A stretch of 64,000 nt of DNA, taken from contig CM120646.1 of NCBI GenBank assembly GCA_051362555.1, positions 21,266,001 to 21,330,000 on the forward strand, in the 5' to 3' direction. Source of the stretch: Lingula anatina. Its lineage: Eukaryota; Animalia; Brachiopoda. Numbering within the stretch: position 1 is the first letter of the stretch; each line of letters opens with the position of its first letter. Below the pieces are notes generated by a model, which saw only the letters and a program-made list of their open reading frames with translations, did no database searches and had not been told where the DNA came from. Shown piece by piece: positions 1 through 64,000 of the stretch. Made by a program: the position numbers and the translations under genes.

Positions 1-851
1 CTGAAACCTTTTTTTTTTTTCCATCGGTGTGCAATTTGAAATAAGACTTGTGGAAGACTGTTTGCAAAGTGCTCAAAAAAAGCTCCTAGGAGTTAGTAGA
101 AGACTTAACATATGATAACTGTTGGAGGTATTATGGAATTCGCCTGGGGAATTCTGCAGTCAGGCAACTAGAATTTAAGACAAAGACAAGTGTTTGCTAA
201 TGAACCACTTGCCCAATGTAAATTGGCTGTTATAAAGCACCCCCCCCCACCCACCCACCCACCCACCCATCCACCACCACCACTATTTGATTTTCTTTTT
301 TTTTTTTTTTTTTTGCCCCTTACTTCCCCACAACCTCCCAAGTCTTTTAAAAATTGATTTTGGATTGGGGCAAGTAGAAATTTAGACGGCTTGTCAAGCT
401 CTTAAGTGGATTGCCCTGAGTTCCCAAGTTTACTGAAGACTCCCCTCTGTTGTCAGGGTGCTTCTGTTGTTATAGCTCTCCTGACGGTGGAGGAGAGATT
501 CCAGTTAACTCTGTACCACAGGGCTAAGCACATGGAAGTAGAAGTTAGAACTATTGGATAAAGTTTTTACTGTAACATATGTGGTTAACTTGATCATAGA
601 AGATTTTTAATGATTTGAAAATGACTGATTTGAAAATGACTTTCTTGATTATTTCCATTGAATTTTTGTTAAATGTAATTGTTATTATTATTTTGCAAAC
701 TTCACCATTGTTGCTTGTTCACTAAGTGTTACCAGTTATTAAATTAACATTTTCATTTTATGTAGTGTGCTTGTTCAATCTTTTTCGTGTTTATTAAAAA
801 TTTTTCAACTTACTAATGTTTTTTAAAAAGCTGTATCTTAATGTATTCCAG

Positions 852-979
852 CTCCTGTTTCTTAGTGGCGGGGTGCAGTTGGTGCTCTCTGGGCAAAGAA
901 GGAGAAACTTTAGAGTCCCCTTTCTGTGCTAGCCAGTCTGTATGTTACTTTGGAAAACTGGGTCAGTCCTGTTCTAATG
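852..979 (+). CDS. CACHD1-like: Penultimate coding exon of a VWA/Cache domain-containing protein 1-like (CACHD1-like) membrane protein; Cys-rich juxtamembrane segment
   Basis: ttccag acceptor ends at 851. Translates to SCFLVAGCSWCSLGKEGETLESPFCASQSVCYFGKLGQSCSN, with the same Cys/Trp spacing as the CACHD1 segment as I recall it (CFGVLDCEWC...KPYCAPQKECFGG). Phase-1 donor gtatgt at 980, with an alternative phase-1 donor gtcagt at 962. Both fit the phase-1 acceptor at 1165. Confidence 0.7.
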
Positions 980-1164
980 GTATGTATTGCGTACACATGC
1001 ACAAACTCGCACAAGTGCTTACACTCAAACTCTGATAAAAAAGCAAAAATTCTGGGCATAGCTAGTCGAAATGGTTCACTTCAACTTTAAAATATATTAA
1101 TTTATTATAATTATTGTATTAATTTATGATAATTATAGATTTATTTATACTTACCCCATTACAG

Positions 1165-1484
1165 ATACCTGCTCAGATCCTGAATGTGAAACACAAACAT
1201 CTGATGAAAACAATGCAGGGGCAGTGGCTGGGGGAGTCATAGGGGCAGTTATACTACTTATCTTAATCATCACCATATTCATGTTGTACAAGAAAGGGAA
1301 GATCTGTGCATCTAAGCCCATAACACCACATACTGTGAATAGCCCCAGCTCCAATATCTTGGCTGTCTCTGATACAACCTCCCCCCCTGTGAACCCGTCT
1401 GCTCCACCCTCCTTTGGACACGTTGATGTGGACCCCCCACCAAGTTACACAGAGGTCTATCAGCAAGGGTTCACTTATAAGTAA
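1165..1484 (+). CDS. CACHD1-like: Terminal coding exon of the CACHD1-like protein: transmembrane helix and short cytoplasmic tail
   Basis: ttacag acceptor ends at 1164. Translates to (D)TCSDPECETQTSDENNAGAVAGGVIGAVILLILIITIFMLYKKGK...PSAPPSF...PPPSYTEVYQQGFTYK*. The hydrophobic helix is followed by a KKGK stop-transfer. GAVAGGVIG resembles the CACHD1 TM entry GPVAGGIMG. The rest of the gene lies upstream of the window. Confidence 0.75.
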
Positions 1485-2811
1485 CAGTGCTTTTTTATTT
1501 CATCTTCAAATTTCTTATAGACAGGTGATATGATTAGGATGTGAGAGACAGAGCACTTGGCTTAAGCATCACTTGCACTTTACAAGTCTTGCCATTTCCA
1601 GATAATTTTATCTGAAATACTGGTATCAGGTGTGTATACGGGATTGCAATGAAGTTGCTTAACATAGGTACATGTTCCTCACGTTGTATAATGTGATTTA
1701 TTCATCACAATTCAGATTTAAGATAGGACAACAAATGACTTGCCCAAGTCCCATTCCAGACATGTTAATGTGATATTCAATACAAATTCACATTCCAGAT
1801 GTGATAACATGATTTTCATCCCAATTCACATTCCAGATGAGCAAAAACACTGCTTTTATCTCTTTATGTTCTTTGTATTACATATATTTAATTATTAACT
1901 ATTTTTATAGGATATTATTATTATTATTAATACTCAAGAGAAGTGAAGTGAGAACTGAATCTCTATGCATTCTAATTTCCATTTAATTAACACAGGGTTG
2001 AGCATTATTTACATTTTTGTTGAATATACTTTTTCTTTTATACAAAAGAAATATCCATTGAAAATGTTCATGTTTTCTCAAAGAATACCCCACTCTGCCA
2101 GAAATGAGATTTTAGACTATATATTAATACATATCATATAACTGTCATTGAAATTGCTCAACTCATCTGGAACACTGTTCACGCATTATCATTTTGAAAC
2201 CAGATGGAGAAACTGAGCAGTTCAGAAATGATGCATATCTGTATGGAAAAATATTGCATAATATACAGACATCACAGGCATTGTGAATATCTGAATATAT
2301 GTGTCTGAATATATTTTTTTACTGGATTTATTTTACAAAAAAAAATTAACAAAGACAAAATTGTCCTAACATTGAGGACCCCTGCTGTAAACCAAGTAAA
2401 AGAAAAAAAATGTTATTACTGGAAGAATTATTTATGCTGTATAAATTATTTATAGTATCACCTTGACCTTCGAAGAAATGATTTTTGCAGTGTTCTTATC
2501 AGTCAAGGTAAAAACGGTTTCAGTCTGTATCTGTATGTATGTGTTTACAGTTTATATTTATAATGTTATACACTGGGACAGGTAAGAATGGTTTTATTGG
2601 CCAATGACAACTTTTTCCTCTGTCTTAGACCTCTTTTTCTTTTGCTCAAGTAACAGCCATTTCAATTTTTTTTTTAATTTGATAATGTAAGCTTTAATTA
2701 CTCCAGATGTTTTATGCTGGGAACTTTTATGGACACACTATGCAATGTACAATATCCTAGATGTATTTTGGAAATAATTTTCTGCATTAATATGGTATAT
2801 ACAATTTCTTT

Positions 2812-3042
2812 AATAAAGTAGTAATGATGGGCACCTTCTTTATCCTATACTATTGTTATTAAAATATTTGTTTTATTTACTTACACATTTCCTTGCTGAC
2901 TCAAATCCAACTTGTATTCAGGATTTTCATGTCATTTTCTAAGTTGAGAAACAATTTTTTTTCATTGGCAAAATAATCAATTATTTGGATTTCCTGGAGA
3001 AAGTGCCTTGTTTTTACATTTGCTTTTGTTGGTGCAAATAAA
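2812..3042 (+). terminator. Candidate polyadenylation signals of the CACHD1-like gene
   Basis: AATAAA at 2812-2817 and 3037-3042 at the end of a T-rich 3'UTR-like tract. Confidence 0.45.
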
Positions 3043-3123
3043 TCTGTAAAATCTTGAAATGTTTCCTTTTAATCTGCATACCAATAGATAAATGAAAGAC
3101 ACTGTAAAATTAAAAATAACAAG

Positions 3124-3314
3124 TTTATTAATTTAACATGAAGCAATAACATTTGTACAACACAATTATGTAACTTTGTGACAGAGATAGAAGTGAACTT
3201 ATTATAATGATGGCAGCATGATTTTTTGTACAATTTATTTTTAATTAGAAACATAGATGCGAGTTAAAATTTGATACTACAAATGTCATATTTCTCCTTC
3301 CAAAAAGGCTTTAT
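3124..3314 (-). terminator. Candidate polyadenylation signals of FYCO1
   Basis: TTTATT (AATAAA on the minus strand) at 3124-3129, 3234-3239 and 3309-3314. Base skew flips from T-rich to A-rich near 3070-3100. Confidence 0.4.
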
Positions 3315-4630
3315 TCTGAAGATGTTCTTTTTATATCACAAAGTTGATAAATTAAATGCTAAAATTAAACTATACAAAACATATTTAATAATATAATTAT
3401 TAAGTCAATTTAAATGATTTTTACTAAGTCTTCATAAATGAATCCTAAAACATTTATATAAATTAATAAATCAAGTTGACATAAAAGCATAGTGGCACCA
3501 TTGCTCCAAGTGATCTGACTGGCACATAAACATACAGTATTTTAAAACAAGCTAGTAATTTCAAGTTTCTAGGATCCAAATTGTTTTAAATATTTTATTT
3601 GTACAGTAACTTACCAGACCAGATGAAAAAAAAAACTTGTCATTGGTTCACTTATTAAATTATGTATGGAAACTAAGGTGCACTGGATTTTCAAATACAA
3701 ATACTGATATTAAAACAAGGGTAAAAGTTCTGTGTCCTGAATCAAATCTAAACGTTGTTTTATAATATTTTTTTTTTAGTTTTTATGGTGCTTATCTTTC
3801 TTCAGAATAAGCCCTTGTAAATAACTTATTTAGTGGTTTTTAATTTACCCCCAAAATATCTAAATTTTTTAATATTAAGTTATCCACAACCCAATATTTA
3901 ACATTTCCATAAGATAAAGTTCAGACAACTGAGCATATTTCCTACCTACAAGAATAACAGTTTATAGAGAAGTATTTCCACCATAATCAGAATAGAGCAG
4001 CAAGCTGAGAAACATTGTACATGGACTGGAGGTAGTCACAATATTGGCCTGTAATAAATATCCATACATTTACCCTAAGCTTGCTTTTTACCACAGATAA
4101 TAGGATTTCAGCCAAAATTCTGAGATAAAATTTGGACATAACATTTCAGAAAAAAAAAACAACATGGCACAGTTAGAGAAAAAAATTATAAATAAAGGCC
4201 TATTCACTGCTATATAAAAATATGAGATCGAAAGATGAGTAAGTACAACTATTTGCTTTTTAATATCTGTAAGCTATGGAATTCTTAATGGAGAGGGATG
4301 ATGGGGGGGGGAGGGGAGGGGGGCATTCAAGGAACATTGTCTTTCCATATCGCCCCTTGAAACAGCTGAGATTTCCCATTATCTGATGCGAGGGGGGGGG
4401 GGTGCGCACAATAACTTTTTTTTGCCATACTTGGCTTAGCATCCTCGCATACATATGCCAGTTAAGGGAGACTATTACACATAGGCACAGGGAAGGCAAA
4501 CATTGCACCATATGTTTTGATCTACTCTAATTTCTTTTTGGATGAGGGGATAAAATGGGAAAACTGCGCAAGCTTGGGGGGGGGGGCATGCCTCACAGGG
4601 CACCTGCTCCCAACATGGTCATCAGTAATC

Positions 4631-5499
4631 TCAACTATCCCTTCTAATCTCCAAGTGGTAGCTTAATTTCTTTGAGGTGAACCTGGAACAAAAAATATAT
4701 AATTCTGTCACAGCATTTATCTATAGCTTTGACCCTATTAGAACCAATTAATATCAATCATTGTACAATTTAATATTACCCAATTACTGAAATCTTTGAA
4801 ATATACATATTCTGCAAGGCATTCTGCAGGGGGGTCCAGGGGGTATAAAAACAACGCTCCAATGTCCAGACGACAGACGATTACTAGATAAATATGGAAA
4901 ATTAACCTGGCCCTTTGTTGTTAAAAATCATTAGGGGTTATTATTATTATTATTATTACCTGGACCCAGTGTTGTCAAAGATCAGTGTATACAGCCCCGC
5001 CTGGCGTGCCTGTAGCTCCCCAGTGACTGGTTTCTTATGCGAGTTCACCTTCGTGGTCGGGATCAGAGTCTCCGGGGCTGTCTCCTCACTGGTCCTGTAC
5101 GTCACGGCAAAATGAATGTTCTGAAATAGTGATGATAAACAGATATTGTACTTTTTCATTCCTTCTGAAAAGTATATTATTTAGATTCTTGATAAATTGA
5201 ATGTTTTTAAATAGATACTATAGCATACAGTCTTTTTCCTTATTTTGGACATAAATATTTTAAAATTATTGAAAATTAATGTCATATAATTATTATAATG
5301 ATCATAAAGATACAGATATCCATAGCAAAGAAAATTTCAATATCTTAAAGCACCCTTCCTCCAAAAACACACACAAACACACACACACACAAAACAAATA
5401 CACATTTTCTTTTTTCTATCAAAATAACTATCTTCAAGGATCCTTAATGAATCTGAATCAGAAAAAGATACCATCCTCTACCCACCTCCATTCCCCTGC

Positions 5500-5562
<63 letters not shown>

Positions 5563-5770
5563 TAAAAAATTTCAACACATAAATTATGATTCTGTTGTCA
5601 CTCAAGATACCTTAGGATCCGTAGTAAACTCCCAGCAGAGGATAATTCCTGGCTCTTCAATCAAGACAGGCACAGCAAAGGACTGTCCAGCTTTCACCCA
5701 GAGGTCATCAGGTACCAGTCCCTGACCGTTCTCTATCTCCTCTGCGGACAACGTGAAACTGCTCGTCAGT
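4631..5770 (-). CDS. FYCO1: FYCO1 C-terminal GOLD domain exons (5770-5611, 5120-4960, 4682-4631)
   Basis: [32 protein letters not shown] / NIHFAVTY...[36 protein letters not shown] / [16 protein letters not shown], containing the typical GOLD G.Y.L.FDN..S motif. Confidence 0.92.
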
Positions 5771-8254
5771 CTGAACACAGAGCGAGAGAGAGATTTAAGT
5801 GTTTATAAATAATTACCACAAATACAAGCAATGCATCGTTGATAAAAAATAAGAAATAATTTCTAAAAAGACTAATCAATGTTTTCCTACCTATGAGGCA
5901 TGATAATCCTACATGTAATCTACATACAGCAACAGTCAGTGGTGTAATTAAATCCCTATGAGAAGGGTCAAAACATAAATATATATTTTTTTTAATTTAT
6001 CTTCATGCACAAGACAATGAAAAACTGATTCATCAAACCATACTGTTTTACTATGCTTCTATAGTTTGTTACAGTATTTAGATTTGTATTTATAGACATA
6101 GTAACAGACATGCTGAAACATCAGAATTTTTTTTACTCACCAAAGATATATGAGGACGATGGCTGAGGGGAAATCAAAATTTCTCAGGAGTAAAAATATG
6201 TCTTAGTTTGTGACAAGAAAGCTTTGGATCAGCTTGTAGCTTCAACAAAACAAGTCATCCTGGCAGTTACTCACCCCTCTTGGCTGTGCAGAAATTTTCC
6301 AGATTCTGACAAGGATTTGGCAATTTCTTCATCTGTAATCTCTTCAAAAGTTTCATCATGGTGAACAGCTGTGGCACATGGTATTTCAGTCGCCTTTGGA
6401 GGGGAGGGGTGGCCATTTTGTTTAGTTCTAGAAAAATTATGAAAACTGATCACATGAAGAGCAGCAAGAAAAATTAATTGATAACATTGTTGAAACATAC
6501 ATAACAGCAAAATATGTGCACCAGAGTTAGGAGAATTTGGCCTTGGTTTTTTTTTTTAATCAAAATATCCCAAACACAGTTTACTTGGTCATATTGTTAC
6601 AGTTATCTGAATGGAAGGAGCAACAGTTATGAATCACGTACCAAAACCAGTGTAATAAAACAAAAATTAGTTCATTTCAAAGACAGGAAGTAAGAATGGT
6701 CAATTTCAAACTTGTGACAAAATTCACAAATCGTTCCCCGTCTTCCATACCCCGTCTCTTTGGTGTCATCTATTTCGTTGACAGTCTCGTGTTTCCTGTC
6801 CCCATTCCCCAGGGCAGAGGTCACCGTTTTTCGGAGGTTGTCTCCACTTGCTTCCGGTTCTGGTACTGAAGACATCATGGCTGCTGGAGACAGAGGAGAG
6901 AAGAATATATTCTCTTGTATCATTAATTTTTCTAAAATATATATTGGATTAAAATCCAATCCCATTCACTTTATAAAAAAAAATCATGTTGTTTTATTCT
7001 GACAAAAGAATGCTGATCTATCTTCACCTATCCAGATGGATTTTTTTTTATAAGGAACAAGGTTAAACTTGAAAATCTTTGAACAAAAGTGACAATAGTG
7101 TGTACTGTAAGATTTATGCTGTGACTGAATTCTAGTTCACACTTTTCCTATTCTATCACTTGAACATTTTGTTTCATTAATATTTTTTCCATGAAAATTG
7201 ACTGATGTTGCTTTAGAGACGCTCCTGTTAGTGCAAATATAAAAATAATTAACAATTATGTTTATGTGTTGATGCATAATTAAGATAAATACAAGTTGTA
7301 TAAAAAATTTGCTTTAATCTCAATAATAATGTTGCAATAACATTTTCAACTTCAAATAGTTACTGTTATATACTATTTTACTGACAATCGTATCATTATG
7401 ATAATGATAAAATTTAGTAGATAAACCTTCTTCCTTCAGTGAAGGAGACGATCCTTTGCCTGGTCCCTCTTCTATTACATTGGATGCGTTTTCTATACAA
7501 GACTTTGTCTGAGGACTTTCTTGTACAGCTCCCCCTACAGGAGGGCTTTCTTGTGGAGTGGGGGATTCTGAAACATTTTACACACAGTTATCATGAAATC
7601 TTAAACATTATTATGATATATCAAATACATATAATGTTACTTGGTACAAACACATCTTGAACAGTTATGCAAAATTATCAATTACCTGCACTCTAATTTA
7701 AATTTTGTTATCTATTTGCAACACCTCAAGAAAAGTCAAACTAGAGAAAGACATACTGAAGCAAGTGATAAAATTTCAAAGTTCTGATGGAGGCTGGACT
7801 GAAACAGGGATAAAAATATCAAATCTGATTTCGAATGACTAACAAACCCTCACCATTATCTAGCTCTCTGCTGCGGCTTTTCCTGAAATCTTCCGTCTGG
7901 TCGACCTCTGAGTCACTCTCTTCCTCTATCAGTGAGGTGTTCTGATGTTTGTCCCTCACCTCCTGGTACTCTATATAGCAGCCATTGCACACCCTGGCCT
8001 TCTGCCTGAATAGATAAATAGTTTGAATATTTGGAGTAGCAATGTATACAGTAGATAGTCCGTATTTCTTAATTAATTTTTGGGATGAAAGAATTTGTTT
8101 AAGTTACACAGTAATTCCAGTTAGGCAATGTTTATCAAAGTTTCACCTTAGGCCAAAGAACAATCAATTTCACAAGATTTATCACAAAACACATGAGAAT
8201 TGGAATCAAAGGTGAAGATTTACAAGTATTCTATTCCATATGACATCATACACA

Positions 8255-8293
<39 letters not shown>

Positions 8294-10085
8294 GCACACA
8301 CACACAAGCACACACACACACACATGCATGTACACACACACGCACACACACACATGCACACACACACATACACACATCATATCCGTACTTGCTGTGAGGG
8401 GTATCCAGCCAATTATCACTACACTTCCAGCAGAAGATTCTCCCACACAGCCGACAGTGGTGTTTCCTCAGCATCAGCGAAAACTGAGACTTGCAGCCCA
8501 GGCAGTGCGCCACCGTGCTGTCATCCATCCACTTCTCCGAGGCTTTCATTCTGTGCTCGAACTCCAGCTTGTCTGTCCTCTTCCACAGGTTGTCTTTCTC
8601 CCTGGAGAACACAGAGAGAGGTTGTGACAGAGAATTGCGTGTTTTGTCTCACCTAACACATTTCTGAACACTGCATTGTCATTCTCCAGAGAGATGGTGA
8701 CAGGGATGGTTACCGAGACACTTGACTTGAGAAGTGAAAATGAATTGTGATCTTTGTCTCACTAAGCACATTTGTCAACATTTCAGTATCATTTTTTCAA
8801 ATTGGAGATAATGACAAGGAGTGTGATAAAATTGAAACTTTTTTTCTCTACTATGACATTCCTTAAATCTATTAGTGTTGAGTCAATCATATGTTGAAAA
8901 TCAAAATATTTATAGTATAGCCATGATGCCCAGATTTTACCTCTAAAACATTCGGAACTTTTGTCAATATTAAAAATATCTTAAAATAGCTTTTAAAAAT
9001 CATACAAACTAAAAAAAAAGCGACTTCAAACTGTGTATGAATTTGCCAAAAAACTGAAATATCACGATTTATTAATTTAATTCAGTGTTTGAGATCTTAA
9101 GAGCTGACAGTGTCAGACATTACTCCAGACTTACTTTATCAATTTAATCAGCTTCTTCTTCAGTTCCACCATATCTATGTTTAACTGTTGGATTTCTTTG
9201 TCTTTTTCTTTTATCACAGCATCTTTGCTCTTCTTCACATTCTGGGCTTCATTCTGAGAAAATTTTCAACAGAGACATGAAACTAATTGGACATTGTATC
9301 AGTTGTATTTTTCATTATTTTTAATCGTACATAAAAAATCATTCTGGTTTTTTAAAGTCCTATAAAGAAATCAAAAGTGCTTTCTGTTCAACTGATTCAT
9401 TTGCAAAATAAAAAAAAAAAAAACAAGTGAAGTATTTCACATTGCAATCTGAGGGCAAATTGTGCAATGTGTGAATAGAAATTCAGCCATATGCCACATA
9501 AAAAGATGATTTATTTGCCAAAATTATCAAGCACATGGCATACCTTCAATTTCAGCACTAAGTTCCTTTCCTCATCCAGCAAAGAATTGGTCTGTGGAGA
9601 AAGAATAAGTTCCATCAATCTCAACTGATAACAGTACAATAAAAATACTTACACATCTACAATGTACACACATGCAATCATATGTGCACACACATATACA
9701 TTTATATACTCACATATGTACATGTAGACTTTACACAATTTCTTTTTTTATTACAACAATTTCAGGACATACCCTCCTCAAAGAATCACTCATCAGTTTA
9801 CACTCCTCTCCTTTTTCTGACAGTCCTTGTCTCAGCTCTTCTAACTGAAAGAAGACAGGTCACTATGAACAGAAAAATAGTTTAAATTTCAATGCTTGGC
9901 AGAAAACAGTGGTCTGTGTTTGTTTAAAAGTGTGTGTGTGTACGTGTGTGCATGTGTGTACTAAAACGTGTGCATATGACCAAAGAATTATAAGACACTC
10001 CTTTCTCCAGTTCTGTCTGTTTGTAATTTTGTGTGTATGAGCATGTTTATGAAAGCACTTGTTTTTGAAATAGTGTGCACGTGTG

Positions 10086-10144
<59 letters not shown>

Positions 10145-13100
10145 CCCAGGGATCCCTGAGAGCCCCACCTCTCTCCAATTCTGTTCCTTCTCCAGGTCCC
10201 TCTCATTCTTAATGTCCTGCAGGTGCATCTCCAGCGTCTGTATCAGCGTCTCCTGCTCTGACATCTGATCTGTCATCTTGGCTATGTCCATCTGCTGGCT
10301 GGAGTAGCTCTGAAAGAAATAACATCAAGATGGTGGACATTTTGTTCAGAGAAGATTATCATCAATTTCATCGCTGAAATTCTTTCAGTAGAACTATTTA
10401 AAATTATCTCTGGTTCAAAATATTTATATGATAGTTGTTTGTTCTCAGAAAAATGCAATATCCGTAATCTTAATTATCATAATGAAACATTCTGTGTCAT
10501 TTGCACCATAAGTGCATTTCAGTAAATGTTATATATCAACTTACATCTATGCAGATTATGCATTTTTGTGAAAGTGTGAAACACAAAAACAAAGGCTATT
10601 ACTTACTTTCAAGGCAGTTTCAAACTGCAGTTGCTCTGCGCTCATTTGGAATTTCAAAGAAGACACTTCTTGCTCTAAAACATTCCTCTGGTTCTGCCAC
10701 TCCTCTTCCATCTTGGTCATGTGGTCCTGAAAATCTTCCGACTGTTTCTGCATCTCAGCTTTAGCCTCCTCCATCTGGCTCAGAACAGACTCGGAATTTT
10801 CCTGGTGTTCTCTCTGTAAGTCTTCCACTTGTTTCGACATCTGTTCCCTTTCCGCCAACAAGCTCAAAACCCTCTCCTGACTCTCTGAATCCTTGGTCTG
10901 GAATTCCTCCAATTTTGACTCCACGGCCAACTTTTCTTCCTTCATTGCCTGAAGAGTCTGCTGCGTCCTGTCGTGTTCTTCCATCAATGTCCGTAACTTT
11001 CCGTCATTTTGATTTTTCAGGGCCATCAAATCACTGACCTGACTCTGTATGTCTCTCTCAGTCAAGGTAAGATTTTCTTGAATTTGTTGTTTTTCAGTCA
11101 AAACTATGTCATAACTTTTTTGTAATTCTTCAAGTTCTCCTTGAACCTGTTCAAGTTCTTCTTCCAGGCTGTTTTTGGTAGATTCCAATGCTTTGACATT
11201 GCCTAACCCTATTTTCAACTGGGCCTCTGTTTCTACTAATTGTTTTTTTAACTGAACAACATCTTCTGTTACGACTTGATGTTCGAACTTCACCTTGCTG
11301 AATGCAGCACTGAGTGTATCCAGTTCATCTTTCAGGGACTCCTTTTCTGACCGCAACACATCTCTTTCCTTGGTCACAGATTCTAACTGAGACTGAGACA
11401 GTTCTGACGAGGCTTTAAGATCATTGATTTCGGAGGCATGGGCATCGAGTTGAGTCATGTTTGCATCCAAACTGGCACTTTGAGCTGACATATTTTCTTT
11501 CAATTCTGCAATGATCAAGTCCTTTGCTCCCAACTTTCTCTGCTCCTCTTCCCTCATTTTCTTACTCAACTCAACTGATTCTTTTAACCTTTCCTTGTAA
11601 TCTTCAATCTCCCGTGCCATAGTAGAACACTTATCCTCTATTTCTTCCCTCAGCGTTGACGCCTCTTTCAGCTCAGTTTGTAAACCAGCAACTGTGACCT
11701 CCAAAGCATTCTTTAGCTGCCCCCTCATCTCTTCCAGATCTTTTAACAATGAATCTTTCTCATTTTTCGAGGTTTCCAAATCTGTCTCCAGATCATGCTT
11801 CTCTTCCAATAATCTGCCTTTGTCCTGGGAAAGTTTGGCGACAGCTTCTTGCAGCTTGGAGTGTTTATCGGTGAGATCCTCCTTCAGGGTGGCCAGGGTG
11901 TTGATCTGGTCTGTAGCGTTGGACAACTCATCCTCTAAACTTGTGATTCTGACTCGTAATTCCGACATTCCTTCTTCAGAGTTCTGGAGATCCAAGGTGA
12001 CTTTCTGAAAATTGTCTGACAGCATTTGTTTCTCTATTATAAGATCTGAGAGTGTTTTTTCTTTTCCTTCCAGAATGTTTTCCACATTGCCTAGCTGAGC
12101 CGTAAGGTGTTCGATGTTTTCTTTAGCGCTATCCAAGTCAGACTGGTGTTTTGCCATTTGTTCCTTCTTTAGCTGAAGAGCACTAGTGGCTTTTTCAAGT
12201 CGGGAAGCTGTGTCAGCTTCTGTCGTCTGTAGCTTACTGAACTGTGTCTGCAAATCTGCCAGTTGTAACTGAAGCATCTTGTTTTCTTGTTCAGTTTGGG
12301 AATTCTTTTCATTTAAAGTGCTCACCTTGATTTCTAGGTCAGATTTGTCAGTTTGCAGCGTTTCCATCTGAGTTTGTAATTCACACCTGTTTTTCTTTTG
12401 CACTTGAATTTTTTCTTTTATTTGTCTAAAAACAGCCGATGTCTCCTGCAAAGATGAATGGTGGAAAAGAATTTGAAGAGATGTACATGTCAACTTCATT
12501 AATAATACAGACTACCAAATGGGCTTTATGTAAAAACCACACATTAAAATCACATTTTCATTCTAAAATCTTAATTCTAACTTCAATTTAAAACAAAGTG
12601 AAGCAATATTTCTAAGCAAAAGTCTTGCAAATACCATCCATTTCTTAGAACAATCAGTTTTACTTTAATTTCTTTTACTAACCCTCCCATCCTCCTTTTC
12701 CTCATCAGTTAAGTTAGCAGCAGTGTCCTCCATTTTGCTGACCAGCTGACCAATAGTAGACAGGTCGGAGGTCAACATTCTCACTTCCTCTTCTCTCTCT
12801 GACAACAAATAACGGATCTGAGATGCATTCGAAGATTCTTCCTGACTAACGTCCAAGATCTCCTGAACTCTGCGTTCCAAGTTCACTTTGCTTTCTGTCT
12901 CAATCTGAAGTCTGCCTTCTGTGTCTACCAGGGTAGATTTTGCCATTTTCAACTCACTTTCCATTTGAGAAACTTGTGCTTCCAGGCTTAATTTATGACT
13001 TTCTGCATCATCAAGAAGTTTTTGATAGTCACTCTTAATCTGCTCTTTGTCTTTTTCTTTTGCTTCAGCCACCGTTCTTAGCTCTGTAACTTGTAGTTCC

Positions 13101-16100
13101 AAAGATGCCTTCTGATTGGATAAGTCAGCTTTCATATTAACTAATTCGCTTTCCTTTGCTGAGAGTGCTTCTTGGAATTCTTTCTGCTGCTTTTCTGTGC
13201 TCAATTTCATGGCTTCAAGCTCAGACAAAAGATTTTCTGCCTTTTCCTTTTCTTCATCTCTTTGCTCCAAGGAAAATGTAATCTCCTTCTAGATATTACA
13301 AAAGGTACATTATATGTTTAGTCTTCACAACAGTATATTGATTATTTTCCATACTGCAAATATATCAAATTAATGCAATTCATTTTTATCACTTAAGCTA
13401 TATGAAATCATTATTTAACTGTTGTCTACTTTTCAATAAAAATTGTATTTAACTTATATCCTTCATATTAATGACAACTTTCAAATATTTAAAGACAGTG
13501 CGGCTACAATATTACTCCTGCTATACTCATGATACAAAGTTTGAATTATACCTGTAATTCCTTCAAATCTTGCAATCTTTTATCCTCAGCCTTCTTGAGT
13601 TCTTCTTTAAGGTGACCAACATCTGTATGAAGTCTTGTTGCCACAGAATCTTTTTTGCTGACAAGTTCCTTCAAGTCCTCTATCTGTTTGCCGAGATCAC
13701 AGTTTTCTTTCTGAGCTGCCTGCAGCATTTCTTTCCCCATATCCTCCTTCTCCATTGCACTCTGAACTATTTCTTTCAGACTGGAATCTTTTGACTGTAA
13801 TTTCTCAAACTGGGTTTCGCAGTCTCTCTGCAATTCCCTGTTCTCAGCTTCCAAACTTTGTAATTTTTCATTGAATTTTTGTGCCTCTCTCTCCTTTTCC
13901 TCTTCCAAGATTTTTGTCTTTTGCAACAGATCGCTGACTGTTGATTTCAGGTCAGATGTTGTCTGCTCAGACACCGTCAATTTTTCCAGCAACTCCTGAA
14001 CATGCTTAGCAGACTCCAGCTGATTGGAAGCATTATTGTCCTTGAAATGGATCAACTCCTCTACTCTTTTCATTAAACTCATGTTATTTTCCCCTAAAGT
14101 TGTCACTTTCACTTCCAGACTTTTTACAGTTTCAGTTTGCTTTTGATTTTCACTTTCCTTGCTTTGAAGATCTTGGGCAAGGCCTTTTAATTTTAATTGA
14201 AGATCAGAATTTGTTTTTTCAAGTTCCTGGATTTTTGTAAATTGTTCGGTTTCCTGTTCCTTTAGTTTCTGAACTAGAGAATCTGCCTCTTTCTTGTGTT
14301 GTCTGCCACTTTCACTGTTTTCTGAGACAGACGTCTCCAGTTCAAGTATCCTTTGTTTCAAGTTCTCTTCTTTTTCATGCCATGTCTCCTGCTTCAGCTG
14401 AAGCTCATTGGACAGCTTCTCACACCTGATTTAAAAAAATTCTCTGTTTTACTGAAATTTGACATCAACAGGACAAAATATTCAAGTCTGCAATAATCCA
14501 CTAGCTACTAACAATAAAAGACTGGCCATTACGTAGTCTAATACATTACATTTTTTGTATGTTTGTTTTATGAAAAAGACTTGATATACCGTTTAATTGA
14601 ACAACTAATTGTTTCAAGTCAAAGCAGCCTAACATTATGGTCTAGAAATTTAGAGCAATTTCTGATCCCCACTTCTGCCATTGGTCTATACCTGACTTCC
14701 AGTGCCCCGCATGCCTCCCTCAGCTCCTCCATCTTCCCCTCCTTGTCTTCTACAGTTTTGGTTAATTTCTCCTTCACTCCTTCCATCTCTTCTATTTTTA
14801 GCAACAAATCAGTCCTCATTGTCGCTGCGCGATCCAGGTCAAGCTGCAGCTGCTCTACCTCCGATTCTGATGGTGTCAGTAAGGGAGGACCCTCACTTTT
14901 TGGGGTTTCCTAAAATAAACCAAGGGCCATATTGAGATACGCTGGGTAGGTCTTTCTGGTATGTATTAACAAGCCTACAGGAGAGAGGTGTGTGCAGGCC
15001 CATTGCCTGGGGGGGGGGGGGGGGGGGGGGTTGGAGGGGTTCCAAAGAACCCCAATTTTTGCTAAAGAAAAGGTCCTCTGTGGATAAAATTTTGTCTAGG
15101 TACATGTACATGAAGGTTTCATGATAAAAGGTCCACTTTTTCAGAAGTAGAACCTCCCTTTTGAAAATGCTGGCTACAGACCTGGTGTGGGGACCCTGAA
15201 TCACAAGTAACTGACCAACATCACTGCACCTCAGTGACAATCTAGAAGTTTTTTTTTTTTTTTTTTTTAAATTTCCCATACCAAGGACGTTTCATACCAT
15301 AGACACTTTCGTGCGTGTGTAATACCATGTTATTTCTGCTGTGCAAAGGACACTTAAAATGCAACTTTTAATTGGATTAATTCAATCTGAAACACATCCA
15401 AAAAGTGCCAGTAGGTTGTGGTTGTAGGAATAAAGACATTTTACACCAATATTTGTGCCATTTTAACAGGAGGGATACATGACAAAAAACATGTAAAAAA
15501 ATTCTTTTCAATTCAAACAATACAAAATTGCTTTTAGTTTGCATGAGGAAGATATTCTAAAGGCTCGGGTTACTACTTAAAGCTGAAAATAGAAATGAAA
15601 GAAAAGAGACATTGACACACGAAGCATGCAAGTTAAACAGATAATACATAACACTTCACTGAATATCATACCTTTGAGAAAAACAGACTTCAGACATCCA
15701 TAGTGAAACATAAAACCTCTTTATCAAAACCATACAAAGCGTAAAAGAGCATGATGATTACGAACATCGCAATTCGATCACTTTCTAACTTGGGTAACAG
15801 TGACAGACAGAAGCCCGTGTTATTGCACAATCAGAGTTGCTCCATTGTTAGGAAAACAAAATGAAAAGCAACCATGTGGGCAGCAGTCTAGGAGACATGA
15901 GAATAAATAAAATGGAAAACAGAAGAGGTGGACCTAGGTAAGTGTAGATAGAGCACCTTTCCCTGGGCGCCACTGGCAGGGAGCGCCACCTGAAAAGGGT
16001 GCCAGTGAGAGATCTTTACCTTAGTGAAAGCAAGGGAGAAGCCACTGGTATTTTAAGCAGTGCCAAAACATGTTGATTTTCACATCAACAAAGCTGACTT

Positions 16101-19048
16101 GTATTTTAAGCTGACTTTACAGGAAAAATTATCCAAATAAAATTGGTTTCAGATGTCTTGATGGGTGTTAATTCAGTGCTTGTCATACGGGTAGGTGTCA
16201 CTGAGTAGGTATGCCTCCTATTTTAACATGCAGGAATGGGTCTGAGAGCATAAAACTCCACTGATGGATTCTTGCTAAAAAGTCTTAGTTTTGTGACCAA
16301 TGGCAAATAATAATTTCCATAACTCTTTTTGCACTTGGTCATGTACTGGAACTTGAAATGTAGCCAAAGGTTTTAAAATCTCATCAGCAAGAACCCAAGG
16401 TGGTGGGAATGTTATCTGGTATGCAGGATGAGGTATATGGAATATTATGAAAGCAAGACAACCTGCTCTTGCCATCCACCCCAGTTAGTGGAATCTATCT
16501 CTAATTCTGGAATTTCTTCACTCAGTTTTACTACCACTCCGGGAGACTCCTAGAAAACAAGGCACAGCTACAGGTACACGTACTACATAGCATGAAACAC
16601 ACAAAAGTATGAGTAGAATGCTTCTAAATTAAGTACAGGGAGACAGACGTGGAAAATCATGCATCTCCTTCCTGTATAAGTGAAAATGGAATATCTTAAT
16701 GTCATCATGGACATTACTACTTGAATTCATTAAATAAAACCTCACTACATTTCAAATTTCAATCTGTAACATTACTTTCATACTTTTTGAAGCAAATTTT
16801 TTTTCAAAGTCCCTTTTGCAACATCATCTCAATTGCGATTTCTGTAAGTCCGGTAAAAAAAATCAAAAATACTACAATATATGGAGAGTGCAGTTCATAA
16901 ATGGCTACTCACATTGGGTATGCTGAGGAGGCTGTTCATACTAGAGGTTCTACTAGGGGGGTTCCACCCCTTGGGCGAGCCAAACGTCTTCCTAGAAGAG
17001 AACAGATGTATGTGGTAGTCAGAAGTCACTGTACTTTGTTATTAACAGTTAAGACTTGTACTTAAACCAATCTAAATTTTTTGTAAGTGCCAATATCGCA
17101 TTTCACATTATTATTATTATTTTGGGGGGATAGGGTACTTTGGAACAAGTCTGAGACATCTTTTACAAACAATGACAATACAGATATTCTTATTCTTAAA
17201 ATTCAATAATTCTTGAACTCTATTAATAAATGTTTAAGAAATAGTTCAAAATTATTTTATTGACAGAAACAATTGCTCCAGAAAATATTCTTTTGGATAA
17301 AAAATTACTAAAAGAAAGAACTAAAAGAAATTTCACAAACTTGGCAAATGTCGGCCACGTTGCATCAAGGTCGTATCCATGGGGAGCAAGGTCAAACTGC
17401 ACTTCATTGAGGTCATACATGCTGGCTATCACCTCCATAGAGTATTCATGCATTAGCCAGACTGAGCCTGCGTAGTACCAGTCACTGGAAGAAGAAGAAA
17501 ACTGCAAATGAGTTTCCATTCAATTTTTACGTCATCAATAATTTCATCAATCAAGTGTATAATAAATCTCTTCATGTACATCTTACAAAGAGGAGTGTGT
17601 AATGTTGACAAAGGAAAAATGTCAAAATTCTGAATTCTTTTTTTTTTTCTGTATAAAGTTCTCATTCATGAAAAATTCTCTCTAAGACTTCCACTGCGCT
17701 GTGGCCAATTTTATAAAAGAACTTTTGACTGAATGTTGGTCTTTACATTGTGATTTCTTGATCACACCCACTTTGTGATATAGTTATGCCCCCCTTGTAA
17801 TATTTTAAAAAACCCACCTTGTGACCTTCTTATTTACCACACCTACCGTGTGACCTAATTACACCTTCCTGTGACCTAATTGCACCCACCCTGTGATTTT
17901 AAAAAAACCCACCTGGTGACCTTCCCATTCATAGCACACTGCTGTATGGAGTCTGCCAGTCTTTGATGTACCAAAGCAAACCTAATAAACCCACGCCCCT
18001 TGCCTAAATTGGTCTTCAACTGAAATGTTATAATGTCAGTGTATTATCATATCAAAATATAGTCAGTGGAGATAAAATATATCACTTACTTTATCAAACA
18101 CATGTTAGTACAAATTTTGAAAAATAATTGAAAGTGATAATATAATCTCTAACTTAGACTATGGCTGAAAATGGTAAGGTTACTGACAAAGAGCGCATTC
18201 TCAACAAAGTAAGCCAGGCTTTACAAAGCCAGTGACCTAAAAATGGCAGACGTACATGAAAGAAAAACCGCCTAATCTTTTAATAGTCTCTCCGCCTCCC
18301 CACACGTCGTCCCTGCGGGGTACAGTAATTAAATCGCGTCTCCGTTCGCCATGCGGAAGCTACCTGAGAAATATTAAGTGCGCATGCTCATCAGTTAAAC
18401 TCGTGGTGAAGAAAGCATTGCGGCTGAGGGCGATCGAAGGAAAAAAGCTCTTCTGTTTTATTATCTTTGAAAACAGAGACGAAAAAGGAATAATTTGGCC
18501 CGTAGAGCAGCAATGAATCGACTATCTACGGAGATAATATCACCAGAGATATTCACGGAAATATAAATGTTCGGAGCCGAGATTTAATTACTGTACCCCG
18601 CAGGGACGACGTGTGGGGAGGCGTGTGAGAGGCGGAGAGACTATTAAAAGATTAGGCGGTTTTTCTTTCATGTACGTCCGCCATTTTTAGGTCACCGGCT
18701 TTGTAAAGCCTGGCGTACTTCGTTGAGAATGCGCTCAAAGATTTTAAATTAAGAAATTATCCTTTACCAAGGAGGGAAGGTCTTGTACGTAATTGAAATC
18801 AAAGAAAATAACAAAATTACACTTAATAGCATAAGCCCTGTCAGTGTGGCCCCTTCATCTAGCGCTAAATATAAATTTTACCCCAAACAATGAATCTAAT
18901 TTCCTCGTCAGTGTTAACTGCCAACTGTACCTCAGAGAGTGATTTCACAAACTTGATGCCATCATTGAGACCCTTGGTTGATCCCAGACAATCACAGAAG
19001 TAGTTCCAATAGTCCTTCTTTCCTCCTAGGAGAGTGGTCTTGGCTGGA

Positions 19049-19103
<55 letters not shown>

Positions 19104-20307
19104 TTAATTAAAGAAACAATAAGAACAACAACCACAATGGCATCCAATAATTATCTTATCACAGATGACTACTACTACTGATCATGATTATTTTAACTTA
19201 AAGTATGTACTCTGTACACAAGCAATTTGGTCTGAAGTTAAGCCTAACTTGAAACATGAAGTTTTTTTTCTTTCTTTCTTTTTATTATTATAATTTTTTT
19301 TTTGGGGGGGGGGGATTGGACCCAGACCCCTGGGTGTAAGCAGTCCCTGACAATGACCCCTGGGTGTAAACAGTCCCCGGGGGGAGGGGGGTACTTACCT
19401 TTCTGCTCAGCCTGCAGCAGGTACTCCAGCTTGGCACAGAACCTGTGCAGTGTCTGACAGTCATCTGTGATGGGACAGCCCGTGTCCTGAAAGTCACTCT
19501 TCAGCTCCAGGATACATTCTGCAATGAGAAATTGTATAGATTCCACAACTGTCACTTGCTCATAGGGTTAAGGGATAAGGGGGAATTACAGCTTCAGAGC
19601 CGAAATCACTTCCACATAAACTTTACCTTTATCTTTTAGTTTTAGGCTCCAAAACAAAAAGGTGAATACACCAAAACAGCAAATAGGAGACAGGCCATCC
19701 TCAACGAAAAAGTCATATAAGATCCTATAGAAAATTGGTCTAATATTCTGTTAAATCCTATAGGATTTTATAGCATCCTATTAGGACTTTTTCTTAAGGG
19801 ATAGACTACAGAGATGAATGATGGGCTGCCAGGGCAGGAGGCTACATCAGGGCAAGGCTAGGTATAGCCAAGGCATTATGCTGGGTGTATAAAGAATGTG
19901 GGTTTTTCTCATGCATGAGATTTGCTTTGCTCTTACTTTGTCTTACTTAGGTATATGTAAGACACATGCCGTCTAGTTCTATATCACACTGGGGTACTGT
20001 ACATGTTTGTACAGGTAGTTGTACGATCATAAAGGCCACAGGTCAAAAGTAAGCACCACATACCTGCTATCAAAACATACACTTTGCCAGAGTTTTCAAG
20101 TGAGGAGCAAATTTTGGGAGATGAGTGGTGAAATAAGGTTTTGTTCTAACCGTTTCCAAACAGCTGTCAAACGGCCACGGGAAAGTGGGGGCAAAGTGAA
20201 TCTTGTTAGTTGCGTTTTGCATGCTTACCTTTTAAATCTTGGATCGTTTTTTTAAGAATATTCTGTTGCCTCTTGGTGGGATTCACGGCAGGTAAAGGGC
20301 TCGACAT
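4631..20307 (-). CDS. FYCO1: FYVE and coiled-coil domain autophagy adaptor 1 (FYCO1) orthologue, about 1907 aa, 22 coding exons
   Basis: Manually spliced GT-AG exons with consistent phases: 20307-20229, 19518-19399, 19043-18931, 18019-17913, 17484-17341, 16991-16913, 14909-14692, 14425-13552, 13288-12683, 12445-10607, 10309-10169, 9844-9773, 9591-9544, 9253-9135, 8601-8389, 8005-7854, 7567-7427, 6883-6751, 6427-6275, 5770-5611, 5120-4960, 4682-4631 (sum 5724 nt). The RUN-coiled coil-FYVE-LIR-GOLD order is diagnostic of FYCO1. Confidence 0.95.
6275..6427 (-). CDS. FYCO1: FYCO1 exon carrying the LC3-interacting region (LIR)
   Basis: [17 protein letters not shown] resembles the human FYCO1 extended LIR DDAVFDIITDEEL and sits between FYVE and GOLD. 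Phase 2-2 exon with tag and gtgagt boundaries. Confidence 0.88.
7854..8601 (-). CDS. FYCO1: FYCO1 FYVE zinc finger exons (8601-8389, 8005-7854)
   Basis: [25 protein letters not shown] and RVCNGC: the canonical WxxD, R(R/K)HHCRxCG and RVC FYVE signatures. Confidence 0.95.
9135..14909 (-). CDS. FYCO1: FYCO1 central coiled-coil exons, including a 1839-nt exon (12445-10607)
   Basis: Long E/K/Q/L-rich heptad ORFs (10556-12499, 12665-13270, 13546-14361) bounded by in-phase splice sites. Confidence 0.92.
14994..15184 (+). mobile_element. Degenerate non-autonomous DNA element (CAGGCCCGTAGC...GCTACGGGCCTG family) in a FYCO1 intron
   Basis: Ends caggcccattgc...ggctacagacctg. The interior aligns by eye with the reverse complement of 22022-22354. 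Confidence 0.6.
17341..20307 (-). CDS. FYCO1: FYCO1 N-terminal RUN domain exons
   Basis: [26 protein letters not shown] / [39 protein letters not shown] / [37 protein letters not shown] / [28 protein letters not shown] / DWYYAGS...[20 protein letters not shown]; closely follows the FYCO1 RUN domain as I recall it. Confidence 0.95.
18191..18736. mobile_element. 546-bp MITE, PIF/Harbinger (Tourist-like), copy 1, in FYCO1 intron 3
   Basis: About 145-bp terminal inverted repeats starting GAGCGCATTCTCAAC. 3-bp flanking duplication AAA/AAA. Near-identical copy at 46836-47381. Confidence 0.9.
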
Positions 20308-20560
20308 GTTTCGCGTGCTGATCTCGCCCTCCTCGGGTCAATTTTCAGCCATCTTTTGGTCAAAGTCTCACAACACTTTTGTTATTTGGAACAGGGGAGT
20401 ATTGTACCACCTGACTGACCTTGACCTAGATAGCAGCTGTGTTTACAAACTGTAACGTGGCCTGCGATTAGCTGCTGGAGCAGTTATCTAATACGCTAAA
20501 TTTGATAGGGCGTTAAGAGAAGCACTTCCGCTGGCCTCTTACCTAAGCGGATACAACCAG
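20308..20560 (-). promoter_or_regulatory. FYCO1 5'UTR / proximal promoter
   Basis: CpG-rich relative to the gene body. YY1-like AAGATGGC motif and a short uORF (ATG GCT GAA AAT TGA, 20352-20338). ETS-like CGGAAGTG (cacttccg at 20523-20530). Confidence 0.5.
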
Positions 20561-21031
20561 TTAAAATGATCTTTTGATTAGAAAAAAACAAACTGAATGT
20601 TCATGTTGATGCCAATAATTTTGTAAACAGATTTGAAAAAAATATTTGCTATTTGTACGCCTAAGTTTTCTGATTTTAATCAGAAAATAGACAAATTTAA
20701 AAATAGACAAATGAGTAAAAAAAAAATTAATCAAATAAAAAATAATCAAAAATAAATATTGATTTATTTTTTTACAAACAAATACACATAAAGTGAAAAA
20801 AAAAAACGTTTTACGCCTGAGCGTTTAGTAAATTATCTTGGTATATCTCATTGCGTGCGTGAATCGAGAATCGAGAATCCGTAAGTGATCAAAATGGGTT
20901 TCCCATAAAAGGTGGAAAGGACGGGCTTTGGCAAAACAATTTACGATTTACGCTATATATATATTCCTTTTTAAGATTGAAGCATCAATGCAGAAATGCC
21001 TGTCCCACCGATATAGGCTCTATATAATCAT

Positions 21032-21087
21032 CAGGGGCGGATTTATTTGGAAGACTGTCAGAAAATATATCTCTGGATCCGCCCCTG
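21032..21087. mobile_element. Internally deleted CAGGGGCGGAT...ATCCGCCCCTG MITE (56 bp)
   Basis: 11-bp TIR with 5-bp flanking duplication ATCAT/ATCAT. The interior matches the 3' part of the 22165-22331 copy. Confidence 0.75.
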
Positions 21088-21718
21088 ATCATTGTCATTT
21101 GAGAATTTATTAAAGGAAATTACTGAAAGTAACTCACCTCTTCAGGCCCATATGAACGAATGAAAATGACGCAATAGAGCCAATTTTGCGCATTTTGTGA
21201 ATTCAGTAAGAAGTAGGCCTACGTACCGGACTTATATGCGTTCCGCGTGATTGGCCTTATGTTTCGAGCGTGATGCGTTATTAGAGCCCAATATTCTGCG
21301 TGGAACGTGATTCAGGAATTCTTGGTGATTGGCCTGAATATATAAAACTTGGTGATTGGATGATTGCATGAGCTGTTTTAATCTTGGTGATTTGTTATTA
21401 AGGGGGGGGGTGTATTCCCTACCCTCTATAGGCCTATAGGTCTAGTAAACGTCTCACTACTGCATGCTACCGTAGGGCCGATATAGACCTAATAGGCTAT
21501 AATGGGGGGGGGGGGGGGGATTTAGGTGGTGTCAGGGGGATCCTGACCCCCTCCTTCGATTTCAAATTATTAGTAACAAGGTAAAGACAAAATTTGATAT
21601 TGGTCAAAAAACAGAAAGCTGAATCTTTTACAATTATATTATTGCCATACCAGTCGTAGTGAATATTTTGTATAATGTATATGAGGTACAATTTGATTGT
21701 TTTTCAATCTTCGTAAAG

Positions 21719-22013
21719 CAGTGGCGGATTTAGGAGGGTGTCAGGGGGGTCCGGACCCCCCCTCTCTTCGATTTATAAAAAAAATCACACCAAGGGTCCC
21801 CTCTTGAAATTAGAATTTAGACTAGCTAAAGTATAATTCCAAACTGTAGGTCTACCAAATGGCACCGTTCACCCTCTAAATTACCAAAAAAATCTTCACG
21901 GGCCCCGAACCTCACGCCAATGGCCAATGGGGGGGGAGGGGGGGGGGGGAGGGGGGTCGGCTTCGCATCCGCAGATCCCCCCCCCCCTTTAAATAATCCT
22001 GGATCCGCCCCTG
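21719..22013. mobile_element. CAGTGGCGGAT...ATCCGCCCCTG MITE with a related TIR
   Basis: TIR-like ends and G/C runs inside. A partial copy of its 5' part is at about 21515-21570. The target duplication is imperfect. Confidence 0.6.
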
Positions 22014-22021
22014 GGAAAGCA

Positions 22022-22354
22022 GCCCAGTCTTTTTCTGAAAAAGCGGGCCTTTTACCATAAAACCCTCACGTACATAGATCAAATTTTACCCAGAGCGGAT
22101 CTTTTCCTAGCAAAAAGAGTGGTTCTTTCGACCCCCCCCCCACCCCACCCCAACCCACCGAACCCAGGGGCGGATTTAGGCCGTCTTCTGGGTCTTCTGG
22201 AAGACGGTCAGATTTTCAAGTTAACGTTGACGGGTATCTATTTTTTCTGTTGGAAGACGGTCAAAAATGGAGGATGGGTCAATAAAGATAACTTGGAAGA
22301 CTGTCAGAAAATATCTCTGGATCCGCCCCTGGAACCCCCCTAGCTACGGGCCTG
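22022..22354 (-). mobile_element. CAGGCCCGTAGC-family element interrupted by a nested MITE
   Basis: Ends in gctacgggcctg. The reverse complement aligns with 14994-15184 once 22165-22331 is removed. Confidence 0.6.
22165..22331. mobile_element. Nested 167-bp CAGGGGCGGAT...ATCCGCCCCTG MITE
   Basis: 11-bp TIR with 5-bp flanking duplication GAACC/GAACC. Confidence 0.8.
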
Positions 22355-23034
22355 GAAAAAGTTCATTTCCCATCTAAACTGTGCATCAACCAAGCACCAC
22401 TGAACCCTTAATGATCTAGGCCTACGGTGCTTCTCAAAGCACTTCCAATACGAAATTATGAAGCGTGCGATAAAGAGAAGAAAAGAAATCAAGATAAAGA
22501 GAGAATAGAGTACTCATTTCCGCCGTTTTGTTATCCTTAGTTAACAACTGGTAAGCTCAACAATAGATTTCAATTTATGACATGTAATATTCCAATAAGA
22601 AACGGAAAGGAAAAGCCACGTGAAGGTAGAGAAGATATTTACGGCGGTATCAGTTTCAATAAGAGGTATTAACTGGCGAATATTATACGGCCTTCCTTCA
22701 GGTGCCGAGTTATAAAATCAGACAGAAAAATGGAACAATAAAACCGGACCCACGGATTCTCTTCCCCTCCTCATTTTTTAAATGATAAATATAAATACAT
22801 TAGCGTTTTCTTCAATCAGCTGTATATATAAAGAAAACTTTATATAATGCTTTTAGAAAGATTGATATTGATTCTTTCATTCTACATGTAGTACAATAAT
22901 AAGATGCAAGTACATACAAGAAAACCAATAAATTTGTACCAGTAACAAAGTGAACGCATAGTGACTGTTTTTTTGTTTTGTTTTGTTTTGGTTTTTTTAC
23001 AGTTAAAGGAAAAGCTACAAATTATAATTATACA

Positions 23035-23088
<54 letters not shown>

Positions 23089-23862
23089 GCAACGTGAAAG
23101 CAATAGCAAAAGATTTCACATCAATCTACAGGACCTTTTCTTTTTCTTCAAGAAAGTTCGTCACATTAGTGTTTATAAAAACGGAAATGGATTCAGTAGC
23201 ATATACTGAGGTGAGGTGTTAGGCCGACTCCTGCAACACCCCCAATGGAGCACACCCCCCCCCATCCCCCCCCCACCACCACCACACATAAACACAAACA
23301 CACACACTCTGAAACACAACAACAAAAAAAAAAAAAAAAAAAAAACCCGACAGCTTCCATACACAGAATATATCTAAAAAATCGCAGAAATCAACGTTTT
23401 ATGTATATCCCAAAATTGCAAAGTTGAAAATTAAAGATATCAGGGACATTTTTCTTTAGATGAACATGTATAATGGATCCTACGGCGAATTTGCATTTTG
23501 ACCGGTGAAATATCGGGCTATATCCCTTAATCATGTATCAGTAACATGCGCCGAACTACAAAAATTAAAGCATGCATATTCTGAAACCGCGCATTCTGAC
23601 TGATTAAGGAACCATTTATGGGGCTCTGGCGCCAGAATTAAAATCAACGAAATTGCCTAGCGCCCGTCATAATTTTGAACAGACTTCACGGCTCATGTAT
23701 TCCTAGTATTTTTAATCAGCGATAAATACATAGATTTTTACTGAGACAGTGATATCATAATATGTTAAGGATGTAACACGCCTTCAGGATTTTTTCGCAT
23801 AATCTATTTTTGAAGAACAAAGAAAGTTTCATTGCCAATCAATAAAAATCTCTTAACACAAA

Positions 23863-23909
<47 letters not shown>

Positions 23910-25252
23910 ATACAGCCCGTCTAAGCCTGTCGTTATATATACCGTGTGCAATTTAATAATTATTAAAGCCATAAGATAGCAAACCGCTACACCTGTGATT
24001 TCTTTGATCAAAATTTCAATTTCTTGAGTGCTTCCACCGCAGAAGAAATCAATTACACATGAGAAGCTTAACTCACTTAGACAAATGGACGGCTACCGGC
24101 TTGCTGTCTGTGCAATTGTGGCATGAACGCGATCCAAAGGAGTGCTTGCCGTTTTGTCACGAAATAGGATAAAGTAGCTCATTTTGAAGGCGTTTTCTTC
24201 GAGGAGACATTAAAGATGACGCGCTTTTCGCAATTAAGTTGAAAGGCTCACATGGTGAAATTTGCCCACGCGAGGATCACGTGATGAGATTACGTAAGAA
24301 TCGAGTACAAACGGAGAAATGCCTCTAACGGGTAAAAATCACTTCTGACGATTTGGAATCTTTCCTGACTGGCGAGGACTTAATGACGTGACTTGCCATT
24401 GAATTAAGTGATTAGCCGTGTAAGCTGAGAAATGAATTGCAAAGGGAATTTAGAGATGCAGCGTAGCACGGGTAAAAACTGATAAACTGTGGGTTATGCA
24501 TTTGCAATGACAAATTTGTGTTTTTTTCCTGTCCTAACTGCGAACTTCTTTTCTTGACATTTGATGCCGCGTGAGTGACACGACTTGGATTATTTAATAA
24601 TCGCAGAATCATTTTAAGGGAAGCTATTTTACCAGTTCTTCTGAACGTTGTTCACGTGCGCTTTCAAATTATTCCTCTACACGTAAAATAGCGTTGTATA
24701 ACGTTAAAATAATTTGAATTTAAAGAAATCAATTGGACCTGTAACATTCTATTAATTAACGTATACATGCACACGAGGGTGCTTGAAACGTTTGGAGCAT
24801 GGCACAGAAAGTGAAGGGAGTGGTTTTCTAAATTCTGTATTCAAAAAAAGCTGCATTTCTTTTGATTGTATATGGCAGTTTGCCTCATGGTCGCAGACAA
24901 GGCGTATTACTTTCCTATCTCCTCTCGAAACCCACTTTTAATCAGACTTACTTGAAAGGATATATATACTAATGTTGGCTTTGTCAAATGATAATTTGCA
25001 ACACAAAGGTACAAATTTTTATTCGCAACGGAAATTACGGCCACGTTTCAAATGGAGTGAAATTAGCAAGTTCAAAATTTAAAAGGGCGACAAAGTCACA
25101 CACAATTTGCAACCGTTTCAATTTGGCTGAAATAGATAAGTTCCCCCTTGTTCCCAGGTTGTGTTACTGGTATCACGTGTTAAATGGTCACCAGACGGCG
25201 TCTTGAAATAAGGGTGCAAGTCGATATCTTCTGAAGGCAAATTTTCAACTGC

Positions 25253-25283
<31 letters not shown>

Positions 25284-26294
25284 GCAAACTGATTTATGCT
25301 AAACCTTCATTGCCCACAAACGTTAGATAATTTTCTCGTGAAAATGTTGATAAACTACCGAATAAACTCGTTTTTGACGGATATCTAAATCGCTGTGCTG
25401 CGTTCTGCTATGACCGGAAACGCATTGCATGTTGAGTAAAAACTAAACGATTCGTAAGGCAGAACACTCTTCATGTGCGTAAAACTAGTAGGCCTATGTT
25501 GTTTACTTACAAGTTGATAGTTGTAACAGGCGACATCGTGTGTACGAGAATTGATTGAGGTGGAATAGTTCATATAAACGATTTGATTTGAAAGACAACA
25601 CATCATGTAGGCCTACATGTATTTTGGAACAGTTGTTTTTTAACTTCATTATTCAGGTCATCAGAGGTGTTACATCTGACTGTTGTTCTGCTTTCTCATT
25701 TTCTTTTAAGCACATTTTTAAAATAAACATACTTATGTTATAGCGGTGCCAGCCACGATCCTTCTCTTCGAAATAAATTTCGAAAAAGCCCTATGCTGTT
25801 GTCAAAAGATTGATTTTGCTTTGGAGATAAAAAAAAAAAAAAACAACTAAACTTTAATTTTCAGAAGACGATTATTCTGTCATGGTTTTCCGCGCCAATG
25901 CCAAGGCTACCAATCTACACATTGGATAGGAATGCCTGCAAACATTATGCCTGGTCAAACAAATACGGGCAATGGCAGATAACAAGACAAGAGAGGTCAG
26001 AATTATCGGAAGGGTGCGGAGACTCTAGAACATGCACTTAAATATTTGTTTACTTACACTGTAATTTGTAAACTATTTTTTACATGATATCACTTTTAGT
26101 ACTGCCTCTTTAACTTAATGTTTTAACAGCTCGCGTGAATTCCGTGTGTTTTTTGTATTGGGTGCTATAAGGTCGGTACGAAAGAAACTGATTGAAATCA
26201 TTTATAAACCTTGCCCAATGTATTGTACATGTAGTGATACACGAAAGACTGAAAGTTTGTTAGATTTAATTTATTTATTCGTTTATTAACTCAC

Positions 26295-26343
<49 letters not shown>

Positions 26344-27664
26344 TCAATCCATCTGATGTTGGTTATGAAATAAGAACCGTAAGTAATATAGATCCGGTAT
26401 GTCACTCGAACAGTTGAGGAAGATTAATATGAACAGTGGGAGTAAACGAACAAAAAAAAAAAAAAAAAAAAACGCAGACACTCAAAGCCTAATATGAAAT
26501 AAGATCTACTTATACATGAGAGCAATCTTTTTAGAATATAACAATGGAAATATAAAGTTTCCGGACCGCAGGATCATTTGCGTGATGTTATTTTATTAAT
26601 TTATCCCTCAGCATCAACAGATGAGATTGGTGAAGGTGTGTAAAACATTGCACTCGCAACACAACGATTCTGTATCAAAATTGCAGGTTCTCCTTTCAAT
26701 ACAGGTAGGCTACCCGTTACTTGCAACCCTTTTATAACCCGCATTTTAGTTTCTTATTTAAGCGCGGACTTAATTTCATCCTTATTTGTCAGCCAGATCG
26801 TTGTCGGAAGATAATCCTTTAGCAATCACCTATGGCGCGATATACCAGTTAAGTTCATTAAAATATCATATATCTAGCAACACTAAGATAATAGCAGATC
26901 AAAAGCACGTCTTTACATATACATTTACCTGCTAATTCCCACCTAAGATAGCTTGGTATGAATATAAAACCATTTCTATCTATGTCAAATATTTGAATTG
27001 GTACTACCTCTTTCTAATGATTTTTAAATATGTTTTTATCAAATGATTATTTATAGTATTTATGAGGATCATAAATACTATAAATATTTATGAGGATCAT
27101 TTGCAGCTGTCATTTAATTGATTTTTCATGTCCGCTATTTACTTTACAAAAAGAAGAAAAAAGAACGAAAAAAATAAAATGCATGTTTAAGTTGATATTT
27201 GTTTTGCAAAGGGACAACGGCAACAGCGAAACTCTGCCTCAGACAAATACACGGGTTTCCCTTTCGGTAAAACACAGCCTTTATTTGCAAAGAGAGAGAG
27301 AGAGAGAGAGGGATACATATCTGGTTTCCTGTTCAAATCCCATAATATAGGCCTACATAATAGTGACAGTTAGAGAAGACTAAGAAGGCCCTTGGATGGC
27401 GGTTGCAATACGCACAAATACAGCAACATATGGTCGCGTGCATTGTTCTAGCGGAAGTTGAAGAAAGTAGAGACTTGTCGTGCTATCGTCATTTGCCGTT
27501 GGGCAGGATCTAACCTTTTCTGTGTCAAAGTAGAAATGAAAGTGTTGACACGACAATCCCATTGGTACTTGCTTCAGTAACTAATTGTCACTGTTGACAC
27601 AAATCACAAATGTCAATGGTTACTAACCTTTTAAACGTAGTCGTACTTAGTCGACCACGTATTG

Positions 27665-27692
27665 TTCTCTCTCTCTCTCTCTTATGTTTTAT

Positions 27693-27727
<35 letters not shown>

Positions 27728-28022
27728 GTTTAATAACTCTCTCTCTCTTTCTTATGTTTTAATAACTCTCTCTCTCTTTCTTATGTTTTAATAACTCTCC
27801 CTCTCTCTCCCTCTCTCTCTCTCTCTCTTATGTTTTAATAACTCTCTCTCTCCCCCTCTCTCTCTCTCTTTCTCTTATGTTTTAATAACTCTCTCTCTTA
27901 TGTTTTATAACTCTCTCTCTCCCTCTCTCTCCCTCTTATGTTTTAATAACTCTCTCTCTCTCTCTCTCTCTCTTATGTTTTAATAACTCTCTCTCTCCCT
28001 TTCTCTCTTATGTTTTAATAAC

Positions 28023-28057
<35 letters not shown>

Positions 28058-28349
28058 TGTTTTAATCTCTCTCTCTCTCTCTCCCTCTTTCTCTCTCTCT
28101 CTCTGTCTCTCTCTCTCTCTCATGTTTTAATAACTCTCTCTCTCTCTTATGTTTTATAACTCTCTCTCTCTCCCTCTCTCTCTTTCTCTCTTATGTTTTA
28201 TAACTCTCTCTCTCCCTCTGTCTCTCTCTCTTATGTTTTATAACTCTCTCTCTCCCTCCCTCTCTCTCTTATGTTTTATAACTCTCTCTCTCTCTCTCTC
28301 TCTTATGTTTTAATAACTCTCTCTCTCTCTCTCTCTCATGTTTTAATAA

Positions 28350-28378
<29 letters not shown>
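27665..28378. repeat. Composite minisatellite: (CT)n alternating with a TTATGTTTT(A)ATAA core, about 18 units
   Basis: Directly visible periodic alternation of a constant core and variable-length CT tracts. Confidence 0.9.
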
Positions 28379-28380
<2 letters not shown>

Positions 28381-29871
28381 CAACACCAAGGTCACATAAA
28401 ACAGCCTACGGCATTAGCTAGTCGTAAAAGTGCGTGTCACCAATCTTTTTCTAGTCATTCACTTTTTTTAAATAGCACCTGCGCTATTTGTTCTCCTGTT
28501 CCATAATATCACTTTCGCCAGTGTGTTATTCAGCCTTGGTGTGCAAGGCAGCGCAAAACAAATCGCTGTTGGCAGCTTGCAGAACTGAATGAGGTATATA
28601 TGTGGGTCTTGTCAGCGCCATATTGGGTTTCCTTTTAGTTCGCCAGACACTCTGTCAGTGGTGATTTCCGAAAGACATGTTATCTGAATGCAGCGTTCGT
28701 CTGGTAACTGTGTACACGCCAAACTACAGTCTTGCTTTTGCAATAAGTCACGGTGCTTTTTACAAAGATAAAACACTCAGCTTTAGTGTAAATAGTAAAT
28801 TTTCATGATCATTTTGATAATTGTGTGATCATTTTGATAGTTGTGATGCAAAAAAAAAAAAAAAAAAAAAAAATGACACGCTCCCAAACACGCGCAAAAT
28901 GGCACGCTCTCAAGCACGCGCGTAGGCCCTGTCGCACTCACAGACATTACACTCATGCTGGATTTGTCTTTAATATAAAAGGACAATGTTTATTTGTTGA
29001 GTACTGGAAGTTTATTTCCATTCGCTTACGACCAAAATGTGTATAGTATCACTTTTATAACAAACTGCATTTTGAAGTGTATTTCAACTTGTACAAATGT
29101 CATTTAAAGGCTCACTGTGCTCTGGGAACACAGAACGTTCACTGCTTTTTTTAACAGTATAAAAACTATAAATTGACGTCAACAATTGTTCTTTTGAAGT
29201 TTTAGAGAGAAAAGAGGAGATTTAGATGAGAAAATTCTTTTACTCTGTGTGTGTATGGGATACCCAAAGGAACAGCCTTACACGTGGATATTGAACAAAA
29301 ATCACTTGGTCGCTTCAAAGGAAAAGTTATCAATCTTCTAAAATTTCATTTAATGCAGCTTTCGAAAATATCTTAGTGTTACTTTTCTACAAGGGACTTC
29401 AATGGGTAAGTCACCTAATGAACTTTTTTTTTGTAAATAAAGATGCATACTTATGTACATGTAAAAATGAGATAGATCTCTCAATAAATAGAAAATATGC
29501 CAGTGTACCTGATAAAATTGTTCTTTTATCTTATAAAGTGTCAATTTATATCTGTTACAAACGCGATGGTTGAAGGAGCTGTTTCTTGTCCTCTTTCCCG
29601 ACCATCCTCAGCCACACTAGATTGTTTAAAATCCCCGTTAAGAGAGGGATCTGCAATTTTTAGGTATCCTCCCAAGATAAAAATTACAGATACAAAACAC
29701 GCAGTTCTTATCTGTGCCTTAGGCATCTGAAGTAAGAGCAAATGACCCAAAAGCCTGTAGAACAAATGGCAAGCCAGAAGAAAAAATTGGATTTTTTAAA
29801 TTAATTATTTTTTTCTTTAATTTCAAAAGGAACTACACTGCGAATATATTGGTTGGCGTCTTTTGCTATGT

Positions 29872-30158
29872 TCACTGACTACTTTCGTCTGATTTTTTTC
29901 CAAAATGGAATACGCGTTTTCCCCATCTGAGCATTGCCTTCTTGTCGTCGGGTGTATCAAGTTCACTGATTGGCTCCAGATCGTCTGACGTCATCTCCTC
30001 GTCCTCAGGGCCTCGTTTGCCGTACCGCCACATTCCGCGTTTTCCGTAGCGCCAAATTCCACGTTTTCCATAACGCCAAACGCCACGCTTCCCATACCGC
30101 CACATGCCTCGTTTTCCATACCTCCAGATTGGCCCCCTCTTGAAAGCCCCGATATCTT
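29872..30158 (-). CDS. Neuropeptide precursor, peptide-encoding exon (GxWRYamide x5, AMLRWamide, VFHFamide)
   Basis: tttactttttag acceptor (phase 1). Translates to (E)DIGAFKR-GPIWRYGKR-GMWRYGKR-GVWRYGKR-GIWRYGKR-GMWRYGKR-GPEDEEMTSDDLEPISELDTPDDKK-AMLRWGKR-VFHFGKK-SDESSQ*. It shows dibasic cleavage sites, Gly amide donors and an acidic spacer. Confidence 0.93.
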
Positions 30159-30558
30159 CTAAAAAGTAAACAAGAAAACAAGTCGTAATACACCGTGGCT
30201 TAATTCCTAATTTTAAATGTTTTTGAAGCCACGCAGGCATAATGATAGACTAAAGTAAATTTATGACATGTCAATACTTTCGTATTGACTTTTAAATAGA
30301 CCGATTAATCATACACTGCGAACCAAATCTCTGTCTAAAAGAATAATGGGAAAAGGTGCAAAGGATACGAAATATTCATGTCATTTTAATTAGTTCAGCG
30401 TAATTAGATCAGTGCTCGACAGAAATCCGCAGATAACACTCAGTGAAGGCGGCCACAAATGACGATGTTTCAACACTGTGGTTACTGAACACAATCGGAA
30501 CCATATGTCTTTAAAGTGTCTAAATAAAAACAGATATTGTAAATGTATCGATGCTCCC

Positions 30559-30597
<39 letters not shown>

Positions 30598-30692
30598 TGT
30601 GTCATAATAAACATCTAGGATTTGGCCATCCTCAAACTTCTTGTTACGGAAAGAATCAGTCTCTTGGAGTTTAAGTGTTTGAAGTGTCTTAC

Positions 30693-30780
30693 CACTAATT
30701 TCTGCGTCTCCAAATACCGCTGCCGTTAGCACCACGGAACACAGGAAACAAGCCCACAGAAACAGTCGAGTCTGGTCCAT
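30693..30780 (-). CDS. Neuropeptide precursor, signal-peptide exon
   Basis: attccag acceptor 3 nt before the ATG. MDQTRLFLWACFLCSVVLTAAVFG/DAEIS is a typical signal peptide. The strong phase-1 donor G|gtaaga at 30692 joins in frame to 30158, giving a 124-aa precursor. Confidence 0.88.
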
Positions 30781-30829
30781 TATCTGGAATGAGAGTAGAC
30801 ACTGTACTTCAAGGACGCTTTAACGCTAT

Positions 30830-30831
<2 letters not shown>

Positions 30832-30872
<41 letters not shown>

Positions 30873-30966
30873 TGTGTGAGAGAGAGACGGAGAGGGAGAC
30901 GGAGAGAGAGAGAGAGAGAGAGAGAGACGGAGAGAGAGACAGAAAGAAAAAGTGAGAGAGAGTGTG
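30832..30966. repeat. Compound (GT)n(GA)n microsatellite
   Basis: Directly visible. Similar CA/GT tracts at 5501-5560, 8249-8376, 10088-10142 and 30561-30602. (AAT)n at 19050-19101, 23035-23086 and 53503-53543. (AAAT)n at 23860-23912 and 26295-26340. Confidence 0.9.
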
Positions 30967-33900
30967 TCTTTTGTGTGTGTCCTAATACGATATATAAGGA
31001 AGTAGCACATGTTCACATTTTGTGTTTACCATAATGTTTTGGCCTGTCATTATTTGCGGTAAAGTCTAAACCGAAAGTCAAGCATATCACAACAACAATA
31101 ACACCAAGAAATAAACACATTTTAATCAGGATATTTGAAAGGTTTGGAGTCGAATCATAACGATAACCTGTTTAGTGATCTTAATTTTCAGTTTATTTTG
31201 CATTGGTCTGTTCACAAATAAAAAGAAGTGCTTTAATCGTCAATTGTCTTACTGGAAACTTGAACATATTCTTCAGAAACCTCTTGGTCACATGACTAAA
31301 TTGGACAAATCGTCTCAAAAATCATTAGGAAATGAAAGTTTTGCTTCATGCTTTAATATATTGAATCCATAGATCTGTACAGGTACCTGTCCAATTTATT
31401 GGGTCTTAACAAGGTCAGATGTTTCAATAATTGACTACTGGCAGTCCGCTCAGTGCCCGGACAACGCTTCATGCCAAGCCCTATAGATGGTACCCAACTG
31501 CGGAAGTTCAAACCGCGCTCCAGACAAAATGTTATCTTTTTCTCAAATCTCTACGAGGAAATTACTTCTAGATCGCAAACAAAGGAAATGGTCGGTTCAT
31601 TTACTCCTTCTTGGTAACAACAGAGACATAAAACAATCCTGACGCGAGCTGCAGCACCAAGAATCCCCAATTTAATCAGAGATAAAAAATAGCTGTACGT
31701 AGCAATCAACCTACGTAGCTGTCGAAAAAATTTCCCCTACAATATTTCCGGCTTGACACTCGGACCGTGAACCAGAACGAAATTGAAGTTTTATCTGATG
31801 GTCGCTTTCTGAACCAGCTCCTAACCCCCTAACCCGTGAGCAGGTGCATTTTGTCTTATTCCAAGGTCGCATTGTCACCACTGAAGGTGAAGGACGTGCC
31901 GATAGCTTGATCGAAACTTGATCGTTACTTTGTGTCACATGTATTTTACTGCGCCGAGCAAGTTTACGTCCATTCATTCATTCATTCATTCATTCATAAA
32001 AGGTCGGTATAATGTTATATACTTCAATACTGCTAACCCACAGTGTATAACAGATCAGCTGACTTTTGACTTTTCGTCAGTTATTGGCTTTGTTGTGATA
32101 GTTAATACATTGTATGAGCATCATGACTTTTGCAAGTCAACAAGGCGTAATCCCAGCCTGTTTGAATATCTCTGTTTGTATACAACACTCCTTAGATGTT
32201 TCACCAAGTTGATATTTCAAAGAAGTTTTTTTTTAAAGTTGAAAACAAAGTATTTTTCAGAGGAAAGAATAGTGTCCATTCAGCATTTACACCTGCAAAG
32301 ATCTTTGAACCTTGTGTTGCTGAAATCATGGTGCGTGCATCTAAAAGGATTGCATGTTAAATTTTTGGCAAAGAGTGAAGCCGTTTCATTTACAATAAGG
32401 TGGATAATTAAGTTTCCAATGCAATCTGCTTTGAAAATGTCTACGATTCCTATTTTAAATTTTGTGAATAGAAGGGGGAGGACAAATAATGGGTAACCAT
32501 AGAAACTGCCGCAACATTATCACAACAATATTTTAGACACAAGGGCGTAACAATCTGAGTTTTTTAAACATTGACTTGTTTCTTATAATTTGGCTTTGGC
32601 TTATAGTTCTCAATGATCATTGAATGAAAACAAATCGGATACCAGAAATCTGTTTCTGTTATTTTTGAAGCACATATTTTGATGAGGAAATGCAACTGGC
32701 CCTTAATAAAGTCTACATTACATTGGTCTTGAGACCGCTTTTAGAACAGATTTTGGTCGACTCACAAATATGGACCAAACGAAAGGGCTACAATAATTAA
32801 AGGTTTTTATCACTGATGTAAGAATTTGACGTTTGACTTTGCACTTGGAGATCAATTTGACAACGGCTTATATTTTCTGAAGTTTACCGACATTATAAAG
32901 ATCAATTTGGGATAATCAACAAAAGATTACGAAACCTCCCACGTGTTGGCTTTGTAATTACATAGACTTGCAGAGCGAATAAGAGTGTATAATTATAAAC
33001 GAGTGTGGTTTACGATGCAGTGGATTAGGAATCGTAATTAAGCTGCAAAGGGAAACAACTAAGAGTTACGTTTTGTTCCAACATTCCTCACTAACAGATA
33101 ATAAAACAAATCAAGTATTAAACGTCTGTCTCTGTGCTGTCTTATGGCACACATTTTACGAAGGTTATTGAGCTAAAATTCTTTTGAAACTGCCACTTAA
33201 GCGAAATGAGTCGGTTACAAAGAGCTCCTCCAGGAACAGAGATACTTACGTTACTGTTCCTCTAAGCGCTACCTACTGCATCTTAAGTGAAGCAAATACT
33301 AATCCTCTCGTAACGAGTATATGATCCAATTAACAGGCAATTATAAAAAGCTGATTAGGCTTCGTAATTACGCACTTCTCGATAATGTACTCACTCGATC
33401 ACGTAATTCAGGACAACTGATAGGCGTTTCACCGATATTAAAGATGATACAAAAGATAAGAACACGTTAACCACGTAGTGATGTCAGATGTAAATTAGTT
33501 TATAAGTTGATCGTTTGGAAATCATATTTCGATCACAATCTTTCGCGATCGATTATTTTTTAGGCATTAAGGCGTATGCTCTCTAATCTACTCAAGGCTT
33601 ATTCTTATTCAGTGCCATGGTCACAGAAAATTGTGCCTGTCATGCTGATACGCTGAAAATCACCTGCATAGTGAATTTTATTGAAAGGGAGATAGAATTA
33701 GGTGCTTCTTTGTCACTTCACCAAATGTGAGTTGATATACCGAGTAGAGTTACCAGAGGCCATGCTCGGCCTCGTCTTAAAGCATTTTTATAGCAATAAA
33801 GCTTTCAGGATACCACGATTTGCCCTAAATGCGTAAAAGTATAATTGGAGCCCTTTGGTTTTCAAATAGCAAAAGTGATCCTACTTTCCTAACCATACTT

Positions 33901-34819
33901 TAATAAAAAAAAAACATAAATACCATTTCGTCTTCGTAGAATTTAAAACATTGCAAAAATATTTTATAGCAGGAATTTTCACTCAGTACCTTTAGGTTTT
34001 AAGTTTAAGATATAAGCGTGATCTACTTGAGGGGGTGTCGTAATAAACGTCTTATATCTACAGTGAAATAAACTTCAAAAGGCTGCCATAAACAATAAAC
34101 AGATAAACTAAAGGAATTCCTTAACAAATGATCCTTAAACAAAATACACGACGATAGGTGGAAGATATAGATATCTGGAACCCATGTTACATGCTACTTG
34201 AATAAAACGTATTTCCTTTCAACTGTTGTGGGTTTTCATCGAATTATTAACGTCATCTGTAAGATTGATAAGTTACACCGCCTTAATTACCTGCGCACAG
34301 TTCTGCTTTCATTTCAAATTATCTCCAAACTGAATATATATGAGCAATTTTGAACATTCCGCCCAATAAGGCAGATGGGTAAAATGGTTAAAGGTTTGCG
34401 TGAAGGGAAACTGCCTTGAAACAGTAACTGACTTGATTAATCGGTTTTATAGGTCTTTAAAGACAGTTTAACGAGTTAAAAGCCCAGAGGACGAAGCTAT
34501 TTGAATAAAAGCTTAAGTTTATCACAAGTTTATTACATTCTCTTAAGTTTTATTTGTCTGTTGCTGCTAGAGAACGTTTAATTGGGTTCATCGGGTTGCC
34601 TAGAAAAGTGTACAATTTCATACGGTAAAGATAATCGCGAAAGGATTATGTAAAGCAGCTTTTCCGACGCTAATATGTTGATATTCTAATGCATCTTGAA
34701 ACGTGTTTTTTTTTTCTCACAAGTTGCTCCAACTGAAACATATAATGCTCATGATGCCTCGAAGGAATATTTATAATGAGAAACAGAATATAAAGACTTG
34801 CTTAAATCACACTGATAGA

Positions 34820-34872
<53 letters not shown>

Positions 34873-36355
34873 GAATGCGTATTTGTATTAAAGCGAAATT
34901 AGAATTGCACCTGTAGTCCAGAAAGAATCCATGGTATACATTTCTCTAATAGCAGGATCATTTAAGTAACATCCAAACTACTTCAGGCTTGGTACTTAAG
35001 TCTAAAAATGTCCGCCGGGATGATCGTTAATTGCCCTTTGTCTATCTACAACTAAAAACTCGGTATGTTCTTCAATATAACCCCCTCCCCTGTGATAGTC
35101 CAACTGTACATACACTGTTTGTCCCTTCATATTTCCACTGCGCCTATAGTTTGATAAGTGCGGTAATGTATCCATCCAGCACGCCATCAATCCAGTACTT
35201 CCGTCACATCAGTGAGTGACGGACAGACAAATCGTCTTTGATTGAGATATAATACCCGGCTCGGCAACTGTTTCGTAGTTCTCACCACAATCTCTAATGT
35301 GGGCAATTATGCCGTCCGGAAATATGCCCGTCTTTTATCTTAAAACTTCAGAAGATGTGCCATTTCTCTGACAAACGAGAAAATCTTTGATGACAGTTTC
35401 AATTATATGGGAAGGTTTAGAATAGTGTGCTCTGAGGGCTCCCGAGCACTAATAAGTTACTTATATTATAGTGACAACCACGATTAGTAGGAGCTTTCAC
35501 ACATTTATTCACCGACCGATTTTTTTGTAAAAATTTAAATTTATTATGTTTTTTCCGCAACGATCACGAACTAACTTGTTTTCGTTACATTGACTCTCGC
35601 GTGATAATAAGAACTTTCTATTCTCATTTGTCAGTCCATCATTCGATATTTCCTTATTAGGAATACTGTAAAAGCCTTGTTTTCTATTAGAAATTCTAAA
35701 GTATTACTTGAATTACATCACACTGCGATCATACCTAAACTCGGTTTGCATGTGCTATTCACGTACAATTTGAATATGAAATTTACCAATCAAATAAAAC
35801 TATATGACGTTGACATTTTCTGCCTTATCTTAAAACGAAAACAAACTACACTTGTTGACTCTTAATGAAATGAAACTTACACTCAGTTACTCCCTAGCTT
35901 TTACTAATTTCATTCAATTTTACTTATTATTCGCAATTGGTGAAGGCATTAGCCAACAGTGACTGTTTTTGCCTGCCAGTTGTACGAAATTTCACTTAAA
36001 ACTGAACAATAATTGGACTTGGAGTAGAGTGGAATTAGAAATAGTGACTAAAACGAGTGCGGTGTGACAACAAATAAAAACTGACATTATGATCCACTTA
36101 TTTTTAATAGTAGTTTTCTCTTAAGTTCTATAGCACAACTGTACATGCTCGGATTCAGCGTGGTTTGGGAGTCAGATTTGTGTTGATTTTGAAGACGACT
36201 TTCTAGAGACACAGACCTCCACCCTTATTGCCAAAAAGTTAACCCCACCTTACGCTGATTCTCGCACGTTTTTCTAGTCTCGTACGACATCACACAGGAC
36301 TGAGAGCCTCGTTTTGGGCTCTCACGGATATTTCCACTCGCCCCTTTGTCCATTA

Positions 36356-36568
36356 AAGCCCCCTTTACACTGGACGGCGTCCTTTCTGCGTCCAGCAGTT
36401 CGGCCCCATTTGAGAGTTAAAAAATTATAATACTTTACGGCCGACAACTGGCCGATCATTGAGCATTCATTCTGATACAAAATCGATGCTTGTGCCTCCT
36501 TATTAAGACCACAGCGATGCCAAATTTCATGGTCGCAGAAAGGACGCAGTCCAGTGTAAAGGGGGTAT
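36356..36568. mobile_element. About 210-bp MITE with about 40-bp TIRs, Harbinger-like
   Basis: ccccctttacactggacggcgtcctttctgcgtcca ... tggtcgcagaaaggacgcagtccagtgtaaaggggg form an inverted pair, flanked by TTA/TA. Confidence 0.7.
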
Positions 36569-37901
36569 TACCACCACGAATAGAACAGCCACCCACCCAT
36601 ACTACACTCTCGCTATACAAAAATGTATACCCTTGCCCTGTCAAATCCTTAATATTTGCAGAACTGATGACATGCGACTAATGCCATGCAGGCAAATGCA
36701 TAATCCTGGTTGATTTATACGATAATCGTTCTCTGACAGCTGTTTCGTATTGACTTATATCCTTCTGAACCAAGCACGGTGTCCATTAAGGTATGAAGCA
36801 AATGCTCCCCGAAGATAAGAGCCTTGGAGCAAGTTTCTAATATTACACTGGTAACCAGGTGAAATCGTTGGGCACTAGAATCTCTTAATCCTACATTTCT
36901 CAGCTGAATGAAATTTCACAAAAGATAATGAATTGGAGGGGGTTGAAACCGTTTCGAATGCAGTTCATTAAAGCTTCACCTCTGTGTTCTGTAAGAATCT
37001 TTGTGTGCAAATTATGTGAAATAGGTACGAGCGGTCAAGGAGTTTTAGCACTGACTATCAAAAGCCAGAACTGGTCCAATATATGAAAGTTTCTCGCCAG
37101 TGATATTTTTGTCACGTTATAGGTACCAGTAAAATCTCACACAGAACGTGAAACTGCTTTGCGACAACTTTCTAGAAAGCCTGAGTGTCATATACCGTAC
37201 AATACAATGCAGCGTGGATTAGGAACACTACACCGGAGACGCAAATAAAGAAAGAGCCTAGTAATTAAATCGCGTTTCCCTGTTATTTCACACGTAAGCT
37301 CTGAGCCTGGCATTGCATCCGTTCCATTGAAAGTTATCCTGTTTCTCGAGGGGAGATAAACATATTTCATTAATCTGTTTGGGCATTGTTCCAGCTATGT
37401 GTTAAGGGAGTGCATGGGATCCAATAGACCGATAGGTCGATTACACGAACAATGGCTATATACTATCTAGCATTGAGTTTTAGCAATTTTCCTTACTATC
37501 ACGAAACTGGATAATAACTTATTTGCAATTAGATGTAATTTGATCGTAGGTCAATCAACTTTTTTTCCATACTGCGTGCATTGTCTCTATTGCGTGCTGT
37601 CAGATTGGAAGCGTTGAGTTTCTCAATTCAAGAGCGAAATATGGACACTTTGCAATATAATAGTGCAACGCAGTAACATATCTTAGGTACTAAAGTCCTG
37701 AAGCCAGTAGATTGCATTCAACAAAGTAAACGTTTCATCCGATATGGCGTATTGGTATCAACCAATGCACAGTTCACACACACAAACGTGCTTTCACTGT
37801 TCATAAGGTCGGTGAAATTTGGTGGGAGAATTCACGCAAATTGGCCGTTTAAGTGCGCTCTGTCATAAGTTGTAGAGTGTAAAAGAAGTTAATACAAACA
37901 G

Positions 37902-38110
37902 AAACTAGAAAAGTACTCAGAAAAACAATAAATATTAACTAATAATTAAATATTGATTATTTAATGGGTCATCACCAAAATCTAATCATTTTTAAGTAAG
38001 CCTATCATGAACATTTTCAAATTCCATAACTTTTTAAGGTAAGCTGGTGACGAACAAACAGATAATCAGACAAACACAGGCGGAAGTAATTATTCATCTT
38101 GCGAGATACT
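37902..38110 (-). mobile_element. Degenerate HINE/Helentron-type element (reverse copy of the 46151-46388 family)
   Basis: aaactagaaaagtactc, atcaccaaaatctaatca, ccataacttttt and acaaacaga repeats match the reverse complement of the 46.2-kb element. Confidence 0.55.
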
Positions 38111-41100
38111 TAGGATACCAATTTACCAGATTCCACACCTTCAATTTTCTTGCATTATCTAATTATGAAAATTAGACCCAATCTTGTAGCATAAGACATT
38201 TACTGGAACAAATAAAGAGGCCCTGTAAGGCATCTGACTGAAACGAGTCCGGGATTGGTGCATACGGAAGATAATGTAACAGTATTTTGTTTTTCTGTAG
38301 TAAGCAAGCAGATTGGAAATAGTAAATGAGTTATATTTGCTAATGACACCAATGAACAAAGGAGTGCACACAATTATAAATCATAAATAATGAACGAGTA
38401 ATCGTGTGAACTATACTAAACGAATAAATGAACGAAGTTTATGAATTCCCTAGTTATAAAACACGGAATTGGTGGCGGAACACAGCGTCATAAACTTGCG
38501 TGCTAATTGAATTTCAAGGGCATTTTCCACACAGCCAACAGTAATGCAGCAAGAAATTTAGGGTTTCAAAGCCAATCATTGCCACTGCGCACGTAGAAGC
38601 CATTGAATCTTCTTTCAACATCACTTGGCTTCTCCTATCTCTAAGTGAGCAATAAAATCGTTTGATGCATTTCATCTGGCATAAAATACCTTGACTTGGC
38701 GACATGATAACTCTATTTCTCCATTAGCACCCTCTAATAGCTAGTAACAGTTTGTTTCAGCTTGAGTGCCCCGCTAACGTCACAGAAGATAGCCCGGTGC
38801 ATTAAGCTGATCGTCTGCGCAATTTGGGCAATCGTCTGATCTATTTGGATGGATCGTACTTAAACCATTTGGCCCATTTGTCAAGGTCCCCAAAACATTT
38901 TCCATACCTTTCGGACAAATCTTTCCCATTCTTTTTTGTTAATGCAAAGTGATTTTTATAGTTAATTCAGGATGCAGTAATTGTCCCAGAGAGAAACCCA
39001 AACCGTTTGAAAAGATTTACTTCGATTCATGACTACAAATGGCACATACATCACCCCCACTGAATGCAGAGGCGGAGGGGGTGGCAGGGGTAGAGGCGGG
39101 GGGGGGGGGGGGGTGAACAGAACCTTCCATTAAAACGCTGAGGAAGTTTCAAGGCCATTAACTAAAGAGTGTCATTATTTGAATGAGTTAATCGAGTGCC
39201 TTACTGATATATCGATATCTGTTGAAAGCCAACGCCATAGATCCCGACGTAAGAGCGTTTATCTGGTTTGGGATGCACTAAATTGCGTCTTATCTTTGGG
39301 ATAAAGACCGTGATGCTGTAAATTGTTTTTATATAAGTATATACTGGCTGAAAGATCCCGAAGACGCATAAAACTGGCTGAAGGATTAATGCGTGGAAAT
39401 CAAATGCAGATGTCTTCCGATCATTGCCTCAATCAGGCAGTGCAGCTGGATGCAATCGGCAAATGAATGCCATTCCGGCACGTCTTGTATCTGGATGCAT
39501 ACGACTTATTTATTCGAGGCAAACACGTTCGGGAATTCAAACACCCATCTTTTGCATTCAATTGAGTCTGTAAAACTAACTCAGGTTTAAATAGAAAACA
39601 AAACGTAAAAACAAGGCAGATTAACAAAAAATATTCTTAACATTGCCCTTTACTTCCGTGAAAATACAATTAGATTGGTTCATTCTGTCAAGAAAGTTAA
39701 GCGGAGTTTTGACTGGAGGGGGGATAGCATTGTTCTGAGGCAATGCATTAAACTGTATTTTAATTGTATTCAATTTCTGTACAATCGATCCCACGGCATC
39801 CAGGACCTTCTCACTCCTCTTGGTAACGTTCAATGATATTAAAATGTCGCCCGAGAGCCATGAGATTTGAACCCTACTTCGTCCCGGAGCATTCCTCACA
39901 ATTGTTCGTCTTCTTCCCTCAGACAAAATCTATGTTTTGTGCAATAAAGTGATGACAGCAATACGCCCCACAGGCTGTCAATATCGATACGTTTTAAGTT
40001 GGTTCTGACTTTTTGCTGCAATAAGACACAACCTTCTCTTTTAACATGGGCTGAAATAATTGATGAGCCATGCACGCTGTACTGTAGTTTGATCATGTAT
40101 AATTATTGGTTTTAAGGAAAATTTTTATGAGAAAACTATACAAAACTACCTGACCTACGTGGTAAAAAGTACTTCTGACCGTTATTTAATTATATAAACT
40201 AAAGTATCCCTTCCTCCATGCTTGTATTCTCTGCGATCGACTCGTATTAAACGACTAACAAGGGACAGGATGGGAAAGGGTGAAAAGGATACTTGACACT
40301 CCGTCTTCACTTTGAGCCATGGCGTAAGCCCAGTAACAGTGCATTTCAGCCCGAAATTAAAGTACAGCAATCACGGCAGTCGAGAATCCGACATGAAAAT
40401 TGATCAAGTTGTCAATTCCCACATTTAAACTGTCAGTTTCGCACTTTCTCAGATAAGTCCTCCACGATACGCAGACAGAAAATTGCATCCTCAGCTAACC
40501 AGACTGAAAGACTAAATGCTGTGCTTGGCACTACATCGCAGTGGTACTTGACTACTTGAGCGCTTCTATAAAAACTATTTTTATTTCTCTTCATCTCTGC
40601 GTCTGATCGAAAGCAGCGTTGGTAAATGTGATAAACTTTTTATCTTCAATAGACCAAAAAAAAAAAAAATACATATCCATCTTTTGCAATTATAAAAAAG
40701 AAATATTGCGACATGTTCCATTAACACCGCAAATTTTGCCTACCTAAACATAAAAAGAACATAGAAAAGAACACAAAAATAGAAAATATGGTCTCTAATT
40801 AACTGAAGGCCAACTGGACATTTTCGTGACAAAATGGTGGGGGCGCCACAAGGTATGGGTTATATGGCTTGCTGCTAATAATCCTCACACACAACCCTAG
40901 TGAAGACATTCTACCAGAAAGTGAAGGTGTCAGTTTGTGTAATATTCCGATAATTGAAATACCATAAAGTCGCAAAAACAAACAAACAAACAAACAAACA
41001 AACAGAATCAATCAAACATGATAGCTAGAAACATTGTAGCTATAGTGAAATGTATAAGTAATCATTGCATTTGCGTCCATATGTCACGTTTATTTTCTAT

Positions 41101-44100
41101 TATCACATTCGAAATCAGTTCCAATTTAGCGCCAGGAAAGTAGATATTCGTTTGCTTCTGGTTCTCCTGGAACTTGGCTTGTTAAAAAAAACCTTATGGG
41201 ATTCCATTTTCTTCTCTTTAAGCCATTTATTTATTCAAAAAAGCAATAATGACATGGAGTAAATCAGAAGGAAGTTGATTCGATTTTTTTTTTTCATTTT
41301 GGAAATCGCCTTTACCATTTTCGAAGGACATCTCTATCGCAAATAAAACTAAGAGCAATAATAGTAGACGGCTTCTGCAGCAATACATAGACAGTTTCAT
41401 GCAGACGTTTATTGTTGATTTTTCTTTACAATTGGATAAGCCATACAGGTTTGTAATTAGCGTTACGAAAGGAGAAGGTCGCAGATAAAGTCAACAAACA
41501 AACACTGCGTGGCGAGACAGAGCTATAATTCTACTTTAAACAATACTCGTAATCTAATGGCCCTAAACAGGCGACAAACTAGTCTGTTCGTCATGCACAT
41601 TATAAGTGTAATCAATATAAATTATTTCATTACAGTGCAATTAGAAGTAAAAATATCCTTCATATGCTTAATCTATGAAACAATCCGATTTTTATTCCAA
41701 TAATGAGGAAAAAATTGCCTACTTCTATAAAACATGCATTTTGTTTTTTTGTACATATACCACGGCACAAGTAAGTTGTGTATGGATGATGTGCAATTAA
41801 TGGAATAATCTGAAGGAATGGTCACCCCCATAGGCCTCATAGGGTATACTACCACGATATTTACTATATCGTTTTTTTTTAAAGATAAGTGTTCTGAATG
41901 ATTTCTGGCACCAAAGCGACTGCATTATCTCTGAGCTTTTTTTTCACAATTCACAATGGCTGCCAATGATCGGAAACTTAAGTACTTCTTTACCTATGAA
42001 CTGAAAACCAAGACCGAATTACATATTTTGGCTCAACTTACCATGACTGAATTAATCGTCGAAGGCGTTTGTAACATTCAGATGCTGGGCATTTATTTGG
42101 TTCCGTTCTCAGATTAGGCTATATTGCATTCACATGATTAAAAACATGCAAATCAATGCATATTTTAAAAGAGTAGGAACAAACGGACTACCAAGAACCC
42201 ACAAATTTCTTTTGAGACTGTTTAATTGCGATTTGAAGTCTCAATTTAGACCGATTTTGGTAACTTTGTGGGGAGATGATTGGCAATCCATAATTGGTTT
42301 AACAGATAGCAGAATGCAGTTAATTTCCAAATCTTCTAAATGCTGTTTTACTGTATTCAGTCCTACTGTCTATTCTATTCTATTGTGCCCTGTTCGTACC
42401 GACGTGGTTCACTCTCATTCCAATATTGCACAATCCTACTCTGCCTATTTCTATACCAATACGGCAAACATTGACAAAACGATGACAGATGACAAGCATC
42501 AACCTAACACTCATGGAATATAAAATATCATTTTACTTGGAGATTTATCCTGATTCTTTGTGAATGTGTTAAAATGCAATTCTTTATAATAAGGACGCTC
42601 GTGGCATTTGTAATCAAGATGTATGCGCCAGCTAAAAAGTCAATTTGGGTGAGAAAAACACCAACTGCCTATGAGCAAGTCATTTCTCTACGAAAACTGC
42701 CGCAGGTTACAGAATAACACAAGTTCTGCCACATTTTACCGTCAACTTTGTGTCAAATACGTTAACTAAGTCGACTGAAATACAATTACATATCAGTTTT
42801 TGGCGTCAAAAAGACATTTCAATTACCACGCGTAAGCGAAATCAAGACTGAATGCCTAACCCAACCCTTATATATACATGACTTTATTTGAGCGCTGACG
42901 GTTCATTATCGCTTGAAGGTACATCATCGGCTAGTACTTGGTCTATTCATGTCTGTTCTGTTATATTCTAGTCGACTCTTCATTATTTAGCTCTAATCTA
43001 GTCTAGCCTACTCTACTCTAGTGCAAACAAGTCTAGTTTTTCTGATCCGTTCCGTCAAATTTTGGTCCTGGCTACTTCATTAAATCTCGTAACGTACTTT
43101 TTGTCTGTTCTGTTACAATTGCATTACAACCGGTATTTTTTTCCATTTCATTATGGTTCCCTTTTAAGAAAGGTTTGAAAAAGTCAATTCCAGGAAACGT
43201 CTATATCACTCAAGTTAACTGACAAGTGCATTCATCAGACTTCAAGCATAAACTTCTACAGTCCTTGGTGTTAGGCGTTATTGGAGCAGAGTCGTCTCAA
43301 GCATCCATCAACCGATTCCAAGAAATACGCACTTATGCCTCCAATACCTTTTTGTTTTACCAATGATTTCATTTTAAGAAACGTTTTATCGCTTTAAGGA
43401 ACTGGCAGCTCTAAAAGTATAATATAATCATCTTTTTTTACTTTACACCTGTCATTTAATCTATTATTATTATAACAAGCCAGTTGGTCTTTGCCAACGC
43501 AACCTGATTTACTGTTGATGCTCAAAATTTCTTCTGGCTTTTTTAGGGAAAATATAGAAATCAATGCGGCGCTTCCTTAGGTCATTTTCTTCATTCGTAT
43601 CAAATTATTCTATACTGCCTAGGGTTAAAATTTATCATCAGCTAGAATCGTAATAATCTTTTTATCTTTTAAGAGAAAAGAAAACGTTTGACTTCCCCGC
43701 AAGCGTATATGCGCCAATAATACTATGATATATCTTTCCTTGAAGAACCCTTCATTCGAAATACCACTCGTTGATGCCCTTTCTTACATTTAAAGCTAGA
43801 ATAGAATTTACTTCAAACCGGCGCTAAAAAAACGCCTTTGAAAAATTTCACGGTAAGAACACTGTGCTTTAAAGATTTTTTGCTTTTATGGACTAAATAC
43901 ACTTCATTGTTCCTGCGTTTGAGCAATCACTAAAAGCATATACTACTTACTTTTTATCCTCGAATCCAGTTAGTAGAAAGACTTCAGATTCTATAAGGTT
44001 TCTTCTTTTAAATGACGGAACGTAAGCGCAGTAACGAATATATTTTCACGCGGCTCTGTAGTGTCCTCTGATTGGCTCTTGTTGTCGTCTGCTGTTTTAG

Positions 44101-44547
44101 TATTGAAAACTAATAGTATGCCGAACAGTTTTGATGCGTCTCAACTCATAGAAAAGAGAATTGTAAATACTGAGAGTTCCCAGGTCGATGCAGCAAAGTG
44201 GGCGACGGTTGGAAGTCGCTGCCTTTTAAAGCTAGAGCTCTGTCGCTGACGCAATTGGATGCATGGAGAACTATCGATTCTTTGCTCACATCACAGCGCG
44301 TGCCTTTTGTATTCGCCGGAGAGTCAGTTTACCTTTTGTTATTTCGTCATGATTCACCTGAAACACGATATAGGACCTTCTTGCATTACTCTAAATTAGT
44401 TTAACAAGGCTGTGATTACCCTACTCTTTGCAGCTTAAATCTGCTTAACAAAGATCTGTGTTGAAAACAACTGTGTGTCTTTAGTGGCCTTAGTTCAGCA
44501 ATGTTGCACACAACAGGTGTTATTGTTCGAAAGACTTGTTGTCTGCT

Positions 44548-44675
44548 CGAAAAGTGGCATCCTGGTATTTTTATCTTTACAAATTGACACAGACTTAGCA
44601 TTCTATTAGATATAGTCTTTAAGACATACAGGGACTTTGGATAAATTAAAGGAATCCTTTAAACCATCCACTTAT
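44548..44675 (+). repeat. Dispersed repeat fragment; second copy at about 47766-47880
   Basis: cgaaaagtggcatcctggtatttttatct...ttagcattctatta...ctttggata...aggaat is shared by both sites. Confidence 0.7.
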
Positions 44676-46150
44676 CTCTCTCTATTTTTTTTTGGGGGGG
44701 GGGGGGGGGGTTGCATTTAGGTGTAAGACGTGAACGAAAACGACCAAGGTTAATAGAGCTTGACTGTGACGTTTTTAGTACAGACAAAACGCGTCAAAAT
44801 GATAATCAGTAAATTAATTTCCGGTCTACGAAATGTGTCATAGGTTAGTTGATGAACGGCAAAGAGTCATGACAGTTTTCATCTGATTGGGGGTTTAGAT
44901 ACGGGGGCGGTGCCAAAGATCTGGGAGGGACACGCCCATCCCCCCTCTTTTTGCCCATCTCACCATTTTGGATAAAGATATTTTCTCCAAATGTGATTTA
45001 CCACTTGGTGCTTTTAGCAGTATTTCTGTGGGTGATTTTCTTTCGAAATAGTGAGATGTTGTGTGGAAATGTATTTGTTGATGTGACAAAATAAGTTCAA
45101 GTACTTAAAAAACCCATGCTTGCTGCACTATACTGATGTCATGTAGGTATGTACGCATTGTCTTGGGCGTCAAGGCAAAGTTGCGGAATTTTCTATTAAT
45201 TGTCTTCAAACTATTGTTATTGTTAGTAATAATGGCATAATGACTGTAATGGCTGTATTTGTGTTTTAATTGTCCATGCATGTGTTAGGGGAATAAAGTT
45301 TAATTAAAACAGACGAACCCAGCAAGGAATTTCATCAGATGTTACAAGAAAATATCCTTCCAACGACAACTAAAATCAGACTTACTACAAATCCCAAATT
45401 TCAACGTCTTACATGTTGTTTTCGGGAAGAATATGTCACTTTGTATTTGAGAAGTACGTGTAAAGACTAAAGTGATCATGAAGTCAGATAATTTAAGCAC
45501 GTTCCCGTCTTTGTAAGCAGGTAGGTCAATAGGCTAACACCAGCGTCAAATGGAATCACTTTTCTAGCCGTAAACAGGTACTTCTATGGCTTTGGCATGT
45601 GTTAGGCAACCAGAAACTACCATGGCCCTGAAAATGGCCCAAGAAGTCCACCGGCCCAGGTTACTACTTCACTTTGTCCTGAGACCTCATCGCCCACTGG
45701 CGTAATAACACACCTGCTTGGAATCTATCTGTTTTGATACTAATAGAATAATGCTTTTTATGGCTCTCTTTAAGTAGCGATCCCTGTACGTAGCAAGCAT
45801 CGTTTTCCTGCTCAGTGATTCCACAGTAGTGTCTCGTATGGTGCTTCTTCCACGAGCTCTACATCAACAGAGTGATACAGGACACTCGCTCGTACGACAC
45901 AGGTTTTGTTTTAACCTACAAACCAGCTATCAAACTATACACTTTTTTGACACATAACTTTTCCATGGTGGAATCAAAAATATTTGGCGGAATTCTTGCA
46001 AGTCAGATCTAAGTCGATTAAATAAAACAGTAATTAGTGATCGAGGGGGAGACAGTGATGTGCCGCGATCCGTGCAGTATTTGCTGCACTCTGGCTTGAC
46101 CGCACCGCGCCAGAGTAAAGAAACAGATTTCGATAAGTGACGGTCTTTTT

Positions 46151-46385
46151 ACCTCCGCCAAGGAGGTTATGTTTTAACCCTTGTTTGTCTGTTTGTCTGT
46201 CTGTCATCAACATAACTCAAAAAGTTATGGACAGATTTTGATGAAATTTTCAGGAACTGTCAGAAGTGGGCCAAGGAAGAGATGATTAGTTTTTGGTGGT
46301 GATCTGGATCAATTATCAATCAATAATCAATAATAATCAAAAATCGCTGCCTTGGCGGAGGTATGCGCTCACGGAGTGCCTTTCT

Positions 46386-46388
<3 letters not shown>
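46151..46388 (+). mobile_element. Helentron-associated non-autonomous element (HINE / DINE-1-like)
   Basis: Subterminal inverted repeat ACCTCCGCCAAGG (46151-46163) / CCTTGGCGGAGGT (46350-46362), internal (GTCT/GTTT)n microsatellite, 3' stem-loop gcgctc-acg-gagtgc, CTAGT end, T-rich insertion site. Confidence 0.8.
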
Positions 46389-46437
<49 letters not shown>

Positions 46438-46707
46438 TAACCGGCGTGACAACAGACAACAGAATCGGAAAGCTGCCACTAACTGCGGAGAGGCAGGGTA
46501 GGGAGATTGAATAAAATACATGATAGTTTCACTGAGTCGGTGCTGCTGGTGTAATAATGCTTTTCAGGTACTACAACATTTTCACAAGGTTTCCTTCTGT
46601 TGCTACAATTACTGTTGTCCTAGCTTTCAGCGTTGTTAATGAGCGACTACTTCGTGACGATCTCTTTCCAAATAAAGAATAATGAAGTCACGACATACAA
46701 TGAAAGT

Positions 46708-46810
46708 GGATATAATGTCTTAAGTGTGATTGGTCGATTAGACATGGGCATAACGTCTTAAGTGTGATTGGTCGATTAGACCTGGACATATAGCGTCTTA
46801 AGTGTGATTG
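46708..46810. repeat. About 40-bp tandem repeat, about 2.5 copies
   Basis: gtcttaagtgtgattggtcgattagac repeated directly upstream of MITE copy 2. Confidence 0.85.
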
Positions 46811-46835
46811 TCATTTGGTGATTAAGACGTTCTTA

Positions 46836-47381
46836 GAGCGCATTCTCAACGAAGTAAGCCAGGCTTTACAAAGCCGGTGACCTAAAAATGGCGGACGTAC
46901 ATGAAAGAAAAACCGCCTAATCTTTTAATAGTCTCTCCGCCTCCCCACACGTCGTCCCTGCGGGGTACAGTAATTAAATCGCGTCTCCGTTCGCCATGCG
47001 GAAGCTACCTGAGAAATATTAAGTGCGCATGCTCATCAGTTAAACTCGTGGTGAAGAAAGCATGGCGGCTGAAGGCGATCGAAGGAAAAAAGCTCTTCTG
47101 TTCTATTATCTTTGAAAACAGAGACGAAAAAGGAATAATTTGGCCCGTAGAGCAGCAATGAATCGACTATCTACGGAGATAATATCACCAGAGATATTCA
47201 CGGAGATATTAATGTTCGGAGCCGAGATTTAATTACTGTACCCCGCAGGGACAACGTGTGAGGAGGCGTGTGAGAGGCGGAGAGACTATTAAAAGATTAG
47301 GCGGTTTTTCTTTCATGTACGTCCGCCATTTTTAGGTCACCGGCTTTGTAAAGCCTGGCTTAATTCGTTGAGAATGCGCTC
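46836..47381. mobile_element. 546-bp MITE, PIF/Harbinger (Tourist-like), copy 2
   Basis: Same TIRs as 18191-18736, with 3-bp target site duplication TTA/TTA typical of PIF/Harbinger. Confidence 0.92.
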
Positions 47382-50300
47382 TTAGAATGACTTACAATTA
47401 AATGTAAACAGAGCTTAATTTACTGTATTTTTAACAAAAATTACACAACATAAGAAGGATGACGCCCACTTTTGTGTCAGCGTCTCCAATTATACTCAGC
47501 ATTGTCCACATTAACGATACACTTAATTAGTGAGAATCTTAAAATGAAACTCACAGTTTATTGATGTTCTGCTGATGATACGAAGGCCTTGTAACTACAT
47601 GCTTTCACGAAGAATCTTCCCTATTTGTGTCCATAGTCAGTTCACGTACGAAAAATCGTCAATTCCCTTGATATCCATAGTTGCCGTTTCACTCTTTCAC
47701 CGACTTGTGCGTTTTTCCCATTATTAATTGTGTCTATGGCAACACTTTTTAAAATCCCCTCTTCCACGAAAAGTGGCATCCTGGTATTTTTATCTGTACA
47801 AAAATACACAATTTAGCATTCTATTAAACATACAGCGACCTTTGGATATATTACAGGAATTCTTTCAAACAATCCATTGAGTATCTAATGGGCGGACCAC
47901 GTTTGGCAGAATCGGTACCCATTGGCAACCAACAGAGCGCACACTTTATAGAAATGGATAGAGTCATTACAATGTGACAATGACGTAAGCAAACAAGAAT
48001 GGACGGATTCTGTCAGTAATAAGAGACTTTTTAAAAAAAACACGGGTAACTGAAAACTGTACAAAGTTAAGAAACAGTGATTTGCAGAGAGATGTCAGAA
48101 CAAAAGAAAATGCAAATTGCTGTGCGTCTTCTGTATTCAGACGTTGGTAAATCTGATAATTATATGCATCATGTCTAGTGGCACTCACAATTAAAGGTAC
48201 ATACGAACCGAGCATCGGTGGAGCGTGGATTCCCAGTAACACATGTAAACCACTTCTTCTAGATTCTTATATGACTCAAGTTAATTCGACATGCCAAGGG
48301 ATAAACTGCACAGATCACTCGATCAGCTATAAAAGACCTTTAGACTGCTCCTTTCTTAAAATTTTTGGTTGTAAATTTACTTTCGTGACCTACTTTCCTG
48401 CCCCATTGATATACAGCTTAGAATGCCAGCAGAAAAATCCGTTCAAACATCATTTTCGGGTAAAATTAAACAATGCCTTTTGGTAATTCTCTTACTTATA
48501 CTACTTGAAACTATATGCCGGCATTTGGTTGGTTTTTGGAACAAAAAATTGACTTTGTATGCATCTTTAATAATAAAAAAAAAGATTCTTCAGATTGTAT
48601 TTCAAATATTGTGGGTTTCGATTTCTCGAGACGTGGGTTGCAATAACTATGTAGAGTCAGTATACGGCATGAGATGACATCCTTGACAATCTTTCTGAAC
48701 CTTCTAGAACTTCTGTACTCAGACATATTACGAACAAACTTAAAAAATGGTAAACCTTATGTCCACCCATACTTTAGAATTAGGATTAAAATGCATAATA
48801 TACGTGTTGGAAATTTCCGTGAAGTCAGATGTCCAAATATCCTTTCCGATTCATATCTTCAGAACGATAATCACTCATATAAGAGAACCTGACACCGGAT
48901 ATTTGAAATATCAGGAAAACATGGCAGTCTAAATTAATGATAACTCGTTTAGAAGAAGTTTTTCGATTAGAAACGATACAAAACATGGGATTCAAGTGCA
49001 GAAATAGGTTGATGCGTGGATAAGAGATGATAGATTTTTTTCTTGAGGAAAAATAAATTTGGGGCAAAAATTCTGAATCTGATACCCCAAAAGGTACTTA
49101 CTATTGAGAAAAATTGTCCACATGGAGTTAATTGCTCATATAGAGACTGAGAGTTCGTGTTTAAGGAGACTCCGCCCCATATGAAATCCATACGGGTCAG
49201 GATTATCCTGACGTAAATAGGTCTAAATCTTGGACGGGGCTTGCTGTACAAATTAATGGTTGACTCTGTATCGAGGAACTCTGTCGTGCATGTCGCCAGC
49301 AGCATGGGACAAGAAAGACCATCACTGTATTGGGGCGACACTGAAGGCGTTCACTTTGGGTCACTAAACAAATAGCAATAAAGCAAGAGGCCAAAGAAGT
49401 CAGGAAAAGAGAAAACAATCGACACTGCAAGGGATTCGAAGATAGAAAATCGAATTAAGAAGGTCAAATAAAGAGGTCTGTAATCACAAATTGTTGATAT
49501 TTTGGACGAATGAGTTATTGTTTAATTCACGGAAGCCATTTCCTTTTTTTCCTCTTCAGGGCAATTCATCTGCTCGGTTTCTTGACTGACCAAGTTTCAC
49601 ACTAAACAGACACGTTTATGTCAAGCTACATTGAGCAGTTTCAGAATAGAATACACACATGATCAAATGTCTTCATTAGAAATATATTCTTGTAGCTCTT
49701 AAATTTGAACCTCTATCATTTTATTTTACAAGCATACAATAGCGAACTTTAGAATAACAGAAGTGAAGTATAAATAAAAACACCGTTTCTGGAATTTGCA
49801 GATCTAAAAGCAATTTGGTATATTCTTTAAATATACAGTATATTATACGGGCGCCTTTTCGATCTACGATTTAACTCCCAAACATCGAAAACTTGCACGG
49901 ATTCCACAAAGTGCTTATTGCGAATGTTCCCACCGTTTCATCTGTCAACTGTCATGAAGATATAGTATTATTTCACCAAGGTTCCAACGTCGGTTCTGTA
50001 GAACAAACACGTATCATTAGACCAAATGCCTACAAACGGAATATAAGCCATTAGCAACAGTTAATCATCAGTTGTCAATTTCTACCCACAGTTTTGCCAT
50101 AGCTTAATGTTCCTTTCAGGAAGAACTCATAAAAGGCTTTGTGGGTCCAACACAACACAGGTGACAGGTCAATTTATAACCTTATTACCACTGCTGAATA
50201 GATAACATTTAGATAAGAGGTAGAGTTCCACCAAAATGGCCTTGAAATTAGGGTCAAGTGTATCCATAATTGATCTATCAGCGAAATGTTGCCCGTCTTC

Positions 50301-50643
50301 CTTTTGTGCCCATCATCTGTGTTATTTAACAAGCATACGTGTTATGCCAAACAGGTACGTCTGCCAAAAGGTAGATGTGGTCATTAGGAAGAATGGAAAA
50401 CGGCATGTTTTCAGTTTGTGGATTTTGTTTATATCCAAACATATTAAAATCATATTAATAAATACAGAAGCTGTCCTGATGGGGTAGCTAGTATAAAAGG
50501 AGAACTGGTGTTGGAGTGATTTTAATGTTACCCTCACCATATACACCGGCGTGCATATATATAGCCGGTTCCACACTGAAAAAAGGTCATCAGAATTATA
50601 CCTTTAAAGTCATCTTACATGTATCTCCACATTGTGTTTTGAA

Positions 50644-50684
<41 letters not shown>

Positions 50685-51624
50685 CCTGAGCGAATTTTCA
50701 TTCCATTTGACATATGTAAGTAGAATTAAATTACGAATTAGAATTATCAATTGTGGCAACAGAGAATTGGGCTAGACGAATAACCATGCTGCAAAAATAG
50801 AAATAAATGTAATCTTTAAAATAAGTAATAAAATACACTTGGCCTTTTAAAAGAGGACGTTGTTTTGTTTACTGTTTCGGTGGATAATAATAAACATTAA
50901 TTCAAAAATTTTTTTCAAATAAAAAGTATAATGTCTGTTGTGAAAAGATTGTAATTTCCCAACTGATTCCGTATGGAATTACTTAATCTGGAACGTTTTA
51001 CCAGTCAAACCTTGGCTAGTTTGTGCTTATTTCCAAGTCCACAGATCCCACACTCATCAGTCACCTGGTAGGAAACAACACGGAAACTACACCGGTTTCA
51101 TGTACAAGAGAATGGCACATAAAAGTCCGCCTCTGGGTTCAACCCACATACCCGAAACTGTACTGGATAATTCAGTTTCTTTGCATCGGTTTTTACATTG
51201 GTGTGAATACGGTTTTAGAGACTATCGTTGTACCAAAAGGTGGTCTTAATCATTTGGGCGAAATAACGCCTACTTAAATTCATGATAGAAAGTGCAATAG
51301 TACATTAAAATGGAAGAACCTCCGCTTTTAAAGAGAGGCCATTTCTTTCTCTTATGTTTACATTTAAAAATTCTCTTGCCCAGTGTAACATATCCATATG
51401 ATGTCATAAGTTGTTATGTTCTCTTTAGATTTGGTACGGAGAAAAACGCTATGAATTACAATGTTAAGCGCGCAAACAGTTAGTTAAGATATGACAGTGT
51501 CAAGAAAAAGCATAAGAGATGGTTTAACCAAGTGACAAAATAATATTTACGAACACTTGCTTTGTTTACAAGGTTAGGGACCAGAAAAGGATATGACGCT
51601 GTTAAATCACGGACTATGGCACGA

Positions 51625-52430
51625 GGAAATGTTACCTGCGTCATTCTGAAAATATAACTAGAGATTCCGAAAGAGTAAAAGGTAATTAGGTGGAAATAAG
51701 AATAATTAAGATGATTTGTTTTGATGTTATTTTCGAAATGTCCTAGTTAATGTGGTGGGATTGTATGATAAAACATGCAATTTGCTTCTTAGGACTGGGT
51801 TTGGATATACCCCTGGCTTGTCACATGTGTGTCAAATGGTCACTGACACACTGCCAAAATCATGCACAACAGAGCGAAATAGACCCACAGGAAAATGAGA
51901 CCAAGTACGAAATAATATTCCCGAACACATCCTTTGTTCATTACAAAAATCAGTTGAAAAAGACAATGACACTAAGAATAAAGTAAATTTTCTTCAGTCT
52001 ACGGCTTAACATTGAATAGTTTTACCTCCAATATTTCGATGTCTAACAGCACATCTTCATCGGGGAATGAGGCTATCTAGGGGAATAGCCTCTATTCAGG
52101 AGATATACTTGATTAAAGAAAAAATAATCATTCTTACAACATAACACAGCTGATGAAATTCTTCTTTGACAATGACTCTATTTAAAACATCAAATACGTC
52201 ATTCGGGAATGTTGCCTGCGTCAATCTGAAATGTTAAATAGATATTCTTAAAGAGTATGGCGTATTAAAAAAGAAATTAGGTGGTAACAAGAACAATAAT
52301 GATGATTTGTTTTGATGTTTGATCCAAAATGTCGTAGTTACTGAGACATGTTTATATAATAAAGACATGGGACTTCTTAAAATACTGTTTAATTATATCC
52401 ACGTTGTGCAACCTGAGTTAAATGGTCATC
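51625..52430. repeat. Old diverged direct duplication (about 51625-51845 vs about 52205-52430)
   Basis: Shared aatgtt.cctgcgtca.tctgaaa...aattaggtgg.aa.aagaa.aat.a.gatgatttgttttgatgtt...aaatgtc.tagtta. Confidence 0.7.
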
Positions 52431-52510
52431 AACCAAATGAAGTCGTGGCTTCGCATTAAGCACGCTTATTTAAAAACCTCACGTTAAATGAAAAGAATTA
52501 CGATGGTGGT

Positions 52511-52725
52511 TTTAAACATTTCACGACTTTCGAATTTTAGTATCGTTCATAGTACAACTTAATTTAGAGGTATAAAAAGGCGAAATACTACACGAGCTTC
52601 TCAATGAAACAGGTTTAACATTTAAACATTTCACGACTTTCGAATTTTAGTATCATTCATAGTACAACTTAATTTAAAGGTATAAAAAGGCGAAATACTA
52701 CACGAGCTTTTCAATGAAACAAGTT
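52511..52725. repeat. Recent 110-bp tandem duplication
   Basis: tttaaacatttcacgactttcgaattttagtatc... starts at both 52511 and 52621 with few mismatches. Confidence 0.9.
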
Positions 52726-55700
52726 TTGGTTGCACTTTCCAAACTTTTTCAAAGCATATTTGATAACTCCTCCACTGGCCTATCTATCAGTTGATCACTA
52801 AAACAGTGAGTATTAAAAAATGGCATAGGCAGTTAACGGTTCAGAAGAAAGCAATGGCTGCTATTCAACAAATGCGTAAGAACACCCCTTACTACCACCG
52901 TATATTGGCAATTGGAAAATCTTTTTAACGTGGTTTAACAGGGACGTTTTGTGTTCATTATAAAATCATTGCATGAATCCACGACCGAGTTTCGAAGTCA
53001 CGGATGGTGTTAAATTAGACAGCTTCTGTTCTAAGGCAGAGGAAAGCATTTATGACATCTGGATACGGTTTGGAAGAGCCGGAAACCTGTTCAATCAAGA
53101 TCATGCCTACTCCAACGTTGGTGTCACGTTTTCAGTGACATTCTCTTTGCAGATGACTGCACAGCTGCTGTTCACGCACGGAAAGATATCAAATTACATA
53201 CAGATGCTATTGCGTCATTCTCTGAGTACTTTGGTGTGTACAATATGACAGAGACAATGGTTCTTTTTCAAGCGACCCCAGCTGCACTGCTAGCCCCTTT
53301 ATTATCTTTCAACCATTGTCATCTGTGACAGATTAAGAAACCAAAGTATCTGAAATGTGCGCTTAATGGCAATGCCAAATCTGGAAAAAAAACCCAACCC
53401 ATGAAGTTAAGAATATCCCTGCAGCTTTAGTAAAACTGTCTGGAAATCTTATCTTATATGTCAATAGAAAAACGTTTCTAAATCAGCAAAAGCCACTGTC
53501 TAAATAATAATAATAATAATGATAATAATAATAATAATAATAACAGGTACCAAGTGACAATACTGTCAGTTCTACACTAGAAATACAAAGATGGAAGTTT
53601 TAGTGATATCACATCTTGGGAATTTCCGTCTCAGATGGTGTTGGACAGCTTTTAGTCTAAAGCGACAAGATGTCATTCTAATGCAAAAAAACGACAGAAA
53701 ATAATAATGGGTGGGATTGCATTGTGCAAACGCAACTGAGATGAGTTGTCAAAATACTTCTGTCACATCGAGTGGTATGCTGAACTGTTTCAGTCGGAAC
53801 AGGCTCATTTCGAGAGAGTCACAATTTCATAGCATGGTTTTATTTTATGTGTATAAAGTCTATGCCAGTTGAGAGGTGATTCAAAGGATTTTCTTGAATC
53901 AAATAATGGCCAAATCACACGCAGGCACGTTTTCATAGAAGCTTATTCACGGGTTGAGTTTAAGAATTTTAGATTACAGTTAAACAATGATACTGGTAAA
54001 GTAAATACTAGTATATAAATCACCTTCATAGGCCTAGATAAGAAATTATCAGCACTGGTGAATTCTATATTTATGACCATAACGATTTATTGATGTTTTT
54101 CCTAATAAACAAGACATGCTTCTCGGATCATTCATCTTCTAGATCACGAGAGTGTACACGTACCAGCAAACACTATTAACACTTTTTTTTTTATCTTTTG
54201 TGACTTCACGCAAACACGGCGACCGCCAGCGTCAAATTTGTTAATTCTTATTATTCCTGCATCGCATGAAGTCCTTGAGATAGTCACTGTCCCACAAAAT
54301 ACGTGAAAACTGAAGTGCGATCATTTTATGCTTCTGTAAGGATTAATAAGAAGCGATTAATTTGATGTTGCACAATTTTCCAGTTGTGCGAATATTTAAT
54401 CTGTTCTATTAACTCAGTGGCAAATGGTCACGCTAACCTAATCAAGCTTTTGATTGTTCTACGCATGCGTGGTCTGCTCATGTCAGCGGCCAACTTTACT
54501 CAGGAGAAGAACTAGTCTGTTCCAGATTATATACCGCAATGTGATTTATAACCTCTCTCTCCCTATCTCTATCTTGCTATCTGCAAAATTTAACATCTCA
54601 ATCCATACAATGTTACTTAGGACCGGTCAATCTTTAGCTCAACCAACTAAATGGCGCAATATTATTGGTAAGGCAATGAAACAAAAACGTTATGCAAAGT
54701 TATGAAAGTAGAAAAAATTGAAACACCAAGCATTTGTTTTTCAATTCTAAAGAGTTTCACTTTTTTGTAAGTTTTTTAAATTTTACTTCCAAAGTCGAGG
54801 ATAAAAAAGAATCGTTATAAAGGGATTTTTATCTTATTGATACTTGGCAACATGCAAACATTTGTCTTTTCATATTTCGGTTTTGTCAAATTTACCTGGC
54901 ACATTTTTCATTTGTTCAGTCAAATGCCTCATACATATATATATAGAGTCTACAAATAGCAGTGAAATCCTTACTAGAATGTCACTTCACCATGGAATAG
55001 ATATATGATTCTTATTTTGATCTTTTTTACCCCATTTCAAGGCAAAATGATAAAGCTTATTTCAGTTACATTTAAAAGTTTAAAAAAATTTTAAAACACA
55101 TAAAACATATTTTTAATAACACATCAATTTGCTGTTTATCATAACCAAGCTATTGATCACAAAGGGCATCTTGCAACCCACAGAAACACGTAGACTACAG
55201 TTCATGTAGTATGGTCGTGTGATATTGATACCACATTAACGTCTTACAGCTGAAGTATCAGTTAACACAGCTTTCAACGTGGCAATATTAACCCATGTAA
55301 AGTTGCCAAAACGTCCGTCCAAATCTCTACTCTCACACAGGCCTCAAATGTTCGCCGTTGACAAATGAGCTCACCTATACTTCCACTGTATGTTTCTAAG
55401 GTTAAATGAAGATCGAATGGCATAATTATTCTCATTAATCTCTATCAGCACTGAGTTCCGATAAAATCTGTCATTTCCAATGGCACTTCAAATGAATGTA
55501 GAGTACTTTTGATCGGCTTCGTGATATAAAATGGTAAAGTCATTCCGAAAAGAAAAAATGTCCATTCGGGTTGAATTCCGCTCATTCAAATTGGCCCAAA
55601 AGGCACATATATAGTGCTCACATTCATATCCAAATGGTGAAGGTATTTCTATAATTAAAAAAATTCAGATATCCATGAACTTCCTTAACACAAAACGCTT

Positions 55701-58395
55701 GATAAGCCACTTACAAAATACCCACATCCATATCCCCCAGGTGAGTCAAAACCGTGAAGTTGTGATAGGCAAACGCGCTCCCAATCACCCGCACCTGAAC
55801 GTTAAATCGCGTGGAAATGACATTTTGTTTTCGACACCTTAACCAGTCGACCGTCGTTTTCTTTTCTATGAATTTTCAGGTCGTTATATTTAAATTCCGA
55901 TAACGTTAAGCCTTACCAGAAGTCTAAATTATTCTCACCATCGAGAAAGTAGAAATCAAATGTTTGGATCTCTACATCAAGGACTTTGATAATTACATGA
56001 ACAAATGTTCCCTATTTCCCATTAGACTTTCTATTGTACGACGATTATTTATCGTGTATATGTCAAGTATGCATATCCACTGGTAAACAAACTAATAAAA
56101 AAAAAGCCAAAAACGATGAACTAACGTTAACCGGAAATACACATTTTGCAACTGGTTCCAAGTACTGAGATTCGTTTCCAATCATCTTGGGTTATTTTGC
56201 AATCTCCTACACGATATTTCCAAAAATATGGTGAAGAGATAGAAAAGGAAGGCGGTGAAATGAAGGCCTGCTATATACACGTCGATGTAGCGGTGTTTTT
56301 AGTTTAGTAAAATGGCTAACGTACTGTAACATGACGAACGGTTATTTGCAGATTTGAATAAGAATACAATGTATCCTCAAAATACTTGTTTTTCTCTGTA
56401 AGACTTGAGAAGATATTGCATGCATATTATTATTATCTATAAACTGCACATAAATACCATCCTTGAGCTTCGTATGAAGCACGTGTGAAGAATAAGAATA
56501 ATAGAACTGAAATCAGAAGCAAAATATTTCCGTTTATACAGAGTCAACAGGTTCAAAGTATGATTTACGACAGCTTTGCCAGTTATCTGGATGGCAAGTA
56601 AGCCAACTCCGCGTGCATCTCCAGTGTTCACGAGAAGGCTGAAAACACTAAAAACATCTAAAAACGCGATTCTAACGTGTCAATCAGCTAATGGCGTTAT
56701 CGTCAAAAGTCATCTCCCAAATTCTCTTATTCCAAAACGCCAAGCAATTCCATCGTGTTATCTGAACAATAGAAAGGGTTTTCATCAAAGGAGAGATTTG
56801 AACGAACCTTCTTAATTAAGTTTTCACATTAATTATGTATCAAAAAACGGTTGCTTATTCAAGATTTATCTTTGATCTAAGTGCCTTGACTATCGAGAAT
56901 GGAATCACACAGACAAATACATGTCCTTCTTTGTATTTTGTATCGATCGCACAGACCCAATTAATAAGATATTAACAGCAACAATTTACAAAAGACCACC
57001 TGAAACCTTACAGTAAACCCCTCTTCTTGGTCAATGATTTATTTCAATGTTTTCTTTCTTCGAATCATTGATTATTATTATTATTTTATTTTTTTGCTTA
57101 CAGACGGAGATTATTGTCTCCGATTCTTCCCCCAGCCACCCTTTACATCAAACCCACCCATCCATCACAATGGCGCCGAAAAACTGAAAAAAAATTCATA
57201 TGAGAAGTTTGTATTGAAGGCGTATGAAACAGTAGAGTTGCCTTTTTTCTTGCTATCGCTACACCTTCCCACGCCAAATGTTTGTAAACCAGTAGTTACG
57301 GAATAATTCTCCCCAGGAGCCTTGAAGAATACGCACCTAAGTCCAACGTCTAGTTAAGTCGTTATTGTGCTAATGGCGCTATCAATTACTGGTAGCTAAT
57401 TAAGACGTTGATAAACCACACGGCCTTAGGTTAAAATGTGTTTGACTTCGTACTTGTATCGTCCCTTGTGTAGAGATAGTAGTGCTACACAGTTTAACGT
57501 TAAGCAGGGGCGGTTTAGGAACCTCACTTGGTGCTAATAACTAGTTTATGTCGAGGACACCCCTCAAATAATCAATTCTAGGAGAAAGATGGGGGGGGGG
57601 GGGAGAGTGGTGCATTAACGATCATTTAAAGCTACAGCATGTTAAGATACATATTAATGTAGCTTCCCAGTTTCACTAAGGTTGAAATAAAAGCTAAAAC
57701 GTGTTATTCAAGGGTGCAGAAATTGGTGGTGAATACTGCCATGACACGTTGGTCGTTAAGATTAACCATGGTGGTCCAAAAGGTCTGGCCGGAAAAAAAA
57801 ACGCTTAGAAATGAACATGCAATTCCATTTTTGCGAGTGTAAAATATTCGTAGTGTTATAAATCCCAAATGTCCCAAAGTAATTACTTCTGGGTCTGCTT
57901 CATATTCCTTGCACACCATGCCATGATTTGAAGATTTAGACTGGAATTTTTCTCCTATCAGTGTCGTGAGTTGACCAGCCAATAGGAGCACTCAAGTTGG
58001 GGCCTAGTCTCTGGTGACTTGGACCGTTACTACCATGGAAAAGCTAGGAGAGCGTGAAAACGTACTGCTCAGCAATCGAGTCAATCCCTTCGAAAATGTC
58101 AGCTTGGGTTAAACAAGGTCAAATTAACCTTATAACCGGCAAAATAGCCCCTCCTATTATTAATAAGGTATTAATCCTTCCGAAAGGAACAACTTACGAA
58201 AAATTGGCACTTTAAGTGTGGTTAGCAGTCTTCAACATTTATTATTGTAGACCTTTTAAAGCCCAAATCTGTAAACAGACACTACACTCGCAATTATGGA
58301 TATTGAGGGACAACTTATAGACTATGGCTGGATACGCCACAGGACCACCAGGGACATTGGCCCATTCACAATCAGTTGACAGACTGTTGGGCAGA

Positions 58396-58573
58396 CTAAC
58401 TAGTCTGCGGATCAAATATGGCGCACACTTGAAAGCAAGCTGCATAATTCCCTCACAATAATGTAACGTATTCCCTGCCTCCCACGCGCGCCGTCCCAGC
58501 AGGGGCAATGGTAATATATATCAGCACATGCTTTCAAGTGGGTCGCGCCATATTTGAACTTTGGACTAGCTAG
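58396..58573. mobile_element. Degenerate inverted-repeat element (MITE-like), about 180 bp
   Basis: ctaactagtc..tcaaatatggcgcacacttgaaagcaagctg pairs with cagcacatgctttcaagtgggtcgcgccatatttga..gactagctag. Confidence 0.55.
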
Positions 58574-61500
58574 GAGGCGGATCAACTGGTGGTTAATGCT
58601 CCCATTGACACTCACCATACAAGTCCAGGTAAATGTTTCGAATTACAGCAGGCTTTATATTCCATCATGAAGGAAAATTGGTTTGTTGACTAGATTTCCA
58701 TGACATGAAAAGAATATTTTTAGATGTTAGATAGAGATGAGAACACAAAAAAGTGAGAAAAAAAAACCGAAATCACCATTTTAGGCGAAAACAAGGTGAC
58801 CCCACCCCCTTTCATGTGTGCCAAGAAATACCGGGCGCCTCGCCATGGTTGAGAGACACAAAGCTGAACAACAACCAAAGCACCCAATGATTCATTTCAC
58901 TATCTACACAAATATGTTAGTTATCAGTTGTACTCTGTTGACTCCAAAATAATGATATCTGCGCATCGCTATTCGAAGAAAATGGCAAAACTATGATTGG
59001 TTTCACGTGAGTAGATCTTGGCTAAAAATGCAAAGACGGAAACAACTCAAACAATAAGCAAAAACAATTAAAAGAAAGAAGCACAGTTATCAAAACCATC
59101 ATCAGATATAGTGATGAAGATATGGTACATACACATAATATATTATTCCATTTCCTCAGTATTTTAATAATCTTAAAACGTGGCTGAAGTCATTCATTCT
59201 TCTAGGAAAAATACACAGAAGAGAATGAAACAGAATAGAATTTTAGCAACCCATTAAGAAAGCCTAACAACCGGAATCAGTGCGGTCTAAAGCACTGTTT
59301 GCAAAATAAATTAGTAAATAAATTAGTTATCGATCATACAGTTGGTCTTTTCTTTGCTTGCAAGGATTTTTATAATTCGTCCAAGAGTCATCAGACCTAT
59401 TTCATTTCATTGAAAATGATAAGGCACAAATTTCATTGTCAAGCATGTCGCCGAAACCCTCTGGTTGAAAAGTATCGTCTGATGGGTAAAAGAATATATA
59501 AATATACAGAATGGTTAAAACGTGTAAGTTTCATTTACATTGGGAGGTCGGGACTGAATATCTAATTAAAAGATATCAAATATGAGTACCCACCCTGACT
59601 CTCCTCTTTACCATCTCATTTATCTGCGGAACGTTAAAAAGGTTTTTGACGTCAACACCAAGAAAATTCTTACTCCACGTTTTGATAAGACTTCCCGTTT
59701 TCATCTTTTGAGATAGATCAAAGGTACGATAGGGGAAATATACTAGAAGCGATCCGAAACTAGCACGCATTGTATAAACAAAATCAAAGAGAAAGATGAA
59801 CACAAACTAGCTCTAATTTCTACGCCGTTGTGTTAGCTTGCATTCGGAGAAATTGCGGTGATTTGCATGTTAATTGTATTTCTTCCGAAGTAGGAGCATA
59901 AGAAAGCATTCTGAATCATCTCAAAAGGCTAGAGTTTAATTGTGGCAACCTTTCGTCAAATTAGAGGTAATATTTGTTCTCACAATAACATAAGTTAATG
60001 ATTATGAAAAATGTATCGTGTCTCTGATTGCCAGGATGGTGATCTGTTGGCCGTATGCAGATTGTTTCATTCAGATCATGATTTTCTGCAGTCATTATTG
60101 CCATGAAAAATAGTTGTGTTAATTCGAAGTGAAAACTTCCGATGTGCTACGGCCAATTGTATTCTGAATATCATATAAAGACAGTATTATCCTGTGCACA
60201 TTTGTTGATATGTATTTTTCATCACAGTGACGTCATGTATACTGCCCTCTTTACCAGCCTTCACGTTGTTTATTTAGGTACCAGACTTCAATCCATTTTC
60301 CTTTGATTATTCTTTGATAACTAAGATTCATTTTTAATTTATTTATTTCACAAATTGGAAAGTTTTTGCCTTCGTTTCTGGTGCCATACGCAATATAGGG
60401 GTAAGTCCCTTAAATTATGCCCTTCGAAGTTACCACGGCGCTTCCTACGTCGTACATTTCTTTTTTTTTTTTTTTTTTTTGTTCTCCGATATTTCCGGGT
60501 GCCAGGTAGGCCTATTTTGTTAGACCCTTCTTATGTTTCTTTGTCTGATAACAGATCTTTATGTTGCGCACGTCAAATATCGACTTACTATATTTCTTAT
60601 GTAAGAGTCCAAAATACCCCATATCTGTTCTGTGACAAACGCACTGCGCGTCAGTGTTTGATATTATCGTACACTGTATCTTAATCTTTTGGTCAATTTT
60701 TACCCACGTAAAAGATCGGTTTACTTTTCATGCATTTGTAACGTACGAGTCCGAATATGGTCGACGTGTCAGTTATTGTATACATGTACAGGTATGTTAT
60801 TCAAGAGTGCGAAAGACGGGTAGATATATAATTCACCTTCACGACTAGTGTTGTATCTGACTTTTGCACCGCTGTTCTTTCATGTTCAGACATACATGTA
60901 GGCGGGAAGCACGTTGGCGTCTTTTCTTCTCGCCATCCTCCAAGGTAAAACGAAATACTTTGTAAAAGTGGACTGATAGCTTTGGTATCTCTAAAATAAA
61001 AAAGCTGCACCTTAGTCTTGTTACCGTGTTTCTTTCACAAGGGACCGCATTCATATAGGGTATTATTTCCGATCAAATCTTCCAAGACAAAGGAACTATT
61101 GTGATGACATCCATACTTATTGCATGTCTTGCAAAAAAAGATATAATCGTGACTGAAATCTTATAGCTGCGAGCCAAGAATGACAAAGGAATTGACTCGT
61201 GGCAAAACTCGTGAATCAGCCATCTGAATCTTATTAGACCGGTGAACAATCGGTTTATTGGCTCCATTGATCTCATCATAGGCGGAGACAACGAAGAGAG
61301 AAAGCAACAATTTGTTCTCTAATAGTACGCAAATATCAGGCGTTCGAAAACAATCCTTATTGACTGAAAACAAATTAGAAAGTCCTTAATGGTTGAGTAA
61401 GTTCAATTTTACGTGATCAACCAGCATCATGTCCAAATAATTTTTTCTGGTATAAACTTGTAGTCCTTACCTCGAAACACGCGTTACATTTCCTTACATT

Positions 61501-62559
61501 GACTTCGCTCTTGAGAGCATCTGTGCGTAACGTAAAACATCACTAAGTATTCAAATTAGAGAAACAGGGTGTCGTAGAGCGAGCCTATTTGCAACATCCT
61601 CCCTTAGTGAAAATACACTATAAATCTGAACCGATTTTAAAATTCACTCCATTTACAATAATAGACATTTGGAAGGAACAGTAATTGGAATCAACCACAG
61701 ATCGAAACAACATAACAGGTTTGTAAACGACGATGTGTCCGTGTTGGACGACTGAGAACGCGATCTACTCTGGTGGAATAGGAAAGAGCTGTTCAGCATT
61801 TTTGACCTGTCTATCCCAACGACTATGTCAGCTCTAAAGCTCTTTGTACATATTTGCCCAATTATTCATTTTTCTCAAATTCTTGAAATAACTAAACTGA
61901 CCCCACTCCCACACACACAAACACACACGCGCGCGCGCGCGCGCGCGCGCGCACCGGAGTCGTAATTTGGTCATGGGATCGTGTTCAATTATTCGGCGAA
62001 ATGGTAAAAATACTTCACCCAGCCACATAGGTCCGTCTCACTCAAACTTAAAACTGTTCTTCCTAGTAACATAACTTTTCGGAATATGCAGGGCTTAAGA
62101 CGCTTCAGATTAGACCACTCACACCAGTAAACGCATACCCCGGTGCAATGCTCTGTCTTGTTGAAGTGTTAGAGACATGGCCACTTACATACATTCATGC
62201 TCTCCTGGACAAGAAGAATATGTTCCAGCATGAATATCGCGACTTGAATATGGGTGGACAATTTGCTCACATAAAAGTTTGACAACGAAAGGCATTTAAT
62301 TTCTATCAGGGAAATTTTGAGACATCGGCACTTTTCCTTAACGGAATATGAATGTGTATAAACTTTAAAAGGTCGCCTTAAGAGTCTGTTTTGTCGTGTT
62401 TAGTACGATTGTAAAACAATTCTAATTGATTCCAATTGTTTCTATAAAATGGCATATAATGAATAACATTACACATTCGGTGTCATTATTGCTTGTGTCA
62501 TTCTGACAGGATTATGTAGAATACCTTGCTTGACATGGTAACAACAGAGACGGTCGAGA

Positions 62560-62591
62560 GTGAGAGAGAGAAATTATACGAAATAGACGAC

Positions 62592-62635
<44 letters not shown>

Positions 62636-62696
62636 AATACGAAATAGACGACTATGAGAGAGAGAGAGAGAGAGAGAATTAATACGAAATAGACGA

Positions 62697-62737
<41 letters not shown>
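62560..62737. repeat. Composite minisatellite: (GA)n alternating with an ATTAATACGAAATAGACGACTAT core, 3 units
   Basis: Directly visible. Confidence 0.88.
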
Positions 62738-62739
<2 letters not shown>

Positions 62740-64000
62740 AGAGTCATTGGGTTACCATATCACACGAACTAAGAACTAATATAAAAATGTATACAATGCA
62801 AATGAGATTGAATGCAAATAGGGAACACGGAGTTATCCTGGTGTGTTTCCTTGATTAACTCCTAGGACCCAGTCGGGTGGATGAGAAATACGAAGTCAAT
62901 TGCCTGACCAACCGTGCTCGGCCAAAGTGAATAGAAAACAATACATTTGTCCGCTCATGCATGTCGCTTGATTGTCACTAAAAATACTACATTTACATAT
63001 GGAAAACAAGTTGTTTTGTGAACATTCACTGTGCTGAAACTCCCACTTGGGGGAGTCCCTATTAAAGACAAACGTGGGCCAAATCGTCTACATCTTTTTC
63101 AATCGAATAAAACCATCAATTCAAAAAGCCTTTTTTTAGTGAACCAAAAAAAGACAAATATTTTTCAAACAAACAAAGAAGAGGCCTGATATAAAACGTA
63201 TAAATGACACATGCACCTAGTAACTACATACATTTGCTTTCTTCGTCCAAAACGTGCCCATGAAATATTTTGCAGGTGCTGAGCTATTTTGCAGGTGCAT
63301 GTAAGTCCCCGATTTTAGTGTGCATCGAAATGTTCATCAATTCCGGCCATAAGTAATCTCAGCTTTTATTGCCACATTTGGGACGAAGAAAGGCAAAATA
63401 TAGTTGCATATATTAAGTTATTACTTTGTGTAAAAGGAGACAAAATGCCAGGATTAATATTCTCCTGAATAAGCCTCGTTCTTGGAAATTCAACCCCCTT
63501 GAGTTATACATATACCTACTGTTTGCCCGTCATTGCCAGCTAATTACCACTCCCATCTTTAACTCAACGAAAGACCTGTTTTGTCAATTATGAGTTCCGA
63601 CAATCATACAAAGTGCGCTCTAAACCCAATGACATTCTGTATGCTATTTTCCCTTCTTGATGATAATTTAAGCTTCATTCATTTATTCATTGTACGATTC
63701 AGTCAATTCTTTGTATATTCAATTGTCTGTTGTAGCATGTATCTACAGTTTATCTATTACAAATCAGTCGATTTATCCCACAATTGGTTGGATGTAATGA
63801 CAGCGAGAGTGAATCCAACGGCCTATCGAGGTATTGGAAGTGGAAGCACGGTATCTCGTGCTTCAGTCACACTGCATTCTCTTGACTCTGCACTGATGGA
63901 ACTGTGACCGGAAAACCAGACGATTGTTATCGTTGGCTTTCATCCTGTGATTCAAGTAAACAGATTTTCTATTGATATGGCGTCTTTCATTGCAATGACA

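What the first reader, a model, noticed from the sequence alone, without database searches (positions are those of the whole stretch)
29872..30783. Multi-copy WRYamide neuropeptide precursor with extra RWamide and HFamide peptides
Seen: splicing 30780-30693 to 30158-29872 gives a 124-aa protein with a signal peptide and KR/KK-flanked, Gly-extended peptides: GPIWRYa, GMWRYa (x2), GVWRYa, GIWRYa, then after an acidic spacer AMLRWa and VFHFa. The ORF track splits it into two apparently unrelated ORFs, so automated annotation could miss it. Established: dibasic prohormone-convertase sites plus Gly for PAM amidation define neuropeptide precursors. Inference: the short multi-copy G-x-aromatic-R-Y/F-amide layout resembles the lophotrochozoan short-NPF group (molluscan LFRFamide/LFRYamide, Platynereis RYamide), and LRWamide echoes Drosophila sNPF-3/4. 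I do not recall a described family with a WRYamide terminus. It lacks the C-terminal Cys pair of luqin/RYamide precursors. It may be a new or strongly diverged peptide-GPCR system with three C-terminal chemistries from one gene.
Basis: partly seen in the sequence, partly recalled or inferred. Interest (0 to 1): 0.85.

Follow-up and report, generated by a model that had tools for sequence, protein, structure and literature searches.

The report
Lamp-shell short neuropeptide F precursor
This is a real, spliced and transcribed nerve-signal gene of the lamp shell Lingula, already listed in two published catalogues and filed in one as its short neuropeptide F; its predicted peptides carry an unusual tryptophan and likely act on the short-neuropeptide-F receptor, but they have not been tested.

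Summary
The gene is real, but it is not new. RNA reads join 30693 to 30158 (GT..AG) and show a non-coding first exon 13 kb upstream. The 124-aa product is identical to Lingula anatina g8124.t1, apart from 8 extra N-terminal residues in that model that the reads do not support. Thiel et al. 2021 list g8124.t1 as this species' single sNPF/LFRFamide precursor, beside a Glottidia orthologue with the same seven peptides. It is also in the De Oliveira 2019 supplements. The 'three chemistries' are a family trait: 8 of 35 related FRY-type precursors carry an RW/KW-amide, all 8 after the tandem block and acidic spacer, and 5 of the 8 are followed by an FxF-amide, as here. What is unusual is Trp at position -3 (0 of 214 peptides in a biased set) and loss of the final xxPFRF-amide. 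I found no main-text discussion, peptide detection or receptor test for these peptides. Verdict: already catalogued, most likely a divergent lingulid sNPF (0.78). Low interest.

The parts
43951..44200 (-). Exon 1, non-coding 5' UTR. The 3' end is exact; the 5' end is approximate (reads reach at least 44125).
   Evidence: Joint 30783/43951, CT..AC on the plus strand, 32 reads in X19-X21; loose end of the X10 contig maps to 43952-43981; in-frame TAA before the ATG, and one 2-codon upstream ORF at 44149
44173..44349 (-). Candidate promoter motifs: TTTAAAA at 44230, TGACG/CGTCA half sites at 44349 and 44251, TCAGT at 44173
   Evidence: Motif look-up only, no shuffle control; function inferred
30784..43950 (-). 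Intron 1, 13,167 nt, GT..AG, in the 5' UTR
30693..30783 (-). Exon 2: 3 nt of UTR, ATG at 30780, predicted signal peptide (about residues 1-24, 30780-30709) and start of the pro-region
   Evidence: cleavage site inferred from hydropathy
30159..30692 (-). Intron 2, 534 nt, GT..AG, phase 1 in codon 30, after the signal peptide and before all peptides
30013..30141 (-). Tandem block of five WRY-Gly peptides between KR sites (residues 36-78)
29944..30012 (-). Acidic spacer, 23 aa with 11 D/E
29920..29937 (-). AMLRW-Gly, the predicted RW-amide, first peptide after the spacer
29899..29913 (-). VFHF-Gly, the predicted last peptide, followed by KK, a 6-aa tail and the stop at 29874-29872
29282..29871 (-). 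3' UTR of exon 3; reads reach at least 29282; AATAAA candidates at 29016 and 28994
31030..31050 (-). 21-nt ATG-to-GT stretch that explains the extra N-terminal residues of the published model g8124.t1; likely a false exon
   Evidence: Its translation matches the model's extension; depth 0 in the bins 30886-31266 and 30924-31454 in all 7 runs laid

Best explanation
The locus is a three-exon, transcribed gene of Lingula anatina whose 124-aa product is likely the species' short neuropeptide F (sNPF/LFRFamide) precursor, with the family's Phe at position -3 replaced by Trp in lingulid brachiopods. Shown: splicing, transcription, reading frame, silent-site divergence of the repeats, identity to the catalogued g8124.t1, and the order block / acidic spacer / RW-amide / FxF-amide. 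Inferred from established prohormone biology: the signal peptide takes it into the secretory pathway, convertases cut at KR/KK, carboxypeptidase trims, and PAM turns each terminal Gly into an amide, giving seven peptides of six kinds. Inferred from orthologues: the peptides would activate one or more of the three sNPF-type GPCR sequences listed for Lingula, through Gi and/or Gq, and would modulate feeding, energy storage and spawning as LFRFamides do in abalone and oyster.
For: Identity with g8124.t1, printed under 'sNPF/LFRFamide' and counted as Lingula's one sNPF (PMC8557429 supplement). Lingula has separate luqin and FMRFamide precursors and RGWamide, myomodulin and NPY entries. The only homologue at E<=0.01 among 647 candidates is a multi-copy FRY precursor with the same block-spacer layout (P0001, E 8e-4). 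Its relatives include the Platynereis and Lineus precursors. In that set 8 of 35 carry an RW/KW-amide: 8 of 8 after the block, 7 of 8 as the first peptide after the spacer, 5 of 8 followed by FxF-amide. The Lottia precursor labelled LFRFFamide also ends in an FH-aromatic-Gly peptide. One coding intron after the signal exon with all peptides 3' of it is the pattern reported for oyster sNPF (bioRxiv 10.1101/712687). Three sNPF-type receptor sequences are listed for Lingula and one for Glottidia. Function of the orthologue: PMC9071130.
Against: Trp at -3 occurs in 0 of 214 peptides of the 35 relatives (the set was found with an FRY query, so it is biased). The last peptide lacks the xxPFR[FL] motif present in 22 of the 24 non-lingulid sNPF entries, including all 3 other brachiopods (counted by eye; the 2 misses are fragments). 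Four of the five block peptides have 5 residues, not 6. The Glottidia entry keeps an unassigned label ('RFa_MPCs') and the Lingula entry has no family prefix, so the placement looks like manual curation. Novocrania has both a normal sNPF and a separate unassigned FWRF-amide precursor. An intron after the signal exon is common to many precursors, and its phase in other sNPF genes was not seen. I could not search the Lingula genome for a canonical sNPF. No peptide or receptor data were found.
Confidence: 0.78

Rival explanations
1. It is a separate W-R-aromatic-amide gene of inarticulate brachiopods, orthologous to the unassigned Novocrania FWRF-amide precursor (which looks like the Cys-bearing LFRYamide/FRWamide type), and not the sNPF gene.
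For: Trp at -3 is shared with the Novocrania precursor, while Novocrania's own sNPF has FKY-amides and a final HVPFRF-amide. The family's last-peptide motif is missing here.
Against: The Novocrania precursor is much longer, has dispersed copies, mostly monobasic sites and four pro-region Cys. The LFRYamide type is described as having a double-disulphide peptide (PMC4200219). The window protein has no Cys outside the signal peptide, a tight KR block, and the RW-then-FxF order of sNPF precursors.
Confidence: 0.12
2. It is a lingulid-specific duplicate of sNPF that drifted to a new receptor preference, while a canonical sNPF gene exists elsewhere in the genome and was missed.
For: Strong divergence at -3. 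Three sNPF-type receptor sequences in Lingula (these may be paralogues, alleles or isoforms). Neuropeptide catalogues are incomplete.
Against: The Lingula set used was 97.6% BUSCO-complete and only this sNPF is listed for both Lingula and Glottidia. No Lingula-named protein was among the 35 FRY-type hits (weak, because the window's own protein was not returned from that collection either).
Confidence: 0.08
3. It is a luqin/RYamide, FMRFamide or HFAamide precursor, or a chance open frame.
For: RY-amide endings; the HF letters in the last peptide; Lingula has no HFAamide entry.
Against: No C-terminal Cys pair; separate luqin and FMRFamide genes exist; no Pfam family reached its cut-off; spliced reads and silent-site divergence exclude a chance frame.
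Confidence: 0.02

Closest known systems
Lingula anatina g8124.t1 and Glottidia pyramidata comp46828 (sNPF/LFRFamide section, supplement of Thiel et al. 2021, PMC8557429; g8124.t1 also in De Oliveira et al. 2019, PMC6425005)
   Same: g8124.t1 is identical over all 124 residues (compared by eye). Glottidia has the same seven peptides in the same order.
   Different: The published model has 8 extra N-terminal residues from a stretch with no RNA coverage. The real first exon is non-coding and 13 kb upstream.
Annelid sNPF ('RYamide', Platynereis AEE25645.1 = P0030; matched to the review's description by its peptides, an inference)
   Same: Tandem RY-amide block, acidic spacer, RW-amide after it; in 5 of 8 RW-bearing relatives an FxF-amide follows (PMC6389622).
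   Different: F, M or L at -3 instead of W; more peptides and spacers after the block.
Molluscan LFRFamide / sNPF system (Haliotis, Crassostrea, Lottia 154926)
   Same: Short Gly-started multi-copy peptides, KR sites, about 130 aa in abalone, one coding intron after the signal exon in oyster; the Lottia precursor ends in an FH-aromatic peptide.
   Different: LFRF-amide ending instead of xWRY-amide. Receptors and functions are tested there and untested here.
Phoronid, nemertean and other brachiopod sNPF precursors
   Same: Block, spacer, one further peptide, a last peptide and a short tail, most closely in Phoronis.
   Different: They end in xxPFR[FL]-amide (22 of 24 entries); the lingulid last peptide is reduced to VFHF-amide.

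Membership tests
Neuropeptide precursor (amidated, multi-copy) | [quoted passage not shown] | tested here: met
   signal peptide judged by hydropathy only
Neuropeptide precursor (amidated, multi-copy) | Gly plus dibasic sites around conserved short peptides | tested here: met
   Seven sites; silent-only divergence of repeats; same peptides in Glottidia
Neuropeptide precursor (amidated, multi-copy) | Mature amidated peptides detected in nervous tissue | not testable with these tools
   Needs mass spectrometry; the MS in PMC8557429 was on Lineus longissimus larvae
Lophotrochozoan sNPF / LFRFamide | Several short peptides ending R-F/Y/W-amide | tested here: met
   Five RY and one RW; the canonical RF/Y/W-amide ending of non-molluscan sNPF is stated in PMC9071130
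Lophotrochozoan sNPF / LFRFamide | F (or L, M) at position -3 | tested here: not met
   W in the five block peptides; 0 of 214 in relatives (biased set). Met by AMLRW and VFHF. This is a consensus trait, not a strict definition.
Lophotrochozoan sNPF / LFRFamide | Precursor order: tandem block, acidic spacer, further peptides with RW-amide after the spacer | tested here: met
   8 of 8 RW-bearing relatives share the placement
Lophotrochozoan sNPF / LFRFamide | Last peptide xxPFR[FL]-amide (lophophorates, nemerteans) | tested here: not met
   VFHF only; 22 of 24 non-lingulid entries have it. Many annelid-type relatives and Lottia 154926 also lack it.
Lophotrochozoan sNPF / LFRFamide | Coding intron after the signal-peptide exon, peptides 3' of it | tested here: met
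   against bioRxiv 10.1101/712687; low specificity
Lophotrochozoan sNPF / LFRFamide | Only sNPF-like gene in the genome (orthology by elimination, synteny) | tested here: inconclusive
   Published table lists one; no genome was held for a search
Lophotrochozoan sNPF / LFRFamide | Activates an sNPF/PrRP-type GPCR | not testable with these tools
   Three candidate receptor sequences are listed; no assay found
Luqin / arthropod RYamide | [quoted passage not shown] | tested here: not met
   Cys only at 11 and 14; separate Lingula luqin g29755.t1
Cys-type LFRYamide / FRWamide | Double-disulphide peptide in the pro-region | tested here: not met
   Feature from PMC4200219 and Lottia/Capitella entries; absent here
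NPY / NPF | One 36-40 aa peptide, phase-2 intron in the Arg codon of RF/RY | tested here: not met
   Short peptides; the only coding intron is phase 1 at codon 30 (PMC7314547)

The most novel reading that the evidence does not exclude
The lingulid WRY-amides are not sNPF but a separate, uncharacterised peptide-receptor system of brachiopods that was filed under sNPF by hand, related to the orphan Novocrania FWRF-amide precursor and acting on its own GPCR.
Probability: 0.15. Interest if true: 0.45.

Novelty: already known. Interest (0 to 1): 0.2.

Why it matters
As it stands this is a catalogued gene, so the gain is small: RNA proof of the gene structure and a corrected start for the published model. 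It has one use. Which ligand the lophotrochozoan sNPF-type receptor really answers to, sNPF or NKY, is listed as open in PMC8557429. Lingula and Glottidia have sNPF-type receptors but no NKY entry in that paper's table, and their sNPF carries a natural Phe-to-Trp change. They would make a clean test of that question and of ligand-receptor co-evolution.

Tried and rejected
Literature for the motif: a main-text search for WRYamide, WRYa, WRY-amide, WRY-NH2 and WRYGKR gave 185 papers, 20 listed; one listed paper held 'WRYamide', as a reference to a synthetic NPY-based tripeptide, which is unrelated. A search for GMWRY, GIWRY, GVWRY, AMLRW, LFRWamide and FRWamide gave 6 papers, none on these peptides by title and abstract start. 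'Lingula anatina' + neuropeptide + sNPF gave 7 papers, 5 listed, none reporting an assay by title and abstract start. The library lacks most subscription papers (for example Veenstra 2010/2011, not seen), and bioRxiv supplements were closed, so an unseen mention is possible. Pfam: no family above its cut-off for the peptide exon. Rfam: 0 matches in the window. No whole genome was held. The protein atlas gave no answer. The 1.84-billion-protein search was still queued at submission, so further WRY-type relatives were not looked for there. The run search listed no RNA holder; this is no evidence, and laying raw reads settled expression. Profile test: an HMM of 35 FRY-type precursors scores the protein 70.2 bits against maxima of 26.7 and 41.0 in two sets of 300 site-keeping shuffles. 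I give it little weight, because shuffling destroys the repeats and no competing FMRFamide or myomodulin profile was built. Earlier findings of the scan: nothing. No fold or complex job was sent, as the peptides are too short and no receptor sequence was held.

Full report
1. Observation. Of 18 aromatic-Gly-dibasic motifs in all six frames of the window, 7 lie in this frame. The five WRYGKR hexacodons differ at 36 places over 10 pairs, 32 at third and 4 at first codon positions, with no amino-acid change. That is the pattern of a protein repeat under selection, not of a DNA tandem repeat.

2. Expression and gene structure. I laid 7 of the 21 runs listed. The joint 30158/30693 is read 14, 6 and 14 times in X19, X20 and X21, twice in X16 and in one X10 contig; X13 and X17 show none, with 6-30% of each raw-read run read. 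The tissues are not given. A second joint, 30783/43951, is read 11, 10 and 11 times, so there is a non-coding first exon 13 kb upstream. It brings an in-frame stop just before ATG 30780. Of the 12 coding variants listed in the reads, 10 are silent; the other two fall in the signal peptide and the tail (the tables were cut).

3. Organism. The FYVE exon of the neighbouring gene matches Lingula anatina FYCO1 at 95% over 85% of a query that included some intron-derived residues. The precursor itself is identical to a named Lingula gene model. The window is from the brachiopod Lingula anatina.

4. It is already catalogued. In the supplement of Thiel et al. 2021 (PMC8557429; I read sections 5 and 16, passages, and supplement parts 27, 61, 62 plus searches) the protein stands as lingulaAnatina.g8124.t1 under the heading sNPF/LFRFamide, next to a Glottidia pyramidata sequence with the same seven peptides. 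The species table counts one sNPF each for Lingula and Glottidia, and separate luqin, FMRFamide, RGWamide, myomodulin and NPY entries for Lingula. The same model is in two supplementary files of De Oliveira et al. 2019 (PMC6425005; passages, one supplement part, searches; some files were cut when stored), in an unlabelled list of RF/RY-amide precursors. 'WRY' does not occur in the main text of PMC8557429. The model's 8 extra N-terminal residues trace to a 21-nt stretch at 31050-31030 in bins with no RNA depth, so it is likely a prediction error.

5. Is the sNPF label right? For: the only hit at E<=0.01 among 647 candidates of 51-165 aa was P0001, a multi-copy FRY precursor with the same block-spacer layout. 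Searching with P0001 gave 35 proteins from 39 candidates; only three carry informative names (Platynereis, Lineus, Capitella), and the Lineus one has the peptides of that species' sNPF. In these 35, 8 have an RW/KW-amide; it lies after the tandem block in 8 of 8, is the first peptide after the acidic spacer in 7 of 8, and is followed by an FxF-amide in 5 of 8. The window protein has this order. The review PMC6389622 (passages) says the Platynereis RYamide gene encodes LFRW- and XXRY-amides and resembles molluscan LFRFamide. A Lottia precursor labelled LFRFFamide ends in an FH-aromatic-Gly peptide. The single coding intron after the signal exon matches the oyster gene (bioRxiv 10.1101/712687, passages), which is weak evidence.

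6. Against: Trp at -3 is absent from 214 peptides in those relatives (biased, as they were found with an FRY query). The last peptide lacks the xxPFR[FL] motif found in 22 of 24 non-lingulid entries of the same supplement section, including all three other brachiopods (by eye). The Glottidia entry keeps an unassigned label. Novocrania has a normal sNPF and also an orphan FWRF-amide precursor, the only other W-R-aromatic multi-copy type I saw; it differs in length, spacing, cleavage sites and four pro-region Cys. No genome was held to look for a second sNPF gene.

7. Mechanism. Shown: transcription, splicing, frame, conserved peptides. Inferred from established prohormone processing (own knowledge): signal-peptide entry, cutting at KR/KK, trimming, amidation of Gly, giving seven peptides of six kinds. 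Inferred from orthologues: action on an sNPF-type rhodopsin GPCR, of which three sequences are listed for Lingula and one for Glottidia. In abalone, LFRF-amides inhibit cAMP through this receptor at about 10-30 nM, lower food intake and promote spawning, and the oyster receptor signals through calcium (PMC9071130; abstract, results part 1, discussion part 1). A role in feeding, energy balance and reproduction is therefore the best guess. The pairing is not certain: the Platynereis orthologue receptor was first found with NKY peptides and had not been tested with sNPF. Lingula has no NKY entry in the table.

8. Verdict. Observation confirmed; interpretation partly supported; novelty not supported. 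Already known as a sequence and filed as sNPF, most likely correctly (0.78), though untested at the bench as far as my searches show. New here: RNA proof of three exons, a corrected start, and the argument from peptide order. Interest 0.2. Other papers consulted: PMC7314547 (passages), PMC4200219 (passages), PMC7737342 (passages), PMC5367024 (one reference line).

Noticed in passing
window 4959-19567, minus strand: Exons of a FYCO1-like gene (long coiled-coil exons at 10556-14430, FYVE exon near 8367-8630) downstream of the neuropeptide gene on the same strand; the FYVE exon matches Lingula FYCO1 XP_013390207.1. A useful synteny marker.
   Followed up: partly
window 36354-36570: A 217-nt element with 41-nt terminal inverted repeats (90% complementary) inside intron 1, single copy in the window, drawing many partly matching RNA reads from other loci. 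It looks like a non-autonomous DNA transposon (MITE); a PIF/Harbinger type is a recalled guess, not tested.
   Followed up: partly
window 1101-1484, plus strand: A 127-codon frame with a transmembrane segment and a PPSY-type tail motif, likely the last exon of a single-pass membrane protein; no Pfam family reached its cut-off.
   Followed up: no
window 29282-30769 and 43992-44125: Runs X19-X21 differ from the window at many fixed positions across all three exons (most reads 95-99% alike), in keeping with a distinct population or a very polymorphic species; the mature peptides are unchanged.
   Followed up: partly
window about 27700-28400: A degenerate array of CT-rich units with recurring TTTAAT/TTATAA cores, downstream of the 3' UTR.
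   Followed up: no
window 44149 (exon 1): A two-codon upstream ORF in the 5' UTR, out of frame with the main ORF.
   Followed up: no
PMC8557429 supplement, parts 31 and 61 (not in the window): The unassigned Novocrania FWRF-amide precursor has four pro-region Cys like the Lottia LFRYamide and Capitella FRWamide precursors and may belong to that family.
   Followed up: no
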